DNA from: Klebsiella phage vB_KpM_FBKp34
Sequence record: MW394390.1
Length of the DNA: 64,000 nt
Strand: one strand, 5' to 3'
Part shown: piece after piece, positions 1-64,000 of the stretch
Layout: the number at the start of each line of letters is the position of its first letter
Numbering within the stretch: the first letter of the stretch is position 1
Program-made: the position numbers and the translations under genes
Notes under the pieces: model-generated
What the model saw: only the letters and a program-made list of their open reading frames with translations
Told to the model about the DNA's origin: nothing
The model's database searches: none

Positions 1-1
1 G

Positions 2-298
2 AATAAGAACGGAACTACCTTTACTTACAAAGGAGAGGATAAACGTTTTCCAAAGGAACTTACCTGGAAAGATGCAGTAATTTTGCATAATACTGGTTTC
101 TTTCTTATTGGTGATAAAGGATTTTACCAAGTTCCTCAAATGCATGTACATTATGTTAAGAGTTATACGTTTGATCTAAAAGAAGCTGTCAACTCTTCTC
201 CTCTGGTTAAGATTTATCTTCAGTGGAACAAAAAGAAGAAACACTGGCAAACATCTACTAATCGTATTAAATTTAACGAGGAGTATTTCAATGGGTGA
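2..298 (+). CDS. hypothetical protein, 5' end lies outside the window
   Basis: The frame of ORF 83..298 stays open back to base 2 with no stop, so the gene begins upstream of the window. Confidence 0.4.
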   Translation, partial: NKNGTTFTYKGEDKRFPKELTWKDAVILHNTGFFLIGDKGFYQVPQMHVHYVKSYTFDLKEAVNSSPLVKIYLQWNKKKKHWQTSTNRIKFNEEYFNG

Positions 299-551
299 AG
301 TTATCAGTTTTGATTTCAAAGAAAAGAAAAAGATTGAAAAATATGTAATTACACCTTGGAAATGTCTTGTTTGCAAAATAGCTTTCCAGTATGATTCTCG
401 CAAAGATAAAGAGAATATGCCAAGGATTATTCTTCGTGAAGGAACTAAGCAACGTTCTGAAGAAGCAATATGCAAGAATTGCTCCCTGGATATAAAAGCA
501 ACTGCTGAAGATTGTAAGTGGAAATATGATGAGGAAGACAGCAATGACTGA
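291..551 (+). CDS. small zinc-ribbon protein (two CxxC pairs)
   Basis: ORF with GAGGAG SD before the ATG; motifs CLVC ... CKNC. Confidence 0.45.
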   Translation: MGEVISFDFKEKKKIEKYVITPWKCLVCKIAFQYDSRKDKENMPRIILREGTKQRSEEAICKNCSLDIKATAEDCKWKYDEEDSND

Positions 552-963
552 TATCACCGAACTGGCGCAGAGCCTGAAAGCGGCAGCAGATAGAGAGATG
601 ATTTGCCGAGATGGCGCCGAAACTTCTGAAATCTGGGAAAGAACTGTAACGCCGGAAAACATCCTCGCGCTGGTAGAGGCGCTGGAGAAGGCACAGGCGG
701 ACCACCGACTACACGCAGCGCGGTTAATCAGCGAAAAAGCTTTGTTGAATGAGCGCATCGCCGAGCTGGAGTCCCGCACCGTGACGCTGCCGAAACCTAA
801 AGATTCTGACCCGGGTTGGAAAATTGATCCAGAATTTATCAGCAAAGTTCAGAACGCAATAGGGTACGATGACCAATGCGAATGTTGGGAGGGTACACCT
901 TCCATGGAGGTAGTAGAGGCCGTTTTGCTGGCCGCCGCTGGCATCAAGGTGGAGGCTGAATGA
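544..963 (+). CDS. hypothetical protein, GC-rich acquired-looking gene
   Basis: Start ATG 544 (MTDITELAQ...) follows a GAGGAAG SD. The ORF is markedly GC-richer than the surrounding phage DNA. ATGA overlap with the upstream gene. Confidence 0.5.
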   Translation: MTDITELAQSLKAAADREMICRDGAETSEIWERTVTPENILALVEALEKAQADHRLHAARLISEKALLNERIAELESRTVTLPKPKDSDPGWKIDPEFISKVQNAIGYDDQCECWEGTPSMEVVEAVLLAAAGIKVEAE

Positions 964-1139
964 TGGCAGAGCTTTGGAAAACATATCTCACTATCGCATT
1001 CATCGGCTTGGGAGCTACGCCGATAAGCATGGTAGCGGCAAAGATTGACGTACCTGTTTGGGCGCTTATTGCCGGGCACTGCGGCGCGATTATAGCAGGA
1101 TTTATTTGTGCAGAACTTGGAAAGGGGGACAACCAATGA
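960..1139 (+). CDS. small two-helix membrane protein (59 aa), not in the ORF track
   Basis: MMAELWKTYLTIAFIGLGATPISMVAAKIDVPVWALIAGHCGAIIAGFICAELGKGDNQ. GGAGG SD 4 nt upstream. TGATG and ATGA overlaps with both flanking genes. GC-rich. Confidence 0.4.
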   Translation: MMAELWKTYLTIAFIGLGATPISMVAAKIDVPVWALIAGHCGAIIAGFICAELGKGDNQ

Positions 1140-1552
1140 CCAAATCAACCATAACCAGAGATGAGCTTAACGAAGTGATTTCCACATACGGAAAGCATCA
1201 CATTGCTCATCGAATGGCTAATGCATTGTTGGCCGCAATGGACAGCGAGCCGGATTGTAATGAGCGACAGCTTTTCTGTTCAACCGATACAGCTAGGATG
1301 AGGAAGGCAATCTCTGTCTCTGCTGGGACCAAGGTTGCACCGATTTATCACCATACTAAGCCAGCACCGGTAGTGCCGGATAACAGAGCTATTACTGTGG
1401 TGTTAAAATATACATCAGAGCCAAACGCCTTTGCTCCATGGGTAGCAAAAGCTTTTTATCAGTTTCATAAAGATACAGTAGATTCTTGTGTAAAAGCTTT
1501 CTCTGAAGCGTGTAATGAATCTAATATAAAACTTGAGATCATTTATAAATGA
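1136..1552 (+). CDS. hypothetical protein
   Basis: Likely start MTKSTITRDE at 1136 after a GGGGGA SD. The N-terminal half is GC-rich and the C-terminal half AT-rich. Confidence 0.45.
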   Translation: MTKSTITRDELNEVISTYGKHHIAHRMANALLAAMDSEPDCNERQLFCSTDTARMRKAISVSAGTKVAPIYHHTKPAPVVPDNRAITVVLKYTSEPNAFAPWVAKAFYQFHKDTVDSCVKAFSEACNESNIKLEIIYK

Positions 1553-2055
1553 ATAACTTATCAAATACAGAATTATCAAATATTAAATGGTATGCAGGAG
1601 AGGCCATGTGCCATTCTGATCCTAATTATCAACAAGAATTCTATAACCTAGTCTACCCTGGGAATGTGTTGAGTTTAGTTACTGAATTACAGCAACTTAG
1701 GGAAGATAATAAAACACTAGAAGAAACAGTTGAGGAGTTGAAAAATATTTGTGCTGAATCTTATCAAGTAGTCGGTTATCTTGCATATAGATCGGGAGTG
1801 TTTGATGAACTTCGTGTTATAAAAGCCTTAGATAATCTATCCTCTCAAGAGATGCTACATAAAGATATTTTACCTTTTTCTTTAGATGAAGATATTATGG
1901 TAAATTTTGAACAACATAAATTACGTGAGTTAGTAGATCTTGTTTGGAATACTGCTACTGAAAGTACTGAAGTGCCAAGCACAAAATGGGCTGATGAATT
2001 AATTACTAAAGTTTTTGGAGTTTATAAAAATGACAACTACTCCCCTGTTAGCTAG
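1549..2055 (+). CDS. hypothetical protein
   Basis: ORF with ATGA coupling to the previous gene. Confidence 0.45.
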   Translation: MNNLSNTELSNIKWYAGEAMCHSDPNYQQEFYNLVYPGNVLSLVTELQQLREDNKTLEETVEELKNICAESYQVVGYLAYRSGVFDELRVIKALDNLSSQEMLHKDILPFSLDEDIMVNFEQHKLRELVDLVWNTATESTEVPSTKWADELITKVFGVYKNDNYSPVS

Positions 2056-2677
2056 TCGGTTAAAAGGCTACAATAAAAATATTTTTGTTGTTCCTAACGC
2101 TTTACCTTTTGATGAAAGCCAGTTTACAATTAGTAGAGATAAAGACTTCAAAAGTCCTATTGTATGGGTTGGCGGTGCATCTCATTATCCAGATTTAAAA
2201 GAAATTAAAGGTTGTTCTTTTATCAAGCCGCCGACGCTTTGTGGCTATGAACCTAAACCAGGACTTACACATGAGGAGTGGTTAAAGATCAGGGATGATC
2301 ATCCGACAGCCACATATGAAAAAGGATTACAAGAGTCTAATTATATGGACTTGTACGATGGTCATAAAGTTAGCATTGCGCCTTTATTAAATTCTGACTT
2401 TAATGCTTGCAAATCTAACTTAAAAGTGTTAGAATCTGGAGCTAAAGGATTACCTATCGTCTGCTCTAAAGTAGAACCCTACTACAATTCTATTGATTCC
2501 AAATATGTTTTATATGCAGAAACAAAACATGAATGGGAAACACATGTAAATAATCTTATAAAATATGAAGCATACAATGAAGATGTAGGTAAAGCTTTGT
2601 CTGAACATGTAAGATTACAGTATAATTTAAAAGATATTAATATCTTAAGAAAACATATTATTGAATCATTTAATTAA
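2030..2677 (+). CDS. hypothetical protein, possibly a glycosyltransferase-like C-terminal domain
   Basis: ATG 2030 (MTTTPLL) with GGAG 9 nt upstream. The ORF-track start at 2015 is TTG. ESGAKGLPIV resembles the GT-B donor-binding motif only weakly. Confidence 0.35.
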   Translation: MTTTPLLASRLKGYNKNIFVVPNALPFDESQFTISRDKDFKSPIVWVGGASHYPDLKEIKGCSFIKPPTLCGYEPKPGLTHEEWLKIRDDHPTATYEKGLQESNYMDLYDGHKVSIAPLLNSDFNACKSNLKVLESGAKGLPIVCSKVEPYYNSIDSKYVLYAETKHEWETHVNNLIKYEAYNEDVGKALSEHVRLQYNLKDINILRKHIIESFN

Positions 2678-2713
2678 CATTGTCCATCCTTTGGGCATTT
2701 TACGGAAGGTGTT

Positions 2714-2965
2714 ATGAAAAATATTATCTCTTTGTGCGTCCCGTACAATACATCTACTTCACAGACATTTTATGTAGATGTTGAAATTGATTATCAACTC
2801 CCAGATTTAAATCAAAATGATTCTGACTGGGATTATTATGGATGTTTTGATATTGTAGACTATTCCTCTGATTATCCTGATGAAATAAATCTGAATAAAC
2901 TTAAGCAAATTTGTCGTGAATATATTCGTGAACTTGTTATCTCCCAAACATTATATTTAGAGTAG
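2714..2965 (+). CDS. hypothetical acidic protein
   Basis: ORF with an SD. Confidence 0.4.
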   Translation: MKNIISLCVPYNTSTSQTFYVDVEIDYQLPDLNQNDSDWDYYGCFDIVDYSSDYPDEINLNKLKQICREYIRELVISQTLYLE

Positions 2966-2972
2966 GAGGCTC

Positions 2973-3671
2973 ATGAGTTTTATTAAGAAGTTATTTGATG
3001 TTGGAGTAAAAGATGTAGATTATCCCTTATATAAATGGCACTATGAGGGAAGTAAACAAATAATCGACTGGTGTTGTCCATACTACCTCTTATGGAAGGA
3101 ATTACTAAGGAGATGTTATTCCACTAAAGAGCATATTAGATACCCTACGTATGTAGAATGCGAAGTAAGCCCTATATGGTATAGTCTAAATAATTTCACA
3201 ACATGGGTTAAAGATCAAAAACAACATGACCTTTGGTTAAGTGAAAAAGGTAAATCACGCAAAGATAAGAAAATAAACTTTCATCTTGATAAAGATATTT
3301 TAAGTATAGGGAGCAAAATATATAGCCCAGAAACTTGCGTTTTCATTCCTAATTATTTGAATAGTCTTTTGTTAATACAAAAATCTCAAAGAAATGCATT
3401 TAGCTTAGGTGTTGGCTGGGATAAAAAGTTAAATAAATTTCGAGCGTATATTTCTATAGGAAGTACCTATAAATATTTAGGCCACTTTGACAAAGAAGTG
3501 GACGCCCATAAAGCTTGGCAAAAAGCTAAAGCACAAAATATCTTGAATGTAAAAAGTAATTATCAAAAAGAGGACTATTCAGACTTAAGAGTAGTTTTAA
3601 AATTACAAGAGATAGCAGAAAGACTGTTAACGGACTATTCCCTTGATATAGAAACTAAAACCTTAATATAA
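2973..3671 (+). CDS. homing-endonuclease-like protein with a C-terminal AP2-type DNA-binding domain
   Basis: GVGWDKKLNKFRAYISIGSTYKYLGHFDKEVDAHKAWQKA is an AP2 domain signature. The N-terminal CPYY...LRRCYS...LDKDIL...TCVFIP block is shared with the paralog at 52484..53119. Confidence 0.55.
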   Translation: MSFIKKLFDVGVKDVDYPLYKWHYEGSKQIIDWCCPYYLLWKELLRRCYSTKEHIRYPTYVECEVSPIWYSLNNFTTWVKDQKQHDLWLSEKGKSRKDKKINFHLDKDILSIGSKIYSPETCVFIPNYLNSLLLIQKSQRNAFSLGVGWDKKLNKFRAYISIGSTYKYLGHFDKEVDAHKAWQKAKAQNILNVKSNYQKEDYSDLRVVLKLQEIAERLLTDYSLDIETKTLI

Positions 3672-3684
3672 TTTGTGAGGCAGA

Positions 3685-5484
3685 GTGGACTATAAACATA
3701 TAAAATGGTATGGTACTGAGGTTGATCTAACAAAACAAGGTCATACAGGATGCCCTAGATGTATTTCAAAAGGCAGGGACAAAAATAAAGATAATTTAAT
3801 GGTATATGGGGAAAACTCTGAGGGCTATCATACAGGAGCTTTTTGTTTCTCTTGTCAGTTAAGTATACCAGATGAAATTTATATGATGGAAAATGATGAA
3901 GATTATGAAGAGGAGGATATATTGGGTAGTGAGTTTAACTCAGAAATTCATGAAAAACTTAAAGAAACCACTGGCCTTAAATCCAATGGTTATAGAGGGA
4001 TTAGAGATGAAATCTCAAAATTCTTCGGTGTAAGATACAAATATGATGAAACAGATGGTAAAACAGTAAAAGCTGTACTTTATCCTACAACTACTTCTTA
4101 TGAGATATCTGGTTATAAACAAAGAACACACCCCAAAAATTTCAAGTCGCCCGGACCAATCGGTGAAACTGGAAAAGAGTGTGACTTATTTGGGCAGTTT
4201 CGCTTTAAAACCTTCAGTAACACTTTGTTAATAGTTGGAGGGGAACATGATCAGTTAGCTGCATATCAAATGCTGGTTGATGCTCAGAAAAATAAGAATT
4301 ATGATCCAATTGCGGTAGTTAGTGGCACAACTGGTGAATCTTCTGTTTACAAACAGCTTCAAAACAATTATGATTTCATTAATCAGTTTAAGAAGATTGT
4401 CATCTGTATGGATGCAGATAAAGCAGGTGCTGAAGCCACTGAACGAATTCATGAAGTTTTACCGAAAGGTAAAGTCTTTGTGATGAAGATGCGTTATAAA
4501 GATCCTAATGAATACATTTATAATAAAGAAACAGGGAAATTAGTCCACAAAGAACAAGAGTTCGTCAATGATTTCTGGGCTGCTAAACCTTATACTCCAC
4601 ATGGTGTAAAAAGTGCAGCAGACGGCTTGGATGAGATTGAAGAAGAGCTAAGAAAGCCACGCATTACCCTTCCTGAATACATGCATGAAATGCAAGTAAT
4701 GATGGGTGGTGGTATGATTCAGGGTAGGATTGCAAACATTATTGCAGACACTTCTAGTGGTAAATCCACTCATGTTAACCGTATGGTTTACCATTGGATT
4801 TTCAACAGTCCGGTTACTCCAACTATTGTTAGTCTTGAAGCAACTGCTGCACAGTATATGTTGGAAATGTTATCGATTCATTTAGAAGTAAACTTACTCT
4901 GGAAAATGGCTCCAGAAGAAATTATCACGTGGTTGAAGACAGAAGAAGGACAAAGGGTTTATAGGGAGTTAGCTTATAAAGAAGATGGTCAACCACGTTT
5001 CTACATTCTTGATGAACGGGCTGGTAGTATTAAAGATTTGGAAGCAGAGTTAGAAATGCTTTATAGAAAACATGACAGCAAGCTTTTTGTCATTGATGTT
5101 CTTTCAGATTTACTTCGTGGTTCTAGTGAAGAACATGCAGAAGACCATATGAACTTTCAAAGAAATATGGCTAAGAATGGTGTTACCATTGTTAATGTTC
5201 TACACACTCGTAAACCACCACAAAACTCTGAAGGTAAGCCAAGAAAAGTCACTGAGTATGATGCATTGGGTACTGGGAGTTTTGTGCAATCAGCAGCATA
5301 TAATATCGTATTAAATAGAGATAAACTTTCAGAGGATTCTATTGAGAAAAATACCACTGAAGTAGATTTACCAAAATGCCGTGGTGGTAAGACAGGGGCT
5401 GCGGGTAAATGGTATTATGAATTTGACAAAAGCAAATGTCATGATCTAAATGACTACTTCTCGGATAAACCAGCACGGAGTTAA
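3685..5484 (+). CDS. DNA primase-helicase (zinc ribbon, Toprim and DnaB-like ATPase)
   Basis: GTG start behind a GAGG SD. CPRC...CFSC zinc ribbon. Toprim motifs (VGGEHDQ, CMDADKAG). Walker A ADTSSGKST. Confidence 0.8.
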   Translation: MDYKHIKWYGTEVDLTKQGHTGCPRCISKGRDKNKDNLMVYGENSEGYHTGAFCFSCQLSIPDEIYMMENDEDYEEEDILGSEFNSEIHEKLKETTGLKSNGYRGIRDEISKFFGVRYKYDETDGKTVKAVLYPTTTSYEISGYKQRTHPKNFKSPGPIGETGKECDLFGQFRFKTFSNTLLIVGGEHDQLAAYQMLVDAQKNKNYDPIAVVSGTTGESSVYKQLQNNYDFINQFKKIVICMDADKAGAEATERIHEVLPKGKVFVMKMRYKDPNEYIYNKETGKLVHKEQEFVNDFWAAKPYTPHGVKSAADGLDEIEEELRKPRITLPEYMHEMQVMMGGGMIQGRIANIIADTSSGKSTHVNRMVYHWIFNSPVTPTIVSLEATAAQYMLEMLSIHLEVNLLWKMAPEEIITWLKTEEGQRVYRELAYKEDGQPRFYILDERAGSIKDLEAELEMLYRKHDSKLFVIDVLSDLLRGSSEEHAEDHMNFQRNMAKNGVTIVNVLHTRKPPQNSEGKPRKVTEYDALGTGSFVQSAAYNIVLNRDKLSEDSIEKNTTEVDLPKCRGGKTGAAGKWYYEFDKSKCHDLNDYFSDKPARS

Positions 5485-5500
5485 TTTTTAAGAGGGGAAG

Positions 5501-7717
5501 ATGAAGAAAATAGTTAACTGGAGAAAAGGTACAGTTGTAGATATTGAAACAGATGGACTTTTAGATGAATTAACAAAATGTCACGTAATGAGTTTTCAAA
5601 TGTGTGGCAAAGATAAACCTTCATCAATTGAAGGTAGTAATCTAAAAAGAATTAAGACAATGCTCCAATGGCATATCGACAATGAGATCCCAATTGTGGG
5701 CCATAACTTTATTCTGTTTGACTCCCCTGCCTTAGAAAAAATTACAGGTATGGATTTGTCTGAACTGAAGATAATTGATACTATGGCTTTAAGTTGGTAT
5801 CTTAATACCTTTAGGAAACAACATGGTCTTGACTCTTTTCATGAGGATTATGGAATCAAAAAACCAGAGATAACTGACTGGGAAAACTTAACTTACGAAG
5901 AGTATAGACATCGTTGTGAAGAAGATGTTAAGATTAACCAAGCACTATGGGATGATTTTAAAAATCGATTAACTGTGATGTATACCCTTTCAAAAGAACA
6001 AATTGATCTAGGGAATGTTGGAGGTACAAGGATGTCTCCAGATGAAGAGATCTACATTGACAGTTTAAAAGGTTTAAGCGTAGATGATCACATAGAAAGA
6101 TTTTTAACGTTCATGATGTTTAAAATGGATACATACCGTATTCAAGAGAAGGAAGGCATTCTTCTTGATAAAGTGCATATTGAAAAGAAAGAGGAAGAGT
6201 ACGCAGTTAAGGTGCAAGAATTAAAAACAGCTTTGGAATCTGTCATGCCAAAGATCGCAAAATACTCTAAGAAGAAAAAACCTGCAAAAGCCTTTAAACA
6301 AAATGGAGAATTAAGTGCTTCTGGATTAGCTTGGGAAGAGATAAAAACTCAGTACCTTGAGAAAACCACTGATGAATATGGAACAAGATTGGTTCTCTTA
6401 GGAAAAGATGAACCTACGATACTTGTTAATGGTGAAGAGAGATGCCGTCAGGTTGATGAAATAGAAGAGTTTCAAGTTTTTAAAGAGTATGAGAAACCTA
6501 ATGCCAACTCACCAGACCAAATTAAAGCTTTCCTATATGCACACGGATGGATACCAGAGACATTTAAGGAAGTAAAAGATAAGGAAGCAGAACAAGCTTG
6601 GCAGAATGAAATGAAAGCTTGGAAAGCTATCAAAGGAAGAAAGCCTAAGAAACCAGAACGCCCAGTAGCAAGACAAGTCCCTCAAGTTACAGTGCCTGGA
6701 GAAGATGGCAAAGAACTTTGTAGAAGTGTTGAACGTTTGGCTGAAGAAGTACCTGAAATCAAACTCTATTCAAACCTGAACCTTTTCAAACACCGTCATG
6801 GTGTGTTTAAAGGCTTCTTGAGAGATATGGATGAAAATGGAAGAATTAAAGCTTCTATTGGTGGTATGACAAATACCTTACGTGTTAAGCACAGAAATAT
6901 TGTGAATTTAGTTGGTGTTGATAAAATAGGTGGAGAAGATATTCGTGGATCATTAATTGCAGACCCTGGTATGGTGTTCTGTGGTAGCGATTTGAGTAGC
7001 CTTGAAGATCGAACCAAGCATCACTTCATGCTTCCACTTGATCCTGAATATGTAAACACAATGATGGCGGACGACTTTGACCCTCATCTTCTTATGGCTG
7101 TTACTGCACATTTCATCACAGAGCAAGAGATGCAGGACTACAAAGCAGGGATTAAACTACCTCATGTTGTCAAAGGTCGTAAGTTAGGTAAATCAACAAA
7201 CTACTCCGCAGTATATGGTGCAGGTGCCCCTAAGATTGCTTTAACAGCAGGTGTTGATGACGAGACAGGTCGATTGTTGCACACTTCCTACTGGAAACTG
7301 AACTGGAGTGTTCAGGCTATTGCAGAGGAACAAGTAATTATTGAACTCAGCCAAGATAATGATGAATATTCTGGTTGGCATAAGATGTGGCTCATTAACC
7401 CCATTAATGGATTCTTGTATAGTCTCCGTGCTAAGAAAGATGTATTCAGTACATTGTGTCAAGGTTCTGGTTCATTCTTCTTTGATATGTGGTTGAAAAA
7501 TGTATTACGTCGTCAGAAAGAGACTTTTGGTGTTCAAAAAGTTCAATTACAGATGCATGATGAATTAGCATTCTGCTTTAAGGATACTGAAAAACTTCGT
7601 GAGAAATTCTATCATATCGTTAAAGAAGCTATTTATGATGTTAATAAAGAATTTAAATTACGTAGGCCATTAGATAATGATATTCAATTTGGGTATGCTT
7701 ATTCAGATATACACTAA
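5501..7717 (+). CDS. family A DNA polymerase with 3'-5' exonuclease domain
   Basis: Exo I motif VVDIETDGL. Pol A motif B KLGKSTNYSAVYGAG. Motif C QMHDELAF. Confidence 0.85.
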   Translation: MKKIVNWRKGTVVDIETDGLLDELTKCHVMSFQMCGKDKPSSIEGSNLKRIKTMLQWHIDNEIPIVGHNFILFDSPALEKITGMDLSELKIIDTMALSWYLNTFRKQHGLDSFHEDYGIKKPEITDWENLTYEEYRHRCEEDVKINQALWDDFKNRLTVMYTLSKEQIDLGNVGGTRMSPDEEIYIDSLKGLSVDDHIERFLTFMMFKMDTYRIQEKEGILLDKVHIEKKEEEYAVKVQELKTALESVMPKIAKYSKKKKPAKAFKQNGELSASGLAWEEIKTQYLEKTTDEYGTRLVLLGKDEPTILVNGEERCRQVDEIEEFQVFKEYEKPNANSPDQIKAFLYAHGWIPETFKEVKDKEAEQAWQNEMKAWKAIKGRKPKKPERPVARQVPQVTVPGEDGKELCRSVERLAEEVPEIKLYSNLNLFKHRHGVFKGFLRDMDENGRIKASIGGMTNTLRVKHRNIVNLVGVDKIGGEDIRGSLIADPGMVFCGSDLSSLEDRTKHHFMLPLDPEYVNTMMADDFDPHLLMAVTAHFITEQEMQDYKAGIKLPHVVKGRKLGKSTNYSAVYGAGAPKIALTAGVDDETGRLLHTSYWKLNWSVQAIAEEQVIIELSQDNDEYSGWHKMWLINPINGFLYSLRAKKDVFSTLCQGSGSFFFDMWLKNVLRRQKETFGVQKVQLQMHDELAFCFKDTEKLREKFYHIVKEAIYDVNKEFKLRRPLDNDIQFGYAYSDIH

Positions 7718-7724
7718 TTATTTA

Positions 7725-7754
7725 TTGACTTACTTCATAGAAATGTTGTAATAT
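7725..7754 (+). promoter_or_regulatory. sigma70-like promoter for the SSB gene
   Basis: TTGACT, an 18-nt spacer, then TAATAT, followed by a GAGGAG SD and ATG 7810. Confidence 0.5.
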
Positions 7755-7809
7755 AACCAAGCCAGTTAATCTGGCTATTTCCTAAAACTAAAAGAGGAGA
7801 CTCAAATTT

Positions 7810-8670
7810 ATGTCTATTATTACTACTGTAGTTAACCCTGTAGATGATTCTGAAGTAACCCTGGCTACTGGCCTTGTAAAACGTATTCTGTTTAAAGATG
7901 CAAGTGCAGCACAGAAGAAATATGACACTACTCACAATGCCTCTATTATCCTAGCTGCTCAAGGTGAAGATGATGTTTTCGTAAACCTCTCTCTTAAAAT
8001 TAAAGATGGGCAAGAGCCTCAGATTCGTTATGCTGAAGGTAAGAAAGGTAGTGAAACTTGGCACACTCTTAATGCTGGAGATGAAGTTAAAATCCAGATG
8101 AAAGACGTCAATAAAGTAGGTGATAAAACTTATTATCAGACTTCTGTTTCTCGTATTAAAGTTACTAAGCGTAATGAGAATGCAGGTAGTCAAAATGAGG
8201 CACCTAAATCAAGCGTAGGGCAGAGTTCTTATAAGAAACGTGATATGACAGGGATGGAGACTGGACACGCTCTGAATGGTGCTCTGGAGCTTGTACGTGG
8301 TGGTTCTGTTGTGCATGATGAAGTAGAACTAGCTAAACTGGTTCATCAGATTACTGTAGATCTGAAAGCAGAAGTTGCAAAAGAGAAAGGAGTAGATGTT
8401 TCTGATTATGACATCGGTGCTTCTGTAGGTCATGCTGTTCTGAATGCTTGTCGTAATTTCCAAGGTGGTCAGATTGACAAAGATGAACTGATTGCAGAAG
8501 CTAAACGTATTCTGGCTATCGCAGAAGAAGTAACTAAATTTATTAAAGGTGAAGTTAAAGAAGAAACTAAAGTTGTAAAACCAAAAGTAAAGAAAGAAGT
8601 TAAAAAGGAAGACCCGGCAGAACAACTTGCTGAACCGCCAATGGACTTCGACGACGACATTCCGTTCTGA
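7810..8670 (+). CDS. ssb: single-stranded DNA-binding protein
   Basis: C-terminus PPMDFDDDIPF is identical in character to the E. coli SSB acidic tail. Sits just downstream of the polymerase behind a strong promoter and SD. Confidence 0.7.
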   Translation: MSIITTVVNPVDDSEVTLATGLVKRILFKDASAAQKKYDTTHNASIILAAQGEDDVFVNLSLKIKDGQEPQIRYAEGKKGSETWHTLNAGDEVKIQMKDVNKVGDKTYYQTSVSRIKVTKRNENAGSQNEAPKSSVGQSSYKKRDMTGMETGHALNGALELVRGGSVVHDEVELAKLVHQITVDLKAEVAKEKGVDVSDYDIGASVGHAVLNACRNFQGGQIDKDELIAEAKRILAIAEEVTKFIKGEVKEETKVVKPKVKKEVKKEDPAEQLAEPPMDFDDDIPF

Positions 8671-8800
8671 TGAAAATTCTTTAGTATAGGGTATAAAAAT
8701 GACTATTGAAGACCAAAGTGGAAAAGGATTAGCAGCAGAGAACGGCGGCGGTTTCGAATGTAGAGTTTCGCTATAGATGTATTCATAAATAATTAAAGTA

Positions 8801-8828
8801 ATAAAAAGGGCCTTTCGGCCCTTTTTCC
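8801..8828. terminator. bidirectional intrinsic terminator between convergent genes
   Basis: AAAAA GGGCC tttc GGCCC TTTTT, a hairpin flanked by A- and T-runs. Confidence 0.6.
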
Positions 8829-8831
8829 TTA

Positions 8832-11800
8832 TCACTCCCCGCCCGCGATAGCGGCTTCTATTCTCTCCAACCTTCTGCGCTGATACGCAGCCTCCATAGC
8901 ATTACATTCATTCATAACAAGCCGCCATTCACCTCCTGCTGGTATCGCTTCTTTGGTAACTCGCGATCCTGCCGGGCGCACAAGGACCTGCATCTCATCA
9001 GAGATCTTAACCCCCTGCTCATCGTACTGCGCCGGAATGGTTTCGTACTCATCGTCCCATGACTCCACCTGCTCAGGCTGGGCGTCCCATTCATTGCGTA
9101 CAAGCAACGCCCATTCGGTAGCGTCCTCCCCTGCGGCTTCGAATGCTTCAATAATGTCCTGAGCAATATAGCCCACATGCCAGCGCGCACTATCTTCCCC
9201 CTTCCTAGCAATAGCCCAGTCATACTTAAACCGCTTGATACTGATTGTTCCCCAGATATCAAGGATCTTATCCGGTATCCCTTCCCGTACAGGCTTACGG
9301 TCGCGGTCTGAAACAACAGTTACCGCATTCTGGGCGTAGATGTTTTTGACCGTATTACCCGGGGAGCCTATATCCCAGGTATTTGTCGCGCTGAAACCAA
9401 TATTCCCACCGAAGACAAGAGCCGAGGCGTTAAGACCAAGTGAGGTTCCGTATGCGTTTATATCGGCGGATTTAGTGGTGGCACCTCCGACATAAAATTC
9501 AACGGTACGTGTACTTGTCGACCCAGCGTTATACCCGAAGCGCATTGTAGTACCACGCAGGGTGAAACTGCCGTTTGCTGTCAAGGCGTCTGCGGTGTAG
9601 TCTCGGCGATAAGTACGCGCTGTTAGTGTCCGCTGGTTGATATTCAGAGTATCGCCAACAGCTCCAACAACCGCATCAAGGACGTACTGCCCGCTAAGAG
9701 TTCCATCAGTTTTCAGGTTACGCTTATGGATACGGGTTTCACCAGTATATCCAGTGGACGAACCTCCGGTAATATTCAGAGGAACCCCCATGAAAACGTA
9801 TGGCTTATATGCAGCTGGTACGTCTACGGTTGTCCGACTATTAGTGGAGTCAACCTCAACAACATTTACGGTAAACTCCTTGGCGAAGAAGGAACCAATA
9901 CTATTACCACCTTTGATGATTAACGGCAGATTCGTAAAGCCATAATCCTCGTAAACAGTGGTTGCGAACTTGTAATTTGTGTTCGCCCGCTGGTGTGCCG
10001 TCCAGGGGTAAATGACATCCTCGGGCATGAAGATACCACCACCAACCTTTTTGAACAGGTTATATTTAAACCCGTTACTTGGATTGACGTGGCCCCATAC
10101 ACATAAGTCTGACGTCTCAGGACGATAATCCAGTCCGACAGGGAATACCGGAATACCACCAGTGAACGCCTGAACGGCCTTGAGAATAATGGGAGTGGTG
10201 TCAGGGATAGTAAACTGCAACGACTGCTGACTACCCGCTGTACCTACACCGTCATTGTTGTTCCATTTCAAGTTCTGGATAATCGCCATCTTATAGCCAT
10301 TACCATAATCAATGGCCATTTCCGCGCGGGCAAAGAACAGGTTCTGGTTGTACCCGGCATCTGCGGAATTCTGGTCAATGTTGGCATTAGTCCAGATAGC
10401 GATGTTGGACAGGTCAAAACTTCCGGTCAGGTCTTTGTACCAGATACAGATATTACTGTGCATCGCAGGCGACAAAACTGGCAGTTGCAGGATGCCATTC
10501 GCCGCCATCAACCCATACGGAGAGAACATCTCCTTGGTGGTTTTGTGCCCGCGCATACTATCCACATCTGGCGGATTTGGATAAGTGGTGTTTGTGCTGT
10601 ACATCACACCATAGGTGCCGTATTTGAAGTCAAACCCGCCATGTGGGAATGCGCCAGTATCGTGTGTCGGACTACCGAAGCGAACGAAGTCAATGCCGTT
10701 GGTTGACGGGTACGAACCGTATCCGGCTGGCGGCACCCAGTTCTCATTAGCATCATAATACCCAAATGCGCCTGGCTCGAAAGTCAGGTACTTATAGGTT
10801 CGGTCAGGACGATACTGTGAACCGATACAGTCGATATTTAAACCGAAACCTTTCTCGTTGCCATCGTTCCACCACTTGTTAAGGATTGTAACGTAGGACG
10901 GGGTGTCTTCCATATAACAAGCCGAATAGACGGAACCACGAGCGGCGGTAGCGATGACGGATTTGTTCGGTTTGCGTTCAGTCGGGTTGTACGCCGGGAT
11001 ACTGAGATATGTCCCTGAACAATGGAAACCATGTCCAGTTTCGATCAAGTAATAATCACATTGCTGACCGCTTACGGATGATGTCCAACGCCCGTTATTA
11101 GAGATCGTTCCGCCAATCCACTGACACCAGTCGATGTGCAATCGAACACAACAGTAACGCGCCGTGCTGATATATAGATTTTTGAAGACACACCCGTAGA
11201 AGTTGCCAATCTTCTCTGGGAGAACACTAGATTTGTATGGGATGATATCGCTGGACATCACGCCATCTTCATCAATACGGACCTGCATCCCGACTAGGTT
11301 GACACGGAAATTTTCTACGCGGATGTCTTCAAAAGAACAGTACCACGGGTTAAGTGCCAGTATACCGATACCAGCAGTACAATCAGCATCCAGCGTACCA
11401 GGTACATGGTCGCCAATAATCTTCCCACCAGTCATCTGTGTGAAGCCCAGACTTACCGATTCCCAGTAGAGCTTGTTTCCGAGCGCCGTGTACACCTCTT
11501 CCACGTCTTCTACAGAGTGCTCAAATCCGTTAAGGTACTCACCAGTAACCTGGAATTTACGGGAGGCGCTGGCCTTGACGTAAATCGTGGACGCGCCGAG
11601 ATTGTAGATGACGTTGGAACGTAGCTTCGCAGCCTCTTTCCCGATACGCCACAACCCAGATGAAATATTGAACGTGATTACAGAGTAGGTGCTCTGGTCA
11701 TTGATGTTATTACCGGGCTGCATCCACAGCGGGAGTACGCTGATGATGCCGTTAACTGCCTGCCCTAAGCATACAAAATCATCAGTATCAGCTTGTGCCT

Positions 11801-12434
11801 CAGCATAGTCCGCGACTTCCTTGGCGCCGTTGGCTTTGGGGCTGATAATACCCATACCGACACCTACCTGAAGCTGGTATTCAACACCATTGGCGTTATA
11901 GATTTTTGCTTCAGTGATGACGTGAGTTCCGGCTTTTGAGGCGTCAGTGTTTCCAGTGGCTACCCATATGCCATCCCCGCCATCATTAGGTGTATAAAAA
12001 CCTCTTACACGTATTTCATCAAAAATACTAGGTAATGTAAAAATATCTATCGCAGAATCCACAGTAAACGTATAAGGAAACGAATAAAGTTTCCAGTTTG
12101 CGTCCCCTACTGGGGTATCTCCCATCAAAATTGGATTTGTGGCTGTGGCTGTAGGTGCATAATACCAACCTTTATTGATATTATCTGTGTCATAAACATA
12201 GAGTTGGTTAAAGACTGTATTAGTATTTCCTGGATTCCATTGAATCGGATTTTTGAAATAAAAATTATCAATTAAAGCTTTTCTTAATGTAGGGATATCA
12301 CCGCTCTCGGTGCTTACAACTGAAGTTGCATCCCCATTAATTACATCCCCAAGCTGGTTACTGGAGTATATTGTAAGATCTACAGCTTGGTCAAATGACG
12401 TAGCAGGGTATTGTGGAAAATTATCTGCCATCAT
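8832..12434 (-). CDS. long tail fibre or tailspike with a C-terminal S74 self-cleaving chaperone domain
   Basis: 1200 aa. The C-terminal VSDRDRKPV...WHVGYIAQDIIEAFEAAG matches the endosialidase-type intramolecular chaperone. The C-terminal two thirds are visibly GC-richer than the N-terminal third. Confidence 0.8.
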   Translation of the reverse strand: MMADNFPQYPATSFDQAVDLTIYSSNQLGDVINGDATSVVSTESGDIPTLRKALIDNFYFKNPIQWNPGNTNTVFNQLYVYDTDNINKGWYYAPTATATNPILMGDTPVGDANWKLYSFPYTFTVDSAIDIFTLPSIFDEIRVRGFYTPNDGGDGIWVATGNTDASKAGTHVITEAKIYNANGVEYQLQVGVGMGIISPKANGAKEVADYAEAQADTDDFVCLGQAVNGIISVLPLWMQPGNNINDQSTYSVITFNISSGLWRIGKEAAKLRSNVIYNLGASTIYVKASASRKFQVTGEYLNGFEHSVEDVEEVYTALGNKLYWESVSLGFTQMTGGKIIGDHVPGTLDADCTAGIGILALNPWYCSFEDIRVENFRVNLVGMQVRIDEDGVMSSDIIPYKSSVLPEKIGNFYGCVFKNLYISTARYCCVRLHIDWCQWIGGTISNNGRWTSSVSGQQCDYYLIETGHGFHCSGTYLSIPAYNPTERKPNKSVIATAARGSVYSACYMEDTPSYVTILNKWWNDGNEKGFGLNIDCIGSQYRPDRTYKYLTFEPGAFGYYDANENWVPPAGYGSYPSTNGIDFVRFGSPTHDTGAFPHGGFDFKYGTYGVMYSTNTTYPNPPDVDSMRGHKTTKEMFSPYGLMAANGILQLPVLSPAMHSNICIWYKDLTGSFDLSNIAIWTNANIDQNSADAGYNQNLFFARAEMAIDYGNGYKMAIIQNLKWNNNDGVGTAGSQQSLQFTIPDTTPIILKAVQAFTGGIPVFPVGLDYRPETSDLCVWGHVNPSNGFKYNLFKKVGGGIFMPEDVIYPWTAHQRANTNYKFATTVYEDYGFTNLPLIIKGGNSIGSFFAKEFTVNVVEVDSTNSRTTVDVPAAYKPYVFMGVPLNITGGSSTGYTGETRIHKRNLKTDGTLSGQYVLDAVVGAVGDTLNINQRTLTARTYRRDYTADALTANGSFTLRGTTMRFGYNAGSTSTRTVEFYVGGATTKSADINAYGTSLGLNASALVFGGNIGFSATNTWDIGSPGNTVKNIYAQNAVTVVSDRDRKPVREGIPDKILDIWGTISIKRFKYDWAIARKGEDSARWHVGYIAQDIIEAFEAAGEDATEWALLVRNEWDAQPEQVESWDDEYETIPAQYDEQGVKISDEMQVLVRPAGSRVTKEAIPAGGEWRLVMNECNAMEAAYQRRRLERIEAAIAGGE

Positions 12435-12916
12435 ATCTCCTTAAAGTGTGAGGCAATAGCAAGTATGTAGTTACATGCTGCAAAAGTTAGCCAAAAATTT
12501 GTTCTTTTATCTATTCTTTTTAATACAGTCAAAAGATAGGTAATTAAAATCTCGTTTGCATAAGCAGAAGAATGTTTACAAAACACGTAAAGATAATAAC
12601 TTAATGAATCATCTCTTTGTATAAAGAAATCAATTGCAAGTATAAACATTGGATTTAATAATGTGAGGGTTACAGCAAAAGAAAATACCAATCTTAGTCT
12701 AATATCTTTTACAAAAGGTAATCCTATAAACATTAAAATCATTTCTACAAATGTTATACTAATTAAATACTCAATGGGTGAAACTAATAAATCATAAAGT
12801 ATAGTGTCAAACAGGTAGTCGAGACACAAAATGATAAAAACAATTTTAATATTTGTATCTTTAATCAAAAAGATCCCTAAGAGGTATATTAGAAGATACT
12901 GTTCATACAATAACAT
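12431..12916 (-). CDS. polytopic membrane protein (about 4 TM helices)
   Basis: Very hydrophobic 161-aa ORF set inside the tail-fibre gene block. Confidence 0.4.
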   Translation of the reverse strand: MLLYEQYLLIYLLGIFLIKDTNIKIVFIILCLDYLFDTILYDLLVSPIEYLISITFVEMILMFIGLPFVKDIRLRLVFSFAVTLTLLNPMFILAIDFFIQRDDSLSYYLYVFCKHSSAYANEILITYLLTVLKRIDKRTNFWLTFAACNYILAIASHFKEI

Positions 12917-12945
12917 CTTACCTCCTAGTTATTCTACATGAAAAA

Positions 12946-13284
12946 TCACTTTTTATCAATAAGTTTAGATAACATATCCTTGACAGGACCAATTTTTAGG
13001 TCCATAGTTTTCTCGATTCTTGTTTCCAACGTATTATTACTTTTTTCTAGATTCATTAAAAATTCTTGGAATAGATCACGCATTTGGTCTTGAGTTACAA
13101 ATGAGGATTCCATCTTAATAATTTTCTTTTCCAAGTCTGAATTTGCCATATTAAGCTTTTCAATATCTGAATCCATTCGAGACAACTTTTGTTGAAATAT
13201 TGCATAGATTAAACCTAATACAGGGAAGACTGCTACTTTAACAATATCCCAAAGAATAGGCCAAGATAACATATTAACCTCCAA
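12946..13284 (-). CDS. membrane-anchored coiled-coil protein (holin- or spanin-like?)
   Basis: N-terminal TM helix followed by a charged coiled-coil. Confidence 0.4.
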   Translation of the reverse strand: MEVNMLSWPILWDIVKVAVFPVLGLIYAIFQQKLSRMDSDIEKLNMANSDLEKKIIKMESSFVTQDQMRDLFQEFLMNLEKSNNTLETRIEKTMDLKIGPVKDMLSKLIDKK

Positions 13285-13762
13285 TGTTTTCTGTCAGAAC
13301 AGGAGGATCAATGCTACCATCCCCAGTTGATATATAAGATCTTAATTTTTTCCTGTAGTCTGTAAGTGAAGATTTAGCAGTTTGCAATTCTTCTTCACTT
13401 AGTTCTTCAAAATCCTGATCTTGTAATCTGTCAACATAATCTTGAATAGTTTTAGACACAGATTCATACTGCTCTTGAGCTTTATTAAGATTTGCTTTAT
13501 TCTTTATTTTCTTTTCTGCTTCAATCTGTTCAGTGCTTTGAGTCCATTTTAAACTATCTTTGTTGAAGGAGTAATATGGACTGGGTTTTGCTGTATCAGA
13601 TAGAGTTATGTCATTACCTTCAATCATTGCAAAAAAGCCTTGATTAATTTTATCTAAAGTGTCTAACCATACAATCTCATCAATAGTGATGACATCTGTA
13701 GGCAGCGATACATACTCTAAAGTTTCATCATAAAAAGCTTGAGTTTTTTCACTAAATAACAT
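13274..13762 (-). CDS. tail fibre assembly protein (Tfa-like)
   Basis: 162 aa directly downstream of a tail fibre gene, with Tfa-like composition. Confidence 0.5.
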   Translation of the reverse strand: MLFSEKTQAFYDETLEYVSLPTDVITIDEIVWLDTLDKINQGFFAMIEGNDITLSDTAKPSPYYSFNKDSLKWTQSTEQIEAEKKIKNKANLNKAQEQYESVSKTIQDYVDRLQDQDFEELSEEELQTAKSSLTDYRKKLRSYISTGDGSIDPPVLTENIGG

Positions 13763-13763
13763 A

Positions 13764-14792
13764 TTATCTCCCTATTGCAATCCAATAACATGGCTGTGCA
13801 ATGCTAAAATCTTGTCCAGAGTTACTATCACCCCATAAAGAAAAGCCTGTTGTTGTGCCATTTACACAAGCTAGGACTGTAATATTTCCTGTAGAGGTAT
13901 TCATCTGATTCAGCTTAGGATTAGCATTAATAGAATATACAGCATTAGGGAAAGTAATAGGAAATGTCACACCTACACTAGTTTGAGCTGAACCTGATGT
14001 TGTAGGCAGTGTTACAGAACCCCATTGAATAATAGTGCCAGTATTTACATCTTTCCAGTAACCATTAGTTGCAAATGATGCGGTACTCTTAGAATCAATA
14101 TAACTTCTTAATGTACCATCTAAATTACTTATTTGTCCATCAACATAATCTTTTCTTGTGAGATCTGCATTATCTGTACCTTGTGTACTTCTTGATCGAG
14201 GAGAAGTTAATTCTACCCTACCTGCATATAGAACAATTTCAGATGTTTTTGCAGTTGGTGTTCCTTTATAGATAGTAATAACATCGCCTGTTCTATCCCA
14301 CGCAAAAGAACCTCTTTGAGTATTACTAGCTGCTTGATCATAAATTCTATAATCAAAGTTTTGCCCTGCTGGGGCATATCCATAAAAGTTTTGTAGTGCT
14401 CCAAATCCACCACCACTATCTCTTTTTACAAGAGTATTTGGAGTAGGGTCAGAAGTTGCTGCATTTAAGGTTGCAGAGGATAGAGTCACAGAAGTAACTG
14501 CATCACCATTCCAAGTAGCAGTTCCTGAAATATCCCCTTCAAAGGTTAATTGTGTACCATCTTTAGGTAAATACACATCAGGAAGTCCTGCAATAACTTC
14601 ATCGTTTAAATATCTAATCCATTGACCAAGATTATTTAGTTCCCAGTTGAATTCTTCTGCACTAGGGATTTGACCTTTATCCCAGCCAATAGTTAAAAGG
14701 CTATTCTTAGGTCTAACCTTATTCGTTTGTCCTGTAGAAGGCAGTGTAGTGTCTTCTGTAGCCCAATCAGGATAGTATGTAGGTTGTGCCAT
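13764..14792 (-). CDS. tail fibre protein
   Basis: N-terminal GWDKGQIPSAEEFNWELNNLGQWIRYL is the conserved phage tail-fibre or collar N-terminal motif. Confidence 0.65.
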   Translation of the reverse strand: MAQPTYYPDWATEDTTLPSTGQTNKVRPKNSLLTIGWDKGQIPSAEEFNWELNNLGQWIRYLNDEVIAGLPDVYLPKDGTQLTFEGDISGTATWNGDAVTSVTLSSATLNAATSDPTPNTLVKRDSGGGFGALQNFYGYAPAGQNFDYRIYDQAASNTQRGSFAWDRTGDVITIYKGTPTAKTSEIVLYAGRVELTSPRSRSTQGTDNADLTRKDYVDGQISNLDGTLRSYIDSKSTASFATNGYWKDVNTGTIIQWGSVTLPTTSGSAQTSVGVTFPITFPNAVYSINANPKLNQMNTSTGNITVLACVNGTTTGFSLWGDSNSGQDFSIAQPCYWIAIGR

Positions 14793-14804
14793 TATATCTC
14801 CTTT

Positions 14805-15428
14805 TTAAGGTGTGGCGGTTAATAGTGAAGGTAAATGCCCACCATATGAATTCTCATCAAATACAGAACCAAATCCTTGGAAAACATCCGATGGTGTTTC
14901 ATCATAGACTGATCCAAAACCAAAAGGTGTCCCTGATTTCAATAGAAGTCTGTAACTACTAAGAATTGGGAAAATCTCTGTTAATTCCTCTTCTGCTTTT
15001 TCTGCATTTAAACATCCTTCATAAAATGCAATATCAAAAGATTTTTGACTACCAATATAAATATTTATACTTTGTTCATCTACTCCGGTAAACCTAACTA
15101 AAAGATCTATAATCTCTGGCATAGTTCCAGAAGTTTTAGTTCTATAAGATCTTATTTTTAGTACGTTTCTGTAATCATCATCAGAAGACCCATTTCTAGG
15201 AACCCCTAATTCCTCTCCGATATTATCAAGAACAATCCCTGTTCCTGTATCTATCGTTCTATTTTTACCCAAAAAGATAACTTCGTCATCTATTTGCTTT
15301 TTCATACTAGCAATAACTTGCAAAAGCTTGACAAGATTATCAGATCCTTTAAACTGTTCTAAAAGTAAATCAAAGGTATCTTTTACATAATCAGGATTAT
15401 ATTGGATATGGTCAACACTGTTAGCCAT
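14805..15428 (-). CDS. baseplate or tail protein (gpI-like by position)
   Basis: Position between the baseplate J-like gene and the tail fibre. Confidence 0.4.
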   Translation of the reverse strand: MANSVDHIQYNPDYVKDTFDLLLEQFKGSDNLVKLLQVIASMKKQIDDEVIFLGKNRTIDTGTGIVLDNIGEELGVPRNGSSDDDYRNVLKIRSYRTKTSGTMPEIIDLLVRFTGVDEQSINIYIGSQKSFDIAFYEGCLNAEKAEEELTEIFPILSSYRLLLKSGTPFGFGSVYDETPSDVFQGFGSVFDENSYGGHLPSLLTATP

Positions 15429-15437
15429 GTGACCTCC

Positions 15438-16922
15438 TTAAATCACTTGTTCAAACGAAACATTTTCTGTAGAGATGGCTGCAATTTCAGAAAACGCTGG
15501 AGTAATGTCTGAAGTAGAGAAACTTGAATCAGGATCAGATGCTTTTTTAGTTTGAACTTCTAAATAACTTAATCTTCCAAAAGTAATAGAACTAAAAACA
15601 ACACTTTGTAATTGAACATTAAATATAGTTGTCCCAATCTCAAAAGATGAAGCCAGATTAACAAAGTTATTTTGGATAACTGTTTGTTCTTCTGCTGTCA
15701 ATGGAGAATCATCTACTGTTCTGTATCTTACTCTAATACTATATTCAGTTTCACTAGCAGGAGTATATTTTATAACTTCAATACCACCATCTGGAAGCGC
15801 TTGATTATAACTGACTGTACCTGATGTCAGAGTATTAATAGGTTTTTTATTATATAATGTAGTTGCAATTTCTTGAGGATCACCACCTAGCACTACTGTA
15901 TTAAATGTAAATGCTGGGGCTTCTGGTGTATCATTAATAGTTGGATTATCATAGATTCTAACTTTCTCAACACCGTCTAAATCAGAAATAGCTTTATAAA
16001 TTGCTGGTCTTGTTGCAGCATTTGATTCATCAATAACATCGTTAAATCTTGCTCTATACTCTGCATCTGTTTCAACATCACGACCCGGATAAAACTCAGT
16101 AAAGTTACCTACAGCAAGTTGACCTGTGATTGAAGGTGTTATACTAACAATTCCACCAGGAAAAACATCATAAACCCCAGTCTCAGTTGCTGTTACAGGA
16201 ATAAGACTCCACTTAGTTCCTACGTTAACTGTTGCATAGAATTTAACAGAAGAATTTAAACCAACAGGATTGGTTAAATCTGTACTATTAAATCCTACAT
16301 ATAAAGTATTATTCTGAACAAAAACTTTACTGGTCTCAGATGATGCAACGTTAGAAGATATAAAAGTTGCCAGATCTGTCATCAATGTTGAAGAGTTTGT
16401 TGCAAAAGTCGCAGTATTTAAGGCTCCACTAACTACATTTGTAATATAGAATGTAATGGATGTCCCAGCGGCAGTCAATTGCGATTTAGTAACCGTGTAA
16501 GCAGCAATACGATCACGTAATGCTGTTTCTATAGATACCTGGTATGTTTGACCACTAGATGATCTAAAAGATGTTGACAGCGGAATACTTGTCGTCCATA
16601 ATGCAGTATTATTTGTCTTAATGAAGGCATAACCATTCCCGGCTGCACTTGTCTTTCTAAATATACTACGTCTTGAGAGGATTTCATCCAGATAAATACC
16701 TTCTGCACCATTCAAAGTTTGGCTATTATAAACAGCTTGCAATCCTTGCCAAGTATAGATATCCTGAAATGCAAAGATACTCAGAAACTGTCCTATAACA
16801 GAAGAGTCTCCTATGTTTACATCACTCCCAAATGTTGCCCTTGCGTTTTCATAATATGCAGATCTCCAGTCATCATAAGAAGGCATTATGAAACCGAAAT
16901 CCTTTAATCCAAAGTCACTCAT
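15438..16922 (-). CDS. baseplate wedge protein (J/gp6-like by position and size)
   Basis: 494 aa immediately downstream of the gp25-like gene. Confidence 0.45.
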   Translation of the reverse strand: MSDFGLKDFGFIMPSYDDWRSAYYENARATFGSDVNIGDSSVIGQFLSIFAFQDIYTWQGLQAVYNSQTLNGAEGIYLDEILSRRSIFRKTSAAGNGYAFIKTNNTALWTTSIPLSTSFRSSSGQTYQVSIETALRDRIAAYTVTKSQLTAAGTSITFYITNVVSGALNTATFATNSSTLMTDLATFISSNVASSETSKVFVQNNTLYVGFNSTDLTNPVGLNSSVKFYATVNVGTKWSLIPVTATETGVYDVFPGGIVSITPSITGQLAVGNFTEFYPGRDVETDAEYRARFNDVIDESNAATRPAIYKAISDLDGVEKVRIYDNPTINDTPEAPAFTFNTVVLGGDPQEIATTLYNKKPINTLTSGTVSYNQALPDGGIEVIKYTPASETEYSIRVRYRTVDDSPLTAEEQTVIQNNFVNLASSFEIGTTIFNVQLQSVVFSSITFGRLSYLEVQTKKASDPDSSFSTSDITPAFSEIAAISTENVSFEQVI

Positions 16923-17238
16923 TATTTACGTCCTTACCTTTAGGTCTAGGCTCTTGATCGTCTTCAGTTTGATTAAAATCTCCGTAACGATACTTCATTA
17001 ATTTACTTGCAAGATTAGGAGTAACTACGATACATGCATAAATCCATGCATACCATTCAGGCAATCCTATGAAAAAGCCAAAGTAAATAAATACTGCGGT
17101 CATACATAGAAAACCAACATTACTCCAAAACCTTGTATGTGAATATTGCCCACCAGGTCTAAAGGCAAATAAAAAAGATTTTAAAAAATTTATCATTTGC
17201 ACCTCTAAACTATCCCCAGTTATTCCACCAAGTTGCAT
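16915..17238 (-). CDS. small membrane protein in the baseplate cluster
   Basis: Two TM helices. Fills an otherwise 288-bp gap. The true start may be the internal MINFLK. Confidence 0.3.
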   Translation of the reverse strand: MQLGGITGDSLEVQMINFLKSFLFAFRPGGQYSHTRFWSNVGFLCMTAVFIYFGFFIGLPEWYAWIYACIVVTPNLASKLMKYRYGDFNQTEDDQEPRPKGKDVNNE

Positions 17239-17734
17239 AAGTGTTTATAGGTAGACCATTAAAATTAATAAACTCGTATAGTTTATTCACATAAGTTATT
17301 TGATCACCTAATCCACAATCAATATGAGGGTTATCATCACCAAAATCTGGGTATTCCCATTCAGCCTGTGGAGAAATTTCTGCATCAACAAAAATAACAC
17401 CGTCGTCTGTTACTACAGCAACTTTTAGATCATAAATTCTTAATTGTCTATCCCATGTAGATGAGAAGGAATCAATAGAGTTAACTCCTTCTTCTTGTCT
17501 AATTTCATTAAGAAAAATTGTATCTACATCTTTTTTATTACGGGCTTTACCTATAATCTCTTGTTGATAGGGTATCCCATAATCTTGGTTTATAAACCAC
17601 TCAGTTTCAAAAGTATTAAGTCTTATTTTCAATCTTTGACCTAACTCTTCGTCTTTCTTAGATGTAAAAGTTAAATCTTGATCCACAAAAATAAGATCAT
17701 TTGTATCCTTATCAAGTTTAAAATCAAAACTCAT
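17210..17734 (-). CDS. baseplate wedge protein, gp25/GPW family
   Basis: EELGQRLKIRLNTFETEWFINQDYGIPY matches the GPW/gp25 core motif. Confidence 0.6.
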   Translation of the reverse strand: MSFDFKLDKDTNDLIFVDQDLTFTSKKDEELGQRLKIRLNTFETEWFINQDYGIPYQQEIIGKARNKKDVDTIFLNEIRQEEGVNSIDSFSSTWDRQLRIYDLKVAVVTDDGVIFVDAEISPQAEWEYPDFGDDNPHIDCGLGDQITYVNKLYEFINFNGLPINTYATWWNNWG

Positions 17735-17736
17735 AA

Positions 17737-18390
17737 TTAACTCCCAAGTGGATTAGTACTGCTTCCACCACTCTCAACACCACCATGGGTATGTTTATCA
17801 ACAACAGAACCATCTACAAGTGTTAATTGTCCAGTAGGAGATATTTTTAAACCATTTAAGTTAATAGTTCCATCCGAACCCATTTCAATTTTCCCCCCAG
17901 AATTTTCAATAATAATTGTTCCATCTGGATATAAGGTAAATTTAGATTGATCATTAGCAATGACCAAATTTTCACTATCTATTTCTGTTGAACTATTTCC
18001 AGCAGATAAACATGGTATAATCGCAATAGGATATAAACCTAAATAAGTTCTCTGTGCAGGTTCACTTAAATTGTCACCATTATTTCCAGAAAGGAAGTTA
18101 GATGGGTCTCTTTCAGAGAAGACCACTAACACTGTATCACCAGGTTTAATAGGGAAAGTAATTTTTGCTTTACCACCATTACCAGATTGTACTACAATAG
18201 GAATATCTAACAATTCTGGATAGGGTATTGTTTTACTTGTACCTATGGCAGTTTTCACAAGTGGTTGTGCAGATCCTTTCCCTGAGCCATAGTTAATAGA
18301 AGTTAATCTCGCCGGAACTGCTGTATGGACATCTGCCAGTTTGCTTGTGATCAGATCTCCTAATGTTGTTGTAAATCTATCTGGATTCAC
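17737..18390 (-). CDS. baseplate spike or assembly protein (gpV-like)
   Basis: Position and size. Glycine-rich beta-rich C-terminus. Confidence 0.4.
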   Translation of the reverse strand: MNPDRFTTTLGDLITSKLADVHTAVPARLTSINYGSGKGSAQPLVKTAIGTSKTIPYPELLDIPIVVQSGNGGKAKITFPIKPGDTVLVVFSERDPSNFLSGNNGDNLSEPAQRTYLGLYPIAIIPCLSAGNSSTEIDSENLVIANDQSKFTLYPDGTIIIENSGGKIEMGSDGTINLNGLKISPTGQLTLVDGSVVDKHTHGGVESGGSSTNPLGS

Positions 18391-19356
18391 TTAAGCCCCC
18401 TGTTTTGATATAGTAGCATCTATTGGAACTGCTTCTACACGGGTTGTCCACTCAGACTCTTCATAACTTCCTTTATGAGTAACTTTTGTGACTCTAAATG
18501 CACCGTCATAGCCCCTGGCCTTGACATAAATTGTAGAATCAGGAATAATAGCACCATCAAGTTGACACTCCAAAGATATACCGTTTGCAGGTGTTTTATT
18601 CTTTTTAGATTTTTTCTCACTCTGACTTAATGGCTCTGGTCCCTGTTTGAGTCCCGTCTCATCTGACAAATACGCAGATTGCTGAGTTAATCTTTTATTA
18701 TTAGGTAACACATAAATAGAGCCGTCTTGAATTGAATAAGAGTGGTTAATCCCACTGGCAAGATTTCCTAATTGATTAGATGTTCCACCTACAAAAGAAA
18801 CAGGCGTTGTAGTTGTAGGCACAGAAGAGTCTATTTCAATTCTACCTACAGGAGTTCCTAAATCTTTTGCTAGGTCATTAAAGATTTGATCATATGTTGT
18901 CCCAGCAGGGTACGTCCTTGACGTTAGTGCCTCTTTTACATTCACAGCACCATCTGCACATTTAAGTGTAGTTTGTCTTGTTTCTCTTTCCCATTTATCA
19001 ATTATTTTTGCAACAGTGCCTTTAAATACAGTTTTAACTTCTCCAACCCAGCCAGCTTCTAAAATTAGAACCAAATAGTTTTCAATATTAGTTTTAATAT
19101 AATTTACAAGGTTATCATCTAAGTTAAATATTGTTATCTCAGTACTATTAGGTTCTTTATTATTATCTTTCTTTATTGTAAAGGAAATTTGATGAGTTGT
19201 CAACTCATAAGCATTTGTTCTTCCTTTAGAATCCTGAATATTTTTATCCAAATCAACAGGCACTGTGAAGGAAGAATTTGTGGATAAATTTTGTGATAAA
19301 GGTACACCAGTACCAAATCTTAACCTGTACTGATGAAGAAATCTATAATTTTCCAT
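18391..19356 (-). CDS. baseplate hub-like protein
   Basis: Position only. Confidence 0.35.
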   Translation of the reverse strand: MENYRFLHQYRLRFGTGVPLSQNLSTNSSFTVPVDLDKNIQDSKGRTNAYELTTHQISFTIKKDNNKEPNSTEITIFNLDDNLVNYIKTNIENYLVLILEAGWVGEVKTVFKGTVAKIIDKWERETRQTTLKCADGAVNVKEALTSRTYPAGTTYDQIFNDLAKDLGTPVGRIEIDSSVPTTTTPVSFVGGTSNQLGNLASGINHSYSIQDGSIYVLPNNKRLTQQSAYLSDETGLKQGPEPLSQSEKKSKKNKTPANGISLECQLDGAIIPDSTIYVKARGYDGAFRVTKVTHKGSYEESEWTTRVEAVPIDATISKQGA

Positions 19357-19365
19357 TTAAGTTCC

Positions 19366-19707
19366 TCATAATGTTACAGTTTCTGTTGAATCAAAGTAAA
19401 CTAATCTATATCTCTTATCAATACCAAAATTATCGTAATCTACTCTTCCCCATATAGCTACTAGGTCTATGGCATAAAGAGATCCGTTAGGCACACCATC
19501 CATATATTTATATGGCCTTAATAAATCAAATCCATTAGTTATTTTAAATGAAGCAGAAGGATCTTCACCTGTAATACCTATATATGCTTGCCAAGATTCA
19601 TCTCTATCAATCCATTTCAATCTTAGATCGTAAGTGTTACCTTCTAGCACAACAGTATAAGTGACATCAACATCTTCTCCACTTTTTAGATACCAAACTG
19701 ACATCAC
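19366..19707 (-). CDS. hypothetical tail or baseplate protein
   Basis: ORF in the structural operon. Confidence 0.35.
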   Translation of the reverse strand: MMSVWYLKSGEDVDVTYTVVLEGNTYDLRLKWIDRDESWQAYIGITGEDPSASFKITNGFDLLRPYKYMDGVPNGSLYAIDLVAIWGRVDYDNFGIDKRYRLVYFDSTETVTL

Positions 19708-19715
19708 ACCTCCAG

Positions 19716-20417
19716 CTAATTATTTGCTTCATTTCTTTTTATTGCTGCATCTCTTTCAGTTTTATATTTATCCTGTGCTGCAACAGCCGCTTCAGATTTT
19801 GCAGAACCACCACTATTAGTATTAGATGCCACACTCTTCTTAGTGCTTTTTGAAACATTTAAAGTGACCTGTTTAGCAAAAGCTAAACGAGTTTGTTCTA
19901 TAGCTATTTTAAAATTAATAGCTTCTTGTGCTTCTTGATCAAATTCTATACCAGTAATAATACAATTATCTATCTTTTGAAACTCACTGTATAAGGTGAA
20001 TAATGTTTTATTTTTAAAGAATTCTTCAAGATAGTCAACAGCAGCTTTAGTCCTTTGTGTACCCGTTCCATAAGTACTAAAATATTCTCCATCATGAGTT
20101 TCAAATGGAGTATTTGAAATAACACCCTCTAAGGTAAATTTATTATTTCTTATGGTAATGTGATCAGTAATATCTGAACCTTGAGACACAGGATACTTTG
20201 TTAAATCACCTTCCCACTTAGTATTGAACTTTGTTGTAACATCCAGTGCAATTATTTTTTGTTGATCACTTTGTGTTTTATCTCCTTGCTCATCAGTTTT
20301 TATATTACCACCTTCCTTGGCAGTAAACAGTCGAGAGGCAAGAAATAAATATGTTACAGTATTTCCCTCCTGAGAAGTACTCCCAGAGGTATTTGACACT
20401 GTAGATTTAGTTGCCAT
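19716..20417 (-). CDS. hypothetical tail protein downstream of the tape measure
   Basis: ORF in the structural operon. Confidence 0.35.
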   Translation of the reverse strand: MATKSTVSNTSGSTSQEGNTVTYLFLASRLFTAKEGGNIKTDEQGDKTQSDQQKIIALDVTTKFNTKWEGDLTKYPVSQGSDITDHITIRNNKFTLEGVISNTPFETHDGEYFSTYGTGTQRTKAAVDYLEEFFKNKTLFTLYSEFQKIDNCIITGIEFDQEAQEAINFKIAIEQTRLAFAKQVTLNVSKSTKKSVASNTNSGGSAKSEAAVAAQDKYKTERDAAIKRNEANN

Positions 20418-20421
20418 TTTA

Positions 20422-22365
20422 CTATTCCCCTAAAATACTTTGGTTAATTTGGAAGTTCTGATCATCAAATGCCCACTCAATTCTTTGGTCAGCACGTGCA
20501 TCAATCAGGTTGCCAAATTCTTCAGAAGGTTCTACTTGAACTACTACAGGCGCTGGTGTAATATTTAAATTATACTGTGGAAGATTAAATGGATTGTTAC
20601 CGCCAAAATTATTTTGATTAGCATACATAGCACTAGGTGCATTAGAACCACTTGAGAACCAGTTATCCCAAAGGTATGTTAACTGATCAGATAGACTCAT
20701 GGAAGTAGGATCAATGACAGCCAAAGGTAAATCACTTTGAGTGATACCTAAAGAAGCCTGGAAGTTCTTTCTCCAATCTAAGAGGCTGTTAATAGCCCCA
20801 CCAAGTTTAATAAATGAACCAGTTAAATCACCTGTGACTTTACCTAAAGCTTGAATAACAGGAACGAAACCTGACAATTCTTTTGAAAGATTGTTGCTAT
20901 TTATACCTGCATCTTTCAAGCCTTGAACAAACGCAGCACCAAATTGACCTTCCATAAAATCTGCTGTTTTACTAAAGGTTGCAGACATATCAGAAAGATC
21001 TTTCAAATTATCTCGTTGAACTTTGGTATAAAGCAAACCTGCGTCTGTTAGTTCATTAAGAGTTGCGACAACATTTTCACCATCTCTACCAACAGATTTA
21101 GCAATATAAGAGAAGTCATTTATTGCTTCTGCTAACGCAGTAAATTCAGAATCTGTAAGTTTTGCACTTTTACGTAAACCTTCAAGTAAGACTGCCAGTT
21201 CAACTGGGCCTTTTACGCTTCTTAGTGTTGCCAGTGCACCTTCACGGCTAAAACCACCACGTTCAGTCATGATCTTTAACCAGTCAGCCATTTCACCACC
21301 ACCACTAAAAGACCAATCCCCAGTTTTCTTATTTTGTTTCCATTCACCAAGGCTTAACTGACCAATTTTATCCTGCACGTCTTTAGAAATATCAGAAATT
21401 TTCTCGAAAGATAGATCGAATCCTGTTGATCTTAGGGCTGCAAGTTGCAAAGCTTGGGTTTCTTCAGGCATGATACCCATAGAACTAACACGACTTAACC
21501 CTCTAGATTGCAATACGGCGCTCTGGAGAGCCATGACAGCACGAGAGTAGCCCATGTAACCTAATGCACCTGCACCTATTAATCCAGCCCCTGCAATAGC
21601 ACCACCGAAGCCTAGACCACCTGATCCACCTTTTCTTAAGTCACCAATCCTCTCTCTGAGAGTCATATGCTCTTTTGAAAGATCTCTTGTGCTTCTTAAA
21701 AGTTGTCTTGTGCTTTCTCTGTATTGGTCTAGTTCTATTTTACCAGAACGGTATCTCCTGTTTAAATTTTCCAGTTCTCTTGAGAATTGTCTAGCTTCTT
21801 TAGCACCAAGATTTAATCTACTCACTTCAAAAGCTAATTGATTACTTCTTAAGCCAGATTTACTATCTCGTTTTTCTTGATTTCTTCTTGCAAGCAAAGC
21901 TTCTCTTGCGATCCTTTCACGAATTTTATCTACGTTTTTTTGCTGATCAAGCATATCCCTAGTATATCTTGCCATTTCAGCATTTTGTCTTTTTACCCTT
22001 TCGTTATCTTCTGCAAAAGCTTTTTTAAAAACGTTAGCACTATCTCTTGCAGATTTCCCAGGTGTCTTATTTACACCAAGTATTTTATTATATGAGTTTT
22101 GAACATTTTTTGCCGCTTGTTTACTTCTAAGCTTTGCAACATCTTCCATAGCTTTTATATGAGCATCCATAACTTGGGTTGCTGTTTTTTTAGCATTTCT
22201 TACGGTTGCTCTCGCAGCTACAGGAGATGCTATGGCATTAGAAGCAGTTTTAGAAAACTCTTGTTGAAGCTTTTTCATGTCATTTCTGACAGCTTTCAAA
22301 CTCTTGGTGTCTGTTTTATAGACAATCCTGTTGACAAGTGTTGCGGCTTCTACCTTAGTAGCCAT
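20422..22365 (-). CDS. tail tape measure protein
   Basis: 647 aa, strongly alpha-helical and charged, with a glycine-rich central segment. Lies downstream of the chaperone pair. Confidence 0.7.
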   Translation of the reverse strand: MATKVEAATLVNRIVYKTDTKSLKAVRNDMKKLQQEFSKTASNAIASPVAARATVRNAKKTATQVMDAHIKAMEDVAKLRSKQAAKNVQNSYNKILGVNKTPGKSARDSANVFKKAFAEDNERVKRQNAEMARYTRDMLDQQKNVDKIRERIAREALLARRNQEKRDSKSGLRSNQLAFEVSRLNLGAKEARQFSRELENLNRRYRSGKIELDQYRESTRQLLRSTRDLSKEHMTLRERIGDLRKGGSGGLGFGGAIAGAGLIGAGALGYMGYSRAVMALQSAVLQSRGLSRVSSMGIMPEETQALQLAALRSTGFDLSFEKISDISKDVQDKIGQLSLGEWKQNKKTGDWSFSGGGEMADWLKIMTERGGFSREGALATLRSVKGPVELAVLLEGLRKSAKLTDSEFTALAEAINDFSYIAKSVGRDGENVVATLNELTDAGLLYTKVQRDNLKDLSDMSATFSKTADFMEGQFGAAFVQGLKDAGINSNNLSKELSGFVPVIQALGKVTGDLTGSFIKLGGAINSLLDWRKNFQASLGITQSDLPLAVIDPTSMSLSDQLTYLWDNWFSSGSNAPSAMYANQNNFGGNNPFNLPQYNLNITPAPVVVQVEPSEEFGNLIDARADQRIEWAFDDQNFQINQSILGE

Positions 22366-22376
22366 AATAACTCCTG

Positions 22377-22598
22377 TTATATTTTAGGTTTATTTTTCTC
22401 AGAAAGTCTTTTAACCTCAATATCTCTATATTCAAGATCTCTTATATACTCTTTAAGTGCAATTGCTTCATGAAGTTGTAAGAAATAGTCAATACCATAT
22501 TGATCTAAAGAGTATCTCGTTTCTGATGTCTCTGATACTACTTTAAAAAACATATAATCATACCAAGTTAAAGACGAACTTTTCCTAGCAACATCCAT
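22377..22598 (-). CDS. tail assembly chaperone frameshift extension (E'/T-like)
   Basis: In the -1 frame relative to 22619..23134. That -1 frame stays open across the upstream gene's last ~35 codons. Confidence 0.5.
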   Translation of the reverse strand: MDVARKSSSLTWYDYMFFKVVSETSETRYSLDQYGIDYFLQLHEAIALKEYIRDLEYRDIEVKRLSEKNKPKI

Positions 22599-22618
22599 AG
22601 CTCTTTTGATGCTAGGGT

Positions 22619-23134
22619 TTACTCGGCTTTGCTCAGACCCACCACTGGAATGATCGAGCGAATAAGTTTTCCGAAACCTGTCTTGAAAAAAGGGGAGTAG
22701 TTTATCTCAACAACTTTAGCCATTAGTTGTAAAATAACCTCGTTTTTACCCATGAAAAGAGTATCGAAGTTTTCAAGAACACTTGTATTCTCATAATAAA
22801 CTTCATCTAACAACAGAGCAATGAATTGAAGAAGATCATCTTCATCCATTGTATTAAATAGCTGTAACAGAGCAGCAGGAAGGGCTTCAGAAAAGCTAGC
22901 TTCTCCTGGCTTTGTATCGACCATCATAGAAACAGGTACAGCAAAATACTTACCGATTTTAGAAATTCTTGAAAAAGTTTTAGTTGGACTCCAGTGGATA
23001 ATCCTGAAATTCATTTTTTCACCGCTAATACACTCAGCAGTAAACGTTGTCTCTGGTGCAGCTAATCTTTTCATTGTAGATTGCTGTTGCATACCTTGAA
23101 TACTTTGCATATTATCTCCATAAAAATAAAGCAC
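22619..23134 (-). CDS. tail assembly chaperone (E/G-like)
   Basis: Lies between the tube and tape-measure genes. Contains the slippery heptamer U UUU UUC at 22685-22691. Confidence 0.55.
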   Translation of the reverse strand: MLYFYGDNMQSIQGMQQQSTMKRLAAPETTFTAECISGEKMNFRIIHWSPTKTFSRISKIGKYFAVPVSMMVDTKPGEASFSEALPAALLQLFNTMDEDDLLQFIALLLDEVYYENTSVLENFDTLFMGKNEVILQLMAKVVEINYSPFFKTGFGKLIRSIIPVVGLSKAE

Positions 23135-23150
23135 GACATTGTGCCGTGCT
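23115..23150 (-). terminator. hairpin plus U-run after the tail tube gene (attenuator or terminator)
   Basis: AAAGCACGaCAttgTGcCGTGCTTTTATT. Confidence 0.4.
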
Positions 23151-23186
23151 TTTATTATAACATAAATATTTTTATTTTAAAACAAC

Positions 23187-23666
23187 TTAAACAGTAATAC
23201 CTTGGATAGAGTTCAGAGAAATTGCAGTAGTTCCTCTTACAAGACTACAATCTTTAAGTCCAATCACCCAATCTACAGAAGTAACTTCTGAACCGATTGT
23301 ATTTTCACCTTGACTTTGAATCCAGCCAATTGTATTAATAATAAAACCACGGGGGTCTTCCATATACACAGGGAAAGCAACTTCTCTTGTTAAATACATC
23401 TGCTCATGATACGCTGTAATAACATCATTAGCACTAGACGTTGCTTGCAGTGATAGAGTAAGAGTTCCTAGTTTATTTCTTTGCAGTGCAAGAGATACGT
23501 CACCATCTGTCCCTGAATAAGGAACAATGATATCACTGGTCTTAGTAATAGTGATTTTAGTATCTGTAGCAAAACCATAAGGTGCCCAACCACCCAGAAG
23601 TAACGTAACTTCTGAAGGATCGTAGGCCATTAGACCTGTTAGCATTTGATCCATTATATTCTCCAA
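23187..23666 (-). CDS. tail tube protein
   Basis: 159 aa directly downstream of the sheath gene. Confidence 0.6.
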   Translation of the reverse strand: MENIMDQMLTGLMAYDPSEVTLLLGGWAPYGFATDTKITITKTSDIIVPYSGTDGDVSLALQRNKLGTLTLSLQATSSANDVITAYHEQMYLTREVAFPVYMEDPRGFIINTIGWIQSQGENTIGSEVTSVDWVIGLKDCSLVRGTTAISLNSIQGITV

Positions 23667-23696
23667 TAATATGGGGAGCTTTACTCCCCTTTATAA

Positions 23697-25064
23697 TTAA
23701 CGGTCAACCAGAACGTTTACCTGAACTTTGATGTAGTGAATGAAACCAGCATAAACATATTCAACCACAACACCATTCAGAACACGTTGTGCAATGTCAT
23801 TCGTAGGAATATCTGCTCTATTAGGAACATAGACAGTAGGTCTTAAATCTTCTCTCATACCTGTTTCAGTAGAGACGTTGATTTCATTCGCAATAGATCC
23901 ATTTAAAATACCCTGATTAAGAGGATTATCCCAAATAGCTTGACGAACTTGACCCAGACCTACAGAAGTAAATCTTACTCCAGATAACAGATCAGAACGA
24001 CGTTTAAGCAGTGCAAACAGGCTTTCAGCTACACGAGCTTTAACCCACAATGCATGGTGAATTGTATCACAGAAGTTACCATCGACCATTCTACCATCAC
24101 GATAGAAGTTCTGTCCATATTCACGACGATAGATGTTACCATTCTGAGCTACGATATTTGTTTCTTGTGTAGTTGTTAGTTTCTGTACTGCAAGACCAAT
24201 TAGGGTTTTACCATGTAGGGTAGTAGTACCAGGATCAGCAGCAGCAATAGCACCTACAACAGCAGCTTCTGGGAATGTAGTGTCTGCATCAGTACGCCAC
24301 ATTGCAAAACCAGTATTACGATAACCTGAGAGCATCAGTTCTTGAAGAATGTTGCCATCTTCTGCGTTGACTACAGCGGTATCTTGTGAACTTGTCCAAT
24401 AAATCTTATCATGCTCTTGGGCATAGCCTGCAAGATTCATAACATCTGCTGGTACATGACTATCAGAAACCATCCAGAACCAAGTATTATTCACGTCTGC
24501 AACAGCAGTAATATCTTCCAGAATATCTGAACTTACATTACGTACCTGAACTAAATTAGTCCCTACAGATACATCTAATGCTTCACCTTCTACAGGGGTA
24601 AGTACCAGACTGTTTCCAGTTACAGATGCTGTTACTCTGGTATTCCATGTAGTATCTGCACTAATTAAAGTTTGCAGTCCAGTTGCAATTTCTGTTACTG
24701 TTGGTGAAGAAGTCGCCACAAACTGGAATGCTTTAGATACTGAGCCATGTTTTAAAGTAACTGTGTAAATAGCATTTGCTACAGCAGTTGGAGTGATAGT
24801 ATAATTTTCTAGTTGTCTACGTCCGATGACGATCTGATCTGGAGCACCAACACCCTGGAACATTAAAGATGCCATTTGGTATGTTGGGGAGTCACTAGCA
24901 AAACCTGCTTGAAGCATTGCATCAGTTGAAGTATAAACATCAACAGTATTTTCAGTGACATTGTGTGCTGCCAGGATCAGTGCAATATCGAATACAGCAG
25001 TTTCAATTACTGCTGAACCGAAGACTAGTGTTACGTCAATAACTTTATCAATTAAAGTTGCCAT
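23697..25064 (-). CDS. contractile tail sheath protein
   Basis: 455 aa in the myovirus order sheath-tube-chaperones-tape measure. Confidence 0.65.
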   Translation of the reverse strand: MATLIDKVIDVTLVFGSAVIETAVFDIALILAAHNVTENTVDVYTSTDAMLQAGFASDSPTYQMASLMFQGVGAPDQIVIGRRQLENYTITPTAVANAIYTVTLKHGSVSKAFQFVATSSPTVTEIATGLQTLISADTTWNTRVTASVTGNSLVLTPVEGEALDVSVGTNLVQVRNVSSDILEDITAVADVNNTWFWMVSDSHVPADVMNLAGYAQEHDKIYWTSSQDTAVVNAEDGNILQELMLSGYRNTGFAMWRTDADTTFPEAAVVGAIAAADPGTTTLHGKTLIGLAVQKLTTTQETNIVAQNGNIYRREYGQNFYRDGRMVDGNFCDTIHHALWVKARVAESLFALLKRRSDLLSGVRFTSVGLGQVRQAIWDNPLNQGILNGSIANEINVSTETGMREDLRPTVYVPNRADIPTNDIAQRVLNGVVVEYVYAGFIHYIKVQVNVLVDR

Positions 25065-25081
25065 TACAATAGATCCCCTTT

Positions 25082-25657
25082 TTAAGTTGTAAGGAAAGTG
25101 ACATTTATGCCTTGAATAACGGGGTTAACATCTCCCTCGTATTTATTTGTATATATTGACCCTGTTATAGTTTCAACTAAATTAGGGGCATTAGTATCAA
25201 GTGAAGAGATTCTTGCATTGAATGTTACAAGCATTCTTGCTCTTTTTTCTGTTTCAATTCCATCAAAGACAGTGTTAGCAGGTGTGGCATTAGAAACATC
25301 TAATAAACCAATCCCTTTAGAGTAAAGATGTTGATATCTTAATTCTTGAAAACCTCTAAAAGCTTGTATTAGTAGTGCAAGTGTTGCCATAGGTCTTCCA
25401 AATCTTGCTACTAATTCTACAGTAAAGGTTAAATCTGTTTTAGCTATATATCTACCATCTTCATTGATTTCATTAGTATTACCCCATCCATTTGAGTCGT
25501 CATATGATAAAATATGGACACCCACAGATGGTACTGTTTCATCAGGCCATGGTTGATCTATCAGAAATAAACTTAAACCAGTTACTTCTTGAATGAAGGC
25601 TCCTATGTTCTCAAGCAGATAGTCTTCGACTAATTCCATTTTATCTGCATTAACCAT
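25082..25657 (-). CDS. hypothetical structural protein (tail completion or terminator?)
   Basis: Start moved to MVNADKM, which has a GGAGG SD. ATGGTTAA overlap with the upstream gene. Confidence 0.4.
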   Translation of the reverse strand: MVNADKMELVEDYLLENIGAFIQEVTGLSLFLIDQPWPDETVPSVGVHILSYDDSNGWGNTNEINEDGRYIAKTDLTFTVELVARFGRPMATLALLIQAFRGFQELRYQHLYSKGIGLLDVSNATPANTVFDGIETEKRARMLVTFNARISSLDTNAPNLVETITGSIYTNKYEGDVNPVIQGINVTFLTT

Positions 25658-26069
25658 AGTTTCCTCCAGTTGTATTTGAAGAGTCCATTGAGTTATTAAT
25701 TTCTTCTCGAACTGCTGCACAATGGTAGTGTGATAGATAAGATGTTCTGGTCCAATCTTTGAAATTATATATAGAGAACCACTCCCCATTAATTTGTATT
25801 TGATCAGCTAATTGGTTAGTATTCTGTTCTAAACCTTTCATTTCTGTTTTACACCAGAACTGATAAACAGCTTTTGATCTATAACCTTCTGGTAGAGCTT
25901 GAAGAGTTCTTCCATCTATTGGTTGCAAACTACAATCTTCGATGGTAAAATCTGTGTAATTAACTGTAGCGTAGGAATTTTTAAAGACGCTTTGGGTTGA
26001 TTTAACATATTCTCTATGTCTTCCTTGATAATTTTTTAATTCTATGAGTGTTAATTGTTCTAATAACAC
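25650..26069 (-). CDS. hypothetical structural protein
   Basis: ORF. Confidence 0.4.
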   Translation of the reverse strand: MLLEQLTLIELKNYQGRHREYVKSTQSVFKNSYATVNYTDFTIEDCSLQPIDGRTLQALPEGYRSKAVYQFWCKTEMKGLEQNTNQLADQIQINGEWFSIYNFKDWTRTSYLSHYHCAAVREEINNSMDSSNTTGGNYG

Positions 26070-26114
26070 AAAACCTCCTCTACACTTAATTTTAGCACGA
26101 AAATAGTATAATAA

Positions 26115-26600
26115 TCAAGACTTCTCATTAATCTTATATTCTGCGCTATTAAGTAATTCAGAAGTTTCTACAAGAATTGTGGAACTTCCTTTTTTCGCAA
26201 CAGTCGATGGTGCTAATGGAGTAAATCTTTGAGACATAATACTTCTTTGTATTGTTCTTACACCAGTCACACCTACTGGCTTGAATGAAGAATTAGCATC
26301 TTTCCTTTTGAAGAGATAATCTATCATTCCCTTTCTCATTGCAGAAATATCTTTATCATTTAATAGTTTTACACTATAAAAAACAAAAGGTCTTGCTGGA
26401 ATATTTCTTTTAACACTACCATATTCTTGAATAAGGGCTAAAGAACCAATAGGTAAACCAGAAGCATCATGCGTTTTGTCATCATAATAACCGTACTCTA
26501 CAGATACTTGATCTAACCTATAAGTTCTTTCTTCAAGTTGGTCAAAAAAAGATGTATCCCATTTACTGTCAATTTTCAAAGACATTATCTTCTTCTCCAA
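26115..26600 (-). CDS. hypothetical structural protein
   Basis: ORF. Confidence 0.4.
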   Translation of the reverse strand: MEKKIMSLKIDSKWDTSFFDQLEERTYRLDQVSVEYGYYDDKTHDASGLPIGSLALIQEYGSVKRNIPARPFVFYSVKLLNDKDISAMRKGMIDYLFKRKDANSSFKPVGVTGVRTIQRSIMSQRFTPLAPSTVAKKGSSTILVETSELLNSAEYKINEKS

Positions 26601-27091
26601 GGATTATATGGATCTACAAAAGTCCCTCTTGGTCTCCTGTTATCTACTCCAAAACCCCACAGACCATTAACACTATTAGGATCACATTTAACCCTATCGA
26701 CCTCGCATCTTTCAACACCACCGATAATTACACCTTTAGCGATTGGTCTTGTTGTTCCAGGTATCCATAAATCTCCATTCAGATATCCATCCAGTATTTT
26801 CTGCCATTTAGAAACATAATCAGCAGTATAACCAACTTCAACTTCAACCTGTCCAACCTTTTCCCTTCGTGTAGAACCAGCAGTTCCACCACTACCATTT
26901 GGATCTGTATAAATAAGATAATATAAACAATCTATGGTGGCATTATAAAGAACAACAGGTTCTTGTCTTGGATCAGGGTATATTGCAGTCCATTTATCAA
27001 TATTTGCTGCAATAATTTCATCTGGCAATTCTTGTTCTGTCGGATAAAAGCAATATGACCTAACTTTAAGAATTTGTTCTGGAGTAGCCAT
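26585..27091 (-). CDS. hypothetical head-tail joining protein
   Basis: Position. Confidence 0.35.
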   Translation of the reverse strand: MATPEQILKVRSYCFYPTEQELPDEIIAANIDKWTAIYPDPRQEPVVLYNATIDCLYYLIYTDPNGSGGTAGSTRREKVGQVEVEVGYTADYVSKWQKILDGYLNGDLWIPGTTRPIAKGVIIGGVERCEVDRVKCDPNSVNGLWGFGVDNRRPRGTFVDPYNPWRRR

Positions 27092-27093
27092 AA

Positions 27094-27504
27094 TTACCCC
27101 TCAGTTTTAAGGAGATTAATGATTTCTTCTTTTTTCAGGGTTGGTTTTACTTCAAGACCTTTTTCAAGAGCCATGGCAAGCAGTTCAGCTTTAGTTTTTT
27201 CTTCAAGAGTACTTTTAGCTAATTCTTTTTCTACTTGATCAAGATAGCCATCTTCAAAGGTTACAAGATATCCGAAATTAGCTTCAATGCAACCAGACGG
27301 AATAAGCTTAACACCAAATGTTTCTTTGATTAGCTCACAAAGGTGTGTAAAATTACATCCACCGATAATGCCTTTAGATTTACTAAACATTGCATAATTA
27401 GGGGTTTGCTTATTTAATTCAACGTCACTGTTAATTTTATTTAAAAAGATTAAAAACTCACTAAAGTTCCAAAAACTTTTCTGATTTTCTTTTGTTACAA
27501 ACAT
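27094..27504 (-). CDS. hypothetical protein with a Rho_N/SAP-like C-terminal helix-hairpin
   Basis: KTKAELLAMALEKGLEV...EEIINLL. Confidence 0.35.
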   Translation of the reverse strand: MFVTKENQKSFWNFSEFLIFLNKINSDVELNKQTPNYAMFSKSKGIIGGCNFTHLCELIKETFGVKLIPSGCIEANFGYLVTFEDGYLDQVEKELAKSTLEEKTKAELLAMALEKGLEVKPTLKKEEIINLLKTEG

Positions 27505-27570
27505 CGGTTCCTCCGATATAAATAAAGGGAGATAGCTCTCACTATCTCCCTTTAGATAAGGACGCTATAC

Positions 27571-28569
27571 TTAGGACATTGTGCTACGTACAACCAGTTC
27601 AGGACGAGTGTTCACAGCCAGCAGAGAGAACTCTGTTTCAATGTGAGCAGTACGATGATCCTGAATCATGTACATATAGAAGTCTTGAGCAACTTCGTTG
27701 GCATCAGAAATAGCATCAGCAGGAGCATAGAACGCCTGGAACATATTCGGAATACCACGTGGGAAGAAGTAAGCTTCATTAGTCGGGATAGTTCCATACG
27801 GATCTTCTACATAAAGAACACCGTTGAAGAACCAAGAACGAGCATCAGAGTTACCACCAATACGATCACGCAGAGGAGACTGACCAGCAATACCATTATA
27901 AGCTGCACGAGTAAACGAGTTGCTTACAAGAGCCTGGAAATACTGACGACCACACAGTGCAACAATATCAGTAACAGCAGTACCAGTACCTTTGTTGTCG
28001 ATAATGAAACCACGAATTTCACTTTCAATAGTGTCAGTAGGGTTAACAGTAGTAGAACTGAAAGCTACATCAACAACTTCCTGGGTTACACCCCAAGTCT
28101 GGTAGTAGTCATAGTGCTCGTTAGCGTTTGCAGCAGTAACACCTGCATAGCTACGACCCATAACAGCTTCAGTAAAGATACGCTCTTTAGTGACAGACTC
28201 TGCATTACGAATCTGATTCAGCTTACGAGTAACAGCTTGCTGTACTGTAGCAGGAGTATCTTCACCAAGATCCAGAAGATTTGTAAAGTTCTGTACATCT
28301 ACAGCTTTAATGTTAGCATCAACTGGGAAGAATGGTACAATGAAGGCCACTTCTGAAGGTTGATTACCAGTGATCCAGTTACGTTCACCTTGACGTTGAC
28401 GAGCTTCAATCAGAACTTGTTCATCAACAATACGCTGTGCACGTACAGTGGTAGAACGGTCATAATTGATGTCGAACAGATCAAGAGATTCAACAACACC
28501 CGGAGTACGAGTGGTAATCTCAATCAGTGGAGACAGATCATAAAACTGGTTAGTTAAAAAATTAGGCAT
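27571..28569 (-). CDS. major capsid protein
   Basis: 332 aa after the scaffold and decoration genes. A strong SD and upstream hairpins suggest high expression. Confidence 0.6.
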   Translation of the reverse strand: MPNFLTNQFYDLSPLIEITTRTPGVVESLDLFDINYDRSTTVRAQRIVDEQVLIEARQRQGERNWITGNQPSEVAFIVPFFPVDANIKAVDVQNFTNLLDLGEDTPATVQQAVTRKLNQIRNAESVTKERIFTEAVMGRSYAGVTAANANEHYDYYQTWGVTQEVVDVAFSSTTVNPTDTIESEIRGFIIDNKGTGTAVTDIVALCGRQYFQALVSNSFTRAAYNGIAGQSPLRDRIGGNSDARSWFFNGVLYVEDPYGTIPTNEAYFFPRGIPNMFQAFYAPADAISDANEVAQDFYMYMIQDHRTAHIETEFSLLAVNTRPELVVRSTMS

Positions 28570-28586
28570 TTAGATATTCTCCTTTA

Positions 28587-28988
28587 TTAAGTAGTAGGCA
28601 GAAGGACTTTATCAGTCAGTTTCAGACCTTTCGCTTCCAGTGCGATTACACCTGCGTCATCAATGGCAGAACCATCAGAGTAGACAACACGGTAACGATT
28701 CAGAGTTGCATCTTGTTTAGCAACAACAGCACGGAATGAAGTACCTACTGGGATAGCATCTAGACCAAATGGCTGGTCAGCCCATACGAATACGGTGTCT
28801 GCATCAGCAGCGGCAGCAGCTTCTGTCAGGTCATCGGCAATAACGGAACCAAACTGAAGAGTCGCAGTCATTGTCAGGCTAACCTCACGGAAAGCGTGAC
28901 CAATGTCACTACCCATTACATAACCCAGAACTAGATCTGAGTAGTAAGGCATACGGCGGTCAGTTGGCACATAAGCTTGTTTTGGCAT
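28587..28988 (-). CDS. putative head decoration protein
   Basis: Position between the scaffold and capsid genes. Confidence 0.35.
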   Translation of the reverse strand: MPKQAYVPTDRRMPYYSDLVLGYVMGSDIGHAFREVSLTMTATLQFGSVIADDLTEAAAAADADTVFVWADQPFGLDAIPVGTSFRAVVAKQDATLNRYRVVYSDGSAIDDAGVIALEAKGLKLTDKVLLPTT

Positions 28989-29003
28989 TGTTTACCTTCC
29001 TTA

Positions 29004-30344
29004 TTATTTAGATTGTTTTGCTTTAAGAACAGCAGCAATAGCTTTAACTTTTTCTACACCATCTTTCGGGGCTTCAGCCTTGCGGTCAGAACCTTTTTCG
29101 GAGGCAAATTCAGCTTTTACTTTTTCGATTTCTTCATGTGCTTTATTCAGCATTTCAATAAAGATTACAGAATTTTCAGTATCAGCCATCAGAGCTTTAA
29201 CTACTTCTTCTACTTTATCTTCTTCTACGAAACCGAAACCTTTGACCACATCTTCGTATGCAGTTTTAATACGTTTCTGTTCTGCTTTTTCTACTGCTTC
29301 AAGTCTTTCGTTAGCTTGTTTCAGAGATTTAGCCAGTTCTTCTTTTTCTGCATCTTTCTCTTTGGTTGCATCTGCAATAAGAGATTTCAGCATTTCTTGT
29401 GCTTCAGCACTTTTTAATAGTTCATTCAGATCCACAATATTGGCTCCTTGTTTTTTAGTGATTTTTCCAGAGGAATTCCCCTCTGATTTATCTTTATCCT
29501 CTGATTCAATCACAGAGTTTTTATTTTCCAGAGATTTAATAATGTCTGGGACATCATTATCCGGGAAGAATTTTTTATATGCTTTACGAACTTTAGCTTT
29601 AACAGAAGCAAGATCTTCTTCAGGAATTTCAACTTTATTTCCTCTGAAACCTTTACCAAGAGCAGCTACAGCCGCTGATGTATGTCTTGCATCGTCAATT
29701 CTAAGTTTCCAGGTGGAAGGTTTTTCTTTATCTGGTGTATAAGCATAATCAGAAGCTGTAAGCGTTGAACTACCAACTTTCTTAGTAGCAGCTTTAATAA
29801 CTTCTACGGTAGCTGGTTGACTTAGGGATTTAGCTAACATATCATAAACATCTTGTTCCATAGAATCCATTAGGTCTTCAGAAACAAGGATATCATTTCC
29901 GATAACAACATAGTCCTGAATAGGAACTACTGGATTAGCTACATCACCAACTTCAACATTTGTACCATCTGAGGTATAATCTACTGAATAAGTGCCTGAG
30001 TCTGTTGTAAATATTGCAACTGAATCATTCCAGTCAGAGACCCAAACATAATCATATTTATCTACAAACTCTTTTTCTCTGATTTTTTGATTTAGCATGT
30101 TTCTAAGGTCATTAGCATACATTGCTTTTTCAAGGTCTGTAGTATCTTCACCAAGTTCTTTCAACTTAATGATTAAATCTTTATTAATTTCTGTGTTGTC
30201 TGCTTTGAAAAGAAGTGGTTTATTATAGCCAGAAGCTGCACCACCTTGGAAGTCAAATGTGAGTGCAATATGTGCACCAAGACTATCCTCTGATTCTTCA
30301 AAGTCAAAACTAACATCTTCTAAATAAGTGTTAAGTTCTGGCAT
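29004..30344 (-). CDS. capsid scaffolding protein
   Basis: 446 aa, highly charged coiled-coil (KEKDAEKEELAKSLKQANERLEAVEKAEQKR...). Confidence 0.6.
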   Translation of the reverse strand: MPELNTYLEDVSFDFEESEDSLGAHIALTFDFQGGAASGYNKPLLFKADNTEINKDLIIKLKELGEDTTDLEKAMYANDLRNMLNQKIREKEFVDKYDYVWVSDWNDSVAIFTTDSGTYSVDYTSDGTNVEVGDVANPVVPIQDYVVIGNDILVSEDLMDSMEQDVYDMLAKSLSQPATVEVIKAATKKVGSSTLTASDYAYTPDKEKPSTWKLRIDDARHTSAAVAALGKGFRGNKVEIPEEDLASVKAKVRKAYKKFFPDNDVPDIIKSLENKNSVIESEDKDKSEGNSSGKITKKQGANIVDLNELLKSAEAQEMLKSLIADATKEKDAEKEELAKSLKQANERLEAVEKAEQKRIKTAYEDVVKGFGFVEEDKVEEVVKALMADTENSVIFIEMLNKAHEEIEKVKAEFASEKGSDRKAEAPKDGVEKVKAIAAVLKAKQSK

Positions 30345-30832
30345 TATTTCTCCACTTTCTTACGTCTACCTTGAGCACCAATAGAGATACCCTTAAAGAC
30401 GCCATCTTTTCTTTTCTGAAAAAGTTCTGGATCATGGAACTTCAACTTCACTAATGGTAAACCTTCTTTAACTTCTTCTTCACCAATAACACAATCGCAT
30501 TCATTTACCCAGGCTTTAACTGGAGAGAATTTATCTGTGTTAATTGCATGACCAAAGTTACCTTTAATCTTATCTATATTGGCATTGAAGTTATCTACCA
30601 TTTTACGAATTTCAACTTCTGTCATTCCCTCGCCATGTGCATCTGCTTCTAACGGAGCACAATAAAGAACTTCAATACTCTCCATTTTCTCATCTTCAAA
30701 TTTCTTAATGACTGGGAGATTTACATTAGAAGGCTTTTCCGTGGAATGTTTTAATTCATCTTCAGAAGTCGTGTCGAGAAATTTTTTAAATAGCTCAACA
30801 AGAGATTCTTTGTTAAACAAAGGTTCCTCCAA
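30344..30832 (-). CDS. putative prohead protease or head morphogenesis protein
   Basis: Position between the portal and scaffold genes. ATGA coupling. Confidence 0.3.
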   Translation of the reverse strand: MEEPLFNKESLVELFKKFLDTTSEDELKHSTEKPSNVNLPVIKKFEDEKMESIEVLYCAPLEADAHGEGMTEVEIRKMVDNFNANIDKIKGNFGHAINTDKFSPVKAWVNECDCVIGEEEVKEGLPLVKLKFHDPELFQKRKDGVFKGISIGAQGRRKKVEK

Positions 30833-30967
30833 AAAGTTAGTTACCTTCTCTAATACTTATTTTATAGTATTATTTTTATAATGTCAACACTATTAGATTA
30901 GAAAAGTATATTTTATTTAATAATTTAAAACTTATTTGTGGTAAAATAACCATCCTTGGTTAAAATT

Positions 30968-32548
30968 TTAAGCAGCATTCTCATTATTCATAGTTGAGGT
31001 ATCTGTTGAAGAAACAGAAGTTGAAGTGCCATTTAATCCACCTGCGGCAATTCCATCTCCAGATCTACTTGTTGATGCTGGAACATTATTTGCAATAAAT
31101 TCGGCAGCTTTCTCTGGATCAGAAACTATGTCATCAGGAATTCTATATTTAAAACCGCACATCTCTAGCATTTCATTCATTGTCTCAGCATTGAGAGGAA
31201 TTGCTCCTACAGCTACTACACGTTGAATCATTTTAGAATTGCCTTCAATGTCAGGATCACCAACATCACCAGGTTCAAATACAGGCATTTCTTCATCAGT
31301 AAGATACATGCCATTTAAAGCTAGGAGTTGTGGAATGAGGTCTTTATTAAGAACTTCAGAAATCCCTTTGACATCATGTTCAATAAATTGAGAATGAAGA
31401 GTTTGTTTATTATCGCTTAAAGAATATGAACCAGTTTCACTGTTACCCATAATAAGAAAACCAGCACCAAAACTGTCATATATTTCTTTTTTCCTTTGCT
31501 GTTTTAATTCTGTAGTATCAAATTGCTTACCTGAACCATCGATACCAAGGAATTTGATTTCATATTGTGGTGTTGTGCTTTGATCATGAAGATCCGATGG
31601 GATAATCATGTAAGCCTGTTCACCTGCATGAAGGTTAGCGAGGTTAGCTTTTAGAGTCTCAATGCTCATCGCTTCATCACTATTAGGATCAACAGCAGCA
31701 CGATTAAGGATGTCTGTTGGCACTTTTAATACCGGAGTACCACCTAAGTCTTTACCCACACCTACGACTTCATATTCAGAGATAAGTGTTTTTTCTTTCC
31801 ATGTAATATAAATAGACGAAAGAGGTGAGACACCTGTAGGATTAGAATCCGTAATTTGCTCACCAAACAACAGAAACTTATTTCTAGGAATATAAATCTC
31901 ACCAACCAGACTTACATCAGTATCTGTTGTGAAAGTGCTTTTGTTTGGGATCACTTGATAAACACCAAGAACGTCTCTACCATCATCAGAATATCTAAAT
32001 GGTTTATTTCTTCTAAGTGTTGATTGTGGCCTTGATGCTAATTTTTTGATTTTATAATTTCCAGCATACTCACCAGAAGTTACTTTAGTAAAAACTTTTT
32101 CCAGAACAGAAAAACCATATACTTTATAGGTTAACGCTTCTCTTGCAACCTGTCGTAGTGTTTGTGAATCCATGTTCTTTAAACACCATTCTACAAACTT
32201 TGCAGCTTTCTCAGATTTGCGATTACCTTTTTTATATTTTACCTCAAACTCATCAAAAGCCCTTTCTACAAAAAGATAGTTTGCAGTTAAAGCCGTAGCA
32301 ACGTCTGCATCATTTGCCATGAGACTGTATGTATCAAGACAACGAGGCCACGAAATCTCATAAGGTCTTATCCAGTTTGCATACACGTTGATTGTATTAA
32401 GTGCTGTTGTACCAATCTCACCTAATTTTAATCTTGATGTAGTTTGATCTGTGTTTCCTGCCTTATTAACTTCTTTTGTAGTCTGAGGAGATTTAATCTT
32501 GTCCCAGTAATCAGATTTTTTAGTATATTTTCTTTTAACTGTTGACAT
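30968..32548 (-). CDS. portal protein
   Basis: 526 aa directly downstream of the terminase large subunit. Confidence 0.65.
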   Translation of the reverse strand: MSTVKRKYTKKSDYWDKIKSPQTTKEVNKAGNTDQTTSRLKLGEIGTTALNTINVYANWIRPYEISWPRCLDTYSLMANDADVATALTANYLFVERAFDEFEVKYKKGNRKSEKAAKFVEWCLKNMDSQTLRQVAREALTYKVYGFSVLEKVFTKVTSGEYAGNYKIKKLASRPQSTLRRNKPFRYSDDGRDVLGVYQVIPNKSTFTTDTDVSLVGEIYIPRNKFLLFGEQITDSNPTGVSPLSSIYITWKEKTLISEYEVVGVGKDLGGTPVLKVPTDILNRAAVDPNSDEAMSIETLKANLANLHAGEQAYMIIPSDLHDQSTTPQYEIKFLGIDGSGKQFDTTELKQQRKKEIYDSFGAGFLIMGNSETGSYSLSDNKQTLHSQFIEHDVKGISEVLNKDLIPQLLALNGMYLTDEEMPVFEPGDVGDPDIEGNSKMIQRVVAVGAIPLNAETMNEMLEMCGFKYRIPDDIVSDPEKAAEFIANNVPASTSRSGDGIAAGGLNGTSTSVSSTDTSTMNNENAA

Positions 32549-32685
32549 TTACCTCTCCAAATAATAAAGTTACTAAAAGTAAAAATAATTATTTACCAAC
32601 TTTTATTAGTAAACAATTAATATCATATTATCAGATATTACAAGGTTTTGTCAATTCTTATTAAAAGTAAAATCATAAAGTCGCA

Positions 32686-34230
32686 TCAATGTCTAGTGTT
32701 TAAACCAGATCTTTTAGTCAACGTTGGTGCTGATACTCTCGGAATAGCTGCTGCTACAAAACTTCTTTCTTTACACAAAGCATTGTATGCAGAAGCCGCA
32801 GCATCTGCCCAGTCATCTTTCCTTTCACTTGTAGACCTTTCACCATTAAATGCTTCTAGTTCCTTATAGAAAGCCTCTAAGGTGGCTTTATTTGTAAAAC
32901 TATCTTCTACAATACAAACTAGACCATTTTGACATGCACTTGAAAATGGCATAAATCTTGTAAGCTTAGATTTATTATTAGGCATAGGATCTGGTTTTAC
33001 TTTAAAACCTAAAATATTTAATTTCTTGGCGCTTTCTTGATATTCTACTTGTCCTGCTGCACCTGGATCTTTTGGTAGAATTACTGTAACATGTTCACCA
33101 TCGATCTCTGTTTGATTTTTTATTAACAGGTCTCTAGAGCCAGCCCTTTTCCTGAATTTACCAGCTATCATTGTCTTTTCATCTAATGTTTCTGGATCAA
33201 AATCACCAAAAATATAAAAAATACCATCTGCACTTTTACCCATTTTAACTGAGGCTGTAAAGTCAGGGTGTCTGTTCTGGTCTGAAGGTTCAGAAGATGC
33301 TTTATCCCACGCTCTAACAAGTTTTAAAGGTGGTACTTCACTTCTAGTCACCTTTGTTAACCACTCTCTTTGAAAGTTGTTGGACCCTTCAGCACGGGCA
33401 AACCAGCAGCCATCTAACAGCCTTGCACGGTTAACTTTGCTTTGTGCTTTTAATGCAGATAAATATTTAGGGTTAGCTTTAATAAGTTCTGGATTATCAA
33501 AAATTGTTCCTCCAATGAAAGCAAAAGTCATTGGTGGTACATACTTTGTTTCTCCAGTTGTAGGATCTTCAACATAACAAAGTTCTGGATAATCTTTAGC
33601 TAATTCTTCTTCTGTATCTGCAAATACTGGTGCATCGTTCACAATAACGAAATATCTTACAACACCACATCTATCTTCTCTTGGATAACCTTTTTCATCA
33701 AGATACCATAAAACCCAATTCATTACCCAAGAATCAGGATCAGGGTTTGTAGAGGCCATACAGAAAGAGTCAGTCTCTGATGCTGAACGGAGACGACCTA
33801 AAAGATATAAGAATTGGGTTTGAGTAAAGTGTGTTAATTCGTCAAAAGCCACCATTGAATATTGAAGACCCTGATGGTTCCCCTCTGCGTCATTTTCATT
33901 TTCTAGGTGTGTAAATTTAAGTGTCCCACCGCTTGTGTTGTTAAATATGATTTCCATATCTTTTTCACGAATCTTAGGTCTTAGTGGGGAGTATAGTTTT
34001 TTAGCCTCAGTAAATAAACCACCTGCCGCTTTTAATGGTGGAGATGTTCTACGGAAAAGTACTCCTTCAAAATCTTTATCATTTGCAGCATACTTTAACG
34101 CTTTTAAGAGAATCAATCTTGACTTACCAGATCCTGCTGCACCACCATAGATAAGAACATCCACTTTCTTATCTAACGCCATTTTTTGCTTACCTTCTTG
34201 GGCTTTAAATGTGATTACATTTCTTGCCAA
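32686..34230 (-). CDS. terminase large subunit
   Basis: Walker A LIYGGAAGSGKSRL. Size and position ahead of the portal gene. Confidence 0.8.
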   Translation of the reverse strand: MARNVITFKAQEGKQKMALDKKVDVLIYGGAAGSGKSRLILLKALKYAANDKDFEGVLFRRTSPPLKAAGGLFTEAKKLYSPLRPKIREKDMEIIFNNTSGGTLKFTHLENENDAEGNHQGLQYSMVAFDELTHFTQTQFLYLLGRLRSASETDSFCMASTNPDPDSWVMNWVLWYLDEKGYPREDRCGVVRYFVIVNDAPVFADTEEELAKDYPELCYVEDPTTGETKYVPPMTFAFIGGTIFDNPELIKANPKYLSALKAQSKVNRARLLDGCWFARAEGSNNFQREWLTKVTRSEVPPLKLVRAWDKASSEPSDQNRHPDFTASVKMGKSADGIFYIFGDFDPETLDEKTMIAGKFRKRAGSRDLLIKNQTEIDGEHVTVILPKDPGAAGQVEYQESAKKLNILGFKVKPDPMPNNKSKLTRFMPFSSACQNGLVCIVEDSFTNKATLEAFYKELEAFNGERSTSERKDDWADAAASAYNALCKERSFVAAAIPRVSAPTLTKRSGLNTRH

Positions 34231-34299
34231 TTTTCCTCCAAATATAATAACTTCCTAATGTTATCATAACCCAATGTTAAAATTTAGTCAAATTTACAT

Positions 34300-34335
34300 A
34301 AAAGAAAACCCGCACAAGGCGGGTTATATTTTTAA
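34300..34335. terminator. bidirectional intrinsic terminator
   Basis: AAAAGAAAACCCGC acaa GGCGGGTT atATTTTT. Confidence 0.5.
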
Positions 34336-34351
34336 ATTAATTCTGTACTAT

Positions 34352-34651
34352 TCATTTCTTTTTACCTTTCTTCTGTTCAACTACAGGTTTCTCTACTTTC
34401 TTACCAACCTTCTCTCGTGCAGTTTTCCCAGTACGAATACGGTGACTAACCACCACATCAACACCACCCTCTACAGTGGTAACAGACTCCCACTGTTTAC
34501 GATCTTCGTTATAAACCATTTTAGTTACTGAACGACCACCAAGATTAATCTGTTTTGGTTTAGATTCAGTTTGTGTAGACTTGCTTTCAAACTGAAAAGG
34601 GTGAATAATTGCATCAATTGCAGAAACTTTCTTATTAGTATTTTTAGTCAT
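34352..34651 (-). CDS. hypothetical lysine-rich protein
   Basis: Start MTKNTNKK with a GAGGAG SD. The ORF-track start at 34741 is further upstream. Confidence 0.4.
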   Translation of the reverse strand: MTKNTNKKVSAIDAIIHPFQFESKSTQTESKPKQINLGGRSVTKMVYNEDRKQWESVTTVEGGVDVVVSHRIRTGKTAREKVGKKVEKPVVEQKKGKKK

Positions 34652-34755
34652 AACTTTCTCCTCGTCATTTAAAATAGAATTATGCTTGCCCCTTTCGGTG
34701 AAGAGGTCTACTCCAGTCTTTGAGTCTTTACAGTACATCACTCTGCTTTGATGTT

Positions 34756-34833
34756 TGGTAGACCGCCTGGGACTCGAACCCAGAACCTTCCGATTAAAAG
34801 TCGGATGCTACTAACCAATTGAGCTAGCGATCT
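34756..34833 (-). tRNA. tRNA-Lys (UUU)
   Basis: Hand-folded cloverleaf. Anticodon loop CUUUUAA. T arm CTGGG/TTCGAGT/CCCAG. CCA encoded. Confidence 0.7.
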
Positions 34834-34840
34834 ATATTAA

Positions 34841-34957
34841 TTAAAAACCCCAATTTTCTTCAGATTTGATAAGATCTGGTCTCTCATCATCGTGATACCA
34901 CTCATCACTAAAGATTCCTTCACCATAACCAATAAAACCATCAAATTGATCTTTCAT
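34841..34957 (-). CDS. small ORF (38 aa) between tRNAs
   Basis: AAGGAG SD then ATG. Product MKDQFDGFIGYGEGIFSDEWYHDDERPDLIKSEENWGF. Confidence 0.3.
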   Translation of the reverse strand: MKDQFDGFIGYGEGIFSDEWYHDDERPDLIKSEENWGF

Positions 34958-34979
34958 ATTTTTATTCTCCTTAAAAATT

Positions 34980-35055
<76 letters not shown>

Positions 35056-35070
35056 TTAATCTGGAGTTGA

Positions 35071-35250
35071 CTATAATACTTCTTCTAAATCTACGTCAAC
35101 ATCTTTTTTAAACTTTCTTTTCCCTTTCAAGGAAATATTGCCACAAAGTTTGCATCTTTGTCCTGGACTGATCATGTTGCAATCACAAGAGCAATAATGA
35201 TATGATTTTTTAGACTTCTTAGCTTTTATTCTATTACTATGTCTAATCAT
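35071..35250 (-). CDS. small zinc-ribbon protein (59 aa) between tRNAs
   Basis: MIRHSNRIKAKKSKKSYHYCSCDCNMISPGQRCKLCGN... Confidence 0.35.
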   Translation of the reverse strand: MIRHSNRIKAKKSKKSYHYCSCDCNMISPGQRCKLCGNISLKGKRKFKKDVDVDLEEVL

Positions 35251-35266
35251 AATAAACCTTTAAATT

Positions 35267-35342
35267 TGGAGCAACCGACGCGATTCGAACGCGCGACATC
35301 TGACTTGGAAGGACAGCGCTCTACCAACTGAGCTACGATTGC
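35267..35342 (-). tRNA. tRNA-Gly (UCC)
   Basis: D arm GCTCAGTTGGTAGAGC. Anticodon loop CUUCCAA. T arm GCGCG/TTCGAAT/CGCGT. Confidence 0.65.
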
Positions 35343-35753
35343 ATATTCACTAATGTATGATCTTAAGTCCTGAATATCGCCATATTCCCTACACAAGTAC
35401 CAAGTGTTTGCGAAACACTCCGCTTGTACCATTCCGTAATAATCAGTTCTCGCGATAACTAATCTACAGAATCACACCCCACAGGTGCAGCAAGGTTTTA
35501 AGTGTCTAAGACCATACATTAGTGTTTTGGATGGCAGGTACTGATCTCCTGCATTCTTTGAAGTGGCGGCAATTTCCACTTCTTGAGGTAAGCGCTGCCT
35601 AGCACCTGCGTATCAGTCTACGCATTCATCCAAAATTTTTATAATTTGGTGTGACTGATGGGGTATGATCCCATATCATCTCATTCACAGTGAGAAACGT
35701 TAGCCAATTACGCTCACAGTCACCATTGATTCTAAATATTATATGAATAACTT

Positions 35754-35813
35754 GGGTCTGTTTGGGACTTGAACCCAATATCAACGTCTTGATAGTCTCC
35801 ATACACAGACCAT
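35754..35813 (-). pseudogene. truncated tRNA-like element (acceptor and T arm intact, D and anticodon arms missing)
   Basis: GGTCTGT...TTGGG TTCAAGT CCCAA ACAGACC C. Only 26 nt lie between the acceptor strand and the T arm. Confidence 0.3.
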
Positions 35814-35963
35814 TATTTGGCACCAGAAGGAGGAATCGAACGCTCCTAATCAGGTCATGACTCCTGACTATCTCAAACCAAATACTGTTGTGTTGGCTAT
35901 TGTATAACGGCGAGCGCTCACCCTTATACAGACCTTCACTAGTATCGAGATCCTGGTATTGTT

Positions 35964-36055
35964 TGGTGCGGGTAGTGGGAGTCGAACCCACAGGAGGGTT
36001 TACCCCTCCGAGGGATTTTAAGTCCCTTGCGTACTGCCAATACCGCCATACCCGC
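35964..36055 (-). tRNA. tRNA-Leu (UAA), type II
   Basis: Acceptor GCGGGTA/TACCCGC. Anticodon loop CUUAAAA. Long variable arm. T arm TGGG/TTCGACT/CCCA. Confidence 0.7.
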
Positions 36056-36066
36056 ATTAAATCTGA

Positions 36067-36141
36067 TGACCCCCGGAGGATTCGAACCTACCTGCCTCTC
36101 GATTATGAGTCGATTGCTCATACCTAATGAGCTTGAGGGCC
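36067..36141 (-). tRNA. tRNA with CAU anticodon (Met, fMet or Ile2)
   Basis: Acceptor GGCCCTC/GGGGGTC (two G.U pairs). Anticodon loop CUCAUAA. CCA not encoded. Confidence 0.55.
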
Positions 36142-36210
36142 ATTTCTTGTATCTCTTTGATGTACTTACTGTATCAAATCTTCTAGCATCTTGTCAACAA
36201 CAAATTTTAA

Positions 36211-36546
36211 CTATTTCTGTTTTCTTAACTCTTCAAGTAACTTCTTAGTGTAACCTTGGAGTGCTTTCAGATTATCACGATCTTCCTGCCAAAGTCCATT
36301 GTTTTTTGAAGTTATCAGTTTTAATGCTTCTGTGTTGCTTGGACCATTTTTTAACTGTTCTTCAGTTGGTTTATATGGCGTCTTAGGATCTCTCATCCAA
36401 TCTGGATCAGGATCTTGAATTTCTATCTTACTGGTGACAGTACACTCATTCGGGTAAACTGTCTTGGTAGAGTTGCATCCACTTACCATCAAGGCAACGC
36501 AGATTGCCAGAATCACTTTTTTCATAGTTAGTAATCTCATCATCAA
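36211..36546 (-). CDS. o-spanin (Rz1-like outer-membrane lipoprotein)
   Basis: Lipobox LAICVALMVSGC. Overlaps the 3' end of the i-spanin in another frame. The start may be the internal MKKVIL at 36525. Confidence 0.6.
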   Translation of the reverse strand: MMMRLLTMKKVILAICVALMVSGCNSTKTVYPNECTVTSKIEIQDPDPDWMRDPKTPYKPTEEQLKNGPSNTEALKLITSKNNGLWQEDRDNLKALQGYTKKLLEELRKQK

Positions 36547-36868
36547 CTTTATCTTTTTTATCTTTTCTTTTCTTTTTAAGATCAGAATTCTCTTTCTTCA
36601 ACAAAGTAATTTCCTGATTAAGTTCTTGCCTTTCTTTGTCTTTAACTTTCAATCTTTCTTCATACTGGACTTTAAGATCATTTTGTTCTTTTTTATAAAT
36701 AGAAACTTGATGCTCAACACCATTTTGATATCCAGTGTTGTAATAATGATTTGTTAACAGAGAATAACCTACTTTAAGAAATATTGCAAGTACAACTGTT
36801 AAAATAAAATATCTTAAAGTTTTATTATTCCATAATGATTTAAGAATTGTTAGGATCGAAGTTACCAT
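36446..36868 (-). CDS. i-spanin (Rz-like)
   Basis: N-terminal TM helix plus a long charged coiled-coil. Overlapped by the o-spanin gene. Confidence 0.55.
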   Translation of the reverse strand: MVTSILTILKSLWNNKTLRYFILTVVLAIFLKVGYSLLTNHYYNTGYQNGVEHQVSIYKKEQNDLKVQYEERLKVKDKERQELNQEITLLKKENSDLKKKRKDKKDKVDDEITNYEKSDSGNLRCLDGKWMQLYQDSLPE

Positions 36869-37025
36869 TTAATTCCTCATACTGTTCTACTGCAATATTA
36901 ACACGATCTTCATAGAGTTGGTCTAATTCCCACTCTATAGATGTTTTACGACTGTAGTCATTCTTTTGATCTTTATGATATCCGCCAAAATTATGATCAT
37001 GTTTTGCTACAAAATTATTTTTCAT
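36840..37025 (-). CDS. hypothetical small protein
   Basis: ORF only. Confidence 0.25.
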   Translation of the reverse strand: MKNNFVAKHDHNFGGYHKDQKNDYSRKTSIEWELDQLYEDRVNIAVEQYEELNGNFDPNNS

Positions 37026-37299
37026 ATTAAACCTATGCTAAAATATAATTATTTAAACAACTAAAGGGACATTTTGAAAAAGTCTTATTTATCTAAATCA
37101 CACTCTAAAACTTTTAGTGTCACACATATTATTTTTGTTTCTAGATATAGAGAAATATATTCAATCTTAAGAAAGACCTGATTAACACTTAGCTCACTAA
37201 TCCCACACCTAAAGTGAGTGGGCTTATCGTTCGCAATTTGGTAATAGATTGAATAGTCTGTATCGTTCAATCGTTAGTTATGACGCTATATGCATATCA

Positions 37300-38700
37300 T
37301 CAGGCTATTTGACATCCTCCCCATCCTAAAGGATGGGGATTCCTAATTCATCGAGGTTTCTAATGAAACCTCTCCAAAGGCTTAAATTTCCGTGTGTCCC
37401 ACGGTATTTATTTCTATATAACTATAATATATTAAATTCTTTTATGCAGCAAGAGCTTTACAATTAAAAATTTCTAAACCTCTTTTATGAATATTTAAAG
37501 CAGCATTAATGTCTCGGTCATGGTCTGTTTTACAAGAAGGACACACCCAATGACGAACATTAAGTTTCAATTCCTCAAGAACATGACCACAACATGAACA
37601 AGTTTTAGACGAGGGATAGAATTGTTCTATCTTCACAATGCTACGTCCAAACCAGGATGCTTTATACTCAAGTTGCCTTACAAACTCACCCCAAGATGCA
37701 TCAGCAATATGTTTTGCCAATTTTCTATTTTTAATCATATTTTTAACTTTCAAAGTTTCAGTAGAAATTATTTGGTAAGTTTTTACTAAATTAGATGTTG
37801 CTTTATGCAATGCATCACGGCGAGAATCACTAACTTTAGCATGTGTTTTAGCAACTTTCAAACGCATTTTATTATAATTGCTTCCACCTTTTTTCATCCG
37901 ACTAAGTTTTCTCTGCAAACGTGCGAGACGTTTAGCATATTTCTTTGTAAACTTGCCATTTTTACCTTTAAGTCCATCTGCTGTAATATAAAGGTCTTTT
38001 AAACCAAGATCAATGCCTGTTGTCTTACTCGATATTGGCAGTTCTTCAATTTCAGTTTCACACAAACAAGACACAAAATATCTACCAGATGCATCTTTAC
38101 TGATAGTAATTGACGAAGGGTGACTTGGTAATTCACCATAACTCCATTTAACATCCAGCGAGACTTTCATTGATTTGGCAATGAAAAGTTGACCATTAAT
38201 GTATTTAAAAGCATTCTTCGTGAGATTAAATGAGTAACTATTATCATAACGGCTTTTGAACTTAGGAAATCTAGCTCTTCCAGAGAAAAAGTTGCTATAA
38301 GCTTTTTCTTGGTTTCTCAGTTCTTGTTGCAGTGCTACCACTGAAACTTCGTTAAGCCACTCATATTCTTTTTTAACTTTAGTTAACTCTCTCGATGCTT
38401 CGGCAAAGTTAATCTTATTTTTATCTTTTTCATAAGCCTCTTTTCTCCAAGCTAATATATGGTTATAGATAAAACGACAAGAACCAAATGTCTTAGCAAG
38501 AAGGATTTTTTGTTCTTGTGTTGGATAAAAACGCATTTTATAAGCTTTTAAAATAATCTTTTTCATTTGATCCCTTTCTAACTATCGTTCTCAGTTTGGT
38601 CAGAATTCACAAAGTGATCTAAATCATATTTAATAAATCATAAAATTGACATCCTCCTCACCCTAAAGATTGTGGAGTTTCTCCTTCATAGAACCTTATA
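37300..38700 (-). mobile_element. IS200/IS605-family tnpB-only element (IS1341-like) with subterminal hairpins
   Basis: The tnpB ORF is flanked by direct repeats TTGACATCCTCCYCAYCCTAAAGRAT at 37309-37336 and 38646-38670. Hairpins CCCCATCC taaa GGATGGGG and GAGGTTTC taat GAAACCTC lie just 3' of tnpB. Confidence 0.45.
37442..38566 (-). CDS. tnpB: TnpB (IS605 OrfB, RuvC-like RNA-guided nuclease)
   Basis: N-terminal RFYPTQEQ...FGSCRFIYN. RuvC-I motif [10 protein letters not shown]-terminal zinc ribbon CSCCGH...CPSCK. Confidence 0.75.
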
Positions 38701-38998
38701 ATCAAGACTCTCCAGAGACTTAAAATCGGTGATGTCCTCACCTACTGAAAATCATAATATACTACTTAAATCTAAAGTTCAAGCTTTTTACTTTTTCGTT
38801 TAATTGTCAAAAACGTTATCAATAGCTCTGTTGATACTCCCAGCCATAAATAACTGGGATTCTTCCTTCAATGGCTTTCTAACGATTACCTCCAGAAGCA
38901 TAACTTCGGCGTTAACCACACCTAGAAGATTACTTGTCTTTCGACTTGTTTCTCTCAACAAGAGACACTTTACAGAGTCCCTTAGTAAAAGTCAACGT

Positions 38999-39373
38999 CT
39001 ATTTAAAATTTGTTTCACACAGTAATGTGCAATGTCGAGAATCACCAACAATGAAAGCATATGCTGTTAGTGCTTCTGTATTAGCATACATTATCTCTTC
39101 GCATGGTGCAAACATCACTTTATTTCCTGAAATTTCACTGCCAATTGTATCTTTAATTGTTTTTGCTACAAGACTTAAAATTTTTAATACTTGATCCAAG
39201 TCTCCAGATTGAATTTTATCTACTATATCCTTAGTTAAGTGACCAACATCTATCGGGTAAAATTTAATACCATCTTCATGTTTTTGCAAAAATTTATAGC
39301 TTATTCCATCTTCTTCTAAGAGGTCTCTGACCATTTTATCCAACATACCAGATAAGTCAACTAAAATATTCAT
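38999..39373 (-). CDS. hypothetical protein
   Basis: ORF. Confidence 0.4.
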   Translation of the reverse strand: MNILVDLSGMLDKMVRDLLEEDGISYKFLQKHEDGIKFYPIDVGHLTKDIVDKIQSGDLDQVLKILSLVAKTIKDTIGSEISGNKVMFAPCEEIMYANTEALTAYAFIVGDSRHCTLLCETNFK

Positions 39374-39458
39374 ATGTTTCTCCTGTAGATATTAAACGTT
39401 AACCTTATAGACTCAAGGTTAACAAAACAGACTTAGTTTGTCAACATCTTGCTTAGAT

Positions 39459-40316
39459 TTAAGAATCTTGGATTATCAATACCCCATTTTTCTTCAATTC
39501 TCTAAACTTTTCAACTTGAATGCAAGCTTCTTGAAAATTTTTACTCAGGTGAGTAGGTACGAAAATTGCCTTTCCTGTTGGATTTAAATAAAATTTAAAA
39601 AATCTCTTTTCACACTCTATCAGATTTCCTTCATTTTTCAAGTAAATTTTGAAATTTTTATTACCCTTTTTGTAAGTTTTAAGCTTTGGAAAAACCTCAT
39701 ACAGTTTACTTATCTCGTCTTCCTCACAAACTGCAATAATTTTATCTGCTTTTATATTGTTTTCCTTCAATTTATACAGAGTATTATGAAGTACTGGGAA
39801 AACTTCACAAGGAATATTAAGACTATTTAATCTAGCTTGATTTATAAATCCATCTTTATCAAAGGTAACATGAAAAATGTACTGTTCATAGGATGTTACA
39901 GTAAACATCAAACTGGTGTTTAGATTCTTACTATCTGCTATTGATTTTTCTAATAGATCTAATGGGATGTTAAGTTGTATGGCACTATTTTTTATGGCCT
40001 TTAAATTTGCAATTTTAACTGTCAAAAATTCAGAATCTATTTCTTCCTGTAGATCATAAAAAATCTTATTGATTTTGTCTAAGATTGTAGATGGGTCTTG
40101 TATGTTTTTTGTTATACAATTTAAAATATTTTTTAATTTTTCAAAGGTATTCATGTAGTCTCCTGTATAAATATACATGTTTAATGTTGAGATATGACTA
40201 TACCAAAAGTCATAATGTGTGTCAATAAAAATATAAAAGAAAACCCCAGCATTTCTGCCAGGGTTTATCATGTCATTCAATTTTAAAGATTGGTCCTGTA
40301 TCTTCCTCTTCTTCAA
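39459..40316 (-). CDS. hypothetical protein
   Basis: ORF. Confidence 0.4.
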   Translation of the reverse strand: MKKRKIQDQSLKLNDMINPGRNAGVFFYIFIDTHYDFWYSHISTLNMYIYTGDYMNTFEKLKNILNCITKNIQDPSTILDKINKIFYDLQEEIDSEFLTVKIANLKAIKNSAIQLNIPLDLLEKSIADSKNLNTSLMFTVTSYEQYIFHVTFDKDGFINQARLNSLNIPCEVFPVLHNTLYKLKENNIKADKIIAVCEEDEISKLYEVFPKLKTYKKGNKNFKIYLKNEGNLIECEKRFFKFYLNPTGKAIFVPTHLSKNFQEACIQVEKFRELKKNGVLIIQDS

Positions 40317-40596
40317 CCTTAGTTTCCTCTACACCAGATGGCAGTTCATCATCTTCTTGCTCCATTTCTGCAAGGACGCTTTCTACTGCCTCTTTGATTG
40401 TTTTTGCAGATGAAATTTTATTGGTAACAGAAGCTTTTTCATCATCCAGTACTGCTACAAGATAATTAACTGCTTTCATATAATTCTCAGCTAACTTCTC
40501 TTGACCCTCAAGGATGCTTGTTTGAAGTTCATAAAGAAGTCTATCCTGTCTTGCTGGACGACCACGACCACGTTTCATAATTTTTGGTTTAGCCAT
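40273..40596 (-). CDS. hypothetical AT-hook-like DNA-binding protein
   Basis: N-terminal KRGRGRPA followed by an acidic tail. Confidence 0.35.
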   Translation of the reverse strand: MAKPKIMKRGRGRPARQDRLLYELQTSILEGQEKLAENYMKAVNYLVAVLDDEKASVTNKISSAKTIKEAVESVLAEMEQEDDELPSGVEETKVEEEEDTGPIFKIE

Positions 40597-40783
40597 AATC
40601 CTACCTACTTATCTTAGACACTTACAGTGACTTACATAAAAATAAAGCGGCATAGAATTAATCTAGCCGCTTATACAAATGCACTTTAAGATATCACCCT
40701 CAGAGGAGAGTTGAGAGTTTATCGGCTTCTTTAACAAAAAGCTGTGCTTATACAGCTAAGGCGCTGCTTGTGCTCATTTAAAT

Positions 40784-40860
40784 TGGCAAACCCACTAGGA
40801 CTCGAACCTAGACTGTACGGTTTTGGAGACCGACATGCTGTCCAGTAACATTCTGGGAAT
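40784..40860 (-). tRNA. tRNA-Trp (CCA)-like, acceptor stem imperfect (possible pseudogene)
   Basis: Good T arm CTAGG/TTCGAGT/CCTAG and anticodon loop CUCCAAA. The acceptor ATTCCCA/TGGGTTT has two U.U mismatches. Confidence 0.35.
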
Positions 40861-40865
40861 ATTGT

Positions 40866-40941
40866 TGGTGGAACCCGATAGAATCGAACTATCTCCTAAT
40901 GCTCTTCAGGCATCCGCGCGAACCATCTACGCCAGAGTTCC
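40866..40941 (-). tRNA. tRNA-Phe (GAA)
   Basis: Acceptor GGAACTC/GGGTTCC. Anticodon loop CUGAAGA. T arm GATAG/TTCGATT/CTATC. CCA encoded. Confidence 0.7.
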
Positions 40942-40946
40942 TTTAT

Positions 40947-41021
40947 TGGCGGGCATACTTGGACTCGAACCAAGATCAAACGGTTAACAGCCGTCCGTAC
41001 TAACCTTTGTACTATACACCC
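40947..41021 (-). tRNA. tRNA-Asn (GUU)
   Basis: Anticodon loop CUGUUAA. D stem GTAC/GTAC. T arm CTTGG/TTCGAGT/CCAAG. Confidence 0.7.
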
Positions 41022-41216
41022 TTAAGTTTTACCATAATAGACAGAGATAGTTTTACCATTCTGATTCATTACGTATGCTACCTCATCTTCTTTAAGAAAG
41101 ATATTTTGATCTAGTCCAGAAATAGCAATACTCTTTTGTTTCGGGTTGAATCCGACACTATTGCCATCATGAATCTCTTCCCCACCTTCTGTCGAAATAA
41201 CTTTTACTGTTAACAT
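41022..41216 (-). CDS. hypothetical small protein
   Basis: AGGAG SD then ATG. Abuts the tRNA-Asn 5' end. Confidence 0.4.
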   Translation of the reverse strand: MLTVKVISTEGGEEIHDGNSVGFNPKQKSIAISGLDQNIFLKEDEVAYVMNQNGKTISVYYGKT

Positions 41217-41262
41217 TTGCTTCTCCTGTGGTTTGTCATCTCTGACTTTTAGTTATAAAAAT

Positions 41263-41340
41263 TGGTCTCCCCTACAGGATTCGAACCTGTGACCCGATGC
41301 ATCCAAAGCACCCACGCTGACCAGACTGCGCTAAGGAGAG
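41263..41340 (-). tRNA. tRNA-Pro (UGG)
   Basis: Anticodon loop UUUGGAU. T arm ACAGG/TTCGAAT/CCTGT. Confidence 0.7.
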
Positions 41341-41346
41341 ATAATT

Positions 41347-41421
41347 TGGAGGGTAGTAGTGGAATCTAACCACTCTAATACTGTTTTGCAGACAGATACA
41401 TGAACACTCTGACAACTACCC
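41347..41421 (-). tRNA. tRNA-Cys (GCA)
   Basis: Acceptor GGGTAGT/ACTACCC. Anticodon loop CUGCAAA. T arm AGTGG/TTAGATT/CCACT. The D arm is weak. Confidence 0.5.
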
Positions 41422-41427
41422 TTTAAT

Positions 41428-41504
41428 TGGTTGCGGCTATGGGTATTGCACCCATCTTACTCTAGTTTATGAGACTAGAAAGAACTCTCTGCCTCCCAAC
41501 CGCA
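41428..41504 (-). tRNA. second tRNA with CAU anticodon (Met, fMet or Ile2)
   Basis: Perfect anticodon stem CTAGT/CUCAUAA/ACTAG. The T loop TGCAATA is unusual. Confidence 0.5.
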
Positions 41505-41595
41505 ATAACTTAATACTTAATTATGGCGGGAACTTCATGCACTCCACCATGCGTTGGAAGCCAAGGAGTGTTCTCATGTAAGTATTCCCATGATT

Positions 41596-41671
41596 TGGTG
41601 CTACGGACTGGACTTGAACCAGTGACAACTCGATTATCGGTCGAGCATTCTACCAACTGAATTACCGAAGC
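41596..41671 (-). tRNA. tRNA-Ile (GAU)
   Basis: Anticodon arm CTCGA/CCGATAA/TCGAG. D arm ATTCAGTTGGTAGAAT. CCA encoded. Confidence 0.65.
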
Positions 41672-41677
41672 ATTGTT

Positions 41678-41763
41678 TGGCGGAAGATGCAAGGGTTGAA
41701 CTTGCACACCCTTTCGGATGGCGGTTTAGCAAACCGCTGTGGCTACCATTTCACCAATCTTCC
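41678..41763 (-). tRNA. tRNA-Ser (GCU), type II
   Basis: Acceptor GGAAGAT/ATCTTCC. Anticodon loop UUGCUAA. Long variable arm. Confidence 0.65.
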
Positions 41764-41843
41764 TAAATTTAAAGGCATTTAAGCCAGTTAATGTTTCCCT
41801 GGATTTATAGACACTGGTTCATTAACATCACACTCGTCTTATC

Positions 41844-41929
41844 TGGCGGTAGATTGAAGAGTCGAACTCCTGCCCTTTCGGACCCCTCCGGGTTCAAACC
41901 GGATTGCCAACCACTTAGCGGAACCTACC
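41844..41929 (-). tRNA. tRNA-Ser (UGA), type II
   Basis: Anticodon arm TCCGG/UUUGAAC/CCGGA. Long variable arm GGGGTCCGAAAGGGC. Confidence 0.65.
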
Positions 41930-41935
41930 TTTATT

Positions 41936-42013
41936 TGGTACATCTAGAGAGATTCGAACTCATCACTGACTGGAACCTAAATCCAGTGCCTCTACCAATT
42001 GGGCTATAGATGC
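41936..42013 (-). tRNA. tRNA with UAG anticodon (reads CUA; Leu-like) but class I architecture
   Basis: Perfect anticodon stem CTGGA/UUUAGGU/TCCAG. Short variable region. The T stem is weak. Confidence 0.45.
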
Positions 42014-42023
42014 ATTTATTATT

Positions 42024-42101
42024 TGGCGTTCTGTATGGTATTCGAACCCATAGAAATCCACCTTGAAAGGGTGGTGACTTTACCTGTTTGTCCAACAGAA
42101 C
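42024..42101 (-). tRNA. tRNA-Glu (UUC)
   Basis: Acceptor GTTCTGT/ACAGAAC. Anticodon arm CCACC/CUUUCAA/GGTGG. Confidence 0.6.
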
Positions 42102-42109
42102 ACAATTTT

Positions 42110-42223
42110 TGGCGGTGAATTCAGGAATCGAACCTGAGCCTACTCCATGACAAGGGAGATTGAATGCTGTAAAACTTCTCTAAGAAGTTATTTTTAGTTA
42201 TTCTACCACTAAACTAATTCACC
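42110..42223 (-). ncRNA. 114-nt tRNA-like gene with canonical acceptor, D and T arms and an internal ~38-nt insertion
   Basis: GGTGAAT TA GTTTAGTGGTAGAAT ... TCAGG TTCGATT CCTGA ATTCACC G CCA. The anticodon cannot be assigned. Confidence 0.4.
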
Positions 42224-42229
42224 TAAACT

Positions 42230-42306
42230 TGGCGCGTCCGACGGGTTACGATCCCGCATTCTCTCCCGTGACAGGGGAGTACCATTACCTAGCCAGCCCC
42301 AGACGC
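42230..42306 (-). tRNA. tRNA-Asp (GUC)
   Basis: Anticodon arm CTCCC/CUGUCAC/GGGAG. Acceptor GCGTCTG/CGGACGC. Confidence 0.65.
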
Positions 42307-42312
42307 TTAATT

Positions 42313-42350
42313 TGGTGTGGGAAGATGGAGTCGAACCAGCGAAGACGTAT
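42313..42350 (-). pseudogene. orphan tRNA 3' half (T arm and acceptor 3' strand plus CCA)
   Basis: GCTGG TTCGACT CCATC TTCCCAC A CCA with no matching 5' half. Confidence 0.3.
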
Positions 42351-42431
42351 GTCGGGAGTTTTACTATTCTCCAGTGTATTTGCTGTATAACTACATCGGC
42401 TAATTTAATTATCAGAAGCTATCTTTTCTAT

Positions 42432-42506
42432 ACTTTCGCTCTACCAGGCTGAGCTATTCCCCGTCAGTTGTTCGGGGAAGCAGGATTTGAACCTACGACC
42501 AAAAGT
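42432..42506 (-). ncRNA. matched tRNA halves in permuted order (3' half upstream of 5' half)
   Basis: 5' half CGGGGAA TA GCTC AGCCTGGTA GAGC G AAAGU. 3' half ACUUU UGGUC GUAGG UUCAAAU CCUGC UUCCCCG A. Acceptor pairs 7/7 and anticodon stem 5/5. An 8-nt linker joins them. Confidence 0.35.
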
Positions 42507-42749
42507 TCCCATTAGATTTTATTTGCTGTAAAGCTTCTTTGATAAAATTGTCGGCAGAAGAATTTATTTTCTATGCATGAAATTTTAAAATTGCTGTATT
42601 TCTTCTTGCCAAGATTTATTTATAAAAGATTCAGAAGATATTCTTTTCGCTACATTTCAAGTGTAATGTTGTTTTATATTTGCTGTAAATCTTCAAGAAC
42701 CTTTTATAGATAAATCTTTGTTTCTAAACTATGTATTTACTTTAGCATA

Positions 42750-42783
42750 GGGGCTAACACCTTGTCAACCCCTATTTTTAATT
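42750..42783 (+). terminator. plus-strand-oriented hairpin plus T-run
   Basis: AGGGGctaacaccttgtcaaCCCCT ATTTTTAATT. Confidence 0.35.
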
Positions 42784-42785
42784 AT

Positions 42786-44225
42786 TTAGAAATCATAACG
42801 TGGTACGTTAACTAACTTCTGCATAACTTTAACAGGTTCTAACTCACCTGTCAAGAGTCCTTTCATAATCGCTGGTGAAAATCCTGAAACCAATGCTGTA
42901 CCTTTCTGACCTACTTGAACTGGCACGTTGCCTCTCTGATGGGCTGCAAGATTCCAGAAAACAAGCTGAGGCATGGTATATCCAGACTGACTGTACATGA
43001 GAGCAATAGACTCAAAGTTTGTCATACCTGAAATAGCTTGGTTAAATTCCATATCAGAGAATACGATAACTTTACTAGGCATATCCCCTTGTGTCAAGTT
43101 GTGTTTCTTACCTAACTCAAGAATTCTTGCAAAAGCTTTCATAATATCAGTTGATCCATACTCAACATGTTCTTGTACCTTAGCAAGTTTCTGTGCAAGA
43201 GTCAAGGAACTTCCTACATCAATAAAATAAGGATTTGTTGAATACACCATCATCTGATCTTTAAAGATGCCTTTATTACGTTCAGCAATGTAAAGAGATA
43301 AAGCAATCCCTACATGAAGAGCATAAATATCACCAGAAACTTTTGCGTTATCAAAAGTCATTGAACCAGAAACATCAGATAAACAGATAATGTTTTCACT
43401 TGTACCTTCAGTATAATCTGGCAATGCTTTCCATTGGGCATTTGCTACTGACTTATCTCCGTGCATACAAGATTTTACAATATCATACGGATAAACAGCA
43501 CCTGCATTGATCTTAGCTTGTCCATCTTCTTTAATCAGGCTTTCACGATACTGTGCATAACGTTCACTGTCCACACGATTAAATAGTGCCTGATAACGTG
43601 CTGCTGCAAGTGATGGCAGCTTGCTATAATCAATAGCACCGTATTCTTTGCGAGAAAGACTCTGTTCCACAGTATTAGACAAAGAGGACAAGAGTTTATT
43701 ATATTCCTGATAACTCAGTTTCATAAATTTAGCAAGTACCTTTGCATTATTTTTATTTTTAACTGTGTTATTTCCACGCATACGTGGCATCCATTTTGCG
43801 CATAGTCCTGCGTTAGTCTTATCTGTTAAACAGTCAGCGATAAACTGCAAGGCTTCTTTTTCAACTGGTGTTCCAATAGCTTCAAGAACATCGTCCCAAC
43901 GACCAAGTTCTGGAATCTTAACTAACAAACGTGTTGCGAGTTTTGGATTCTGGTCACAAATGTTTTTAAATGTTTTTCTAAAAATATTTCTTTCACCCAT
44001 ACCTCCGCGAATATCTCGGGAGTACAGAAGAATACGTACAGCAGTTTCAGCATCTTCACTAAGAGCTTGCCAGAAAAGATCATCAGAAACAACATTCGGA
44101 TTCTTACGTAAAGTACCAATCTGGAAAAACAAATCCACATTTTTATTCAGTGAAGATTCATGAGTAACTGCACCATTAAGTGTCAGTTGGGACTTAGTAC
44201 GGGATGCATCAAACAGCTTAGACAT
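42786..44225 (-). CDS. vWA-domain protein with an N-terminal helical domain (DUF2828/TROVE-like?)
   Basis: MIDAS motif ICLSDVSGSMTF at about residue 283 of 479. Confidence 0.55.
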   Translation of the reverse strand: MSKLFDASRTKSQLTLNGAVTHESSLNKNVDLFFQIGTLRKNPNVVSDDLFWQALSEDAETAVRILLYSRDIRGGMGERNIFRKTFKNICDQNPKLATRLLVKIPELGRWDDVLEAIGTPVEKEALQFIADCLTDKTNAGLCAKWMPRMRGNNTVKNKNNAKVLAKFMKLSYQEYNKLLSSLSNTVEQSLSRKEYGAIDYSKLPSLAAARYQALFNRVDSERYAQYRESLIKEDGQAKINAGAVYPYDIVKSCMHGDKSVANAQWKALPDYTEGTSENIICLSDVSGSMTFDNAKVSGDIYALHVGIALSLYIAERNKGIFKDQMMVYSTNPYFIDVGSSLTLAQKLAKVQEHVEYGSTDIMKAFARILELGKKHNLTQGDMPSKVIVFSDMEFNQAISGMTNFESIALMYSQSGYTMPQLVFWNLAAHQRGNVPVQVGQKGTALVSGFSPAIMKGLLTGELEPVKVMQKLVNVPRYDF

Positions 44226-44307
44226 AATTAACTCCTTTGTTTATTAACTCGTTCGAAATGAACTATAGCAAAAGTTACAAACAGAAGTCAAGTATGTTTT
44301 TAAAATT

Positions 44308-44550
44308 TTAATCAAAATCTTCAGATTTTATTCCATTTCCAGAAAAATCTAGTTCGCTTAAGTATTGATGTTCATATTCTCGATCTGAGTTTGAGTTATC
44401 AAAAGAGTATGAAGCACACCTGGAGCAGTATGGTGATTCATTTATACCATTTTTGACATTGTAGGAATTGTGGTTAAGAGGGGCATCACAGGCTTTACAT
44501 CTAAAATAAAAATTATAGGTTGGTTTATTATTGTTATTGGGTTTATCCAT
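44308..44550 (-). CDS. small zinc-ribbon protein
   Basis: CKAC...CSRC. Confidence 0.4.
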   Translation of the reverse strand: MDKPNNNNKPTYNFYFRCKACDAPLNHNSYNVKNGINESPYCSRCASYSFDNSNSDREYEHQYLSELDFSGNGIKSEDFD

Positions 44551-44623
44551 AAAATCTCACAAAAGTTATAGTTAATAGTTTGGTAATATTACTATACACC
44601 AGAGTGAGATTTTATGTCAAATC

Positions 44624-45478
44624 TTAGAAATTATCTATAACAGTTTCACCAGCTTCTAACCAAACTATCTTAAAAATTATACGGTTAGCATTACCTGATG
44701 TGTTAATTAAATTTACTTGAAAATTAGATCCTTTAGGGAAAATTTGATATCCTTGGTCTCTTGAGCTAGATGCTGAAGTCCTTTGTGACGGATTACTTCC
44801 GCTTGCTGGGATAAAAGATGGTATATCATATAAAGAACCTATTCCTGTAGGGTTCCCAGATAAAACATGAATACTCATTGTTGAATTTGAACCAAATCCT
44901 TGGTTACTTTTCACAGGGGTAATTAAAGAAGCATTAGTTTTTCCTGTACTACCTACATAAGTTCTTGCTTCAAACCCTGTATAAAAAGGTGTAAAATTGG
45001 TAGACACAATAGCGCACTCTTTGTCTGAAGGGACTATAAAATCAATCCATATGTTACCACCATTTGCAATGGTAAGATCCACTATTGCACTGTACAACCT
45101 ACCATCGATAGATGCTGCCTCTATTTGGGTTATTGTTTGTGTAAGTATTCTTGGTTCAATCAACCTTAAAAGTTTTCTAGAAGATGACCTCACATCTGAA
45201 GCCAAAACTTTATGTGCTGCTAATCTTCCCAAACCATAGGTTGAATCAGCTATAACAAAAACACCCTCCATTTGAGAGGGAACATAAAATTCTTCTTTTG
45301 AAGAAATTATATTAACTGTTGATTTATCAATATTTGTTACAGAACTCCCAAAATAAATCCTTATTGGAACTTCAGAGATATTTTCAAGAAGATAAGAAAA
45401 TTTAGAATCAAAACCAGATACAGTATAAAGATTAGTCCAAGTATCATTAGAAATATTTGGAGTGAGAACTCTATTCAT
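44624..45478 (-). CDS. hypothetical Ser/Thr/Asn-rich protein
   Basis: ORF. Confidence 0.4.
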   Translation of the reverse strand: MNRVLTPNISNDTWTNLYTVSGFDSKFSYLLENISEVPIRIYFGSSVTNIDKSTVNIISSKEEFYVPSQMEGVFVIADSTYGLGRLAAHKVLASDVRSSSRKLLRLIEPRILTQTITQIEAASIDGRLYSAIVDLTIANGGNIWIDFIVPSDKECAIVSTNFTPFYTGFEARTYVGSTGKTNASLITPVKSNQGFGSNSTMSIHVLSGNPTGIGSLYDIPSFIPASGSNPSQRTSASSSRDQGYQIFPKGSNFQVNLINTSGNANRIIFKIVWLEAGETVIDNF

Positions 45479-45567
45479 TTTATTTTCCTTATGTTTTATT
45501 TATATTTTAACATAAAGATTAAATATTTACCAGATAAATAAAAGCCCCAATTAAGGGGCTTAATTTT

Positions 45568-47253
45568 TTAAAGTTGTGACGCTGCTCGTTCACGAATCGT
45601 TGTCAGGTCTTCATCGACAATCAGCTTGCCGTTGTAGAACACACGACGCAACTCGTTATCGTCAGACTGTACATCTTCAAGCTGACAATTGTCAACCAGT
45701 TTCAGTTCGCCATTCTCATCACGAACAACCTTCAGGAAACCTTTTGCAGATTTCTTACCGAGGTCAGTCTTCGGTTCTTTGACAACCATGATCTGCTGAC
45801 CATCAATCACAGCGCCAGTTGCCTTAACAGCCATACCCAGTGAATCGCGGGTTGTGTACTGCGTGGTGAAAGAACCGACGCCGTAAACAATGTTGCTGGA
45901 TGCAAAACCTTTTTCTTTCAAACGTTCAAAGATGTCTTTTGCACGAGCAACAGTGATGGAGTCACCGTAAATCAGACCAACATGACTATCAAGAACTTTG
46001 TAACCTTTAGTGTTAAATTCACCACCGAAGATTTCCCACAGACACTGGATTGCACCTTTAACTTCATGCTCTTCAAGACCTGAAGGTTGGAAGTCGAAGT
46101 AGGCATTATTCTCATCGTCAACAAGAATCCGGTAGTATTTACCTTCAATCTTGGCAACTTCTGAATTTGAATCTTCCTGTAGTGCTGAGTGTGCATCAGA
46201 CCAGTCATCAAACTCACCGAGGCTACGATAGCCAGCAATGATATGCTCTGGAATACCAGAATCAGGACGGAATACTACACGACCATCACGGGCCATGATG
46301 TCCTGTTTCAGGATCGCTGCTGCTTTGGTGATAATCGCCCAAAAGTCATAACTGTCTGCCACGTAGGAAACAAAACCTTTAGGGAAAATTTCCGTAATGT
46401 AACGACGCAGGAACTCAACCTCAGCCAAGAAACGCGCTTCATCCAGAGTCAATTCAGGGTGTTCACCTTGTAAACGACCAACGATGAAACCGATGTTCGT
46501 TGTTGCAACAGAGTGTTCAGATGCAGGAATAGAACCAGCAACGAACTTGCCTTTCATGTTGTAATAACGATTTGCATACAGAATTGCTGGGATAGTATCA
46601 GTACCCATTGAGTTGATCAGTTGACCAAACTCACTCTGTGCTGCGTCGTGCGTCCCAGATTCACCACGATATGCGAAACAGTGGTTCTGGAAAGGCACAT
46701 GCAAGTTGTTATCGCAAGTCTCAGCAGCCCATTTTTCAGACAGCTTGCGATACTGCCAGAACGTAGTTGCAGTCGTAATAGTTTTCCAAGTTTCTGCGGA
46801 GATCACACTTTCCAGGAAGTTAGGCAACCAGTAAAAATCAGGATGCGTGTTCTGAATGGTGAACAGCGGAACCTGTACCGGAGACAGAGTACCTTCAGGA
46901 ATCGAACGGATTTCCAGTGGCAGATAACCAAGGTCATGCAGCTTTTCAAATCCCCAAGTTTCAACCATGTTAGGACCAATACTCAGATCACAAATTTCTT
47001 TGTACTGTTCAATAGCTTCTTCTTTACTTTTCTTGAAGAAGTTTTCGTTAAACATGTCGATAAGGAACCACTTAATGAATCCCTGAAGACCTGCCATCAT
47101 AACACGCTGGTCGTTATCAGCGAAGTGAATGAAGTGCTTCGCATTTCGTGGTGTCATGTTGTCCTGAACAATCTCAGAGCGTTTATCGTACATAGAAATG
47201 TGGCTTGGCTTATACCAATCCGCAAACATGATAGGGTTTTCTTTATACAGCAT
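45568..47253 (-). CDS. nadV: nicotinamide phosphoribosyltransferase (NAMPT/NadV)
   Basis: 561 aa. VFRPDSGIP and ADSYDFWAII match the NAMPT motifs (human VIRPDSGDP and SDSYD). Adjacent to prs. Confidence 0.8.
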   Translation of the reverse strand: MLYKENPIMFADWYKPSHISMYDKRSEIVQDNMTPRNAKHFIHFADNDQRVMMAGLQGFIKWFLIDMFNENFFKKSKEEAIEQYKEICDLSIGPNMVETWGFEKLHDLGYLPLEIRSIPEGTLSPVQVPLFTIQNTHPDFYWLPNFLESVISAETWKTITTATTFWQYRKLSEKWAAETCDNNLHVPFQNHCFAYRGESGTHDAAQSEFGQLINSMGTDTIPAILYANRYYNMKGKFVAGSIPASEHSVATTNIGFIVGRLQGEHPELTLDEARFLAEVEFLRRYITEIFPKGFVSYVADSYDFWAIITKAAAILKQDIMARDGRVVFRPDSGIPEHIIAGYRSLGEFDDWSDAHSALQEDSNSEVAKIEGKYYRILVDDENNAYFDFQPSGLEEHEVKGAIQCLWEIFGGEFNTKGYKVLDSHVGLIYGDSITVARAKDIFERLKEKGFASSNIVYGVGSFTTQYTTRDSLGMAVKATGAVIDGQQIMVVKEPKTDLGKKSAKGFLKVVRDENGELKLVDNCQLEDVQSDDNELRRVFYNGKLIVDEDLTTIRERAASQL

Positions 47254-47841
47254 CTTTTGTGTCTCCTTTGTGGTTTATTCTATAAAATATGCAATTTCTA
47301 TGAGAGTGTCTTTTACCTTTTACAACAGCACTAACTAAGCGATAGTCAAAGCCATAATCTCTCATCTCTTCATTGCCATTCATAATAGCAACTATTTCAT
47401 TTGTGTCAAGAGTTATTGCAAATATTGTGAAAGATAATCTTGTTGCCCTCCTCCCACTTGGCATATCCTTCAACCCATTGGCAAGTGCGTGAATTTGGTT
47501 AGTTTTGTTATCAACCCACTCAAGGTTTTCAACATTATTGTTTTGCTTGTTACCATCCTTGTGGTTGACTTGAGGAAGTCTTGTAGGATTAGGTATAAAT
47601 GCTTCTGCAACTACACGATGAACCTTGAGACTGACTTTCTTGCCACTTTTATCCTTCGTCCTAAGACGTAAATAACCACAATTATCTTCTTGAAATTTTA
47701 AAATCTTGCCTTTTACTTTACATAAGGTTCCTGTATCAGACCGTGCATAAACACGGTCAACAGAATAGATATTACCTTCGTTATCTACTTCAAGATATCC
47801 TTCAAAATCCTGAACGGATTTCTTTGAGAATTCCATGTTCA
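47243..47841 (-). CDS. HNH homing endonuclease (NUMOD4-HNH type)
   Basis: FEGYLEVDNEGNIYSV (NUMOD4). VNHKDGNKQNNNVENLEWV (HNH). Start reassigned to MNMEFS, which has a GGAGA SD. Overlaps the ends of both nadV and prs. Confidence 0.7.
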
Positions 47842-48647
47842 TTTCTCCCTGAAATATTTTCCATCCATGGATGGTAAGTGTAAACCTCATCAACAAACCC
47901 TTCGAGGATATCTATCCCTTTTGAGAAGATACCATGTGTAACGTATAAAATTACACGTTTTGCACCTTTTTGTTTAAGAACCTCCCCTAATTTAAGAAAG
48001 GTGAACGCACCATCGGCGATGTCATCTACGATGACACATTCTTTACCAGCCACATCCCCAAAAACCTCTGTCCCGAAAATTTCTCCTGTCGTTACATCAC
48101 GAACCTTACCAGCCTCCACCAGTGGAAGGCGCATACGATCTGCAACCTTTTGTGCTTTCTTCCTTGCACCAGCATCTGGTGCTACAATAATAACGTCTCC
48201 ACCATAAAGGTGGTCATGGAATTCTGAAATCAGTATATCTTGACCACGAACATGAACATTGTTTAGTAATGCTGTTGAAACATCACTATGTGGATCATCT
48301 ACCACAACTTTATCAAAACCAAGCGAGTTTACAATGTTTGCAAATACCTTAATGGCAAGAGCTTCACCAGGCTGCATCACACGATCCTGCCGAGCATAGG
48401 GGATGTAAGGCAGATTTAGAGTAAACTCTGCATGAACATCAAGATTCTCAAGCCGAGAAACTGCATCCACGAGTAAAGCCAATACCATAATATCCGCAGA
48501 ATTTTTAATCTTTGCTGTAATGTCAACAAAACCAATACTACCTTTCGGAGCATGGTTCAAGTCAATCTTCACTTGCTCCTCACCACCTTTGAACGTAAAG
48601 TGGTCTACAGGAACAATAAGTTTGTTCAGTCTAAGTTCAAGACTCAT
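47802..48647 (-). CDS. prs: ribose-phosphate pyrophosphokinase (PRPP synthetase)
   Basis: 281 aa. PRPP-binding loop CVIVDDIADGAFT. NLDVHAEF region. Confidence 0.8.
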   Translation of the reverse strand: MSLELRLNKLIVPVDHFTFKGGEEQVKIDLNHAPKGSIGFVDITAKIKNSADIMVLALLVDAVSRLENLDVHAEFTLNLPYIPYARQDRVMQPGEALAIKVFANIVNSLGFDKVVVDDPHSDVSTALLNNVHVRGQDILISEFHDHLYGGDVIIVAPDAGARKKAQKVADRMRLPLVEAGKVRDVTTGEIFGTEVFGDVAGKECVIVDDIADGAFTFLKLGEVLKQKGAKRVILYVTHGIFSKGIDILEGFVDEVYTYHPWMENISGRNEHGILKEIRSGF

Positions 48648-49027
48648 TTTAAATCTCCTCTATTAACTACTATGTAATGTCTTGGTTTTGCATGACCTGA
48701 TTGGTCTACAAAACCACTCTTGATTCTTTGTATATAACCATACTCTTCCATCCTTTTCAAGAACTCTGTTACTTTTGTTCTTGATTTTTCCCCAAATCCA
48801 AGTAATTCACACAATGTTTGTTGGGAAGGATAGAACACTTTAGTCAAATCTGCAAGCTTGTCTTTCTTCTTAGCCAAGTGACAAAAGTAGTCATATCTCC
48901 ACCATAATCTTATCAATCTTTGTAAATCACCACCAGACAACCTCTTATCGAAAACCCAGTAGACAGGGATAGAGACAAAAGAGTTCTCTTTTATTATAAT
49001 CTCATTGTCATCTAACCTTATTTTCAT
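48644..49027 (-). CDS. putative winged-helix DNA-binding protein
   Basis: SRTKVTEFLKRMEEYGYIQRIKSG resembles a wHTH. Lies next to the repeat-rich divergent control region. Confidence 0.35.
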   Translation of the reverse strand: MKIRLDDNEIIIKENSFVSIPVYWVFDKRLSGGDLQRLIRLWWRYDYFCHLAKKKDKLADLTKVFYPSQQTLCELLGFGEKSRTKVTEFLKRMEEYGYIQRIKSGFVDQSGHAKPRHYIVVNRGDLK

Positions 49028-49091
49028 CCAAGTTGCTCCTGCCTGTATCTCACTCTATAAGTTTTACCACTTCACAGTTTCAGTGTCAACA

Positions 49092-49136
49092 CCTAATTGT
49101 CCCTAAAAAGAGACATTCCTAATTGTCCCTAAAAAG
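49092..49136. repeat. tandem direct repeat CCTAATTGTCCCTAAAAAG x2
   Basis: Copies at 49092-49110 and 49118-49136. Confidence 0.6.
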
Positions 49137-49213
49137 GCACACAATACTAACTTATGATCTAGTTTATAGACTAACTTATGATTATATATTATTAATTATA
49201 AATAATTAATATG

Positions 49214-49258
49214 ATTTAGATCACATGTAAATTTATACAGTTGTTTTGTGATCTAAAT
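49214..49258. repeat. perfect 12-bp inverted repeat ATTTAGATCACA / TGTGATCTAAAT
   Basis: Arms at 49214-49225 and 49247-49258. A third GATCACAT lies at 49277-49284. Confidence 0.6.
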
Positions 49259-49305
49259 TTATGTTTTATCATCTTTTGATCACATAGTAAAGTTAAAAAA
49301 TAATC

Positions 49306-49334
49306 TTGACTTTAGTCTAATAGATAGTTAGTAT
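49306..49334 (+). promoter_or_regulatory. sigma70-like promoter of the plus-strand operon
   Basis: TTGACT, a 17-nt spacer, then TAGTAT. GAGG SD and ATG at 49366. Confidence 0.4.
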
Positions 49335-49365
49335 CTATACATAAATTAATAATTATGAGGTACTT

Positions 49366-49662
49366 ATGTCAGATTTTACTACAATCATGTCAGTGGTAGA
49401 TAAACCGAACAAGCGTATGCGTAAAGAGAAACCTACCACTGAAGAAGTCTTGTTCTTAGATCAGGTAAGAAGTGTAAGACTCTCTGTAATCCATGGTCAA
49501 CCTGTTGTAGTGGTAACGGAAACAGAAAGAAGTTTTGAAGATGTCTTCAAACAGTACACCAGTGTGATGAAACTTTATGACAAAAGAGGCTTGATCACAC
49601 TGAAGAGTCTTGATAAAGTTACAGCTTCAGATTTAGATAAAAATATTGTGGAGATCCATTAA
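49366..49662 (+). CDS. hypothetical protein
   Basis: ORF with an SD. Confidence 0.45.
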   Translation: MSDFTTIMSVVDKPNKRMRKEKPTTEEVLFLDQVRSVRLSVIHGQPVVVVTETERSFEDVFKQYTSVMKLYDKRGLITLKSLDKVTASDLDKNIVEIH

Positions 49663-50708
49663 TGACTATTGGTTTGATTTTTGGGAAGTTTGCACCTTTA
49701 CACTTAGGACACATCAACATGGTGATCAAAGCTTCTGCTTTGGTTGACACATTGCATGTGGTCTTAAGTTATGATCAAAAATTCAATGATACATTAGAAC
49801 CTAGTGTTAGTGAACCTTTAACCAAAGCCAACAGACATTTAGCTTTGATTGAAACCTTTAAAGATTTTAATAACATCATCGTCAGTGTCATTGATGAAAG
49901 TGCGGTTCCTGGTTATCCAGAAGGTGAAGTAATGTTCACTAATATGCTGAAGAAAAAGACTAGAACTCTACACTTCGATAAAGTATTTACAAGTGAACCT
50001 AGTTATGATAAGTATCTTAAAGATAATTTTCCAGACTCTGAGCACATCGTTGTAGATGCTAACCGTGATGAAGTAAATATCAGTGCAACAATGATCAGAA
50101 ATAATCCCTATAAGTATTGGGATTTTATTGCTCCAGCCATGAGAAAACACTATGTGAAAAAAGTTTGTATCATTGGTGTAGAGTCTACTGGCAAATCAAC
50201 ACTAGTTAAAAAGCTCTCTAAAGCTCTACAGACGCTTTTTGTAGAAGAGGTAGGTCGAACTATCTGTGAGCAAGAATATGGCCTCACAGAGGCTTACATG
50301 AAGCCTGAAGACTATGTATACGTTGCTATGAAGCATAAGATGAAAGAAAAGGAACTTTTGCCATATGCAAACAAGATTTTGTTGAGTGATACAAATGCAG
50401 TTGTGACAGACTTTTCTATGAATACATTTAACAACTTGGAGCACTACTCCCCACTGTTGTCAGAGATCTGTTTTGCTGAGAAATATGATCTTGTCTTGTA
50501 CTTACGTAATGACATCCCTTGGGTAGATGACCCTTTACGTAAAAAATCAACACAAGATGACAGAGAAAAATCACAAAAGGTTCTTGACAATTTTGTATAC
50601 AACGTTTATAAAGTTTATGAGAAGTGTCCAGTTATCCAAATTGGTGGGACTTACGAAAACCGCTTCAATGAAGCAATGAAAGAAATTAAAAAACTTCTAG
50701 CAAGTTAA
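49662..50708 (+). CDS. NadR-like bifunctional NMN adenylyltransferase / ribosylnicotinamide kinase
   Basis: N-terminal FGKFAPLHLGHI (the HxGH nucleotidyltransferase motif). A second domain carries the Walker A GVESTGKST. Confidence 0.7.
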   Translation: MTIGLIFGKFAPLHLGHINMVIKASALVDTLHVVLSYDQKFNDTLEPSVSEPLTKANRHLALIETFKDFNNIIVSVIDESAVPGYPEGEVMFTNMLKKKTRTLHFDKVFTSEPSYDKYLKDNFPDSEHIVVDANRDEVNISATMIRNNPYKYWDFIAPAMRKHYVKKVCIIGVESTGKSTLVKKLSKALQTLFVEEVGRTICEQEYGLTEAYMKPEDYVYVAMKHKMKEKELLPYANKILLSDTNAVVTDFSMNTFNNLEHYSPLLSEICFAEKYDLVLYLRNDIPWVDDPLRKKSTQDDREKSQKVLDNFVYNVYKVYEKCPVIQIGGTYENRFNEAMKEIKKLLAS

Positions 50709-50722
50709 AAACAGGAGTCTTT

Positions 50723-50908
50723 ATGAAAATAGGTGATATGGTACGTTGTACTCACAGTGCAGATAATGATTTTACTGTAGGTAAGCTTTACATTATTGAT
50801 GCTTTTGATGGAGATGGTGATCCTATTCTAGTTGATAACGATGGATATATAGGTAACATTGGAGTGATTATGAATGGCTATCTTTACCAGTTTGAGGAGG
50901 TAAAATGA
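50723..50908 (+). CDS. hypothetical small protein
   Basis: ORF. Confidence 0.4.
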   Translation: MKIGDMVRCTHSADNDFTVGKLYIIDAFDGDGDPILVDNDGYIGNIGVIMNGYLYQFEEVK

Positions 50909-51603
50909 ATATTTATCTTAAAACAACTTTGACTGATTTTTATGGTTGGTCTAAGTTAGAATATCTTTGGCTTTTTGTTTGTTCCGTAACTATTGCAGCA
51001 ACATCAGTTATTATGGGTGCAACTCTCGTTGAATTTGTTTCATCTGTTACAGGGATCATTGGTGCGATCCTTGTTGCTAAAGGGAAACTCTCAAGTTACT
51101 ACTGGGGATTTGTTGCAACAGCATTGTATGCATATATCTCATTCACATACAAAATGTATGGTGAAACAATTATGTATACTGTATTGTTTACACCTTTACA
51201 GTTGATTGGTGGTATTCTTTGGTCTCAAAAGTTAAAGCTTTCTGAAGATGGACAGAAGGCGGATGTTGTTAAGAAATGGTTAACAACTCAACAACGTCTC
51301 ATTGTTACTGTTGGTACACTAATCGTTATTGCAGCCTATGCTTATGGTGTTTCCTTGTTGAAGGGATATTCTCCTGGTTTAGATTCTGCGACAGCAATTC
51401 TCTCTGTGCTAGCTACAGTGTTAATGGTACTACGTTACTCTGAACAATGGTATGTTTGGGTAATTGTTAACATTGTTGCCGTTGTTCTTTGGATTCAGGC
51501 TACAATGCATCATGAGGGTGGAGGAGCAGTCGTGTTAGTAATGTGGGTTGCTTACCTCTTAAACTCAGTGTATGGTGTATATCAGTGGCGTAAAATTGCT
51601 TAA
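50905..51603 (+). CDS. PnuC-like nicotinamide riboside transporter (inferred)
   Basis: 232 aa with about 7 TM helices, immediately after the NadR-like gene. Confidence 0.5.
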   Translation: MNIYLKTTLTDFYGWSKLEYLWLFVCSVTIAATSVIMGATLVEFVSSVTGIIGAILVAKGKLSSYYWGFVATALYAYISFTYKMYGETIMYTVLFTPLQLIGGILWSQKLKLSEDGQKADVVKKWLTTQQRLIVTVGTLIVIAAYAYGVSLLKGYSPGLDSATAILSVLATVLMVLRYSEQWYVWVIVNIVAVVLWIQATMHHEGGGAVVLVMWVAYLLNSVYGVYQWRKIA

Positions 51604-51632
51604 TAGATCCTTTTTGAGTTGTAGGAGATCAA

Positions 51633-51950
51633 ATGAACAAAGAACAAATCTTGGCAGAATTGGCTTACAATGAAGAATACAAAAAACTTATTGGTGATCA
51701 ATTGGATGTAATTTTCTCTGCCATAGACCGATATTCAGAGATGTCAAAAGAAGATATAGAAATTTTAGACATCTCAACAAGTAGAGAATTTCTTTTCAAT
51801 GATCATTCGGTATCTTATATTTATTGTAAATTTGATAAAAATCTTAAGGATTATGTAAATGCTATCCAGATGAAATTGATTTGCTGGCAAATGGCTAATC
51901 ATACTGGTAAAGATTATCCAATGGTTGTTTGTAAAGTATTGGAGGAGTGA
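51633..51950 (+). CDS. hypothetical protein
   Basis: ORF. Confidence 0.4.
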   Translation: MNKEQILAELAYNEEYKKLIGDQLDVIFSAIDRYSEMSKEDIEILDISTSREFLFNDHSVSYIYCKFDKNLKDYVNAIQMKLICWQMANHTGKDYPMVVCKVLEE

Positions 51951-52231
51951 TGAAAGAGTATGAAGATGGTTTGCCATTTGATCAGATGGATCTAGAGATA
52001 GTTTCATGCATACTACAAGATATCTTTAAGGAACTTGTGGAAGTTAAAGATATTTTGATTGATTTGAAAAGTAAACTTCCAGAAGAGCAAGAAAAACAGT
52101 TAGATACCATTATTGAATATGTTAGCATTGCAGGTGGCTCTATAGACAAAGCACATTTAGATACAAATGATGTTAACTTTATGAAATTCGGAGGCAAAGA
52201 TTTCAAATGGGAACCACTGGAAAAACAATAA
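51947..52231 (+). CDS. hypothetical protein
   Basis: ORF. Confidence 0.4.
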   Translation: MMKEYEDGLPFDQMDLEIVSCILQDIFKELVEVKDILIDLKSKLPEEQEKQLDTIIEYVSIAGGSIDKAHLDTNDVNFMKFGGKDFKWEPLEKQ

Positions 52232-52521
52232 AGAAAGAGAAATTTGATACTTCTGCTTTCGTGTTTGAGACTGATCTATCTGCTCTTGAAGAAAAGCTTC
52301 TGGCCTGTTATGCTGAGTTAGAGGATCTTCTTGAGTACCAACAACCTGATTCTGAACAAAGAAAAAGGATTGAGGAACTCAAGTATTGGCTTGGTTGGTA
52401 TGAGTTAAATTTACCAGAGGCTAAAAGGAGAAATTTAAAATTTATCTTAACTTGTGCAATAGAAAATAGAGTTTTAGGATTATATGAAAAGAAAAAAAGT
52501 TTTCGGAGTAGGAGTAAATGA
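52207..52521 (+). CDS. hypothetical protein
   Basis: ORF. Confidence 0.4.
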   Translation: MGTTGKTIKKEKFDTSAFVFETDLSALEEKLLACYAELEDLLEYQQPDSEQRKRIEELKYWLGWYELNLPEAKRRNLKFILTCAIENRVLGLYEKKKSFRSRSK

Positions 52522-53119
52522 CTCAAAGATTCCTGTTAGTTGGTGGGAGGATAGAGGAGAAAAAAGAGTTAGAATTTTATGCCCTTATTATGTAAAATGG
52601 ACAGACATGTTGAGACGATGTTATAGTGAAAAACAAAATCTTATGTCTCCTTGGTATGACTCTAAAGTTCATAATGAATGGCATATTTTTAGCAACTTCA
52701 AATCTTGGATGGAAAAACAAGATTGGGAAGGAAAACACCTAGATAAAGATATACTTGGAGATAAAAGTTTATATAGCAAAGATACTTGTGTATTTGTTCC
52801 ATATTATGTAAATAATGTTTTTCAAAATCACCAAGATTGTTCTTACTGTACATACCATAAACGTGACAATAAATATCAAAGTTCAATAAATTGGGATGGA
52901 AGAGTTAAACATATTGGTTATTTTGACAGTAAAGTAGAGGCACAATATGAATATTTTAAAGTTAAAATATTATACATATCTGGTAAAATTAAAAGGTATT
53001 TTTCAGAAAACTATGATTCTAGGGTTATGTTGAAATTAATAATGTTATACAATAACTTAGTTGAAACATTTCAAGCTTTAAAAGTAAAATTAATAGAGTT
53101 AAAAGGAGATTTAAAATGA
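52484..53119 (+). CDS. homing-endonuclease-like protein with an AP2-type domain (paralog of 2973..3671)
   Basis: Shares the CPYYVKW...LRRCYS...LDKDILG...[11 protein letters not shown] block. AP2-like [27 protein letters not shown]. Confidence 0.5.
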
Positions 53120-53469
53120 ATTTTGAATTACCAGATATTTGTTTTAAAGTTGCAGACTGGTTGGATGGTCGTAAAATTCAACGACGAATTGTATGTGCAG
53201 CTAATAGATTTGAATTGAAAACTGGCGGAACTATCATTATTCCTGGTACTCGTCATTATTCTCGTGACATGGCAAATGTCTTGGATTTAATTTGTGATAA
53301 GCTGGTAACAGATCATGTTAGCGGTGATAATCAAGGGTTTGTTGATCAATGGGGTGAATATTTTACTCGTGAGGAAGCTTTGATTATTGCAACTCATGCT
53401 GGACAGATTAACACTGTACGCACCAAAGGTTATCCTCGTGATGTATTATTTAGTGAGGATTTATATTAA
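53116..53469 (+). CDS. hypothetical protein
   Basis: ORF. Confidence 0.4.
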
Positions 53470-53960
53470 TGAGAGATATTCTTAAAGAACTTAATGTTAA
53501 TCATTTAAGTCATCAACTTGAAGATAATTGGCTAGATTTCTATGCTAGTACTTATGTGCAATGTCGTAAAAACTTTAGCGAAGCTTTACATCATGTCCAA
53601 GAACTCTTTAATGTAAAAGAGGATGAAATTTTAGCAAAATCATACTCAATTCGTGCTTATGATTACACTAATCCAGAGTTTATGCTAAAATTTTGGGAAG
53701 ATGTTAATCAATTTATTAAAGAAAATACCTCAGAAGATTGGAATTTTTCATATATTACTGTTGAAGATACTGAAAAATTCATAGACCAATATGATGATTT
53801 TGGTGAAGATTTTAAACAGATTAGTTTATATGCTTATGTTAAAAGCTTTGATCAATTTACATCACAAGAACAACAGGATGCAATTGATACAATGAGATAT
53901 TGTGAAATTAAACTTAAAGAAGCAAAAGAAAATTTAGATCAATATAAAAGAGGTATTTAA
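53469..53960 (+). CDS. hypothetical protein
   Basis: ORF. Confidence 0.4.
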   Translation: MRDILKELNVNHLSHQLEDNWLDFYASTYVQCRKNFSEALHHVQELFNVKEDEILAKSYSIRAYDYTNPEFMLKFWEDVNQFIKENTSEDWNFSYITVEDTEKFIDQYDDFGEDFKQISLYAYVKSFDQFTSQEQQDAIDTMRYCEIKLKEAKENLDQYKRGI

Positions 53961-53961
53961 T

Positions 53962-54519
53962 ATGTATGTGACTTCAGACCTGCATTTTATGCATAGGAGG
54001 GTTTCTGAATTTTGTCCTGCTTATAGAAAATGGAATTATCTTCATGATATGACAGAAGGACTTATTTTAGCTTGGAATGAAAAAGCTAAAACACCAGGGA
54101 CAAAAATGTATCATCTCGGCGATTTCTGCTTTGGGACACCAGAAGAAACAGATCTCATAGCTTCCCGTCTGAATGGTGATATTACATTTATTGTTGGCAA
54201 CCATGATTACTCAAAACACCGAGAAGTGCTTGAGAAGTATGGTGAAGTGAAGTATTACGATGAAGTTAAATATGGTAAGAAATTCTTTGTCCTTTGTCAC
54301 TATCCTATTGCATCTTGGAATAAACAAGGAAGAGGTTCAATTATGCTTCATGGGCATAGTCATGGAAGTTTTCCTGATGAAATGTATGGAAAGATGTTAG
54401 ATGTCGGTTGGGATGCACAAGGGAAGATCTTGCATTTTGATGAAATCATTGCTAAGATGGAGCGTCGTGAAGTAAAAGTAATTGACCACCACAAAAATTT
54501 TGGTTTAGATAATGAATAA
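53962..54519 (+). CDS. calcineurin-like metallophosphoesterase (lambda phosphatase-like)
   Basis: VTSDLHFMH, HLGDFCFG, FIVGNHDY and HGHSH motifs. Confidence 0.65.
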   Translation: MYVTSDLHFMHRRVSEFCPAYRKWNYLHDMTEGLILAWNEKAKTPGTKMYHLGDFCFGTPEETDLIASRLNGDITFIVGNHDYSKHREVLEKYGEVKYYDEVKYGKKFFVLCHYPIASWNKQGRGSIMLHGHSHGSFPDEMYGKMLDVGWDAQGKILHFDEIIAKMERREVKVIDHHKNFGLDNE

Positions 54520-54709
54520 AGACATTGATCTTATTGAGAATGTAATATTTCTTCTGAGTGAACTTGAAGATTATGTTGACAACCTAGATATGAGCGAATA
54601 TGATGACTTCAATGAGATGAAGGAAGCACAAAAAGAAGTTCTTAAACTTTTGAAGAATCTTACACGAAGGAGAGAAAATGAAGTTCAACGTAGACGACTT
54701 AGTTGCTAA
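54512..54709 (+). CDS. hypothetical small acidic protein
   Basis: ORF. Confidence 0.35.
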   Translation: MNKDIDLIENVIFLLSELEDYVDNLDMSEYDDFNEMKEAQKEVLKLLKNLTRRRENEVQRRRLSC

Positions 54710-55598
54710 AAATCTGGTGACTAAAAAGACTTACACCGAAGGCCCGTTCGCTGGTCTTTCTGTGCTCAAATATAAGAACAATGTGTTCTGGGACAACCTG
54801 TGGCATACAGACTCACGTCTGCTTGAGTGTCGTGGTATGGTTGTTGATGCAGAAGACAACGTTATTATCTGGCCTTTTACGAAGATTTTTAACCGTTTCG
54901 AGAATGGAACAGACTTACCACTCGATCAGCAGGTTGTTTGCATTCGTAAAGTCAACGGATTTATGGCAACTGCTGCGGTACGTGGTGAAAAACTTCTTGT
55001 ATCAACGACAGGAACCTTGGATTCTGAGTTCTCTGATCTGGCACGGAAATATCTTGAAAAGATGAAATTAGATCTTGTTGCATTTCCAGAGGACTATACT
55101 TTCATCTTTGAAATTTGTGACAGTAGCGACCCTCACATTGTTGAGGAGGAAGAGGGTGCATATTTGATTGGTATGCGAGACTTAGCCTTAAATGGGACAA
55201 TGCTTGAAGAATATCGTCTTGATCGCATAGCTGAAGTGATCGGAGCAAAGCGTCCTGAATGGCATAATATGTTCTTCAGTGATGTGATCAAGTACTCCAA
55301 GGCTGTAACTCACGAAGGTTTTGTTATCCGTAATGTCGGAACAGATAACGAAAACAGCGAACTGCTTCTTAAAATAAAGTCACCACATTACTTGACGAAG
55401 AAGTTCCTGATGCGAGGTGGACAGAACAAGTGGGACATGATCTGGGACAATCCAAAAGAAGCTAAAAAGCGTATTGATGAAGAATATTATAACCTTATTG
55501 ATTATTTACGCTGGGCCTTTGAAAAAGAGGAATGGGCAGTTAAAGATGCTCAATATCGTCGTAAATGGATCGAGGCTTATTTTGAGGAGAAATGCTAA
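54678..55598 (+). CDS. ligase-family covalent nucleotidyltransferase, probably an RNA ligase
   Basis: Motif I-like RKVNGF. Motif IV HEGFVIR. Motif V LLKIKSPHY. A separate canonical DNA ligase lies at 58009. Confidence 0.5.
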   Translation: MKFNVDDLVAKNLVTKKTYTEGPFAGLSVLKYKNNVFWDNLWHTDSRLLECRGMVVDAEDNVIIWPFTKIFNRFENGTDLPLDQQVVCIRKVNGFMATAAVRGEKLLVSTTGTLDSEFSDLARKYLEKMKLDLVAFPEDYTFIFEICDSSDPHIVEEEEGAYLIGMRDLALNGTMLEEYRLDRIAEVIGAKRPEWHNMFFSDVIKYSKAVTHEGFVIRNVGTDNENSELLLKIKSPHYLTKKFLMRGGQNKWDMIWDNPKEAKKRIDEEYYNLIDYLRWAFEKEEWAVKDAQYRRKWIEAYFEEKC

Positions 55599-55942
55599 TG
55601 ATCGTATGGCTTGATGACTTAAGAGATCCAAAAGACTACGGTTATCCTGATGCATTGTGGTTTAAGACCTCTCAGAAGTTTATGGATTTTCTTGATAATC
55701 GGTCAAAGTTCTATCGTTATGTCACAGAGTGGCATTTCGATAATGACCTCGGAGAAGATTCAGAAATGGAGGGCTATGACTGCCTGTTAGCCTTGGAAGA
55801 GAAGCTTGTGTATGGGAAACTTCCTGTGCATGATGCTAAACTCTATGTCCACACATCTAACCCTTCTGCGGCAAAAAAGTTCATGCTTGCAAAAGAGAGC
55901 TTCTTGAAGTATCGTATCACGATCTTAAGAAACAATTACTGA
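55592..55942 (+). CDS. hypothetical protein
   Basis: ORF. Confidence 0.4.
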   Translation: MLMIVWLDDLRDPKDYGYPDALWFKTSQKFMDFLDNRSKFYRYVTEWHFDNDLGEDSEMEGYDCLLALEEKLVYGKLPVHDAKLYVHTSNPSAAKKFMLAKESFLKYRITILRNNY

Positions 55943-55951
55943 GGAGAAGAG

Positions 55952-56377
55952 ATGGAAAAGACTCTGATTATCTTGCGTGGTGTGTCTGGTGCTGGTAAGT
56001 CTACAGTAGCAGAAATGTTATCAGATGGCGTATGGCCTATCTGTGAAGCAGATAAATTTCACTACACGGAAGAGGGTGTTTACGACTGGAAACCTGAAAA
56101 TATCCAGGCAGCGCATAAATGGTGTCAAAATCAAGTAAGAGGTTACATGGAAGACAGCTTCCATGGTTTAGGTAACTGGGTAAAAATAATTGTATCTAAC
56201 ACTACAACTACTGAAAAAGAACTTAAACCATATATTGACTTAGCTGAAGAGTATGGGTATAAAGTTGTTAGTTTGGTTGTTGAAAATAGACATGGAAATG
56301 ATTCTATTCATAACGTCCCACAGGAAATCCGTGATACTCAAGAGAGACGTCTTAGAAACTCATTAAAATTACAGTAG
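55952..56377 (+). CDS. P-loop kinase (polynucleotide kinase-like)
   Basis: Walker A ILRGVSGAGKST in a 141-aa protein. Confidence 0.5.
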   Translation: MEKTLIILRGVSGAGKSTVAEMLSDGVWPICEADKFHYTEEGVYDWKPENIQAAHKWCQNQVRGYMEDSFHGLGNWVKIIVSNTTTTEKELKPYIDLAEEYGYKVVSLVVENRHGNDSIHNVPQEIRDTQERRLRNSLKLQ

Positions 56378-56385
56378 GATAAATT

Positions 56386-56598
56386 ATGAAACATATTTTA
56401 ATAGTACTATTATTCTTATCTTATTCAGTTTTTGCAAATGAGAATAAGAAGGATGTATTTTTGTTTACACCTAAAACTGATGAGATCTTCGAAGTCAAAA
56501 CTAATGATGGAAAACAATTGTGGTGTTATGTCTCCGATAAATTAATAACGAGATTAACTATAAAGTGCTTTGATAAAAATTTTGATAAGGAGAAATAA
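56386..56598 (+). CDS. small secreted protein (signal peptide)
   Basis: MKHILIVLLFLSYSVFA. Confidence 0.4.
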   Translation: MKHILIVLLFLSYSVFANENKKDVFLFTPKTDEIFEVKTNDGKQLWCYVSDKLITRLTIKCFDKNFDKEK

Positions 56599-57374
56599 TG
56601 AGACGTCTTATAGTAATAAGTGGGGCGGGCTTCTCTGCGGAGAGCGGTGTACGTACATTCCGCACAGATACTGAATCTGGGAAAGCTTTATGGGATGAAT
56701 ATGACCTTGAGGAGGTTTGTAACATACACGCCTTCCGTGGTAACTTCTACCATAAAACACACATGTTTTATAACAAGCGTCGTGCAGAGTTACCAACGGT
56801 ACACCCGAATGCTGCACATCTTCGTGTTGCTGAATGGTACAAACGTTATCCTGGACAAGTTATCAACATGACGACTAACGTCGATGATTTGTTGGAACGT
56901 GCAGGTGTACCGAAAGAAGATACTCTGTACATTCATGGATACCTGAAAGAAATTCGTTATCAGATGCATGAGGATTCTGAAGAAGAATTGGTGGATATTG
57001 GTTATGCACAAATTGATCCTGATGATTATTATTGGTGCAAACCAAACGTAGTATTTTTTGGGGAGAATGCTCCGGCCTATGCTGCTATGTATGACACCTT
57101 GGAGTCATTGACAAATCAGGATCTTGTAATTGTTGTAGGCTGTTCAAATACAGTTATTAACTTCAACTGGGAACTTTTCCCTGCTTCAAGGATTGGTACT
57201 AAGGTTGTTGTAGTCAATCCAAATGTTCGGTATGATGAGCAGTTGATGTACGAAGATGCTGGTGTTATAGTTTATCGGACTGGAGCAGTGGATGCCTTTA
57301 GTAACTTAGATCTGATTAAAATGGTTGAAGACCATCTCGAAGGTAAAACTGGGCTTCAAAAATTAGGAAAATGA
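56598..57374 (+). CDS. Sir2-family (sirtuin-like) NAD-dependent protein
   Basis: GAGFSAESGVRTFR (sirtuin GAGISxxSGIPxFR motif). Catalytic IHG. VVFFGE. VVGCSNTV. The zinc-binding cysteines are mostly absent. Confidence 0.7.
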   Translation: MRRLIVISGAGFSAESGVRTFRTDTESGKALWDEYDLEEVCNIHAFRGNFYHKTHMFYNKRRAELPTVHPNAAHLRVAEWYKRYPGQVINMTTNVDDLLERAGVPKEDTLYIHGYLKEIRYQMHEDSEEELVDIGYAQIDPDDYYWCKPNVVFFGENAPAYAAMYDTLESLTNQDLVIVVGCSNTVINFNWELFPASRIGTKVVVVNPNVRYDEQLMYEDAGVIVYRTGAVDAFSNLDLIKMVEDHLEGKTGLQKLGK

Positions 57375-57378
57375 GATA

Positions 57379-57564
57379 ATGAAGAAACTTTATATTGTAA
57401 TTAAAGATTCACTGCTTGCTTCTTTTCAAGATGGAGATAAAATAGAAGTTGAATGGGATGAACAAGAAGAACCATTTCTTAGGAGTCTTCGTGATCCAGA
57501 TGATATTGTTGAGTTTAATCATCTAATTTATCACCATGTTTTATTTGAAGTCATTAAGGAGTAG
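57379..57564 (+). CDS. hypothetical small protein
   Basis: ORF. Confidence 0.35.
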   Translation: MKKLYIVIKDSLLASFQDGDKIEVEWDEQEEPFLRSLRDPDDIVEFNHLIYHHVLFEVIKE

Positions 57565-57566
57565 AG

Positions 57567-57785
57567 ATGAATCTTTATGTTAGCTTTGGTCAAAAATATA
57601 ATCTCAGAAACAGTCTTATGAAATTTGAAGGCAAAAATGAGGATCAAATTCGAGACTATATGATGAAGGTTTATAAAAATAAATACGCCTTCATTTATGA
57701 AGAATCAGAAGCATTGCGACAAGTTGATGTTTATGGTTTAAATATTGTTCTTCCTGGAGAGGAACTTTATGAACGTGTTAACTAG
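57567..57785 (+). CDS. hypothetical small protein
   Basis: ORF. Confidence 0.35.
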   Translation: MNLYVSFGQKYNLRNSLMKFEGKNEDQIRDYMMKVYKNKYAFIYEESEALRQVDVYGLNIVLPGEELYERVN

Positions 57786-57793
57786 GAGAAAAT

Positions 57794-58012
57794 ATGCAAA
57801 TTTACTTAAATGATAAAGTTAAGATTAAAGATGGTGTTTTTGATGAGCTAGGTAATCAAAATATTGACTTATCTGGTAGGATTGGATATGTTTCTAGAAT
57901 TGGTTATCGGTCAGATGAATTCCCTTTTGCTGTTAGTCTTGTAAGTAAAGAGACTGGACAGATTGAAAAAGAATTAGTTTTTAATATTGACGAATTGGAG
58001 GTTATATCTTGA
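57794..58012 (+). CDS. hypothetical small protein
   Basis: ORF. Confidence 0.35.
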   Translation: MQIYLNDKVKIKDGVFDELGNQNIDLSGRIGYVSRIGYRSDEFPFAVSLVSKETGQIEKELVFNIDELEVIS

Positions 58013-59370
58013 CACTAACTGAAATTATTAATGAACTTGCTTCTACTTCTTCTAAAAATGAAAAAGAAGCTATCATGATCAAAAACAAAGATAATAAAGA
58101 TCTTAAGCGTCTTTTTGAAGTAACTTATTCTAAAGACTTAAACTTTTTTGTGCGTCAATTTAAAGTGGATCTAATTAATACCGAAGGTTTAATGGATATT
58201 AATGAAAGCATTGAAATGCTTGTTAATGAGGTTGCTTCAAGAAATTATACGGGTAATGATGCACGAAGCTATATGACACAACTTGTGCAAACTTGTAAAG
58301 AACCAGAACTACTTTTAAAAGTAATCAACCGTGATCTTGAATGTGGAGTTCAACAAACAATTACAAATAAAGTATGGAAAGATATTATCACTGATCCGCC
58401 ATATATGAGTTACAAACTCTTTAAGCCAGAGTTGATCAAGAAGTTAAAATTTCCAGCTTATTCTGATGTAAAACAGGACGGTCTGTATGCTGATGTTATT
58501 GTTCATAAAGACTTAATTATTTATCGGTCAAGGTCGGGTAAAGAACTTAATTTCCGTCTACCTGAAAGTGAAGAGCGTAAACTTAAAGAATTGGCAGAAT
58601 ATCCTGGTGAATCTTTTGTTCTTCATTCAGAAGCCCTTGTCATTGATCCATCTTATCCAAATGGAGTTCAACCTCGTGAAATAGGTAATGGATACTTGAA
58701 TCAAGACCCAGAACTTATTGATTGTAATAAAGTTAAATTAGTAACTTGGGATATGGTCACTTATAAAGAATATCTAGCACGTAAAAGTGAAGAGACTTAT
58801 GATATTCGTCGTGAAGAACTTAGATGCCTCACACAACATTTAAAATCAAATCATGTTGAAATGATTGAAGGTGTTGTGGTAAACTCTATCTCTGAAATTA
58901 TTGATCATTTTATTGCTTGTCGTAAAAAAGGTCTTGAAGGTACTGTAGTTAAATCATTTACACTTCTTTGGGAAGATAAGAAAGTTTCCCAAGGTATTAA
59001 GATTAAAAATGAGTTTGATGCAGAATTTGTTATTGTTGGCTACATTGAACATAAGAAAAAGCCTGGATGGATTGGATCTCTCCTTGTTGAGAGTTCAGAT
59101 GGTAAAATTAAATTCGGTGTTGGTTCTGGTTTAACTGACAAACTAAGAAAAGAACCTTTTGAGAATTTCAAATTAAAAATTCTTACTGTTAAAGGTAATG
59201 ATATTGGTTGTTCTGAATCAAAAGATACTTGGTCTGTTTTCTTACCACGTTATGTTGAGCTTCGTAATGATAAAACCAAAGCAAATACATTTGAAGAATG
59301 TATGGAAGCAAAAGATTCAATAATTGCAGTTCTGAAAGAGATTGCTGAAGACTTAGAGAATAAGGAGTAA
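58009..59370 (+). CDS. ATP-dependent DNA ligase
   Basis: Motif I VKQDGLYADVIV (KxDG). 453 aa. Confidence 0.7.
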   Translation: MTLTEIINELASTSSKNEKEAIMIKNKDNKDLKRLFEVTYSKDLNFFVRQFKVDLINTEGLMDINESIEMLVNEVASRNYTGNDARSYMTQLVQTCKEPELLLKVINRDLECGVQQTITNKVWKDIITDPPYMSYKLFKPELIKKLKFPAYSDVKQDGLYADVIVHKDLIIYRSRSGKELNFRLPESEERKLKELAEYPGESFVLHSEALVIDPSYPNGVQPREIGNGYLNQDPELIDCNKVKLVTWDMVTYKEYLARKSEETYDIRREELRCLTQHLKSNHVEMIEGVVVNSISEIIDHFIACRKKGLEGTVVKSFTLLWEDKKVSQGIKIKNEFDAEFVIVGYIEHKKKPGWIGSLLVESSDGKIKFGVGSGLTDKLRKEPFENFKLKILTVKGNDIGCSESKDTWSVFLPRYVELRNDKTKANTFEECMEAKDSIIAVLKEIAEDLENKE

Positions 59371-59371
59371 A

Positions 59372-60031
59372 ATGAACACTATTAATACATATCTTAAACC
59401 ACTGGATTTTTCAAAATATTTTAAGCGTGTTGTTGAATGGAATGCTACTGCACGTGGTGGAAAGCATGACTTCTCAGATAAAACACTAAATAAACAAAAA
59501 GAGCTTGTTGCAGAAGAGATCAAAGAACTTAAGGAAGCAATAGATGCCTCAGACACTGTTGAAGTTCTTGATGCACTTTGTGATATCTTTGTAGTTGCAA
59601 GCTATTATCATTTCCTACAAATGAATGGAGAACTAAAAGATTTAAGCCTGAAGATTTTAACTCCGTTATCTGGTATTGATTATTACACCAGTATGATTTA
59701 TGATTTTGAAACATTGGATAATGGGTTAATGGTAACATCCGATGTGTGTGCTCTACTGTATCAATTCAATGGTTTTGCAACAGCCGCATTGGAGGAAGTA
59801 CTCTCTAGTAATGATAGTAAATTCCCTAAAGTTGAAAAATTCGGAAAACAAAAATCTAAACGAGAACTTGCTCTTAATAATGAATGTGCTATGATTGAAA
59901 CTCGATCAGAAGGACGGTACTCTGAAGTTAAATGGGAAATTCGAGGTGATCGAGTAGTATTTTTAGATGGAAATGGGAAAATAATGAAGCCATTTACATT
60001 CAAATCTCCTAATCTTAAACCTTTCTGTTGA
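59372..60031 (+). CDS. MazG-like nucleotide pyrophosphohydrolase
   Basis: EEIKELKEAIDASDTVEVLDALCDIFVVA (EExxE...D motif). Confidence 0.5.
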   Translation: MNTINTYLKPLDFSKYFKRVVEWNATARGGKHDFSDKTLNKQKELVAEEIKELKEAIDASDTVEVLDALCDIFVVASYYHFLQMNGELKDLSLKILTPLSGIDYYTSMIYDFETLDNGLMVTSDVCALLYQFNGFATAALEEVLSSNDSKFPKVEKFGKQKSKRELALNNECAMIETRSEGRYSEVKWEIRGDRVVFLDGNGKIMKPFTFKSPNLKPFC

Positions 60032-60038
60032 GGTATTT

Positions 60039-60146
60039 ATGTGGAATATGGGAGTTAATGTGACATCACTAATTGGTGCATGTGTTATCTTTGGTATCGT
60101 TGTTGGATTCTTGTTTGGTGTAATCTTAGGGGCAATTGTATGGTAA
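60039..60146 (+). CDS. small hydrophobic membrane peptide (35 aa), not in the ORF track
   Basis: MWNMGVNVTSLIGACVIFGIVVGFLFGVILGAIVW. GAGG SD. ATGGTAA overlap with the next gene. Confidence 0.35.
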   Translation: MWNMGVNVTSLIGACVIFGIVVGFLFGVILGAIVW

Positions 60147-60412
60147 ACTCTTCTATTTTTGAAGTTATCCTTAAGAAGTGGATCAAGAGTATCAAAGAGG
60201 CGGGGTTTAACGACCCCACTAAAGAAGTTATTAAGGCTACAGTTGGTGGAAAACTTCTAGTCATCCAATTGTACACAGAAGACCAATGGGAAAAGAAAAC
60301 AAGTAAGACAGTTGCACAGCGAGCTTTGAAAAATATAGGATTAGATAAATTGCCAGATTACACAGTATGTGTGGACGGTGTTATTTACTTAGTAGAGATT
60401 GTTAAAAGTTAA
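60140..60412 (+). CDS. hypothetical protein
   Basis: ATG 60140 (MVNSS). The ORF-track start at 60080 would overlap the peptide gene. Confidence 0.4.
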   Translation: MVNSSIFEVILKKWIKSIKEAGFNDPTKEVIKATVGGKLLVIQLYTEDQWEKKTSKTVAQRALKNIGLDKLPDYTVCVDGVIYLVEIVKS

Positions 60413-60424
60413 TGGGAGATTTTA

Positions 60425-61360
60425 ATGACTAATAAAGAAATTGTAAAAGCAATGAAAGGGTTTGTGGTATATGAAGTTAAAGGCGAAGTTGATCTAAGTG
60501 AAATTCTTAAAGCAGATAATTTTGAATACCGCAAGTATAAAATTGCGCAAGAAGATGAACTGTCTACTATTGGTTTTTTACCTACAGTTGAGCTTGAGTG
60601 TAATGACGATGGCGAAATTGTTCGGGAAGAGGAGTTTGTGTCAGAGTTTTCCGGTCTTCAGGTAGTATCTATTGGATCATCTAAGCGTAAAGTACCCGGC
60701 AATGAAGTTAAAAAACTGGTAAACCAGAAAATTAAAGATTTTATTAAACAAGCTAAAGACAATGGTGAGGAAGAAGTTAAGGTTGATAAAGATACCAAAG
60801 AAATCTTTAAAGAAGAAGCTATCAAAGAACTTATGCCAAAATGCTTCGTAGATGAATACCAGACATTTGCATTCCATGATAAAACTAATGGTCTGTTTTT
60901 TGTATTTAGTAATTCTTTCAAGAAGGCAGAACAAATTAATGGTCTTATCCGTTCTGTAATTGGGTCACTCCCCGTTGTTCCTCTTAGTGTAGAAAATGTT
61001 GACATTGGTAAGAAGTTCTCTGATTTTATTACTGTCCCACTAAATGATAAAATTACTCTGGAAGATTTTGCAGAGATTGAAAATGATTCTGGAATTGTAA
61101 CATTCAAAAAAGAATCTTTATATAGTGCAGAGATTGCAGGAGAAGTGCTGGAGCAATCATCAGATGCTTTTGTAAGCAAGATTGGCCTAAACTATGATGG
61201 TACATTATCTTTCGTAGTTTCTAATGACCTTGTGTTCTCTAATCTCAAGTTTGAAAGCTATCTTACTGTATCTGGAAATGATTTCAAATCTACTTTCTTG
61301 CTTGCAGCAAATGAGGTTAAAGATTCAACACTAGAATTGATTAAAGAGCTTAAAAAATAA
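60425..61360 (+). CDS. RdgC-like recombination-associated protein
   Basis: VIGSLPVVPLSVEN matches the E. coli RdgC SLGSLPVVPLSMEN. Size 311 aa. Confidence 0.6.
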   Translation: MTNKEIVKAMKGFVVYEVKGEVDLSEILKADNFEYRKYKIAQEDELSTIGFLPTVELECNDDGEIVREEEFVSEFSGLQVVSIGSSKRKVPGNEVKKLVNQKIKDFIKQAKDNGEEEVKVDKDTKEIFKEEAIKELMPKCFVDEYQTFAFHDKTNGLFFVFSNSFKKAEQINGLIRSVIGSLPVVPLSVENVDIGKKFSDFITVPLNDKITLEDFAEIENDSGIVTFKKESLYSAEIAGEVLEQSSDAFVSKIGLNYDGTLSFVVSNDLVFSNLKFESYLTVSGNDFKSTFLLAANEVKDSTLELIKELKK

Positions 61361-61417
61361 TATTGACTTGGCAGGCAGAGATGTGATACTCTTTGCCTGT
61401 TCAACAAAGGGGATAAT

Positions 61418-61645
61418 ATGAAAAATCTATTTGTGGCAATCTTTATCATTTTAGTGGCTACTCTTGTTTTGTTGTTTTCTCAAAGTTCAAGAGCAACACA
61501 AATCACTCTAACTGATCCAGATGAGCAAATCACTTCAGACGGTAAGATGTGTGTTTATGAAAACTCACAAGTAACTAAGGTCATCTACGTAGGTGAACAT
61601 TCTAAATGTCCTTATGCAAAAACTTTTACAGTAGAAGATGAGTAA
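61418..61645 (+). CDS. small secreted or membrane-anchored protein
   Basis: N-terminal signal or TM helix. Confidence 0.4.
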   Translation: MKNLFVAIFIILVATLVLLFSQSSRATQITLTDPDEQITSDGKMCVYENSQVTKVIYVGEHSKCPYAKTFTVEDE

Positions 61646-61659
61646 AATTAGGAGGTGTT

Positions 61660-62757
61660 ATTAGCTTTAATACAATAAAAATAGAAGACTTACCAAAGTA
61701 TATTGATGAAAATACTAAATTGGTAATAGACTACGATCAGGCAGCATTTCAATCTGCCGCGGCTCTTGAAAAACGTGAAATAAAAGCTATTCATAAAGCC
61801 TCTGGTCGTAGTATGACATTTAAAAATAGAACAGAGTTCTATGGTAAAAAGAAAAACTCATTGGAAGATAGTTGGCTTGGTGATCAAAACACTATGCGAG
61901 AAGCAAAAGGACAAAGACCTTTCTCCAAAGATGAATTTGACATTGAAGATGTTCAAATTGCCTCAGAAGTCTCGCATACCCTTTATGAATGTAAACGTAG
62001 AATAGAAAACTATTGTAAGCATTTAGGTATTGAAGATTATTTTGGAGTAATCGGAAAAGGTGAAACATTCCGCCATGAGTTACCCCTCCCACAAAAATAT
62101 AAATCTAATCGAGATACTGCTCTTAGACCATTACTGTTAACAGAAGCTAAAGATTATTTGGTAGAATACCACGAAGGTAAGATTGTAACTGGTATTGAGG
62201 CCGATGATATGTTAACTCGTTATGGCTACAGAGGTTGGCTTGATTATAAAAAGACGGGGAAATTTTCCTACCTTGTAGGCACCATGGATAAAGACCAACG
62301 TGGAACACCTTGCCTATACTTTGACATTTTTGCTCAAAAAGGAAAGTTTAGAGATCCAGATCCTATTCTCATTGACGATGGACTCGGTGAAATCTGGCTG
62401 CAAAAAGGAGAGGTTAAGGGTTATGGTGCAAAATGGCTGGCAGTTCAAATGTGTAAAGGTGATGAATCTGACCATGTGAGACCATATCAAGATTTTGGAA
62501 TAGTTTATGGTGATACATCTTGTTATCACGATTTTCATGATGCAAAATCTGCTAAAGATCTATTTACAAGAGTTCTTAATAGATTCGTAGAATGGTTTCC
62601 TGATGGTGTAGAGTATGATGCATGGAATGGTCAACATATGAAACTTAACTCTTTAGAGTGGGCTAATATGATGTTTAAACTTGTCTACATGCACAGGATT
62701 AAAGATGATCCAACAACTTTCACAAAACTTCTTCAACACTACGGAGTTCTTAAATAG
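61660..62757 (+). CDS. T4 RNase H-like 5'-3' exonuclease / flap endonuclease; start codon uncertain (AUU 61660 or UUG 61720)
   Basis: LVIDYDQAAFQSAAA resembles T4 RNase H ICLIDFSQIALSTAL. IEADDML resembles YEADDHI. The frame is open from 61642 with a GGAGG SD at 61651-55. Confidence 0.65.
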   Translation: MSFNTIKIEDLPKYIDENTKLVIDYDQAAFQSAAALEKREIKAIHKASGRSMTFKNRTEFYGKKKNSLEDSWLGDQNTMREAKGQRPFSKDEFDIEDVQIASEVSHTLYECKRRIENYCKHLGIEDYFGVIGKGETFRHELPLPQKYKSNRDTALRPLLLTEAKDYLVEYHEGKIVTGIEADDMLTRYGYRGWLDYKKTGKFSYLVGTMDKDQRGTPCLYFDIFAQKGKFRDPDPILIDDGLGEIWLQKGEVKGYGAKWLAVQMCKGDESDHVRPYQDFGIVYGDTSCYHDFHDAKSAKDLFTRVLNRFVEWFPDGVEYDAWNGQHMKLNSLEWANMMFKLVYMHRIKDDPTTFTKLLQHYGVLK

Positions 62758-62765
62758 GAGGTAGC

Positions 62766-63386
62766 ATATACACAATAGGAATCGATCAATCATACTCCAA
62801 CTTTGCTTATGTTATTTTTGACAATAATCAGCAAGTAATAGACAGAGGAGTTTTGCACACAGGAGATAATAATGAATCTAATTCCAAAAAACAGTTCGGG
62901 AAGTATTATAATTCAACCCAAGAACAACTCCAATACCTCTACTCAGAATTCAAGCCAGTGGTATCTAAATATTCCCCTTGTCAGTTGGTATTTGAGGGCT
63001 TATCCTTCGGTTCTATCGGTAATAGAGTTTTTGATCTTGGCGGGCTATTTTATTTCATTACAACTTCACTAGTAATGGAAGGTCTTGTTAACATTAAAGA
63101 CATACATACCGTGACGCCTACATCTGCTAAAAAACTTGCGAGAGATCACCTAAGTGAAGATGATCAATACGAGAAAGATAAGTCAGGTAATGTTGTAATA
63201 GCTAAGAACAAAAAACCTAAATTGAAGAAAATGGATAAACCAGATATGCTTAAGGCTCTTAATAATACAGATGACAAGTGGATTGTTGATGGATATTCAG
63301 CAAGTTCAGTTAAAATTCAAACAGGTATTAAAGACCTTCCAGATGCATATTGGTTAGCAAGAACTTTCTTAAAGGAGGTTGTATAG
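62766..63386 (+). CDS. RuvC-like Holliday junction resolvase; apparent AUA start after an AGGAGG SD
   Basis: IYTIGIDQSYSNFAYVIFD resembles RuvC MAIILGIDPGSRVTGYGV. This motif lies upstream of the first canonical start, TTG at 62853. Confidence 0.55.
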   Translation: MYTIGIDQSYSNFAYVIFDNNQQVIDRGVLHTGDNNESNSKKQFGKYYNSTQEQLQYLYSEFKPVVSKYSPCQLVFEGLSFGSIGNRVFDLGGLFYFITTSLVMEGLVNIKDIHTVTPTSAKKLARDHLSEDDQYEKDKSGNVVIAKNKKPKLKKMDKPDMLKALNNTDDKWIVDGYSASSVKIQTGIKDLPDAYWLARTFLKEVV

Positions 63387-63934
63387 CAAGGAAAACATTT
63401 AAAAGGAAGAGTTCTACAAAATCTAAAACAAAGAAAATAGCAGTAGAACTCAATCCTTCTTTTTGGTTAAGAAATACAGAAGAAGTTCGTAAATGGAGGG
63501 AAGAACATAAACCTGAATCTGGTCTATGTCCTATCCTTAAAATAAAACCTAGAATTTGGACTCTGGATCATGACCATGCAACAGGTGAGGTGAGAGGGGT
63601 TATCTCTAGTTTAGGTAATCTTGCAGAAGGAAGATTCAACAGAGTATATGAAAAATATTTAGCAAATCATACTGATCTTTCTTTCTCAGAAGTGATGAGG
63701 AATCTTGCAGATTATTTAGAAAGGGCTGAACATTTTGAAAATATGTTACATCACAGATTTGTAGAAGATCAGAGAAAATATCTTAATAGATGCACTAAAG
63801 CAACTATAGCTATTAAAGCTAAAGACTCATTCCAATTAATATTGGATGAAAATATAATGAGTAAAGAAGAAATGATCTATGCTTATCTTGTTGAATTTGT
63901 AAAAGCTTATGAGGAAATGAATGGAAAAACTTAA
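63383..63934 (+). CDS. T4 endonuclease VII-like resolvase (start AUA 63383 or UUG 63350)
   Basis: LDHDHATGEVRGVISSLGNLAEG resembles T4 endo VII HLDHDH...VRGLLCNLCNAAEG. Upstream GLCPIL. GGAGG SD 4 nt before ATA. Confidence 0.55.
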   Translation: MARKTFKRKSSTKSKTKKIAVELNPSFWLRNTEEVRKWREEHKPESGLCPILKIKPRIWTLDHDHATGEVRGVISSLGNLAEGRFNRVYEKYLANHTDLSFSEVMRNLADYLERAEHFENMLHHRFVEDQRKYLNRCTKATIAIKAKDSFQLILDENIMSKEEMIYAYLVEFVKAYEEMNGKT

Positions 63935-64000
63935 GTTCTATTATATTAATTGGAAAGGAGAGAAAAGTTTAAGAACTGTACAAGATCCTAAATTCTGGTT

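Follow-up and report, generated by a model that had tools for sequence, protein, structure and literature searches.

Back-to-back NARP1-type and NARP3-type NAD+ reconstitution modules very probably make up a divergent locus of Klebsiella phage vB_KpM_FBKp34

Phage operons that combine a Prs-like with a Nampt-like gene have been defined by Osterman et al. as NARP1, in which the two enzymes, Adps and Namat, produce NAD+ via ADPR-PP from ADPR and nicotinamide. Of Adps-clade genes, 97% adjoin a Namat gene. The phenotypes of NARP1 deletion are seen specifically on SIR2-HerA or DSR2 hosts, and since the NARP1 of phage Bas63 works in a host without pncC and nadR, an NMN adenylyltransferase is not needed. 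Osterman et al. did not find NARP1 and NARP2 together in any phage. A further pathway, consisting of a NadR-like enzyme and PnuC, was predicted in 2024 and demonstrated as NARP3 for phage Bas30 in August 2026: Bas30_86 and Bas30_87 bring about nicotinamide riboside (NR) import, its conversion to NAD+, and the defeat of Sir2-HerA and DSR1.

The window analysed here is a 64,000-nucleotide stretch of the genome of Klebsiella phage vB_KpM_FBKp34 (sequence record MW394390.1). Its ORF list and profile searches place four relevant ORFs within 6 kb, each preceded by a Shine-Dalgarno-like motif, as two pairs that diverge around positions 49028-49365. The initial annotation had noted nadV-, prs-, NadR- and PnuC-like genes split across a divergent control region, and this is borne out on both counts; the profile searches that it proposed match all four families. 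It is very probable that the locus consists of two independent, already-described phage NAD+ reconstitution modules, set back to back in divergent orientation, with NARP1 on the left and NARP3 on the right. By analogy with homologues whose enzymatic activities, transport and anti-defence roles have been characterised by others, the locus would be of a type that acts against defences which deplete NAD+, as had been suggested. Overall the initial annotation is partly supported, the observation being correct and the mechanism correct in part.

The leftward operon, in the order orf127, adps, (HNH), namat, corresponds to NARP1. Adps is predicted to pyrophosphorylate ADP-ribose with ATP as the donor, and Namat would combine the resulting ADPR-PP with nicotinamide to yield NAD+ directly; NAD+ would in this way be rebuilt from the two products left by SIR2, TIR, DSR and SEFIR NADases. 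The namat gene (45568-47253, minus strand; 'nadV/Nampt' in relatives) encodes a 561-residue protein of the NAPRTase family (PF04095, E=1e-26; NCBIfam PRK09198, 480 bits, cutoff 405). Its best solved homologue, by phmmer against the PDB, is the SPbetaL1 Namat 9w5x (418 bits), while Xanthomonas Nampt and human NAMPT score 180 and 162 bits, respectively. Likewise, it is 40-49% identical to Namats, versus 29% to the KVP40 Nampt. The SCH (clamp) motif, at residues 460-470, is GSFTTQYTTRD, whereas true Nampts carry GG[AG]LLQ. The GS+aromatic form is present in nearly all of 82 Adps-linked homologues, and GG is found at positions 2-3 in 9/9 Adps-less homologues and in the KVP40 Nampt, mostly as GG[AG]LLQ. 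Seventeen of 21 ligand-contact residues are identical in the window protein, and the SCL stacking position is occupied by Lys39-His40 (Arg in SPbetaL1, Lys-Trp in Bas63).

The adps gene (47802-48647, minus strand; 'prs' in relatives) encodes a 281-residue PRPS-fold enzyme with the Pfam domains Pribosyltran_N, Pribosyltran and Pribosyl_synth. It exceeds the cutoff of TIGR01251 (154 bits against 113) and falls far short of the cutoffs of all the NCBIfam models for canonical Prs equivalogs. Identity is 43% to ICP1 Adps (164 bits), 41% to Bas63 Adps (144 bits) and 31% to E. coli Prs, whose 97 bits compare with a range of 144-182 bits for the Adps of ICP1, Bas63 and Nernie. The window protein shares with characterised Adps enzymes the hairpin K[VI]R[DN]xxTGxI, containing the catalytic Lys (here KVRDVTTGEI), and the PP loop DDI[AC]DG, here in the rare variant DDIADGAFTF (family consensus DDICDGGRTF). 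The C-terminal helices of Prs are absent; residues R86, H120, D158, K181, D208, D209 and D212 are conserved; and Phe92, an adenine contact in ICP1 Adps, is replaced by Met, as it is in Bas63. Among 80 viral loci with a homologue of this adps, 79 contain a Namat gene no more than 10 kb away, and the gap between the two has a median of 221 bp. One line of the evidence for assignment to NARP1 agrees with the definition in PMC12774641. The rare PP loop, the Met in place of Phe92, the Lys-His at the SCL stacking position and the HNH insertion described below weigh against the assignment. At the head of the operon a 127-residue ORF (48644-49027, minus strand), overlapping the adps start by 4 nt, is weakly winged-helix/HTH-like: HTH_36 is under its cutoff (E=9e-4), phrog_8453, of unknown function, matches with E=1e-46, and there is weak similarity to replication-initiator/DnaD-like wHTH proteins. 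Homologues lie immediately upstream of adps in seven Adps-centred viral loci. This ORF, the HNH/NUMOD4 gene and the 98- and 61-residue ORFs described below were absent from the initial annotation.

The chemistry originally proposed for the locus would amount to NARP2-like salvage with NR uptake, in which PRPP from the Prs-like enzyme would be used by the Nampt-like enzyme to turn nicotinamide into NMN, and the NadR-like NMNAT would complete NAD+. Prs and NAPRTase are indeed the names that Pfam and NCBIfam give to the two proteins, a gene with an NMNAT domain lies at a distance of 2.4 kb, and loci with a Nampt-type enzyme, NadR and PnuC exist, both in viral contigs L076, L078, L082 and L084 and in KVP40. 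Also, Namat keeps in vitro about half of the PRPP-to-NMN activity of human Nampt (PMC12774641), so some flux may run via NMN to the phage NMNAT. Nevertheless this chemistry is not supported, and we regard it as improbable, because sequence, motifs and linkage place the pair in the Adps and Namat families: the clamp motif is Namat-type, unlike the GG-type of every Adps-less homologue examined; identity to the KVP40 Nampt is well below that to Namats; and the Prs-like protein combines the Adps hairpin and PP loop with scores under all Prs equivalog cutoffs. The activity of Bas63 NARP1 without host pncC and nadR, and the failure to find NARP1 and NARP2 in one phage, also speak against it.

The rightward operon, in the order orf98, nadR-like, orf61, pnuC, corresponds to NARP3. 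Here PnuC would bring in NR, the kinase domain of the NadR-like enzyme would convert it to NMN, and the adenylyltransferase domain would form NAD+ from NMN and ATP. The nadR-like gene (49662-50708, plus strand) encodes a predicted bifunctional NMN adenylyltransferase and ribosylnicotinamide kinase of 348 residues (CTP_transf_like plus AAA_28) that scores 226 bits against the NadR model PRK08099 (cutoff 201) and, since it matches only from model position 65, is without the HTH domain. The best solved homologue is 9x6f (212 bits), whose printed aligned sequence matches Bas30_86, to which the window protein is 38% identical. It contains the motifs GKFAPLHLGH, ISATMIR and GVESTGKST, and 14 of 16 functional residues of Bas30_86 are identical, D115 being replaced by Ser. 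The pnuC gene (50905-51603, plus strand) encodes a 232-residue protein whose membership of the PnuC family, as first proposed, is upheld by NMN_transporter PF04973 (E=2e-38), by TIGR01528 (117 bits against an equivalog cutoff of 42) and by 7-8 hydrophobic segments in a hydropathy scan. It is 35% identical to Bas30_87, whose NR-binding residues Q94 and N180 are retained as Q99 and N189; in place of N45 it has G50, a glycine shared with the PnuC of E. coli and of KVP40. This glycine, and the Ser in place of D115 in the enzyme, weigh against assignment to NARP3. PnuC lies within 10 kb in 52 of 80 viral NadR loci, usually adjacent, and homologues are present in 491 (NadR-like) and 388 (PnuC) phage records. 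The proposal that the two genes form a branch for uptake and conversion of NR is supported; the remark that descriptions of such a branch in phages are less common is out of date, given the annotation of KVP40, the 2024 prediction and the 2026 demonstration of NARP3. The 98-residue ORF (49366-49662, plus strand), whose end overlaps the nadR-like start codon, matches phrog_4868, of unknown function (E=7e-18); it is kept in Klebsiella phage KP13-16, and in other viral loci shows no general linkage to NadR. The 61-residue ORF (50723-50908, plus strand) has only weak PHROG matches, and its region is 70-76% identical to that of KP13-16, where a 102-residue ORF is annotated instead.

Both modules might alternatively be general metabolic boosters, supplying NAD+ for NAD+-consuming phage enzymes and for replication whatever the host defence. 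A SIR2-family (sirtuin/CobB-like) protein is encoded at 56598-57374, 5 kb downstream and beside an RNA-repair cluster, and the KVP40 pathway lifts NAD+ even without a defence system. However, ADPR and nicotinamide, the substrates of NARP1, are the products of NADase attack; the known phenotypes of NARP1 and NARP3 concern hosts bearing the defences already named; and the DNA ligase of the window phage is ATP-dependent, not NAD-dependent. There is little likelihood that boosting is the whole explanation, and the one role does not exclude the other.

The namat and adps genes are separated by a gene for an HNH/NUMOD4 homing endonuclease (47243-47896, minus strand; HNH_3 E=4e-9, NUMOD4 E=4e-5), whose likely start is ATG 47842, preceded by the Shine-Dalgarno motif GGGAG. 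The inserted DNA (approximately 47272-47856) is missing from KP13-16. It has replaced the adps stop codon, lengthening Adps by about 15 residues, and it is the endonuclease that brought in the divergent adps allele: nucleotide identity to KP13-16 is 63-78% over the part of adps adjoining the insertion, and the Adps proteins are 80% identical. Homologous HNH genes lie directly 3' of adps in loci L102 and L106. The insertion could be polar on namat expression. It is most improbable that either module, or both, persists only as a decaying passenger, with NARP1 inactivated by the insertion and the imported allele: the altered Adps C-terminus, the rare PP-loop variant and the frequent nonsense mutation of Namat in ICP1 isolates might be taken in its favour, but every ORF is intact and has a Shine-Dalgarno motif, all Adps catalytic and acceptor residues and the Namat catalytic core are conserved, the other phages with HNH genes at this position still have recognisable ORFs for adps and namat, and some 130 bp upstream of namat there is a promoter-like site near consensus (TTGACA, 16-nt spacer with TG, TATTAT).

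The divergent control region that separates the two operons (49028-49365; 338 bp) is intergenic and AT-rich (26% GC). Its repeats comprise a perfect inverted repeat of 12 nt, ATTTAGATCACA/TGTGATCTAAAT, and three pairs of direct repeats, of 24, 13 and 12 nt; over 401 nt, only 3 differences set it apart from KP13-16. In a consensus scan, promoter-like hexamers were found on both of its strands in numbers not above chance. We purely infer that both operons may be co-regulated from this shared region. Just past the namat stop, a GC-rich hairpin with T-rich tails on both strands (45542-45561, listed on the minus strand) is terminator-like, though only as a pattern match from a consensus scan. Further downstream an 80-residue Cys-rich ORF (CxxC...CxxC; 44308-44550, minus strand) is a conserved neighbour and a possible member of the system, with homologues just past namat in nine Adps-centred viral loci and in KP13-16; in the window an extra 284-residue ORF (44624-45478), missing from KP13-16, parts it from namat.

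The NARP1 loci of Bas63, SPbetaL1, Fado, DyoEdafos and ICP1 (NrsAB) likewise have a Nampt-like gene downstream of a Prs-like one in the same orientation, and share with the window the Namat SCH motif, the Adps hairpin Lys, the Adps-type PP loop and the absence of the Prs C-terminal regulatory helices, at 38-49% protein identity to characterised members. Unlike these, the window pair is split by the HNH gene, has the rare DDIADGAFTF loop and Lys-His at the SCL stacking position, and directly adjoins a NARP3 module; nor was a Macro (Adpp) or RyDEP accessory gene found in the window. In the NARP3 of TrudiRoth (Bas30_86/87), too, the gene for an HTH-less enzyme with NMNAT and RNK domains stands ahead of pnuC in the same orientation. 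By comparison, the window transporter keeps two of three NR-binding residues (N45 is Gly), and the window has the 61-residue ORF between the genes and the 98-residue ORF before them. TrudiRoth is a T5-like siphovirus, while the window phage is a KP13-16-like phage of about 137 kb (Stephanstirmvirinae).

Vibrio phage KVP40, the NARP2 prototype, also encodes a Nampt-family enzyme, an NMN adenylyltransferase and PnuC (NadV, Nmnat annotated nadR, and PnuC in its GenBank record), but its NadV is a true Nampt preferring PRPP, with the motif GGGLLQQLDRD and no Adps partner; the three proteins are only 29%, 24% and 24% identical to those of the window, and the genes are spread over 25 kb. All four homologues occur in one genome in large myoviruses such as PVP-SE1, 4MG, KPP-1, AV124 and SSE121-like phages. 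Identities of PVP-SE1-like phages to the window are 75-77% for Adps, 69-74% for PnuC, about 40% for NadR and, at the nucleotide level, 81-88% for Namat. Many such phages carry both module types, with the NARP1-type and NARP3-type modules about 55 kb apart and with other genes, spanning about 0.5-2 kb, between NadR and PnuC. In KP13-16 (OP617741, genes 00020-00027) the four genes are arranged divergently just as in the window, at 94.9% nucleotide identity overall and protein identities of 98% for NadR and PnuC, 96% for Namat and only 80% for Adps; KP13-16 is without three genes of the window, namely the HNH gene that parts adps from namat, the 284-residue ORF downstream of namat, and another HNH gene at 52.5 kb. 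So close a grouping of the four, inside 6 kb, is rare (2/80 NadR-centred and 0/80 Adps-centred viral loci): the component modules are both known, and it is only their tight pairing that is unusual.

The NAD+-related genes lie at 45568-51603 as two divergent units, which flank a 338-bp intergenic region (49028-49365) of 26% GC. The leftward unit, on the minus strand, comprises orf127 (48644-49027), a Prs-like gene (47802-48647; 281 aa), a gene for an HNH/NUMOD4 homing endonuclease, and a Nampt-like gene (45568-47253; 561 aa). The rightward unit, on the plus strand, comprises orf98 (49366-49662), a NadR-like gene (49662-50708; 348 aa), orf61 (50723-50908) and pnuC (50905-51603; 232 aa). A Shine-Dalgarno-like motif was found for every gene of the locus, and the close relative Klebsiella phage KP13-16 (OP617741; Stephanstirmvirinae) shares this layout, with 94.9% nucleotide identity to the window over 45568-51603. 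The initial annotation had placed the four named ORFs in this interval with exact coordinates, and its broad family assignments were borne out for all four proteins by searches of Pfam and NCBIfam. It had read them as a route in which Prs furnishes PRPP, Nampt forms NMN and NadR completes NAD+, with an uptake branch through PnuC. The analysis confirms the observation and supports the interpretation in part: the NadR-like/PnuC pair does match a published NAD+ reconstitution pathway, NARP3, but the Prs-like and Nampt-like proteins match a different one, NARP1, and not the Prs/Nampt chemistry.

The same chemistry was at first expected elsewhere. Osterman et al. initially anticipated from Pfam assignments that Prs would supply PRPP and Nampt would form NMN, but disproved this for the phage operon; phage Bas63 still overcame SIR2-HerA in a host lacking both pncC and nadR. 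They showed that Adps acts on ADPR plus ATP to yield ADPR-PP, which Namat joins with nicotinamide to give NAD+, the two together constituting NARP1, and that Namat neighbours 97% of Adps-clade genes. True Nampts fall into a clade of their own, from phages with Nmnat but no Adps (NARP2, with phage KVP40 as prototype), and no phage was reported to have both NARP1 and NARP2. The NadR-PnuC phage operon was predicted to be a further reconstitution pathway by Osterman et al., 2024, and the pathway of the Bas30_86/87 pair was then demonstrated and named NARP3 (Science Advances, August 2026): PnuC imports nicotinamide riboside (NR), and a NadR without the HTH domain phosphorylates and then adenylates it to NAD+, the pair defeating Sir2-HerA and DSR1. 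Co-occurrence with NARP1 is not discussed in that paper.

The product of the Prs-like gene has the three PRPP-synthetase domains (Pribosyltran_N, Pribosyltran and Pribosyl_synth) of the PRPS-like two-domain fold, and it passes the generic model TIGR01251 (154 bits, cutoff 113). With that exception, every equivalog or subfamily Prs model fell below its cutoff, the NCBIfam equivalogs scoring 81-133 bits against cutoffs of 296-536. Identity is 43% to ICP1 Adps (164 bits), 41% to Bas63 Adps (144 bits) and 39% to Nernie Adps (182 bits), against 31% to E. coli Prs (97 bits). Because a search of the PDB for a solved Adps structure matched only canonical PRPS entries, residues were mapped from the published numbering of the ICP1 Adps structure via alignment with the ICP1 gene. 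The catalytic β-hairpin lysine (ICP1 K185) is kept as K181, and the ICP1 acceptor residues R87, H121, D161, D212, D213 and D216 as R86, H120, D158, D208, D209 and D212. The hairpin reads KVRDVTTGEI, where Prs has KRRPRANVSQ and the form common in Adps is K[VI]R[DN]xxTGxI. The PP loop (C215-S220 in ICP1) is a more equivocal match: it reads DDIADGAFTF and shares DDI.DG..TF with the family consensus DDICDGGRTF, whereas Prs has DDMIDTGGTL, but this variant, with Ala in place of Cys215 and Phe at position 219, is rare among the 80 viral Adps homologues listed. The adenine contact F18 is kept as F19, while ICP1 F92 is replaced by Met91, as it is in the genetically validated Bas63 Adps. The C-terminal α11-α12 regulatory module of Prs is absent (281 aa vs 315 aa), the alignment stopping before the E. 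coli C-terminal helices. The gene shares its strand with the Nampt-like gene across a gap of 548 bp, occupied by the inserted HNH gene; in KP13-16 the corresponding gap is 210 bp and holds only a 50-aa ORF, and a Namat gene lies within 10 kb in 79/80 listed viral Adps homologue loci (median gap 221 bp). A canonical ribose-phosphate diphosphokinase was rejected on the failure of the curated Prs equivalogs and on the loop DDIADGAFT, which is not the ribose-5-phosphate loop DDMIDTGGT. The 281-aa protein is instead of the Adps type and, by analogy with its homologues, would form ADPR-PP.

Its 561-aa partner belongs to the NAPRTase family (PRK09198, 480 bits vs cutoff 405). The Nampt-like catalytic core is intact: the catalytic His is there, as are the residues contacting nicotinamide and ribose-phosphate (D12, Y14, F193, R196, D219, A244, H247, R329, D331, G430, D431, G460, S461 and R469 are all kept). 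The paper on Namat structure (PMC12774641) defines a 'selectivity clamp', for which the motif here is GSFTTQYTTRD (residues 460-470, with F462 and Y466), to be compared with GSYTYQ[YF].T[RC]D in the Namats of Bas63, ICP1 and Nernie, and unlike GGGLLQQLDRD in KVP40 Nampt. The Thr at motif position 5, a position more often taken by Tyr or Phe, recurs in 8 other Adps-linked homologues. Among 94 aligned viral homologues the form with GS and an aromatic residue was found in nearly all of the 82 that are Adps-linked, and the Adps-less homologues had GG at positions 2-3 (9/9) and GG[AG]LLQ (8/9); median identity to the window protein was 45% in the former group vs 30% in the latter. The best solved homologue is SPbetaL1 Namat (9w5x, 418 bits), followed by Xanthomonas Nampt (180 bits) and human NAMPT (162 bits), and 17 of the 21 SPbetaL1 ligand-contact residues are identical, F462, Y466, T468, R469 and D470 among them. 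In Namats the SCL loop supplies a stacking residue (Arg at position 3, or Lys/Tyr followed by a stacking residue). Here the loop is 5 residues longer and reads K39-H40-F41 where K39 takes the place of SPbetaL1 R40; Lys39-His resembles the arrangement of Lys plus next residue described for Bas63, and could serve for stacking. Assignment as a NARP2 Nampt, PRPP-preferring and Adps-less, was rejected in view of the Namat-type motif, the Adps neighbour and only 29% identity to KVP40 Nampt. The 281-aa and 561-aa proteins together are a NARP1 module, whose activities are predicted from those of their homologues.

The 348-aa NadR-like protein consists of a CTP_transf_like (NMNAT) domain at residues 6-147 and an AAA_28 kinase (RNK) domain at 167-334; the NadR model PRK08099 is matched only from model position 65 onward, and the protein therefore has no N-terminal HTH domain. 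The motifs GKFAPLHLGH and ISATMIR and the Walker A sequence GVESTGKST are intact. The best solved homologue is 9x6f (212 bits, 38% identity), whose printed aligned sequence is that of Bas30_86. Of the 16 Bas30_86 residues picked out by mutagenesis or structure, 14 are identical (K9, F10, S36, E79, P83, G88, F109, S111, V138, I140, K162, K167, E229 and D276), the exceptions being R167, which is Lys here, and D115, which is Ser. The pnuC gene follows on the same strand; its start lies 197 bp past the stop of the NadR-like gene, and a 61-aa ORF intervenes. Membership of its product in the PnuC family is clear (PF04973, 132.7 bits, cutoff 27.3; equivalog TIGR01528, 117 bits, cutoff 42.45), as the initial annotation had supposed. 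It is 35% identical to Bas30_87, in which two of the three NR-coordinating residues, Q94 and N180, correspond to its Q99 and N189; the third, Bas30_87 N45, aligns with G50, a position also occupied by Gly in the PnuC proteins of E. coli and KVP40. Viral-contig relatives of the NadR-like protein were found by an alignment-based search, a single-protein query having given none, and PnuC is encoded within 10 kb, mostly adjacent, in 52/80 listed viral NadR-centred loci. The pair is a NARP3-type module, predicted to import NR and to convert it through NMN to NAD+.

The locus thus very probably combines two independent known pathways, NARP1 and NARP3, divergently transcribed and each supplying NAD+ when host NADases deplete it. 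It is a good deal more doubtful, though conceivable, that the back-to-back modules make up a co-regulated compound island with cooperating parts. NARP1 would then repair N-glycosidic cleavage of NAD+ to ADPR and nicotinamide, and NMN released by NADases that cleave the pyrophosphate, for example Metis MisA, would be re-ligated by the adenylyltransferase of the NadR-like protein (Metis yields NMN and AMP, and MisA is not countered by NARP1). Where NAD+ breakdown leaves products of no use, such as the ADPR-1P made by aRES, external NR would be taken in by way of PnuC and the kinase domain, and residual Nampt activity of Namat would feed the phage NMNAT in a NARP2-like bypass. That the pair of modules extends coverage to NADases evading NARP1 (aRES and Metis) is speculative. 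Since Namat retains a degree of activity with PRPP in vitro and the phage also encodes an NMNAT, the route from PRPP through NMN to NAD+ put forward in the initial annotation survives as a minor and improbable option; sequence, motifs and linkage place the pair in Adps/Namat instead.

On the plus strand within 53962-57374 is an RNA-repair-like cluster encoding a calcineurin-like phosphoesterase, a T4 Rnl1-type RNA ligase, a cREC_REC cyclic-phosphate-processing domain and an AAA_33 kinase. A downstream metallophosphoesterase (53962-54519) was considered as an aRES-countering 'phage phosphatase' and rejected, those being Macro-domain proteins. After the cluster, 5 kb from the NAD+ genes, comes an NAD+-consuming phage enzyme, a SIR2-family (sirtuin/CobB-like) protein (56598-57374) that scores below all curated cutoffs; PADLOC gave no meaningful match for it or for any gene of the locus. 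Its presence downstream lends some support to a general metabolic-booster role of the NAD+ genes, but the published phenotypes of both modules are defence-specific, and this role is if anything slightly less probable than the PRPP route. Just upstream of the NAD+ locus are 17 tRNA genes in two minus-strand arrays (34756-36142 and 40784-42306), and the NARP1 pair of Nernie and the NARP3 pair of Bas30 likewise adjoin tRNA arrays. Between tRNA array and NAD+ locus is a gene for a 479-aa protein with DUF2828 and DUF7788 (vWA-like) domains (42786-44225). An 80-aa protein with two CxxC pairs (44308-44550) is encoded after namat not only in KP13-16 but also in 9 viral loci of moderate divergence, and is possibly a conserved NARP1 accessory or a mere syntenic neighbour in these phages. 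Further away, GC content rises to 0.46-0.49 at 8001-12000, near a sign change in GC skew, against ~0.35 in the rest of the window.

Three segments of the window have no counterpart in KP13-16. The first (44623-45535) carries a 284-aa ORF (44624-45478), missing from KP13-16, with namat on one side and the conserved Cys-rich orf80 on the other. Pfam gives this ORF no match, and PHROG only a weak one, to a family of unknown function; it could be cargo that entered at the border of the NARP1 module. The second (47272-47856) brings in the HNH gene between adps and namat, whose homologues occupy the same position in 2 other viral loci. The gene at this position was considered as a NARP1 accessory, either the Macro phosphatase Adpp or RyDEP, and rejected, as it encodes an HNH/NUMOD4 homing endonuclease. 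The third (52496-53113) corresponds to a second HNH endonuclease gene (52484-53119; phrog_953, E=1e-54) that KP13-16 lacks, with a sharp fall in identity, to 58%, over the preceding 100 bp. At the first HNH insertion, inserted sequence takes the place of the adps stop codon, making Adps ~15 residues longer. The window and KP13-16 agree at 99-100% of nucleotides in 48557-49856 and 46536-47135; within 47136-48556 identity is 63-78% across 700 bp of adps beside the insertion, and 80-86% on the namat side. The dip looks like a flanking co-conversion tract from homing, in which a foreign adps allele would have been imported with the endonuclease gene; co-conversion around the HNH gene would explain why Adps is only 80% identical to its KP13-16 counterpart and the other three proteins 96-98%. 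With its ORFs and catalytic residues intact, NARP1 is unlikely to have decayed after the HNH insertion.

A near-consensus promoter-like site (47409-47382; TTGACA, 16-nt spacer with TG, TATTAT) and a terminator-like hairpin (45542-45561) were noted by pattern match only. A scan for sigma-70-like promoters gave 23 sites against 22.1 expected, and no promoter claim therefore rests on it. The intergenic region 49028-49365 contains direct-repeat pairs of 24, 13 and 12 nt and a perfect 12-nt inverted repeat (ATTTAGATCACA / TGTGATCTAAAT), and is almost invariant, with 3 differences from KP13-16 in 401 positions; its repeats are candidate operator sites. The product of orf127 is weakly wHTH-like, and its gene directly precedes adps in 7 other viral loci.

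Depleting NAD+ is among the most frequent ways in which bacteria resist phages, and phage NAD+ reconstitution is a recently recognised counter. The locus adds no new enzyme class to it; rather, one lineage infecting Klebsiella, a phage-therapy target, carries two neighbouring reconstitution pathways that differ in mechanism. This makes it a convenient natural system in which to ask whether NARP1 and NARP3 are redundant, additive or complementary, and whether the pair covers NARP1-evading NADases such as aRES and Metis. There is also a caution for annotation: 'prs' and 'nadV' labels in phages usually mean Adps and Namat, so that reconstructing pathways from those labels leads to wrong chemistry.

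None of the components is new; the unusual feature is their juxtaposition. A literature search found no paper naming all four genes in phages, looser searches reaching the relevant work; Iyer et al. (2022) report that phage genomes with NadV may also encode NadR, and the KVP40 GenBank record annotates nadV, nadR and pnuC. Homologues in the phage collection numbered 2046 records for Namat/Nampt, 1573 for Adps, 491 for NadR and 388 for PnuC. PVP-SE1-, 4MG-, KPP-1-, AV124- and SSE121-like phages recur in the hit lists of all four proteins, and at least 8 IMG/VR contigs are common to the NadR and Adps lists, with the modules ~55 kb apart; co-occurrence of NARP1-type and NARP3-type genes at genome level is therefore common in the PVP-SE1-like lineage. 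Bas63 was considered as a relative of the window phage and rejected (it is MZ501086, a Felixounavirus; MZ501111 is Bas51). At the DNA level the whole arrangement was matched by KP13-16 only. Neither NadR nor PnuC was found within 10 kb of Adps in any of the 80 listed Adps-centred loci, and Adps plus Namat lay within 10 kb of NadR in 2/80 listed NadR-centred loci. In four further IMG/VR loci (L076, L078, L082 and L084) a Nampt-type enzyme (GG[AG]LLQ, no Adps) lies a few kb from NadR-like and PnuC genes, so the pathway proposed in the initial annotation exists there, but not in the window. The two exceptions among the NadR-centred loci, L061 and L062, are near-identical and come from an unrelated viral contig. 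The one-strand NAD+ island of L062 (3137-11026 of IMG/VR 3300022654_000549) runs Adps, AAA ATPase, Namat, ORF, HAD_SAK_2, ORF, Macro, NAD synthase (NadE), PnuC, NadR, and so comprises NARP1, possibly in a phosphatase-extended form, together with NARP3 and NadE. It is an independent aggregation of NAD+ genes, and would fit selection for compound NAD+ islands.

Follow-up and report, generated by a model that had tools for sequence, protein, structure and literature searches.

Three nuclease genes and their predicted start sites

The window, by which we mean the whole 64,000-nt stretch of DNA analysed here, shares 99% identity with Klebsiella phage KP13-16 (Stephanstirmvirinae), an independent isolate. 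Its plus strand carries three consecutive genes for a 5'-3' exonuclease (61660..62757, 365 codons), a RuvC-like Holliday-junction resolvase (62766..63386, 206 codons) and an endonuclease VII (63383..63934, 183 codons), for which GenBank gives starts at TTG 61720, TTG 62853 and TTG 63350, respectively. The first-pass annotation had proposed that all three begin at ATT or ATA codons behind strong SD sequences, and direct reading together with alignment of homologues bore this out. The codons ATT 61660, ATA 62766 and ATA 63383 each lie exactly 4 nt 3' of a GGAGG SD, a spacing (N4) that is also the commonest for the ATG genes of the window (seven of 15 GGAGG genes), and none of the three GenBank TTG codons has an SD of its own.

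The exonuclease gene follows a small ORF of 75 aa (61418..61645, plus strand; signal-peptide-like N-terminus, phrog_4641), which is also found 5' of the exonuclease in ZCKP1, VEcB and phi92 and whose TAA stop is 14 nt away from the exonuclease ATT. The SD of the exonuclease, AGGAGGTG (61650..61657, plus strand), has 4 nt (TGTT) between the end of its GGAGG and the ATT. The frame is open from 61642, after TGA 61639-61641, its first canonical start being TTG 61720, and the ATT-initiated protein is predicted to begin (M)SFNTIK. It is T7 gp6-like or FEN-like and matched phrog_107 ('exonuclease') over residues 8-363 (E=2e-49). In an alignment of 10 homologues D24, D26 and Q27 were invariant, as were E180, D182, D183, D210 and D212. 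A Pfam search with the protein gave no match and PDB sequence searches gave nothing significant, while PF02739 (5_3_exonuc_N) matched four of the 10 homologues (best E 5.7e-6); the earlier designation as a FEN-like exonuclease can thus be kept only through these homologues, the window protein itself being without a Pfam match.

The SD of the RuvC-like gene, AGGAGGT (62756..62762, plus strand), overlaps the exonuclease stop codon TAG (62755-62757), so that TAGGAGGT at 62755-62762 contains this stop; the spacer TAGC and ATA 62766 follow. The frame is open from 62754, the first canonical start is TTG 62853, and the predicted protein would begin (M)YTIGIDQSYSNF, with IGIDQS as residues 4-9. In both the exonuclease and the RuvC-like gene, the open frame was confirmed to reach its conserved motifs without passing an ATG, GTG or TTG. 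The further claim, that the catalytic motifs precede the first canonical start codon, held for Asp7 of the RuvC-like protein; in the exonuclease, the LVIDYDQ motif lies across and just 3' of TTG 61720, a start at which would drop 20 conserved residues. The GenBank version of the RuvC-like protein, starting at TTG 62853, is without residues 1-29, which hold β1, β2, most of β3 and Asp7.

The RuvC-like protein matched phrog_159 over residues 3-203 (E=3e-22), and D7, E77, D190 and D193 were invariant in 14 homologues. Its AlphaFold model (pLDDT 90.9) places β1-β3 at residues 2-34, and when it was compared with the PDB by Foldseek the top 13 matches were all RuvC proteins, from bacteria and from Lactococcus phage bIL67 (best E 6e-8, target-normalised TM 0.65-0.78). 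At the sequence level, a PDB profile match to RuvC was marginal (E=0.11), a Pfam search returned no match, PDB sequence searches nothing significant, and a search of IMG/VR for close RuvC relatives no matches. The modelled RNase H-like fold and the four conserved acidic residues identify the protein as a putative RuvC-like resolvase. Of the nucleotide differences in its N-terminal extension, 54 of 73 fall at third codon positions, and 42 codon changes are synonymous against 20 non-synonymous, a pattern indicating that the N-terminal extensions evolve as coding sequence under purifying selection.

The SD of the endonuclease VII gene, AAGGAGGT (63372..63379, plus strand), lies within the 3' end of the RuvC-like gene, and its start codon ATA 63383, reached after the spacer TTGT, overlaps the RuvC stop (ATAG). 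The product, predicted to begin (M)AR, matched PF02945 with 32.1 bits (cutoff 23.6, E=1e-7) and phrog_423 (E=1e-23), and LDHDH, RGV, N and EG were invariant in the alignment; the Pfam score above the gathering threshold and the H-N-H-type DHDH core mark it as a predicted recombination endonuclease VII. The GGAGG-N4-ATA arrangement described at 63383 in the first-pass annotation is present, with the correction that an in-frame TTG upstream of the SD had been overlooked. This codon, TTG 63350, which KP13-16 also has, is SD-less and lies 5' of the endonuclease VII SD. It is disfavoured as the start, because the close relatives L021, L025, L026 and KB57 have no TTG at this position and their endonuclease VII frames open just before the SD.

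Start codons in related phages and in known systems

Start sites were compared across about 25 related loci, and the ATT and ATA codons of the window coincided with the start codons of the homologues, which lends the assignment strong support. The exonuclease starts with an ATH codon in all 16 Stephanstirmvirinae/KP13-16-type sequences (ATT in 12, ATC in three, ATA in one, ATG in none); these represent about 10 distinct N-termini and at least three genus-level groups, including KP13-16-like phages, Phapecoctavirus and Justusliebigvirus. The ATT is column 1 of the alignment, a position it shares with the ATG, GTG or TTG of rV5, KB57, A73 and PBES02, and at which the Vequintavirinae exonucleases start with ATG, GTG or TTG. 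For the RuvC-like gene, the start is near-cognate in seven of nine close relatives (ATA in five, ATT in L026 and CTG in L022), and the same codon position elsewhere is occupied by ATG (P0004, L023, KB57 and Vibrio phage 166E36-1), TTG (L024) or GTG (A73). Endonuclease VII starts with an ATH codon in 12 of 13 phages (ATA in six; ATC in five Vequintavirinae and in L022), several of which have no canonical alternative start, and an ATG, aligned with the ATA of the window, occurs only in Serratia phage Kashira.

In every case compared, a GGAGG or GGGGG core stands 4 nt before the near-cognate start codon. Genes starting with ATH or CTG have the strongest SD at exactly N4, whereas in their ATG homologues the SD is weaker or spaced differently, which looks like a co-adjustment of SD and start codon in these alignments. 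That the RuvC-like gene starts at a canonical codon in some fairly close relatives and at a near-cognate one in others is as compatible with weak or fluctuating selection as with tuning. Because of TTG 63350 in the window and KP13-16, and of an ATG located seven codons upstream of the ATA in the RuvC frame of L020, alternative or dual starts are possible in individual phages. Judged on this comparison, the exonuclease very probably starts at ATT 61660, the RuvC-like gene at ATA 62766 and endonuclease VII at ATA 63383.

Two orthologous endonuclease VII genes, rV5 ORF97 and GAP31_151, were already given ATT (rV5) and ATC (GAP31) starts by GenBank curators, in the same SD context as the window gene; in rV5, a start 4 nt after the SD points to an ATC one codon downstream of the annotated ATT. 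We found no mention of the non-canonical ORF97 start in the rV5 paper (PMC3606486), and a literature search found no paper describing these nuclease starts. The near-cognate starts of the exonuclease and RuvC-like genes, and the ATA codon, are annotated in none of the GenBank records compared.

In E. coli, non-canonical starts are confirmed for two genes only, infC and pcnB, both with AUU (bioRxiv 10.1101/063800). There too the near-cognate start is a phylogenetically conserved feature of the gene, and the initiator tRNA reads it under IF3 discrimination, so that translation is lowered or regulated. By SD distance, N-terminus and conservation, the predicted nuclease starts belong to the same kind of initiation, with the differences that ATA, ATC and CTG are used besides ATT and that they concern three adjacent viral genes of the same class, as judged by comparison. 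In infC the AUU closes an autoregulatory loop, as IF3 senses its own mRNA, whereas the nucleases are without such a loop and no IF3-type autoregulation is implied for them. Enterococcus faecalis ebpA was likewise annotated at a downstream canonical codon, its true start being an upstream ATT, and the rare codon attenuates the protein level (PMC4447247); ebpA is one pilus gene of a bacterium, its start established by mutagenesis, and the case for the three phage nucleases is comparative. As cited in PMC5499595, an AUG-to-AUA mutant of phage T4 rIIB initiates at about 15%, and the phage HB-3 hydrolase from AUA, AUU or AUC at 5-7.5%. These cited values show all three codons to be usable, if less efficiently, for initiation on phage mRNAs in E. 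coli; the two are laboratory mutants or constructs, unlike the naturally conserved codons of the nuclease genes.

Chance, annotation and other readings

The bare motif GGAGG-N4-AT[TAC] was not enriched in the window (six of 58 GGAGG sites against 4.2 expected), and the start-site signal therefore comes from position and homology. Occurrences at 33504 (minus strand) and 56724 were rejected as start sites, the first lying within the terminase gene and the second within a Sir2-like ORF that has a start of its own further upstream. When every ORF of the window was scanned for in-frame ATH or CTG codons with a strong SD upstream of the first canonical start, 61660 and 62766 were the only hits that belonged to real genes and lengthened them by 10 codons or more; ordinary ATG, GTG or TTG starts were seen in about 90 further genes. 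No other gene in the 64 kb behaves like the three nuclease genes. Genome-wide relaxed start use and an alternative genetic code were rejected, given the roughly 90 ordinary starts preceded by an SD and an ATH scan that yielded only these genes. A phage-encoded special initiator tRNA for ATH codons is unsupported by the two CAU tRNAs called by ARAGORN. In a comparison with E. coli tRNA sequences, one of them resembles the elongator tRNA-Ile2; the second (41428-41504) has an initiator-like acceptor stem and no G:C-rich anticodon stem, and was negative with the Rfam tRNA model. Shuffled sequences folded just as well as the RNA around the three starts (z-scores of about 0), which gives no sign of an additional regulatory element there.

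That GenBank is right, with translation starting at the TTG codons and the SD-ATH arrangements being coincidental, is very unlikely. Gene callers do pick these codons, the motif can occur by chance, as it does inside the terminase gene, and the overlap of TTG 63350 with the 3' end of the RuvC-like gene resembles those produced by the annotated ATT and ATG starts in rV5 and Vibrio phage 166E36-1. Set against this are the missing SDs, the loss of conserved exonuclease residues and of the RuvC Asp7 and β strands, the absence of TTG 63350 from close relatives and the purifying selection on the upstream extensions. Moreover, the TTG annotated for the phiWec179 exonuclease is a Leu codon that varies between TTA, CTT, CTG and TTG in relatives, and the curators of phi92 remarked of the truncated exonuclease 'No RBS identified; weak Prodigal statistics'. 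By these comparisons, the annotated TTGs are best read as ordinary Leu codons. The chance that a sequencing or assembly error, pseudogenes, or a frameshift or readthrough fusion with the upstream ORF accounts for the arrangement is negligible, the absent canonical start codon being the sole point in favour. The first-pass annotation had already argued against a sequencing error, and correctly so: KP13-16 differs from the window at 25 positions across 2.6 kb and is identical in all three start contexts, and the arrangement recurs in more than 15 GenBank phages and in seven independent metagenome assemblies. The three ORFs are intact and under purifying selection. A fusion was rejected because the upstream gene and the exonuclease share a frame in ZCKP1 and are shifted against each other in the window and VEcB, because no conserved slippery site is present, and because L020 and L022 have a different upstream gene.

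Two other readings accept the ATH starts as real. It is unlikely, though less so than the readings above, that they are selectively neutral, a drifting codon being tolerated because of a perfect SD in genes for proteins needed in small amounts. The RuvC start does vary between ATA, ATT, CTG, ATG and TTG among relatives at 59-91% identity, and the wider exonuclease family starts with ATG, GTG, TTG, ATT, ATC or ATA; against drift, the third base of the exonuclease start is T, C or A and never G in the 16 sequences, though one transversion would give ATG, the same third-base pattern holds for endonuclease VII across two subfamilies, and ATH and CTG starts always come with the strongest SD at N4. 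Somewhat more plausible, if still doubtful, is that the codons are used mainly through termination-reinitiation, with output set by upstream translation and not by de novo 30S binding. Each of the three starts has an upstream stop no more than 14 nt before it: a TAA at 14 nt for the exonuclease, the TAG within TAGGAGGT for the RuvC-like gene and the shared ATAG for endonuclease VII. In L020, L021, L025 and L022 the TAGGAGGT and TAAGGGGG arrangements are seen again, even with a different gene upstream, no terminators and no above-chance promoter matches were found between the three genes, and non-AUG reinitiation is open to experiment and sensitive to IF3 (PMC2268962). Close stop-start spacing is nevertheless the rule for nearly every gene of this tightly packed genome and is not specific, and a full-strength SD is unnecessary for coupling and more typical of independent initiation. 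Reinitiation is in any case a refinement of the explanation given next and not an alternative to ATH initiation.

Translation of the nucleases and implications

The best overall explanation, which we consider likely, is that the window holds three consecutive intact nuclease genes translated from near-cognate Ile-type codons behind near-perfect SDs; the parts on which the alignments bear directly are the predicted start sites and their evolutionary conservation. From established knowledge of bacterial initiation, the strong and optimally spaced SD of each gene would recruit a 30S subunit or, alternatively, retain a ribosome fresh from termination on the gene before it, whose stop is no more than 14 nt from the start codon. 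Pairing of the initiator fMet-tRNA with AUU or AUA would be imperfect and IF3 would reject most such complexes, leaving each gene at a few percent of AUG-level translation. The three enzymes, all cutters of branched or flapped DNA, would thereby be made constitutively in small amounts, possibly with sensitivity to IF3.

It is plausible, going by published initiation efficiencies, that the weak start codons throttle translation of the potentially toxic nucleases, and this may have adaptive value. In E. coli reporters AUA, AUC, AUU and CUG initiate at 1-2% of AUG (bioRxiv 10.1101/063800), and IF3 acts on infC through its AUU (PMC5499595). Expression need not be low: in vitro, with the context optimised, an AUA mRNA performed like an AUG mRNA, and infC itself is reported to reach thousands of copies per cell (PMC5499595). 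A more speculative and rather improbable reading is that the near-cognate starts are a selected, shared control device that ties the three nucleases to host IF3 stringency or to the IF3:ribosome ratio, spanning flap exonuclease, RuvC resolvase and endonuclease VII in at least two phage subfamilies. If so, a drop in initiation fidelity during infection, for instance late, when concatemers are resolved for packaging, would raise synthesis of all three nucleases at once, and start codon and maximal SD would form a translational timer.

In dozens of GenBank and RefSeq phage genomes, among them KP13-16, ZCKP1, phi92, VEcB, the BASEL phage EmilieFrey, FKP3, Tr1, KB57, SSE121 and FENT2, these nucleases are listed as truncated, presumably inactive 'hypothetical proteins' without catalytic residues or give way to spurious ORFs in the gaps. 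A rule of SD, 4 nt and ATH corrects such annotations and also explains the missing RBS noted by the phi92 curators. Correct ORFs matter wherever genes are recoded or deleted in Klebsiella and E. coli phages of these subfamilies for engineering or therapy. The naturally conserved AUU, AUC, AUA and CUG starts of these E. coli and Klebsiella phages, with a third base that varies and avoids G, would make a useful set, in which orthologues with AUG at the same position provide natural controls for the co-tuning of start codon and SD strength. Such a set could also reveal whether IF3 discrimination is a means by which phages limit the amounts of dangerous nucleases.

Start sites of the three nuclease genes

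Direct reading of the plus strand bore out the pattern proposed in the first-pass annotation, namely AUU/AUA starts behind strong Shine-Dalgarno (SD) sequences in three consecutive nuclease genes. The 5'-3' exonuclease (61660–62757) has the SD AGGAGGTG (61650–61657), with ATT 61660 lying 4 nt past its GGAGG core; the frame is open from 61642 and its earliest canonical start is TTG 61720. The RuvC-like resolvase (62766–63386) starts at ATA 62766, 4 nt past the GGAGG of TAGGAGGT, an SD that also holds the exonuclease stop codon; this frame is open from 62754, with TTG 62853 as the earliest canonical start. As had been stated, no ATG, GTG or TTG lies between either frame opening and these TTG codons. 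The same arrangement had been assigned to endonuclease VII (63383–63934), and the GGAGG of AAGGAGGT is indeed followed after 4 nt by ATA 63383, which overlaps the RuvC stop codon (ATAG), but an in-frame TTG (63350) located 5' of the SD had been overlooked. The reading frames of the trio were shown to begin at ATT, ATC or ATA (ATH) codons, each preceded by a maximal SD at the preferred spacing. In GenBank, the three genes are annotated as hypothetical proteins starting at TTG 61720, TTG 62853 and TTG 63350 (window coordinates).

The region 61400–64000 shares 99.0% identity with Klebsiella phage KP13-16 (OP617741.1, 137 kb, Stephanstirmvirinae), beyond which no close DNA-level match was found among other phage records. 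With 25 differing positions in 2.6 kb, KP13-16 is an independent isolate, and the start contexts of all three genes are identical in the two phages. Inside the proposed N-terminal extensions, i.e., the codons ahead of the GenBank TTG, there are three differences, all of them synonymous and in third positions. When the window was compared with five relatives, 54 of 73 differences in the 29-codon RuvC extension were third-position (42 synonymous and 20 non-synonymous codon changes), as were 7 of 9 in the exonuclease extension; judged by these substitutions, the extensions are coding sequence.

Conservation across relatives

The same junctions were read in ~25 loci, comprising GenBank phages and seven metagenome contigs (L020–L026) retrieved by protein search with the RuvC-like protein. 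The exonuclease matched phrog_107 from residue 8 (E=2e-49), while PF02739 (5'-3' exonuclease N-terminal domain) matched 4 of 10 homologues and not the window protein; D24, D26 and Q27, at or just after TTG 61720, are invariant, as are several acidic residues farther downstream. Its start is ATT in the KP13-16-like contigs L020, L021, L023, L024 and L025 (ATA in L022), ATT in ZCKP1 and Tr1 and ATC in phiWec179 and PsgM04F (Phapecoctavirus and relatives), and ATT in VEcB, phi92 and EmilieFrey and ATC in FKP3 (Justusliebigvirus). In all exonucleases read from these three groups a GGAGG/GGGGG core ends 4 nt 5' of the Ile-type codon, which is followed by a Ser or Gly codon. Alignment with homologues favoured the proposed start, since the ATH codon occupies column 1, level with the ATG/GTG/TTG starts of Vequintavirinae orthologues. 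The latter lean to weaker canonical starts (TTG in rV5, L002 1018; GTG in KB57, L003 1073). Only phiWec179 and PsgM04F, among the ATH exonucleases, have an in-frame canonical start (a TTG) ahead of DYDQ; the TTG annotated as the phiWec179 start falls on a Leu codon that is TTA, CTT or CTG in other phages, which marks it as a plain internal Leu codon. The ATT start accounts for the remark that RefSeq attaches to phi92 gp085 ('No RBS identified; weak Prodigal statistics'). Across the family, start strength forms a gradient, ATG > GTG > TTG > ATH.

The RuvC-like protein matched phrog_159 from residue 3 (E=3e-22), and its AlphaFold model (11 sequences, pLDDT 90.9) places β1–β3 at residues 2–8, 12–18 and 24–34; the best 13 PDB fold matches were all RuvC, including that of Lactococcus phage bIL67. 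D7, E77, D190 and D193, the RuvC-type acidic tetrad, do not vary among 14 homologues; a start at TTG 62853 would remove residues 1–29, with D7 and nearly all of the modelled β1–β3. The start codon is ATA in the window, KP13-16, L020, L021 and L025, ATT in L026, CTG in L022, ATG in L023, TTG in L024, and ATG or GTG in rV5, KB57, A73 and Vibrio phage 166E36-1. It lies exactly five codons 5' of DQS in the KP13-16-like relatives, KB57, A73 and 166E36-1 and eight codons 5' in rV5; L020 has an extra ATG seven codons upstream.

Endonuclease VII matched PF02945 above the gathering threshold as well as phrog_423. It starts with ATA in the window, KP13-16, L020, L021, L025 and L026, with ATC in L022, rV5, KB57, SSE121, GAP31 and FENT2, and with ATG in Serratia phage Kashira. 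All of these ATH codons lie 4 nt past GGAGG/GGGGG and open a peptide that is basic and conserved, I-(A/R/V)-(R/K)-(R/K). No upstream in-frame canonical start was found in L021, L025, L026 or KB57, which argues against TTG 63350 as the true start; in L026 the frame lacks any such codon 5' of the catalytic LDHDH motif. In L022 the whole trio is non-canonical (exonuclease ATA, RuvC CTG, endonuclease VII ATC) despite an unrelated 248-aa gene (3569–4315, weak CapR/MUG113 Pfam matches) between RuvC and endonuclease VII, indicating a property of the genes and not of their adjacency. L020 carries a 115-aa ORF (2666–3013) between exonuclease and RuvC; both extra genes may be mobile or homing-type insertions.

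Proposed initiation at near-cognate codons, and alternatives

Published work implies that AUU, AUA, AUC and CUG would be poorly read by the initiator tRNA and that IF3 would destabilise such complexes; initiation from these codons in E. coli reporters is 1–2% of AUG (bioRxiv 10.1101/063800), and a phage hydrolase reached 5–7.5% from near-cognate starts, with strong effects of context and temperature (PMC5499595). Across the ~25 loci the strongest SDs accompany near-cognate starts, ATG orthologues having weaker or differently spaced ones, which suggests that start codon and SD strength are co-adjusted. The weak codons may plausibly serve to limit the supply of structure-specific nucleases that could be harmful. 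The changeable RuvC start in related phages is also compatible with near-neutral drift. Since the preceding gene ends no more than 14 nt 5' of each start, termination-reinitiation (PMC2268962) may contribute beside de novo initiation. Neither an unusual RNA structure nor a promoter or terminator was found at the starts or between the genes.

The bare motif GGAGG-N4-AT[TAC] is not significant (6 of 58 GGAGG sites in the window against 4.2 expected, two of the six internal to larger genes); significance comes from context. The 4-nt spacing is the commonest among ATG-starting GGAGG genes in the window (7/15). When all ORFs of the window were scanned for in-frame ATH/CTG codons 5' of the first canonical start with an SD match of at least 5 nt, only 61660 and 62766 represented real genes with long extensions, and a recoded genome was rejected on this ground and because the remaining ~90 genes have ordinary starts. 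Sequencing error, against which the first-pass annotation had argued, was rejected given the identical contexts in KP13-16, and pseudogenes given intact ORFs under purifying selection. A frameshift or readthrough fusion with the upstream ORF was rejected because the frames of the two genes relative to each other vary from phage to phage, no slippery site exists, and L020 and L022 have other upstream genes. A dedicated phage initiator tRNA was also rejected: the candidate, an ARAGORN 'tRNA-Met' (41428–41504, minus), has an acceptor stem (UGCGG...CCGCAACCA) like that of an initiator, an odd T-loop and no G:C-rich anticodon stem, and the Rfam tRNA model did not detect it.

Elsewhere in the window, ARAGORN placed 17 tRNAs at 34756–42306 (minus), including a CAU tRNA (36065–36142) that, compared with E. 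coli sequences, appears to resemble tRNA-Ile2, the AUA decoder; Rfam added a GCA-anticodon tRNA (41350–41421, minus) missed by ARAGORN. A ligase-like ORF (58009–59370) and the large terminase (32686–34230, minus) have TTG starts behind GGAGG, so the pairing of weak canonical start and strong SD is common among the enzyme genes of this phage. The 258-aa ORF 56598–57374 (plus) has the N-terminal motif GAGFSAESGVRTFR, characteristic of NAD-dependent enzymes of the Sir2 family; a GGAGG-N8-ATA within this ORF does not serve as a start. In the tail-gene region, 36 open codons upstream of a 73-aa ORF (22377–22598, minus) overlap the 3' end of a 171-aa ORF (22619–23134), and the pair looks like tail-assembly-chaperone genes joined by programmed frameshift.

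Known near-cognate starts and annotation

Near-cognate initiation is established for E. coli infC and pcnB (AUU; bioRxiv 10.1101/063800) and Enterococcus ebpA (ATT; PMC4447247), and the Phage Annotation Guide names ATT and ATC among possible phage starts (PMC8785237). The trio shares the near-cognate start with these genes, whereas the use of ATA and CTG in the trio and its relatives is new. Near-cognate endonuclease VII starts are already annotated, without comment, in two GenBank records (ATT in rV5 ORF97, ATC in GAP31_151); we found no paper discussing any trio start. Also new are the near-cognate starts of the exonuclease and RuvC-like genes, the grouping of non-canonical starts in three nucleases with related functions, and how widely these starts are conserved, from Stephanstirmvirinae and Vequintavirinae to uncultured relatives. 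Because the ATT/ATC start was not recognised, several GenBank records have the 5' part of the exonuclease filled with short spurious ORFs, some on the opposite strand, and others truncate the gene by >140 codons (error sites: FKP3 434–799, Tr1 450–593, ZCKP1 3912). Unrecognised ATH starts thus lead to systematic mis-annotation, which is itself a new observation.
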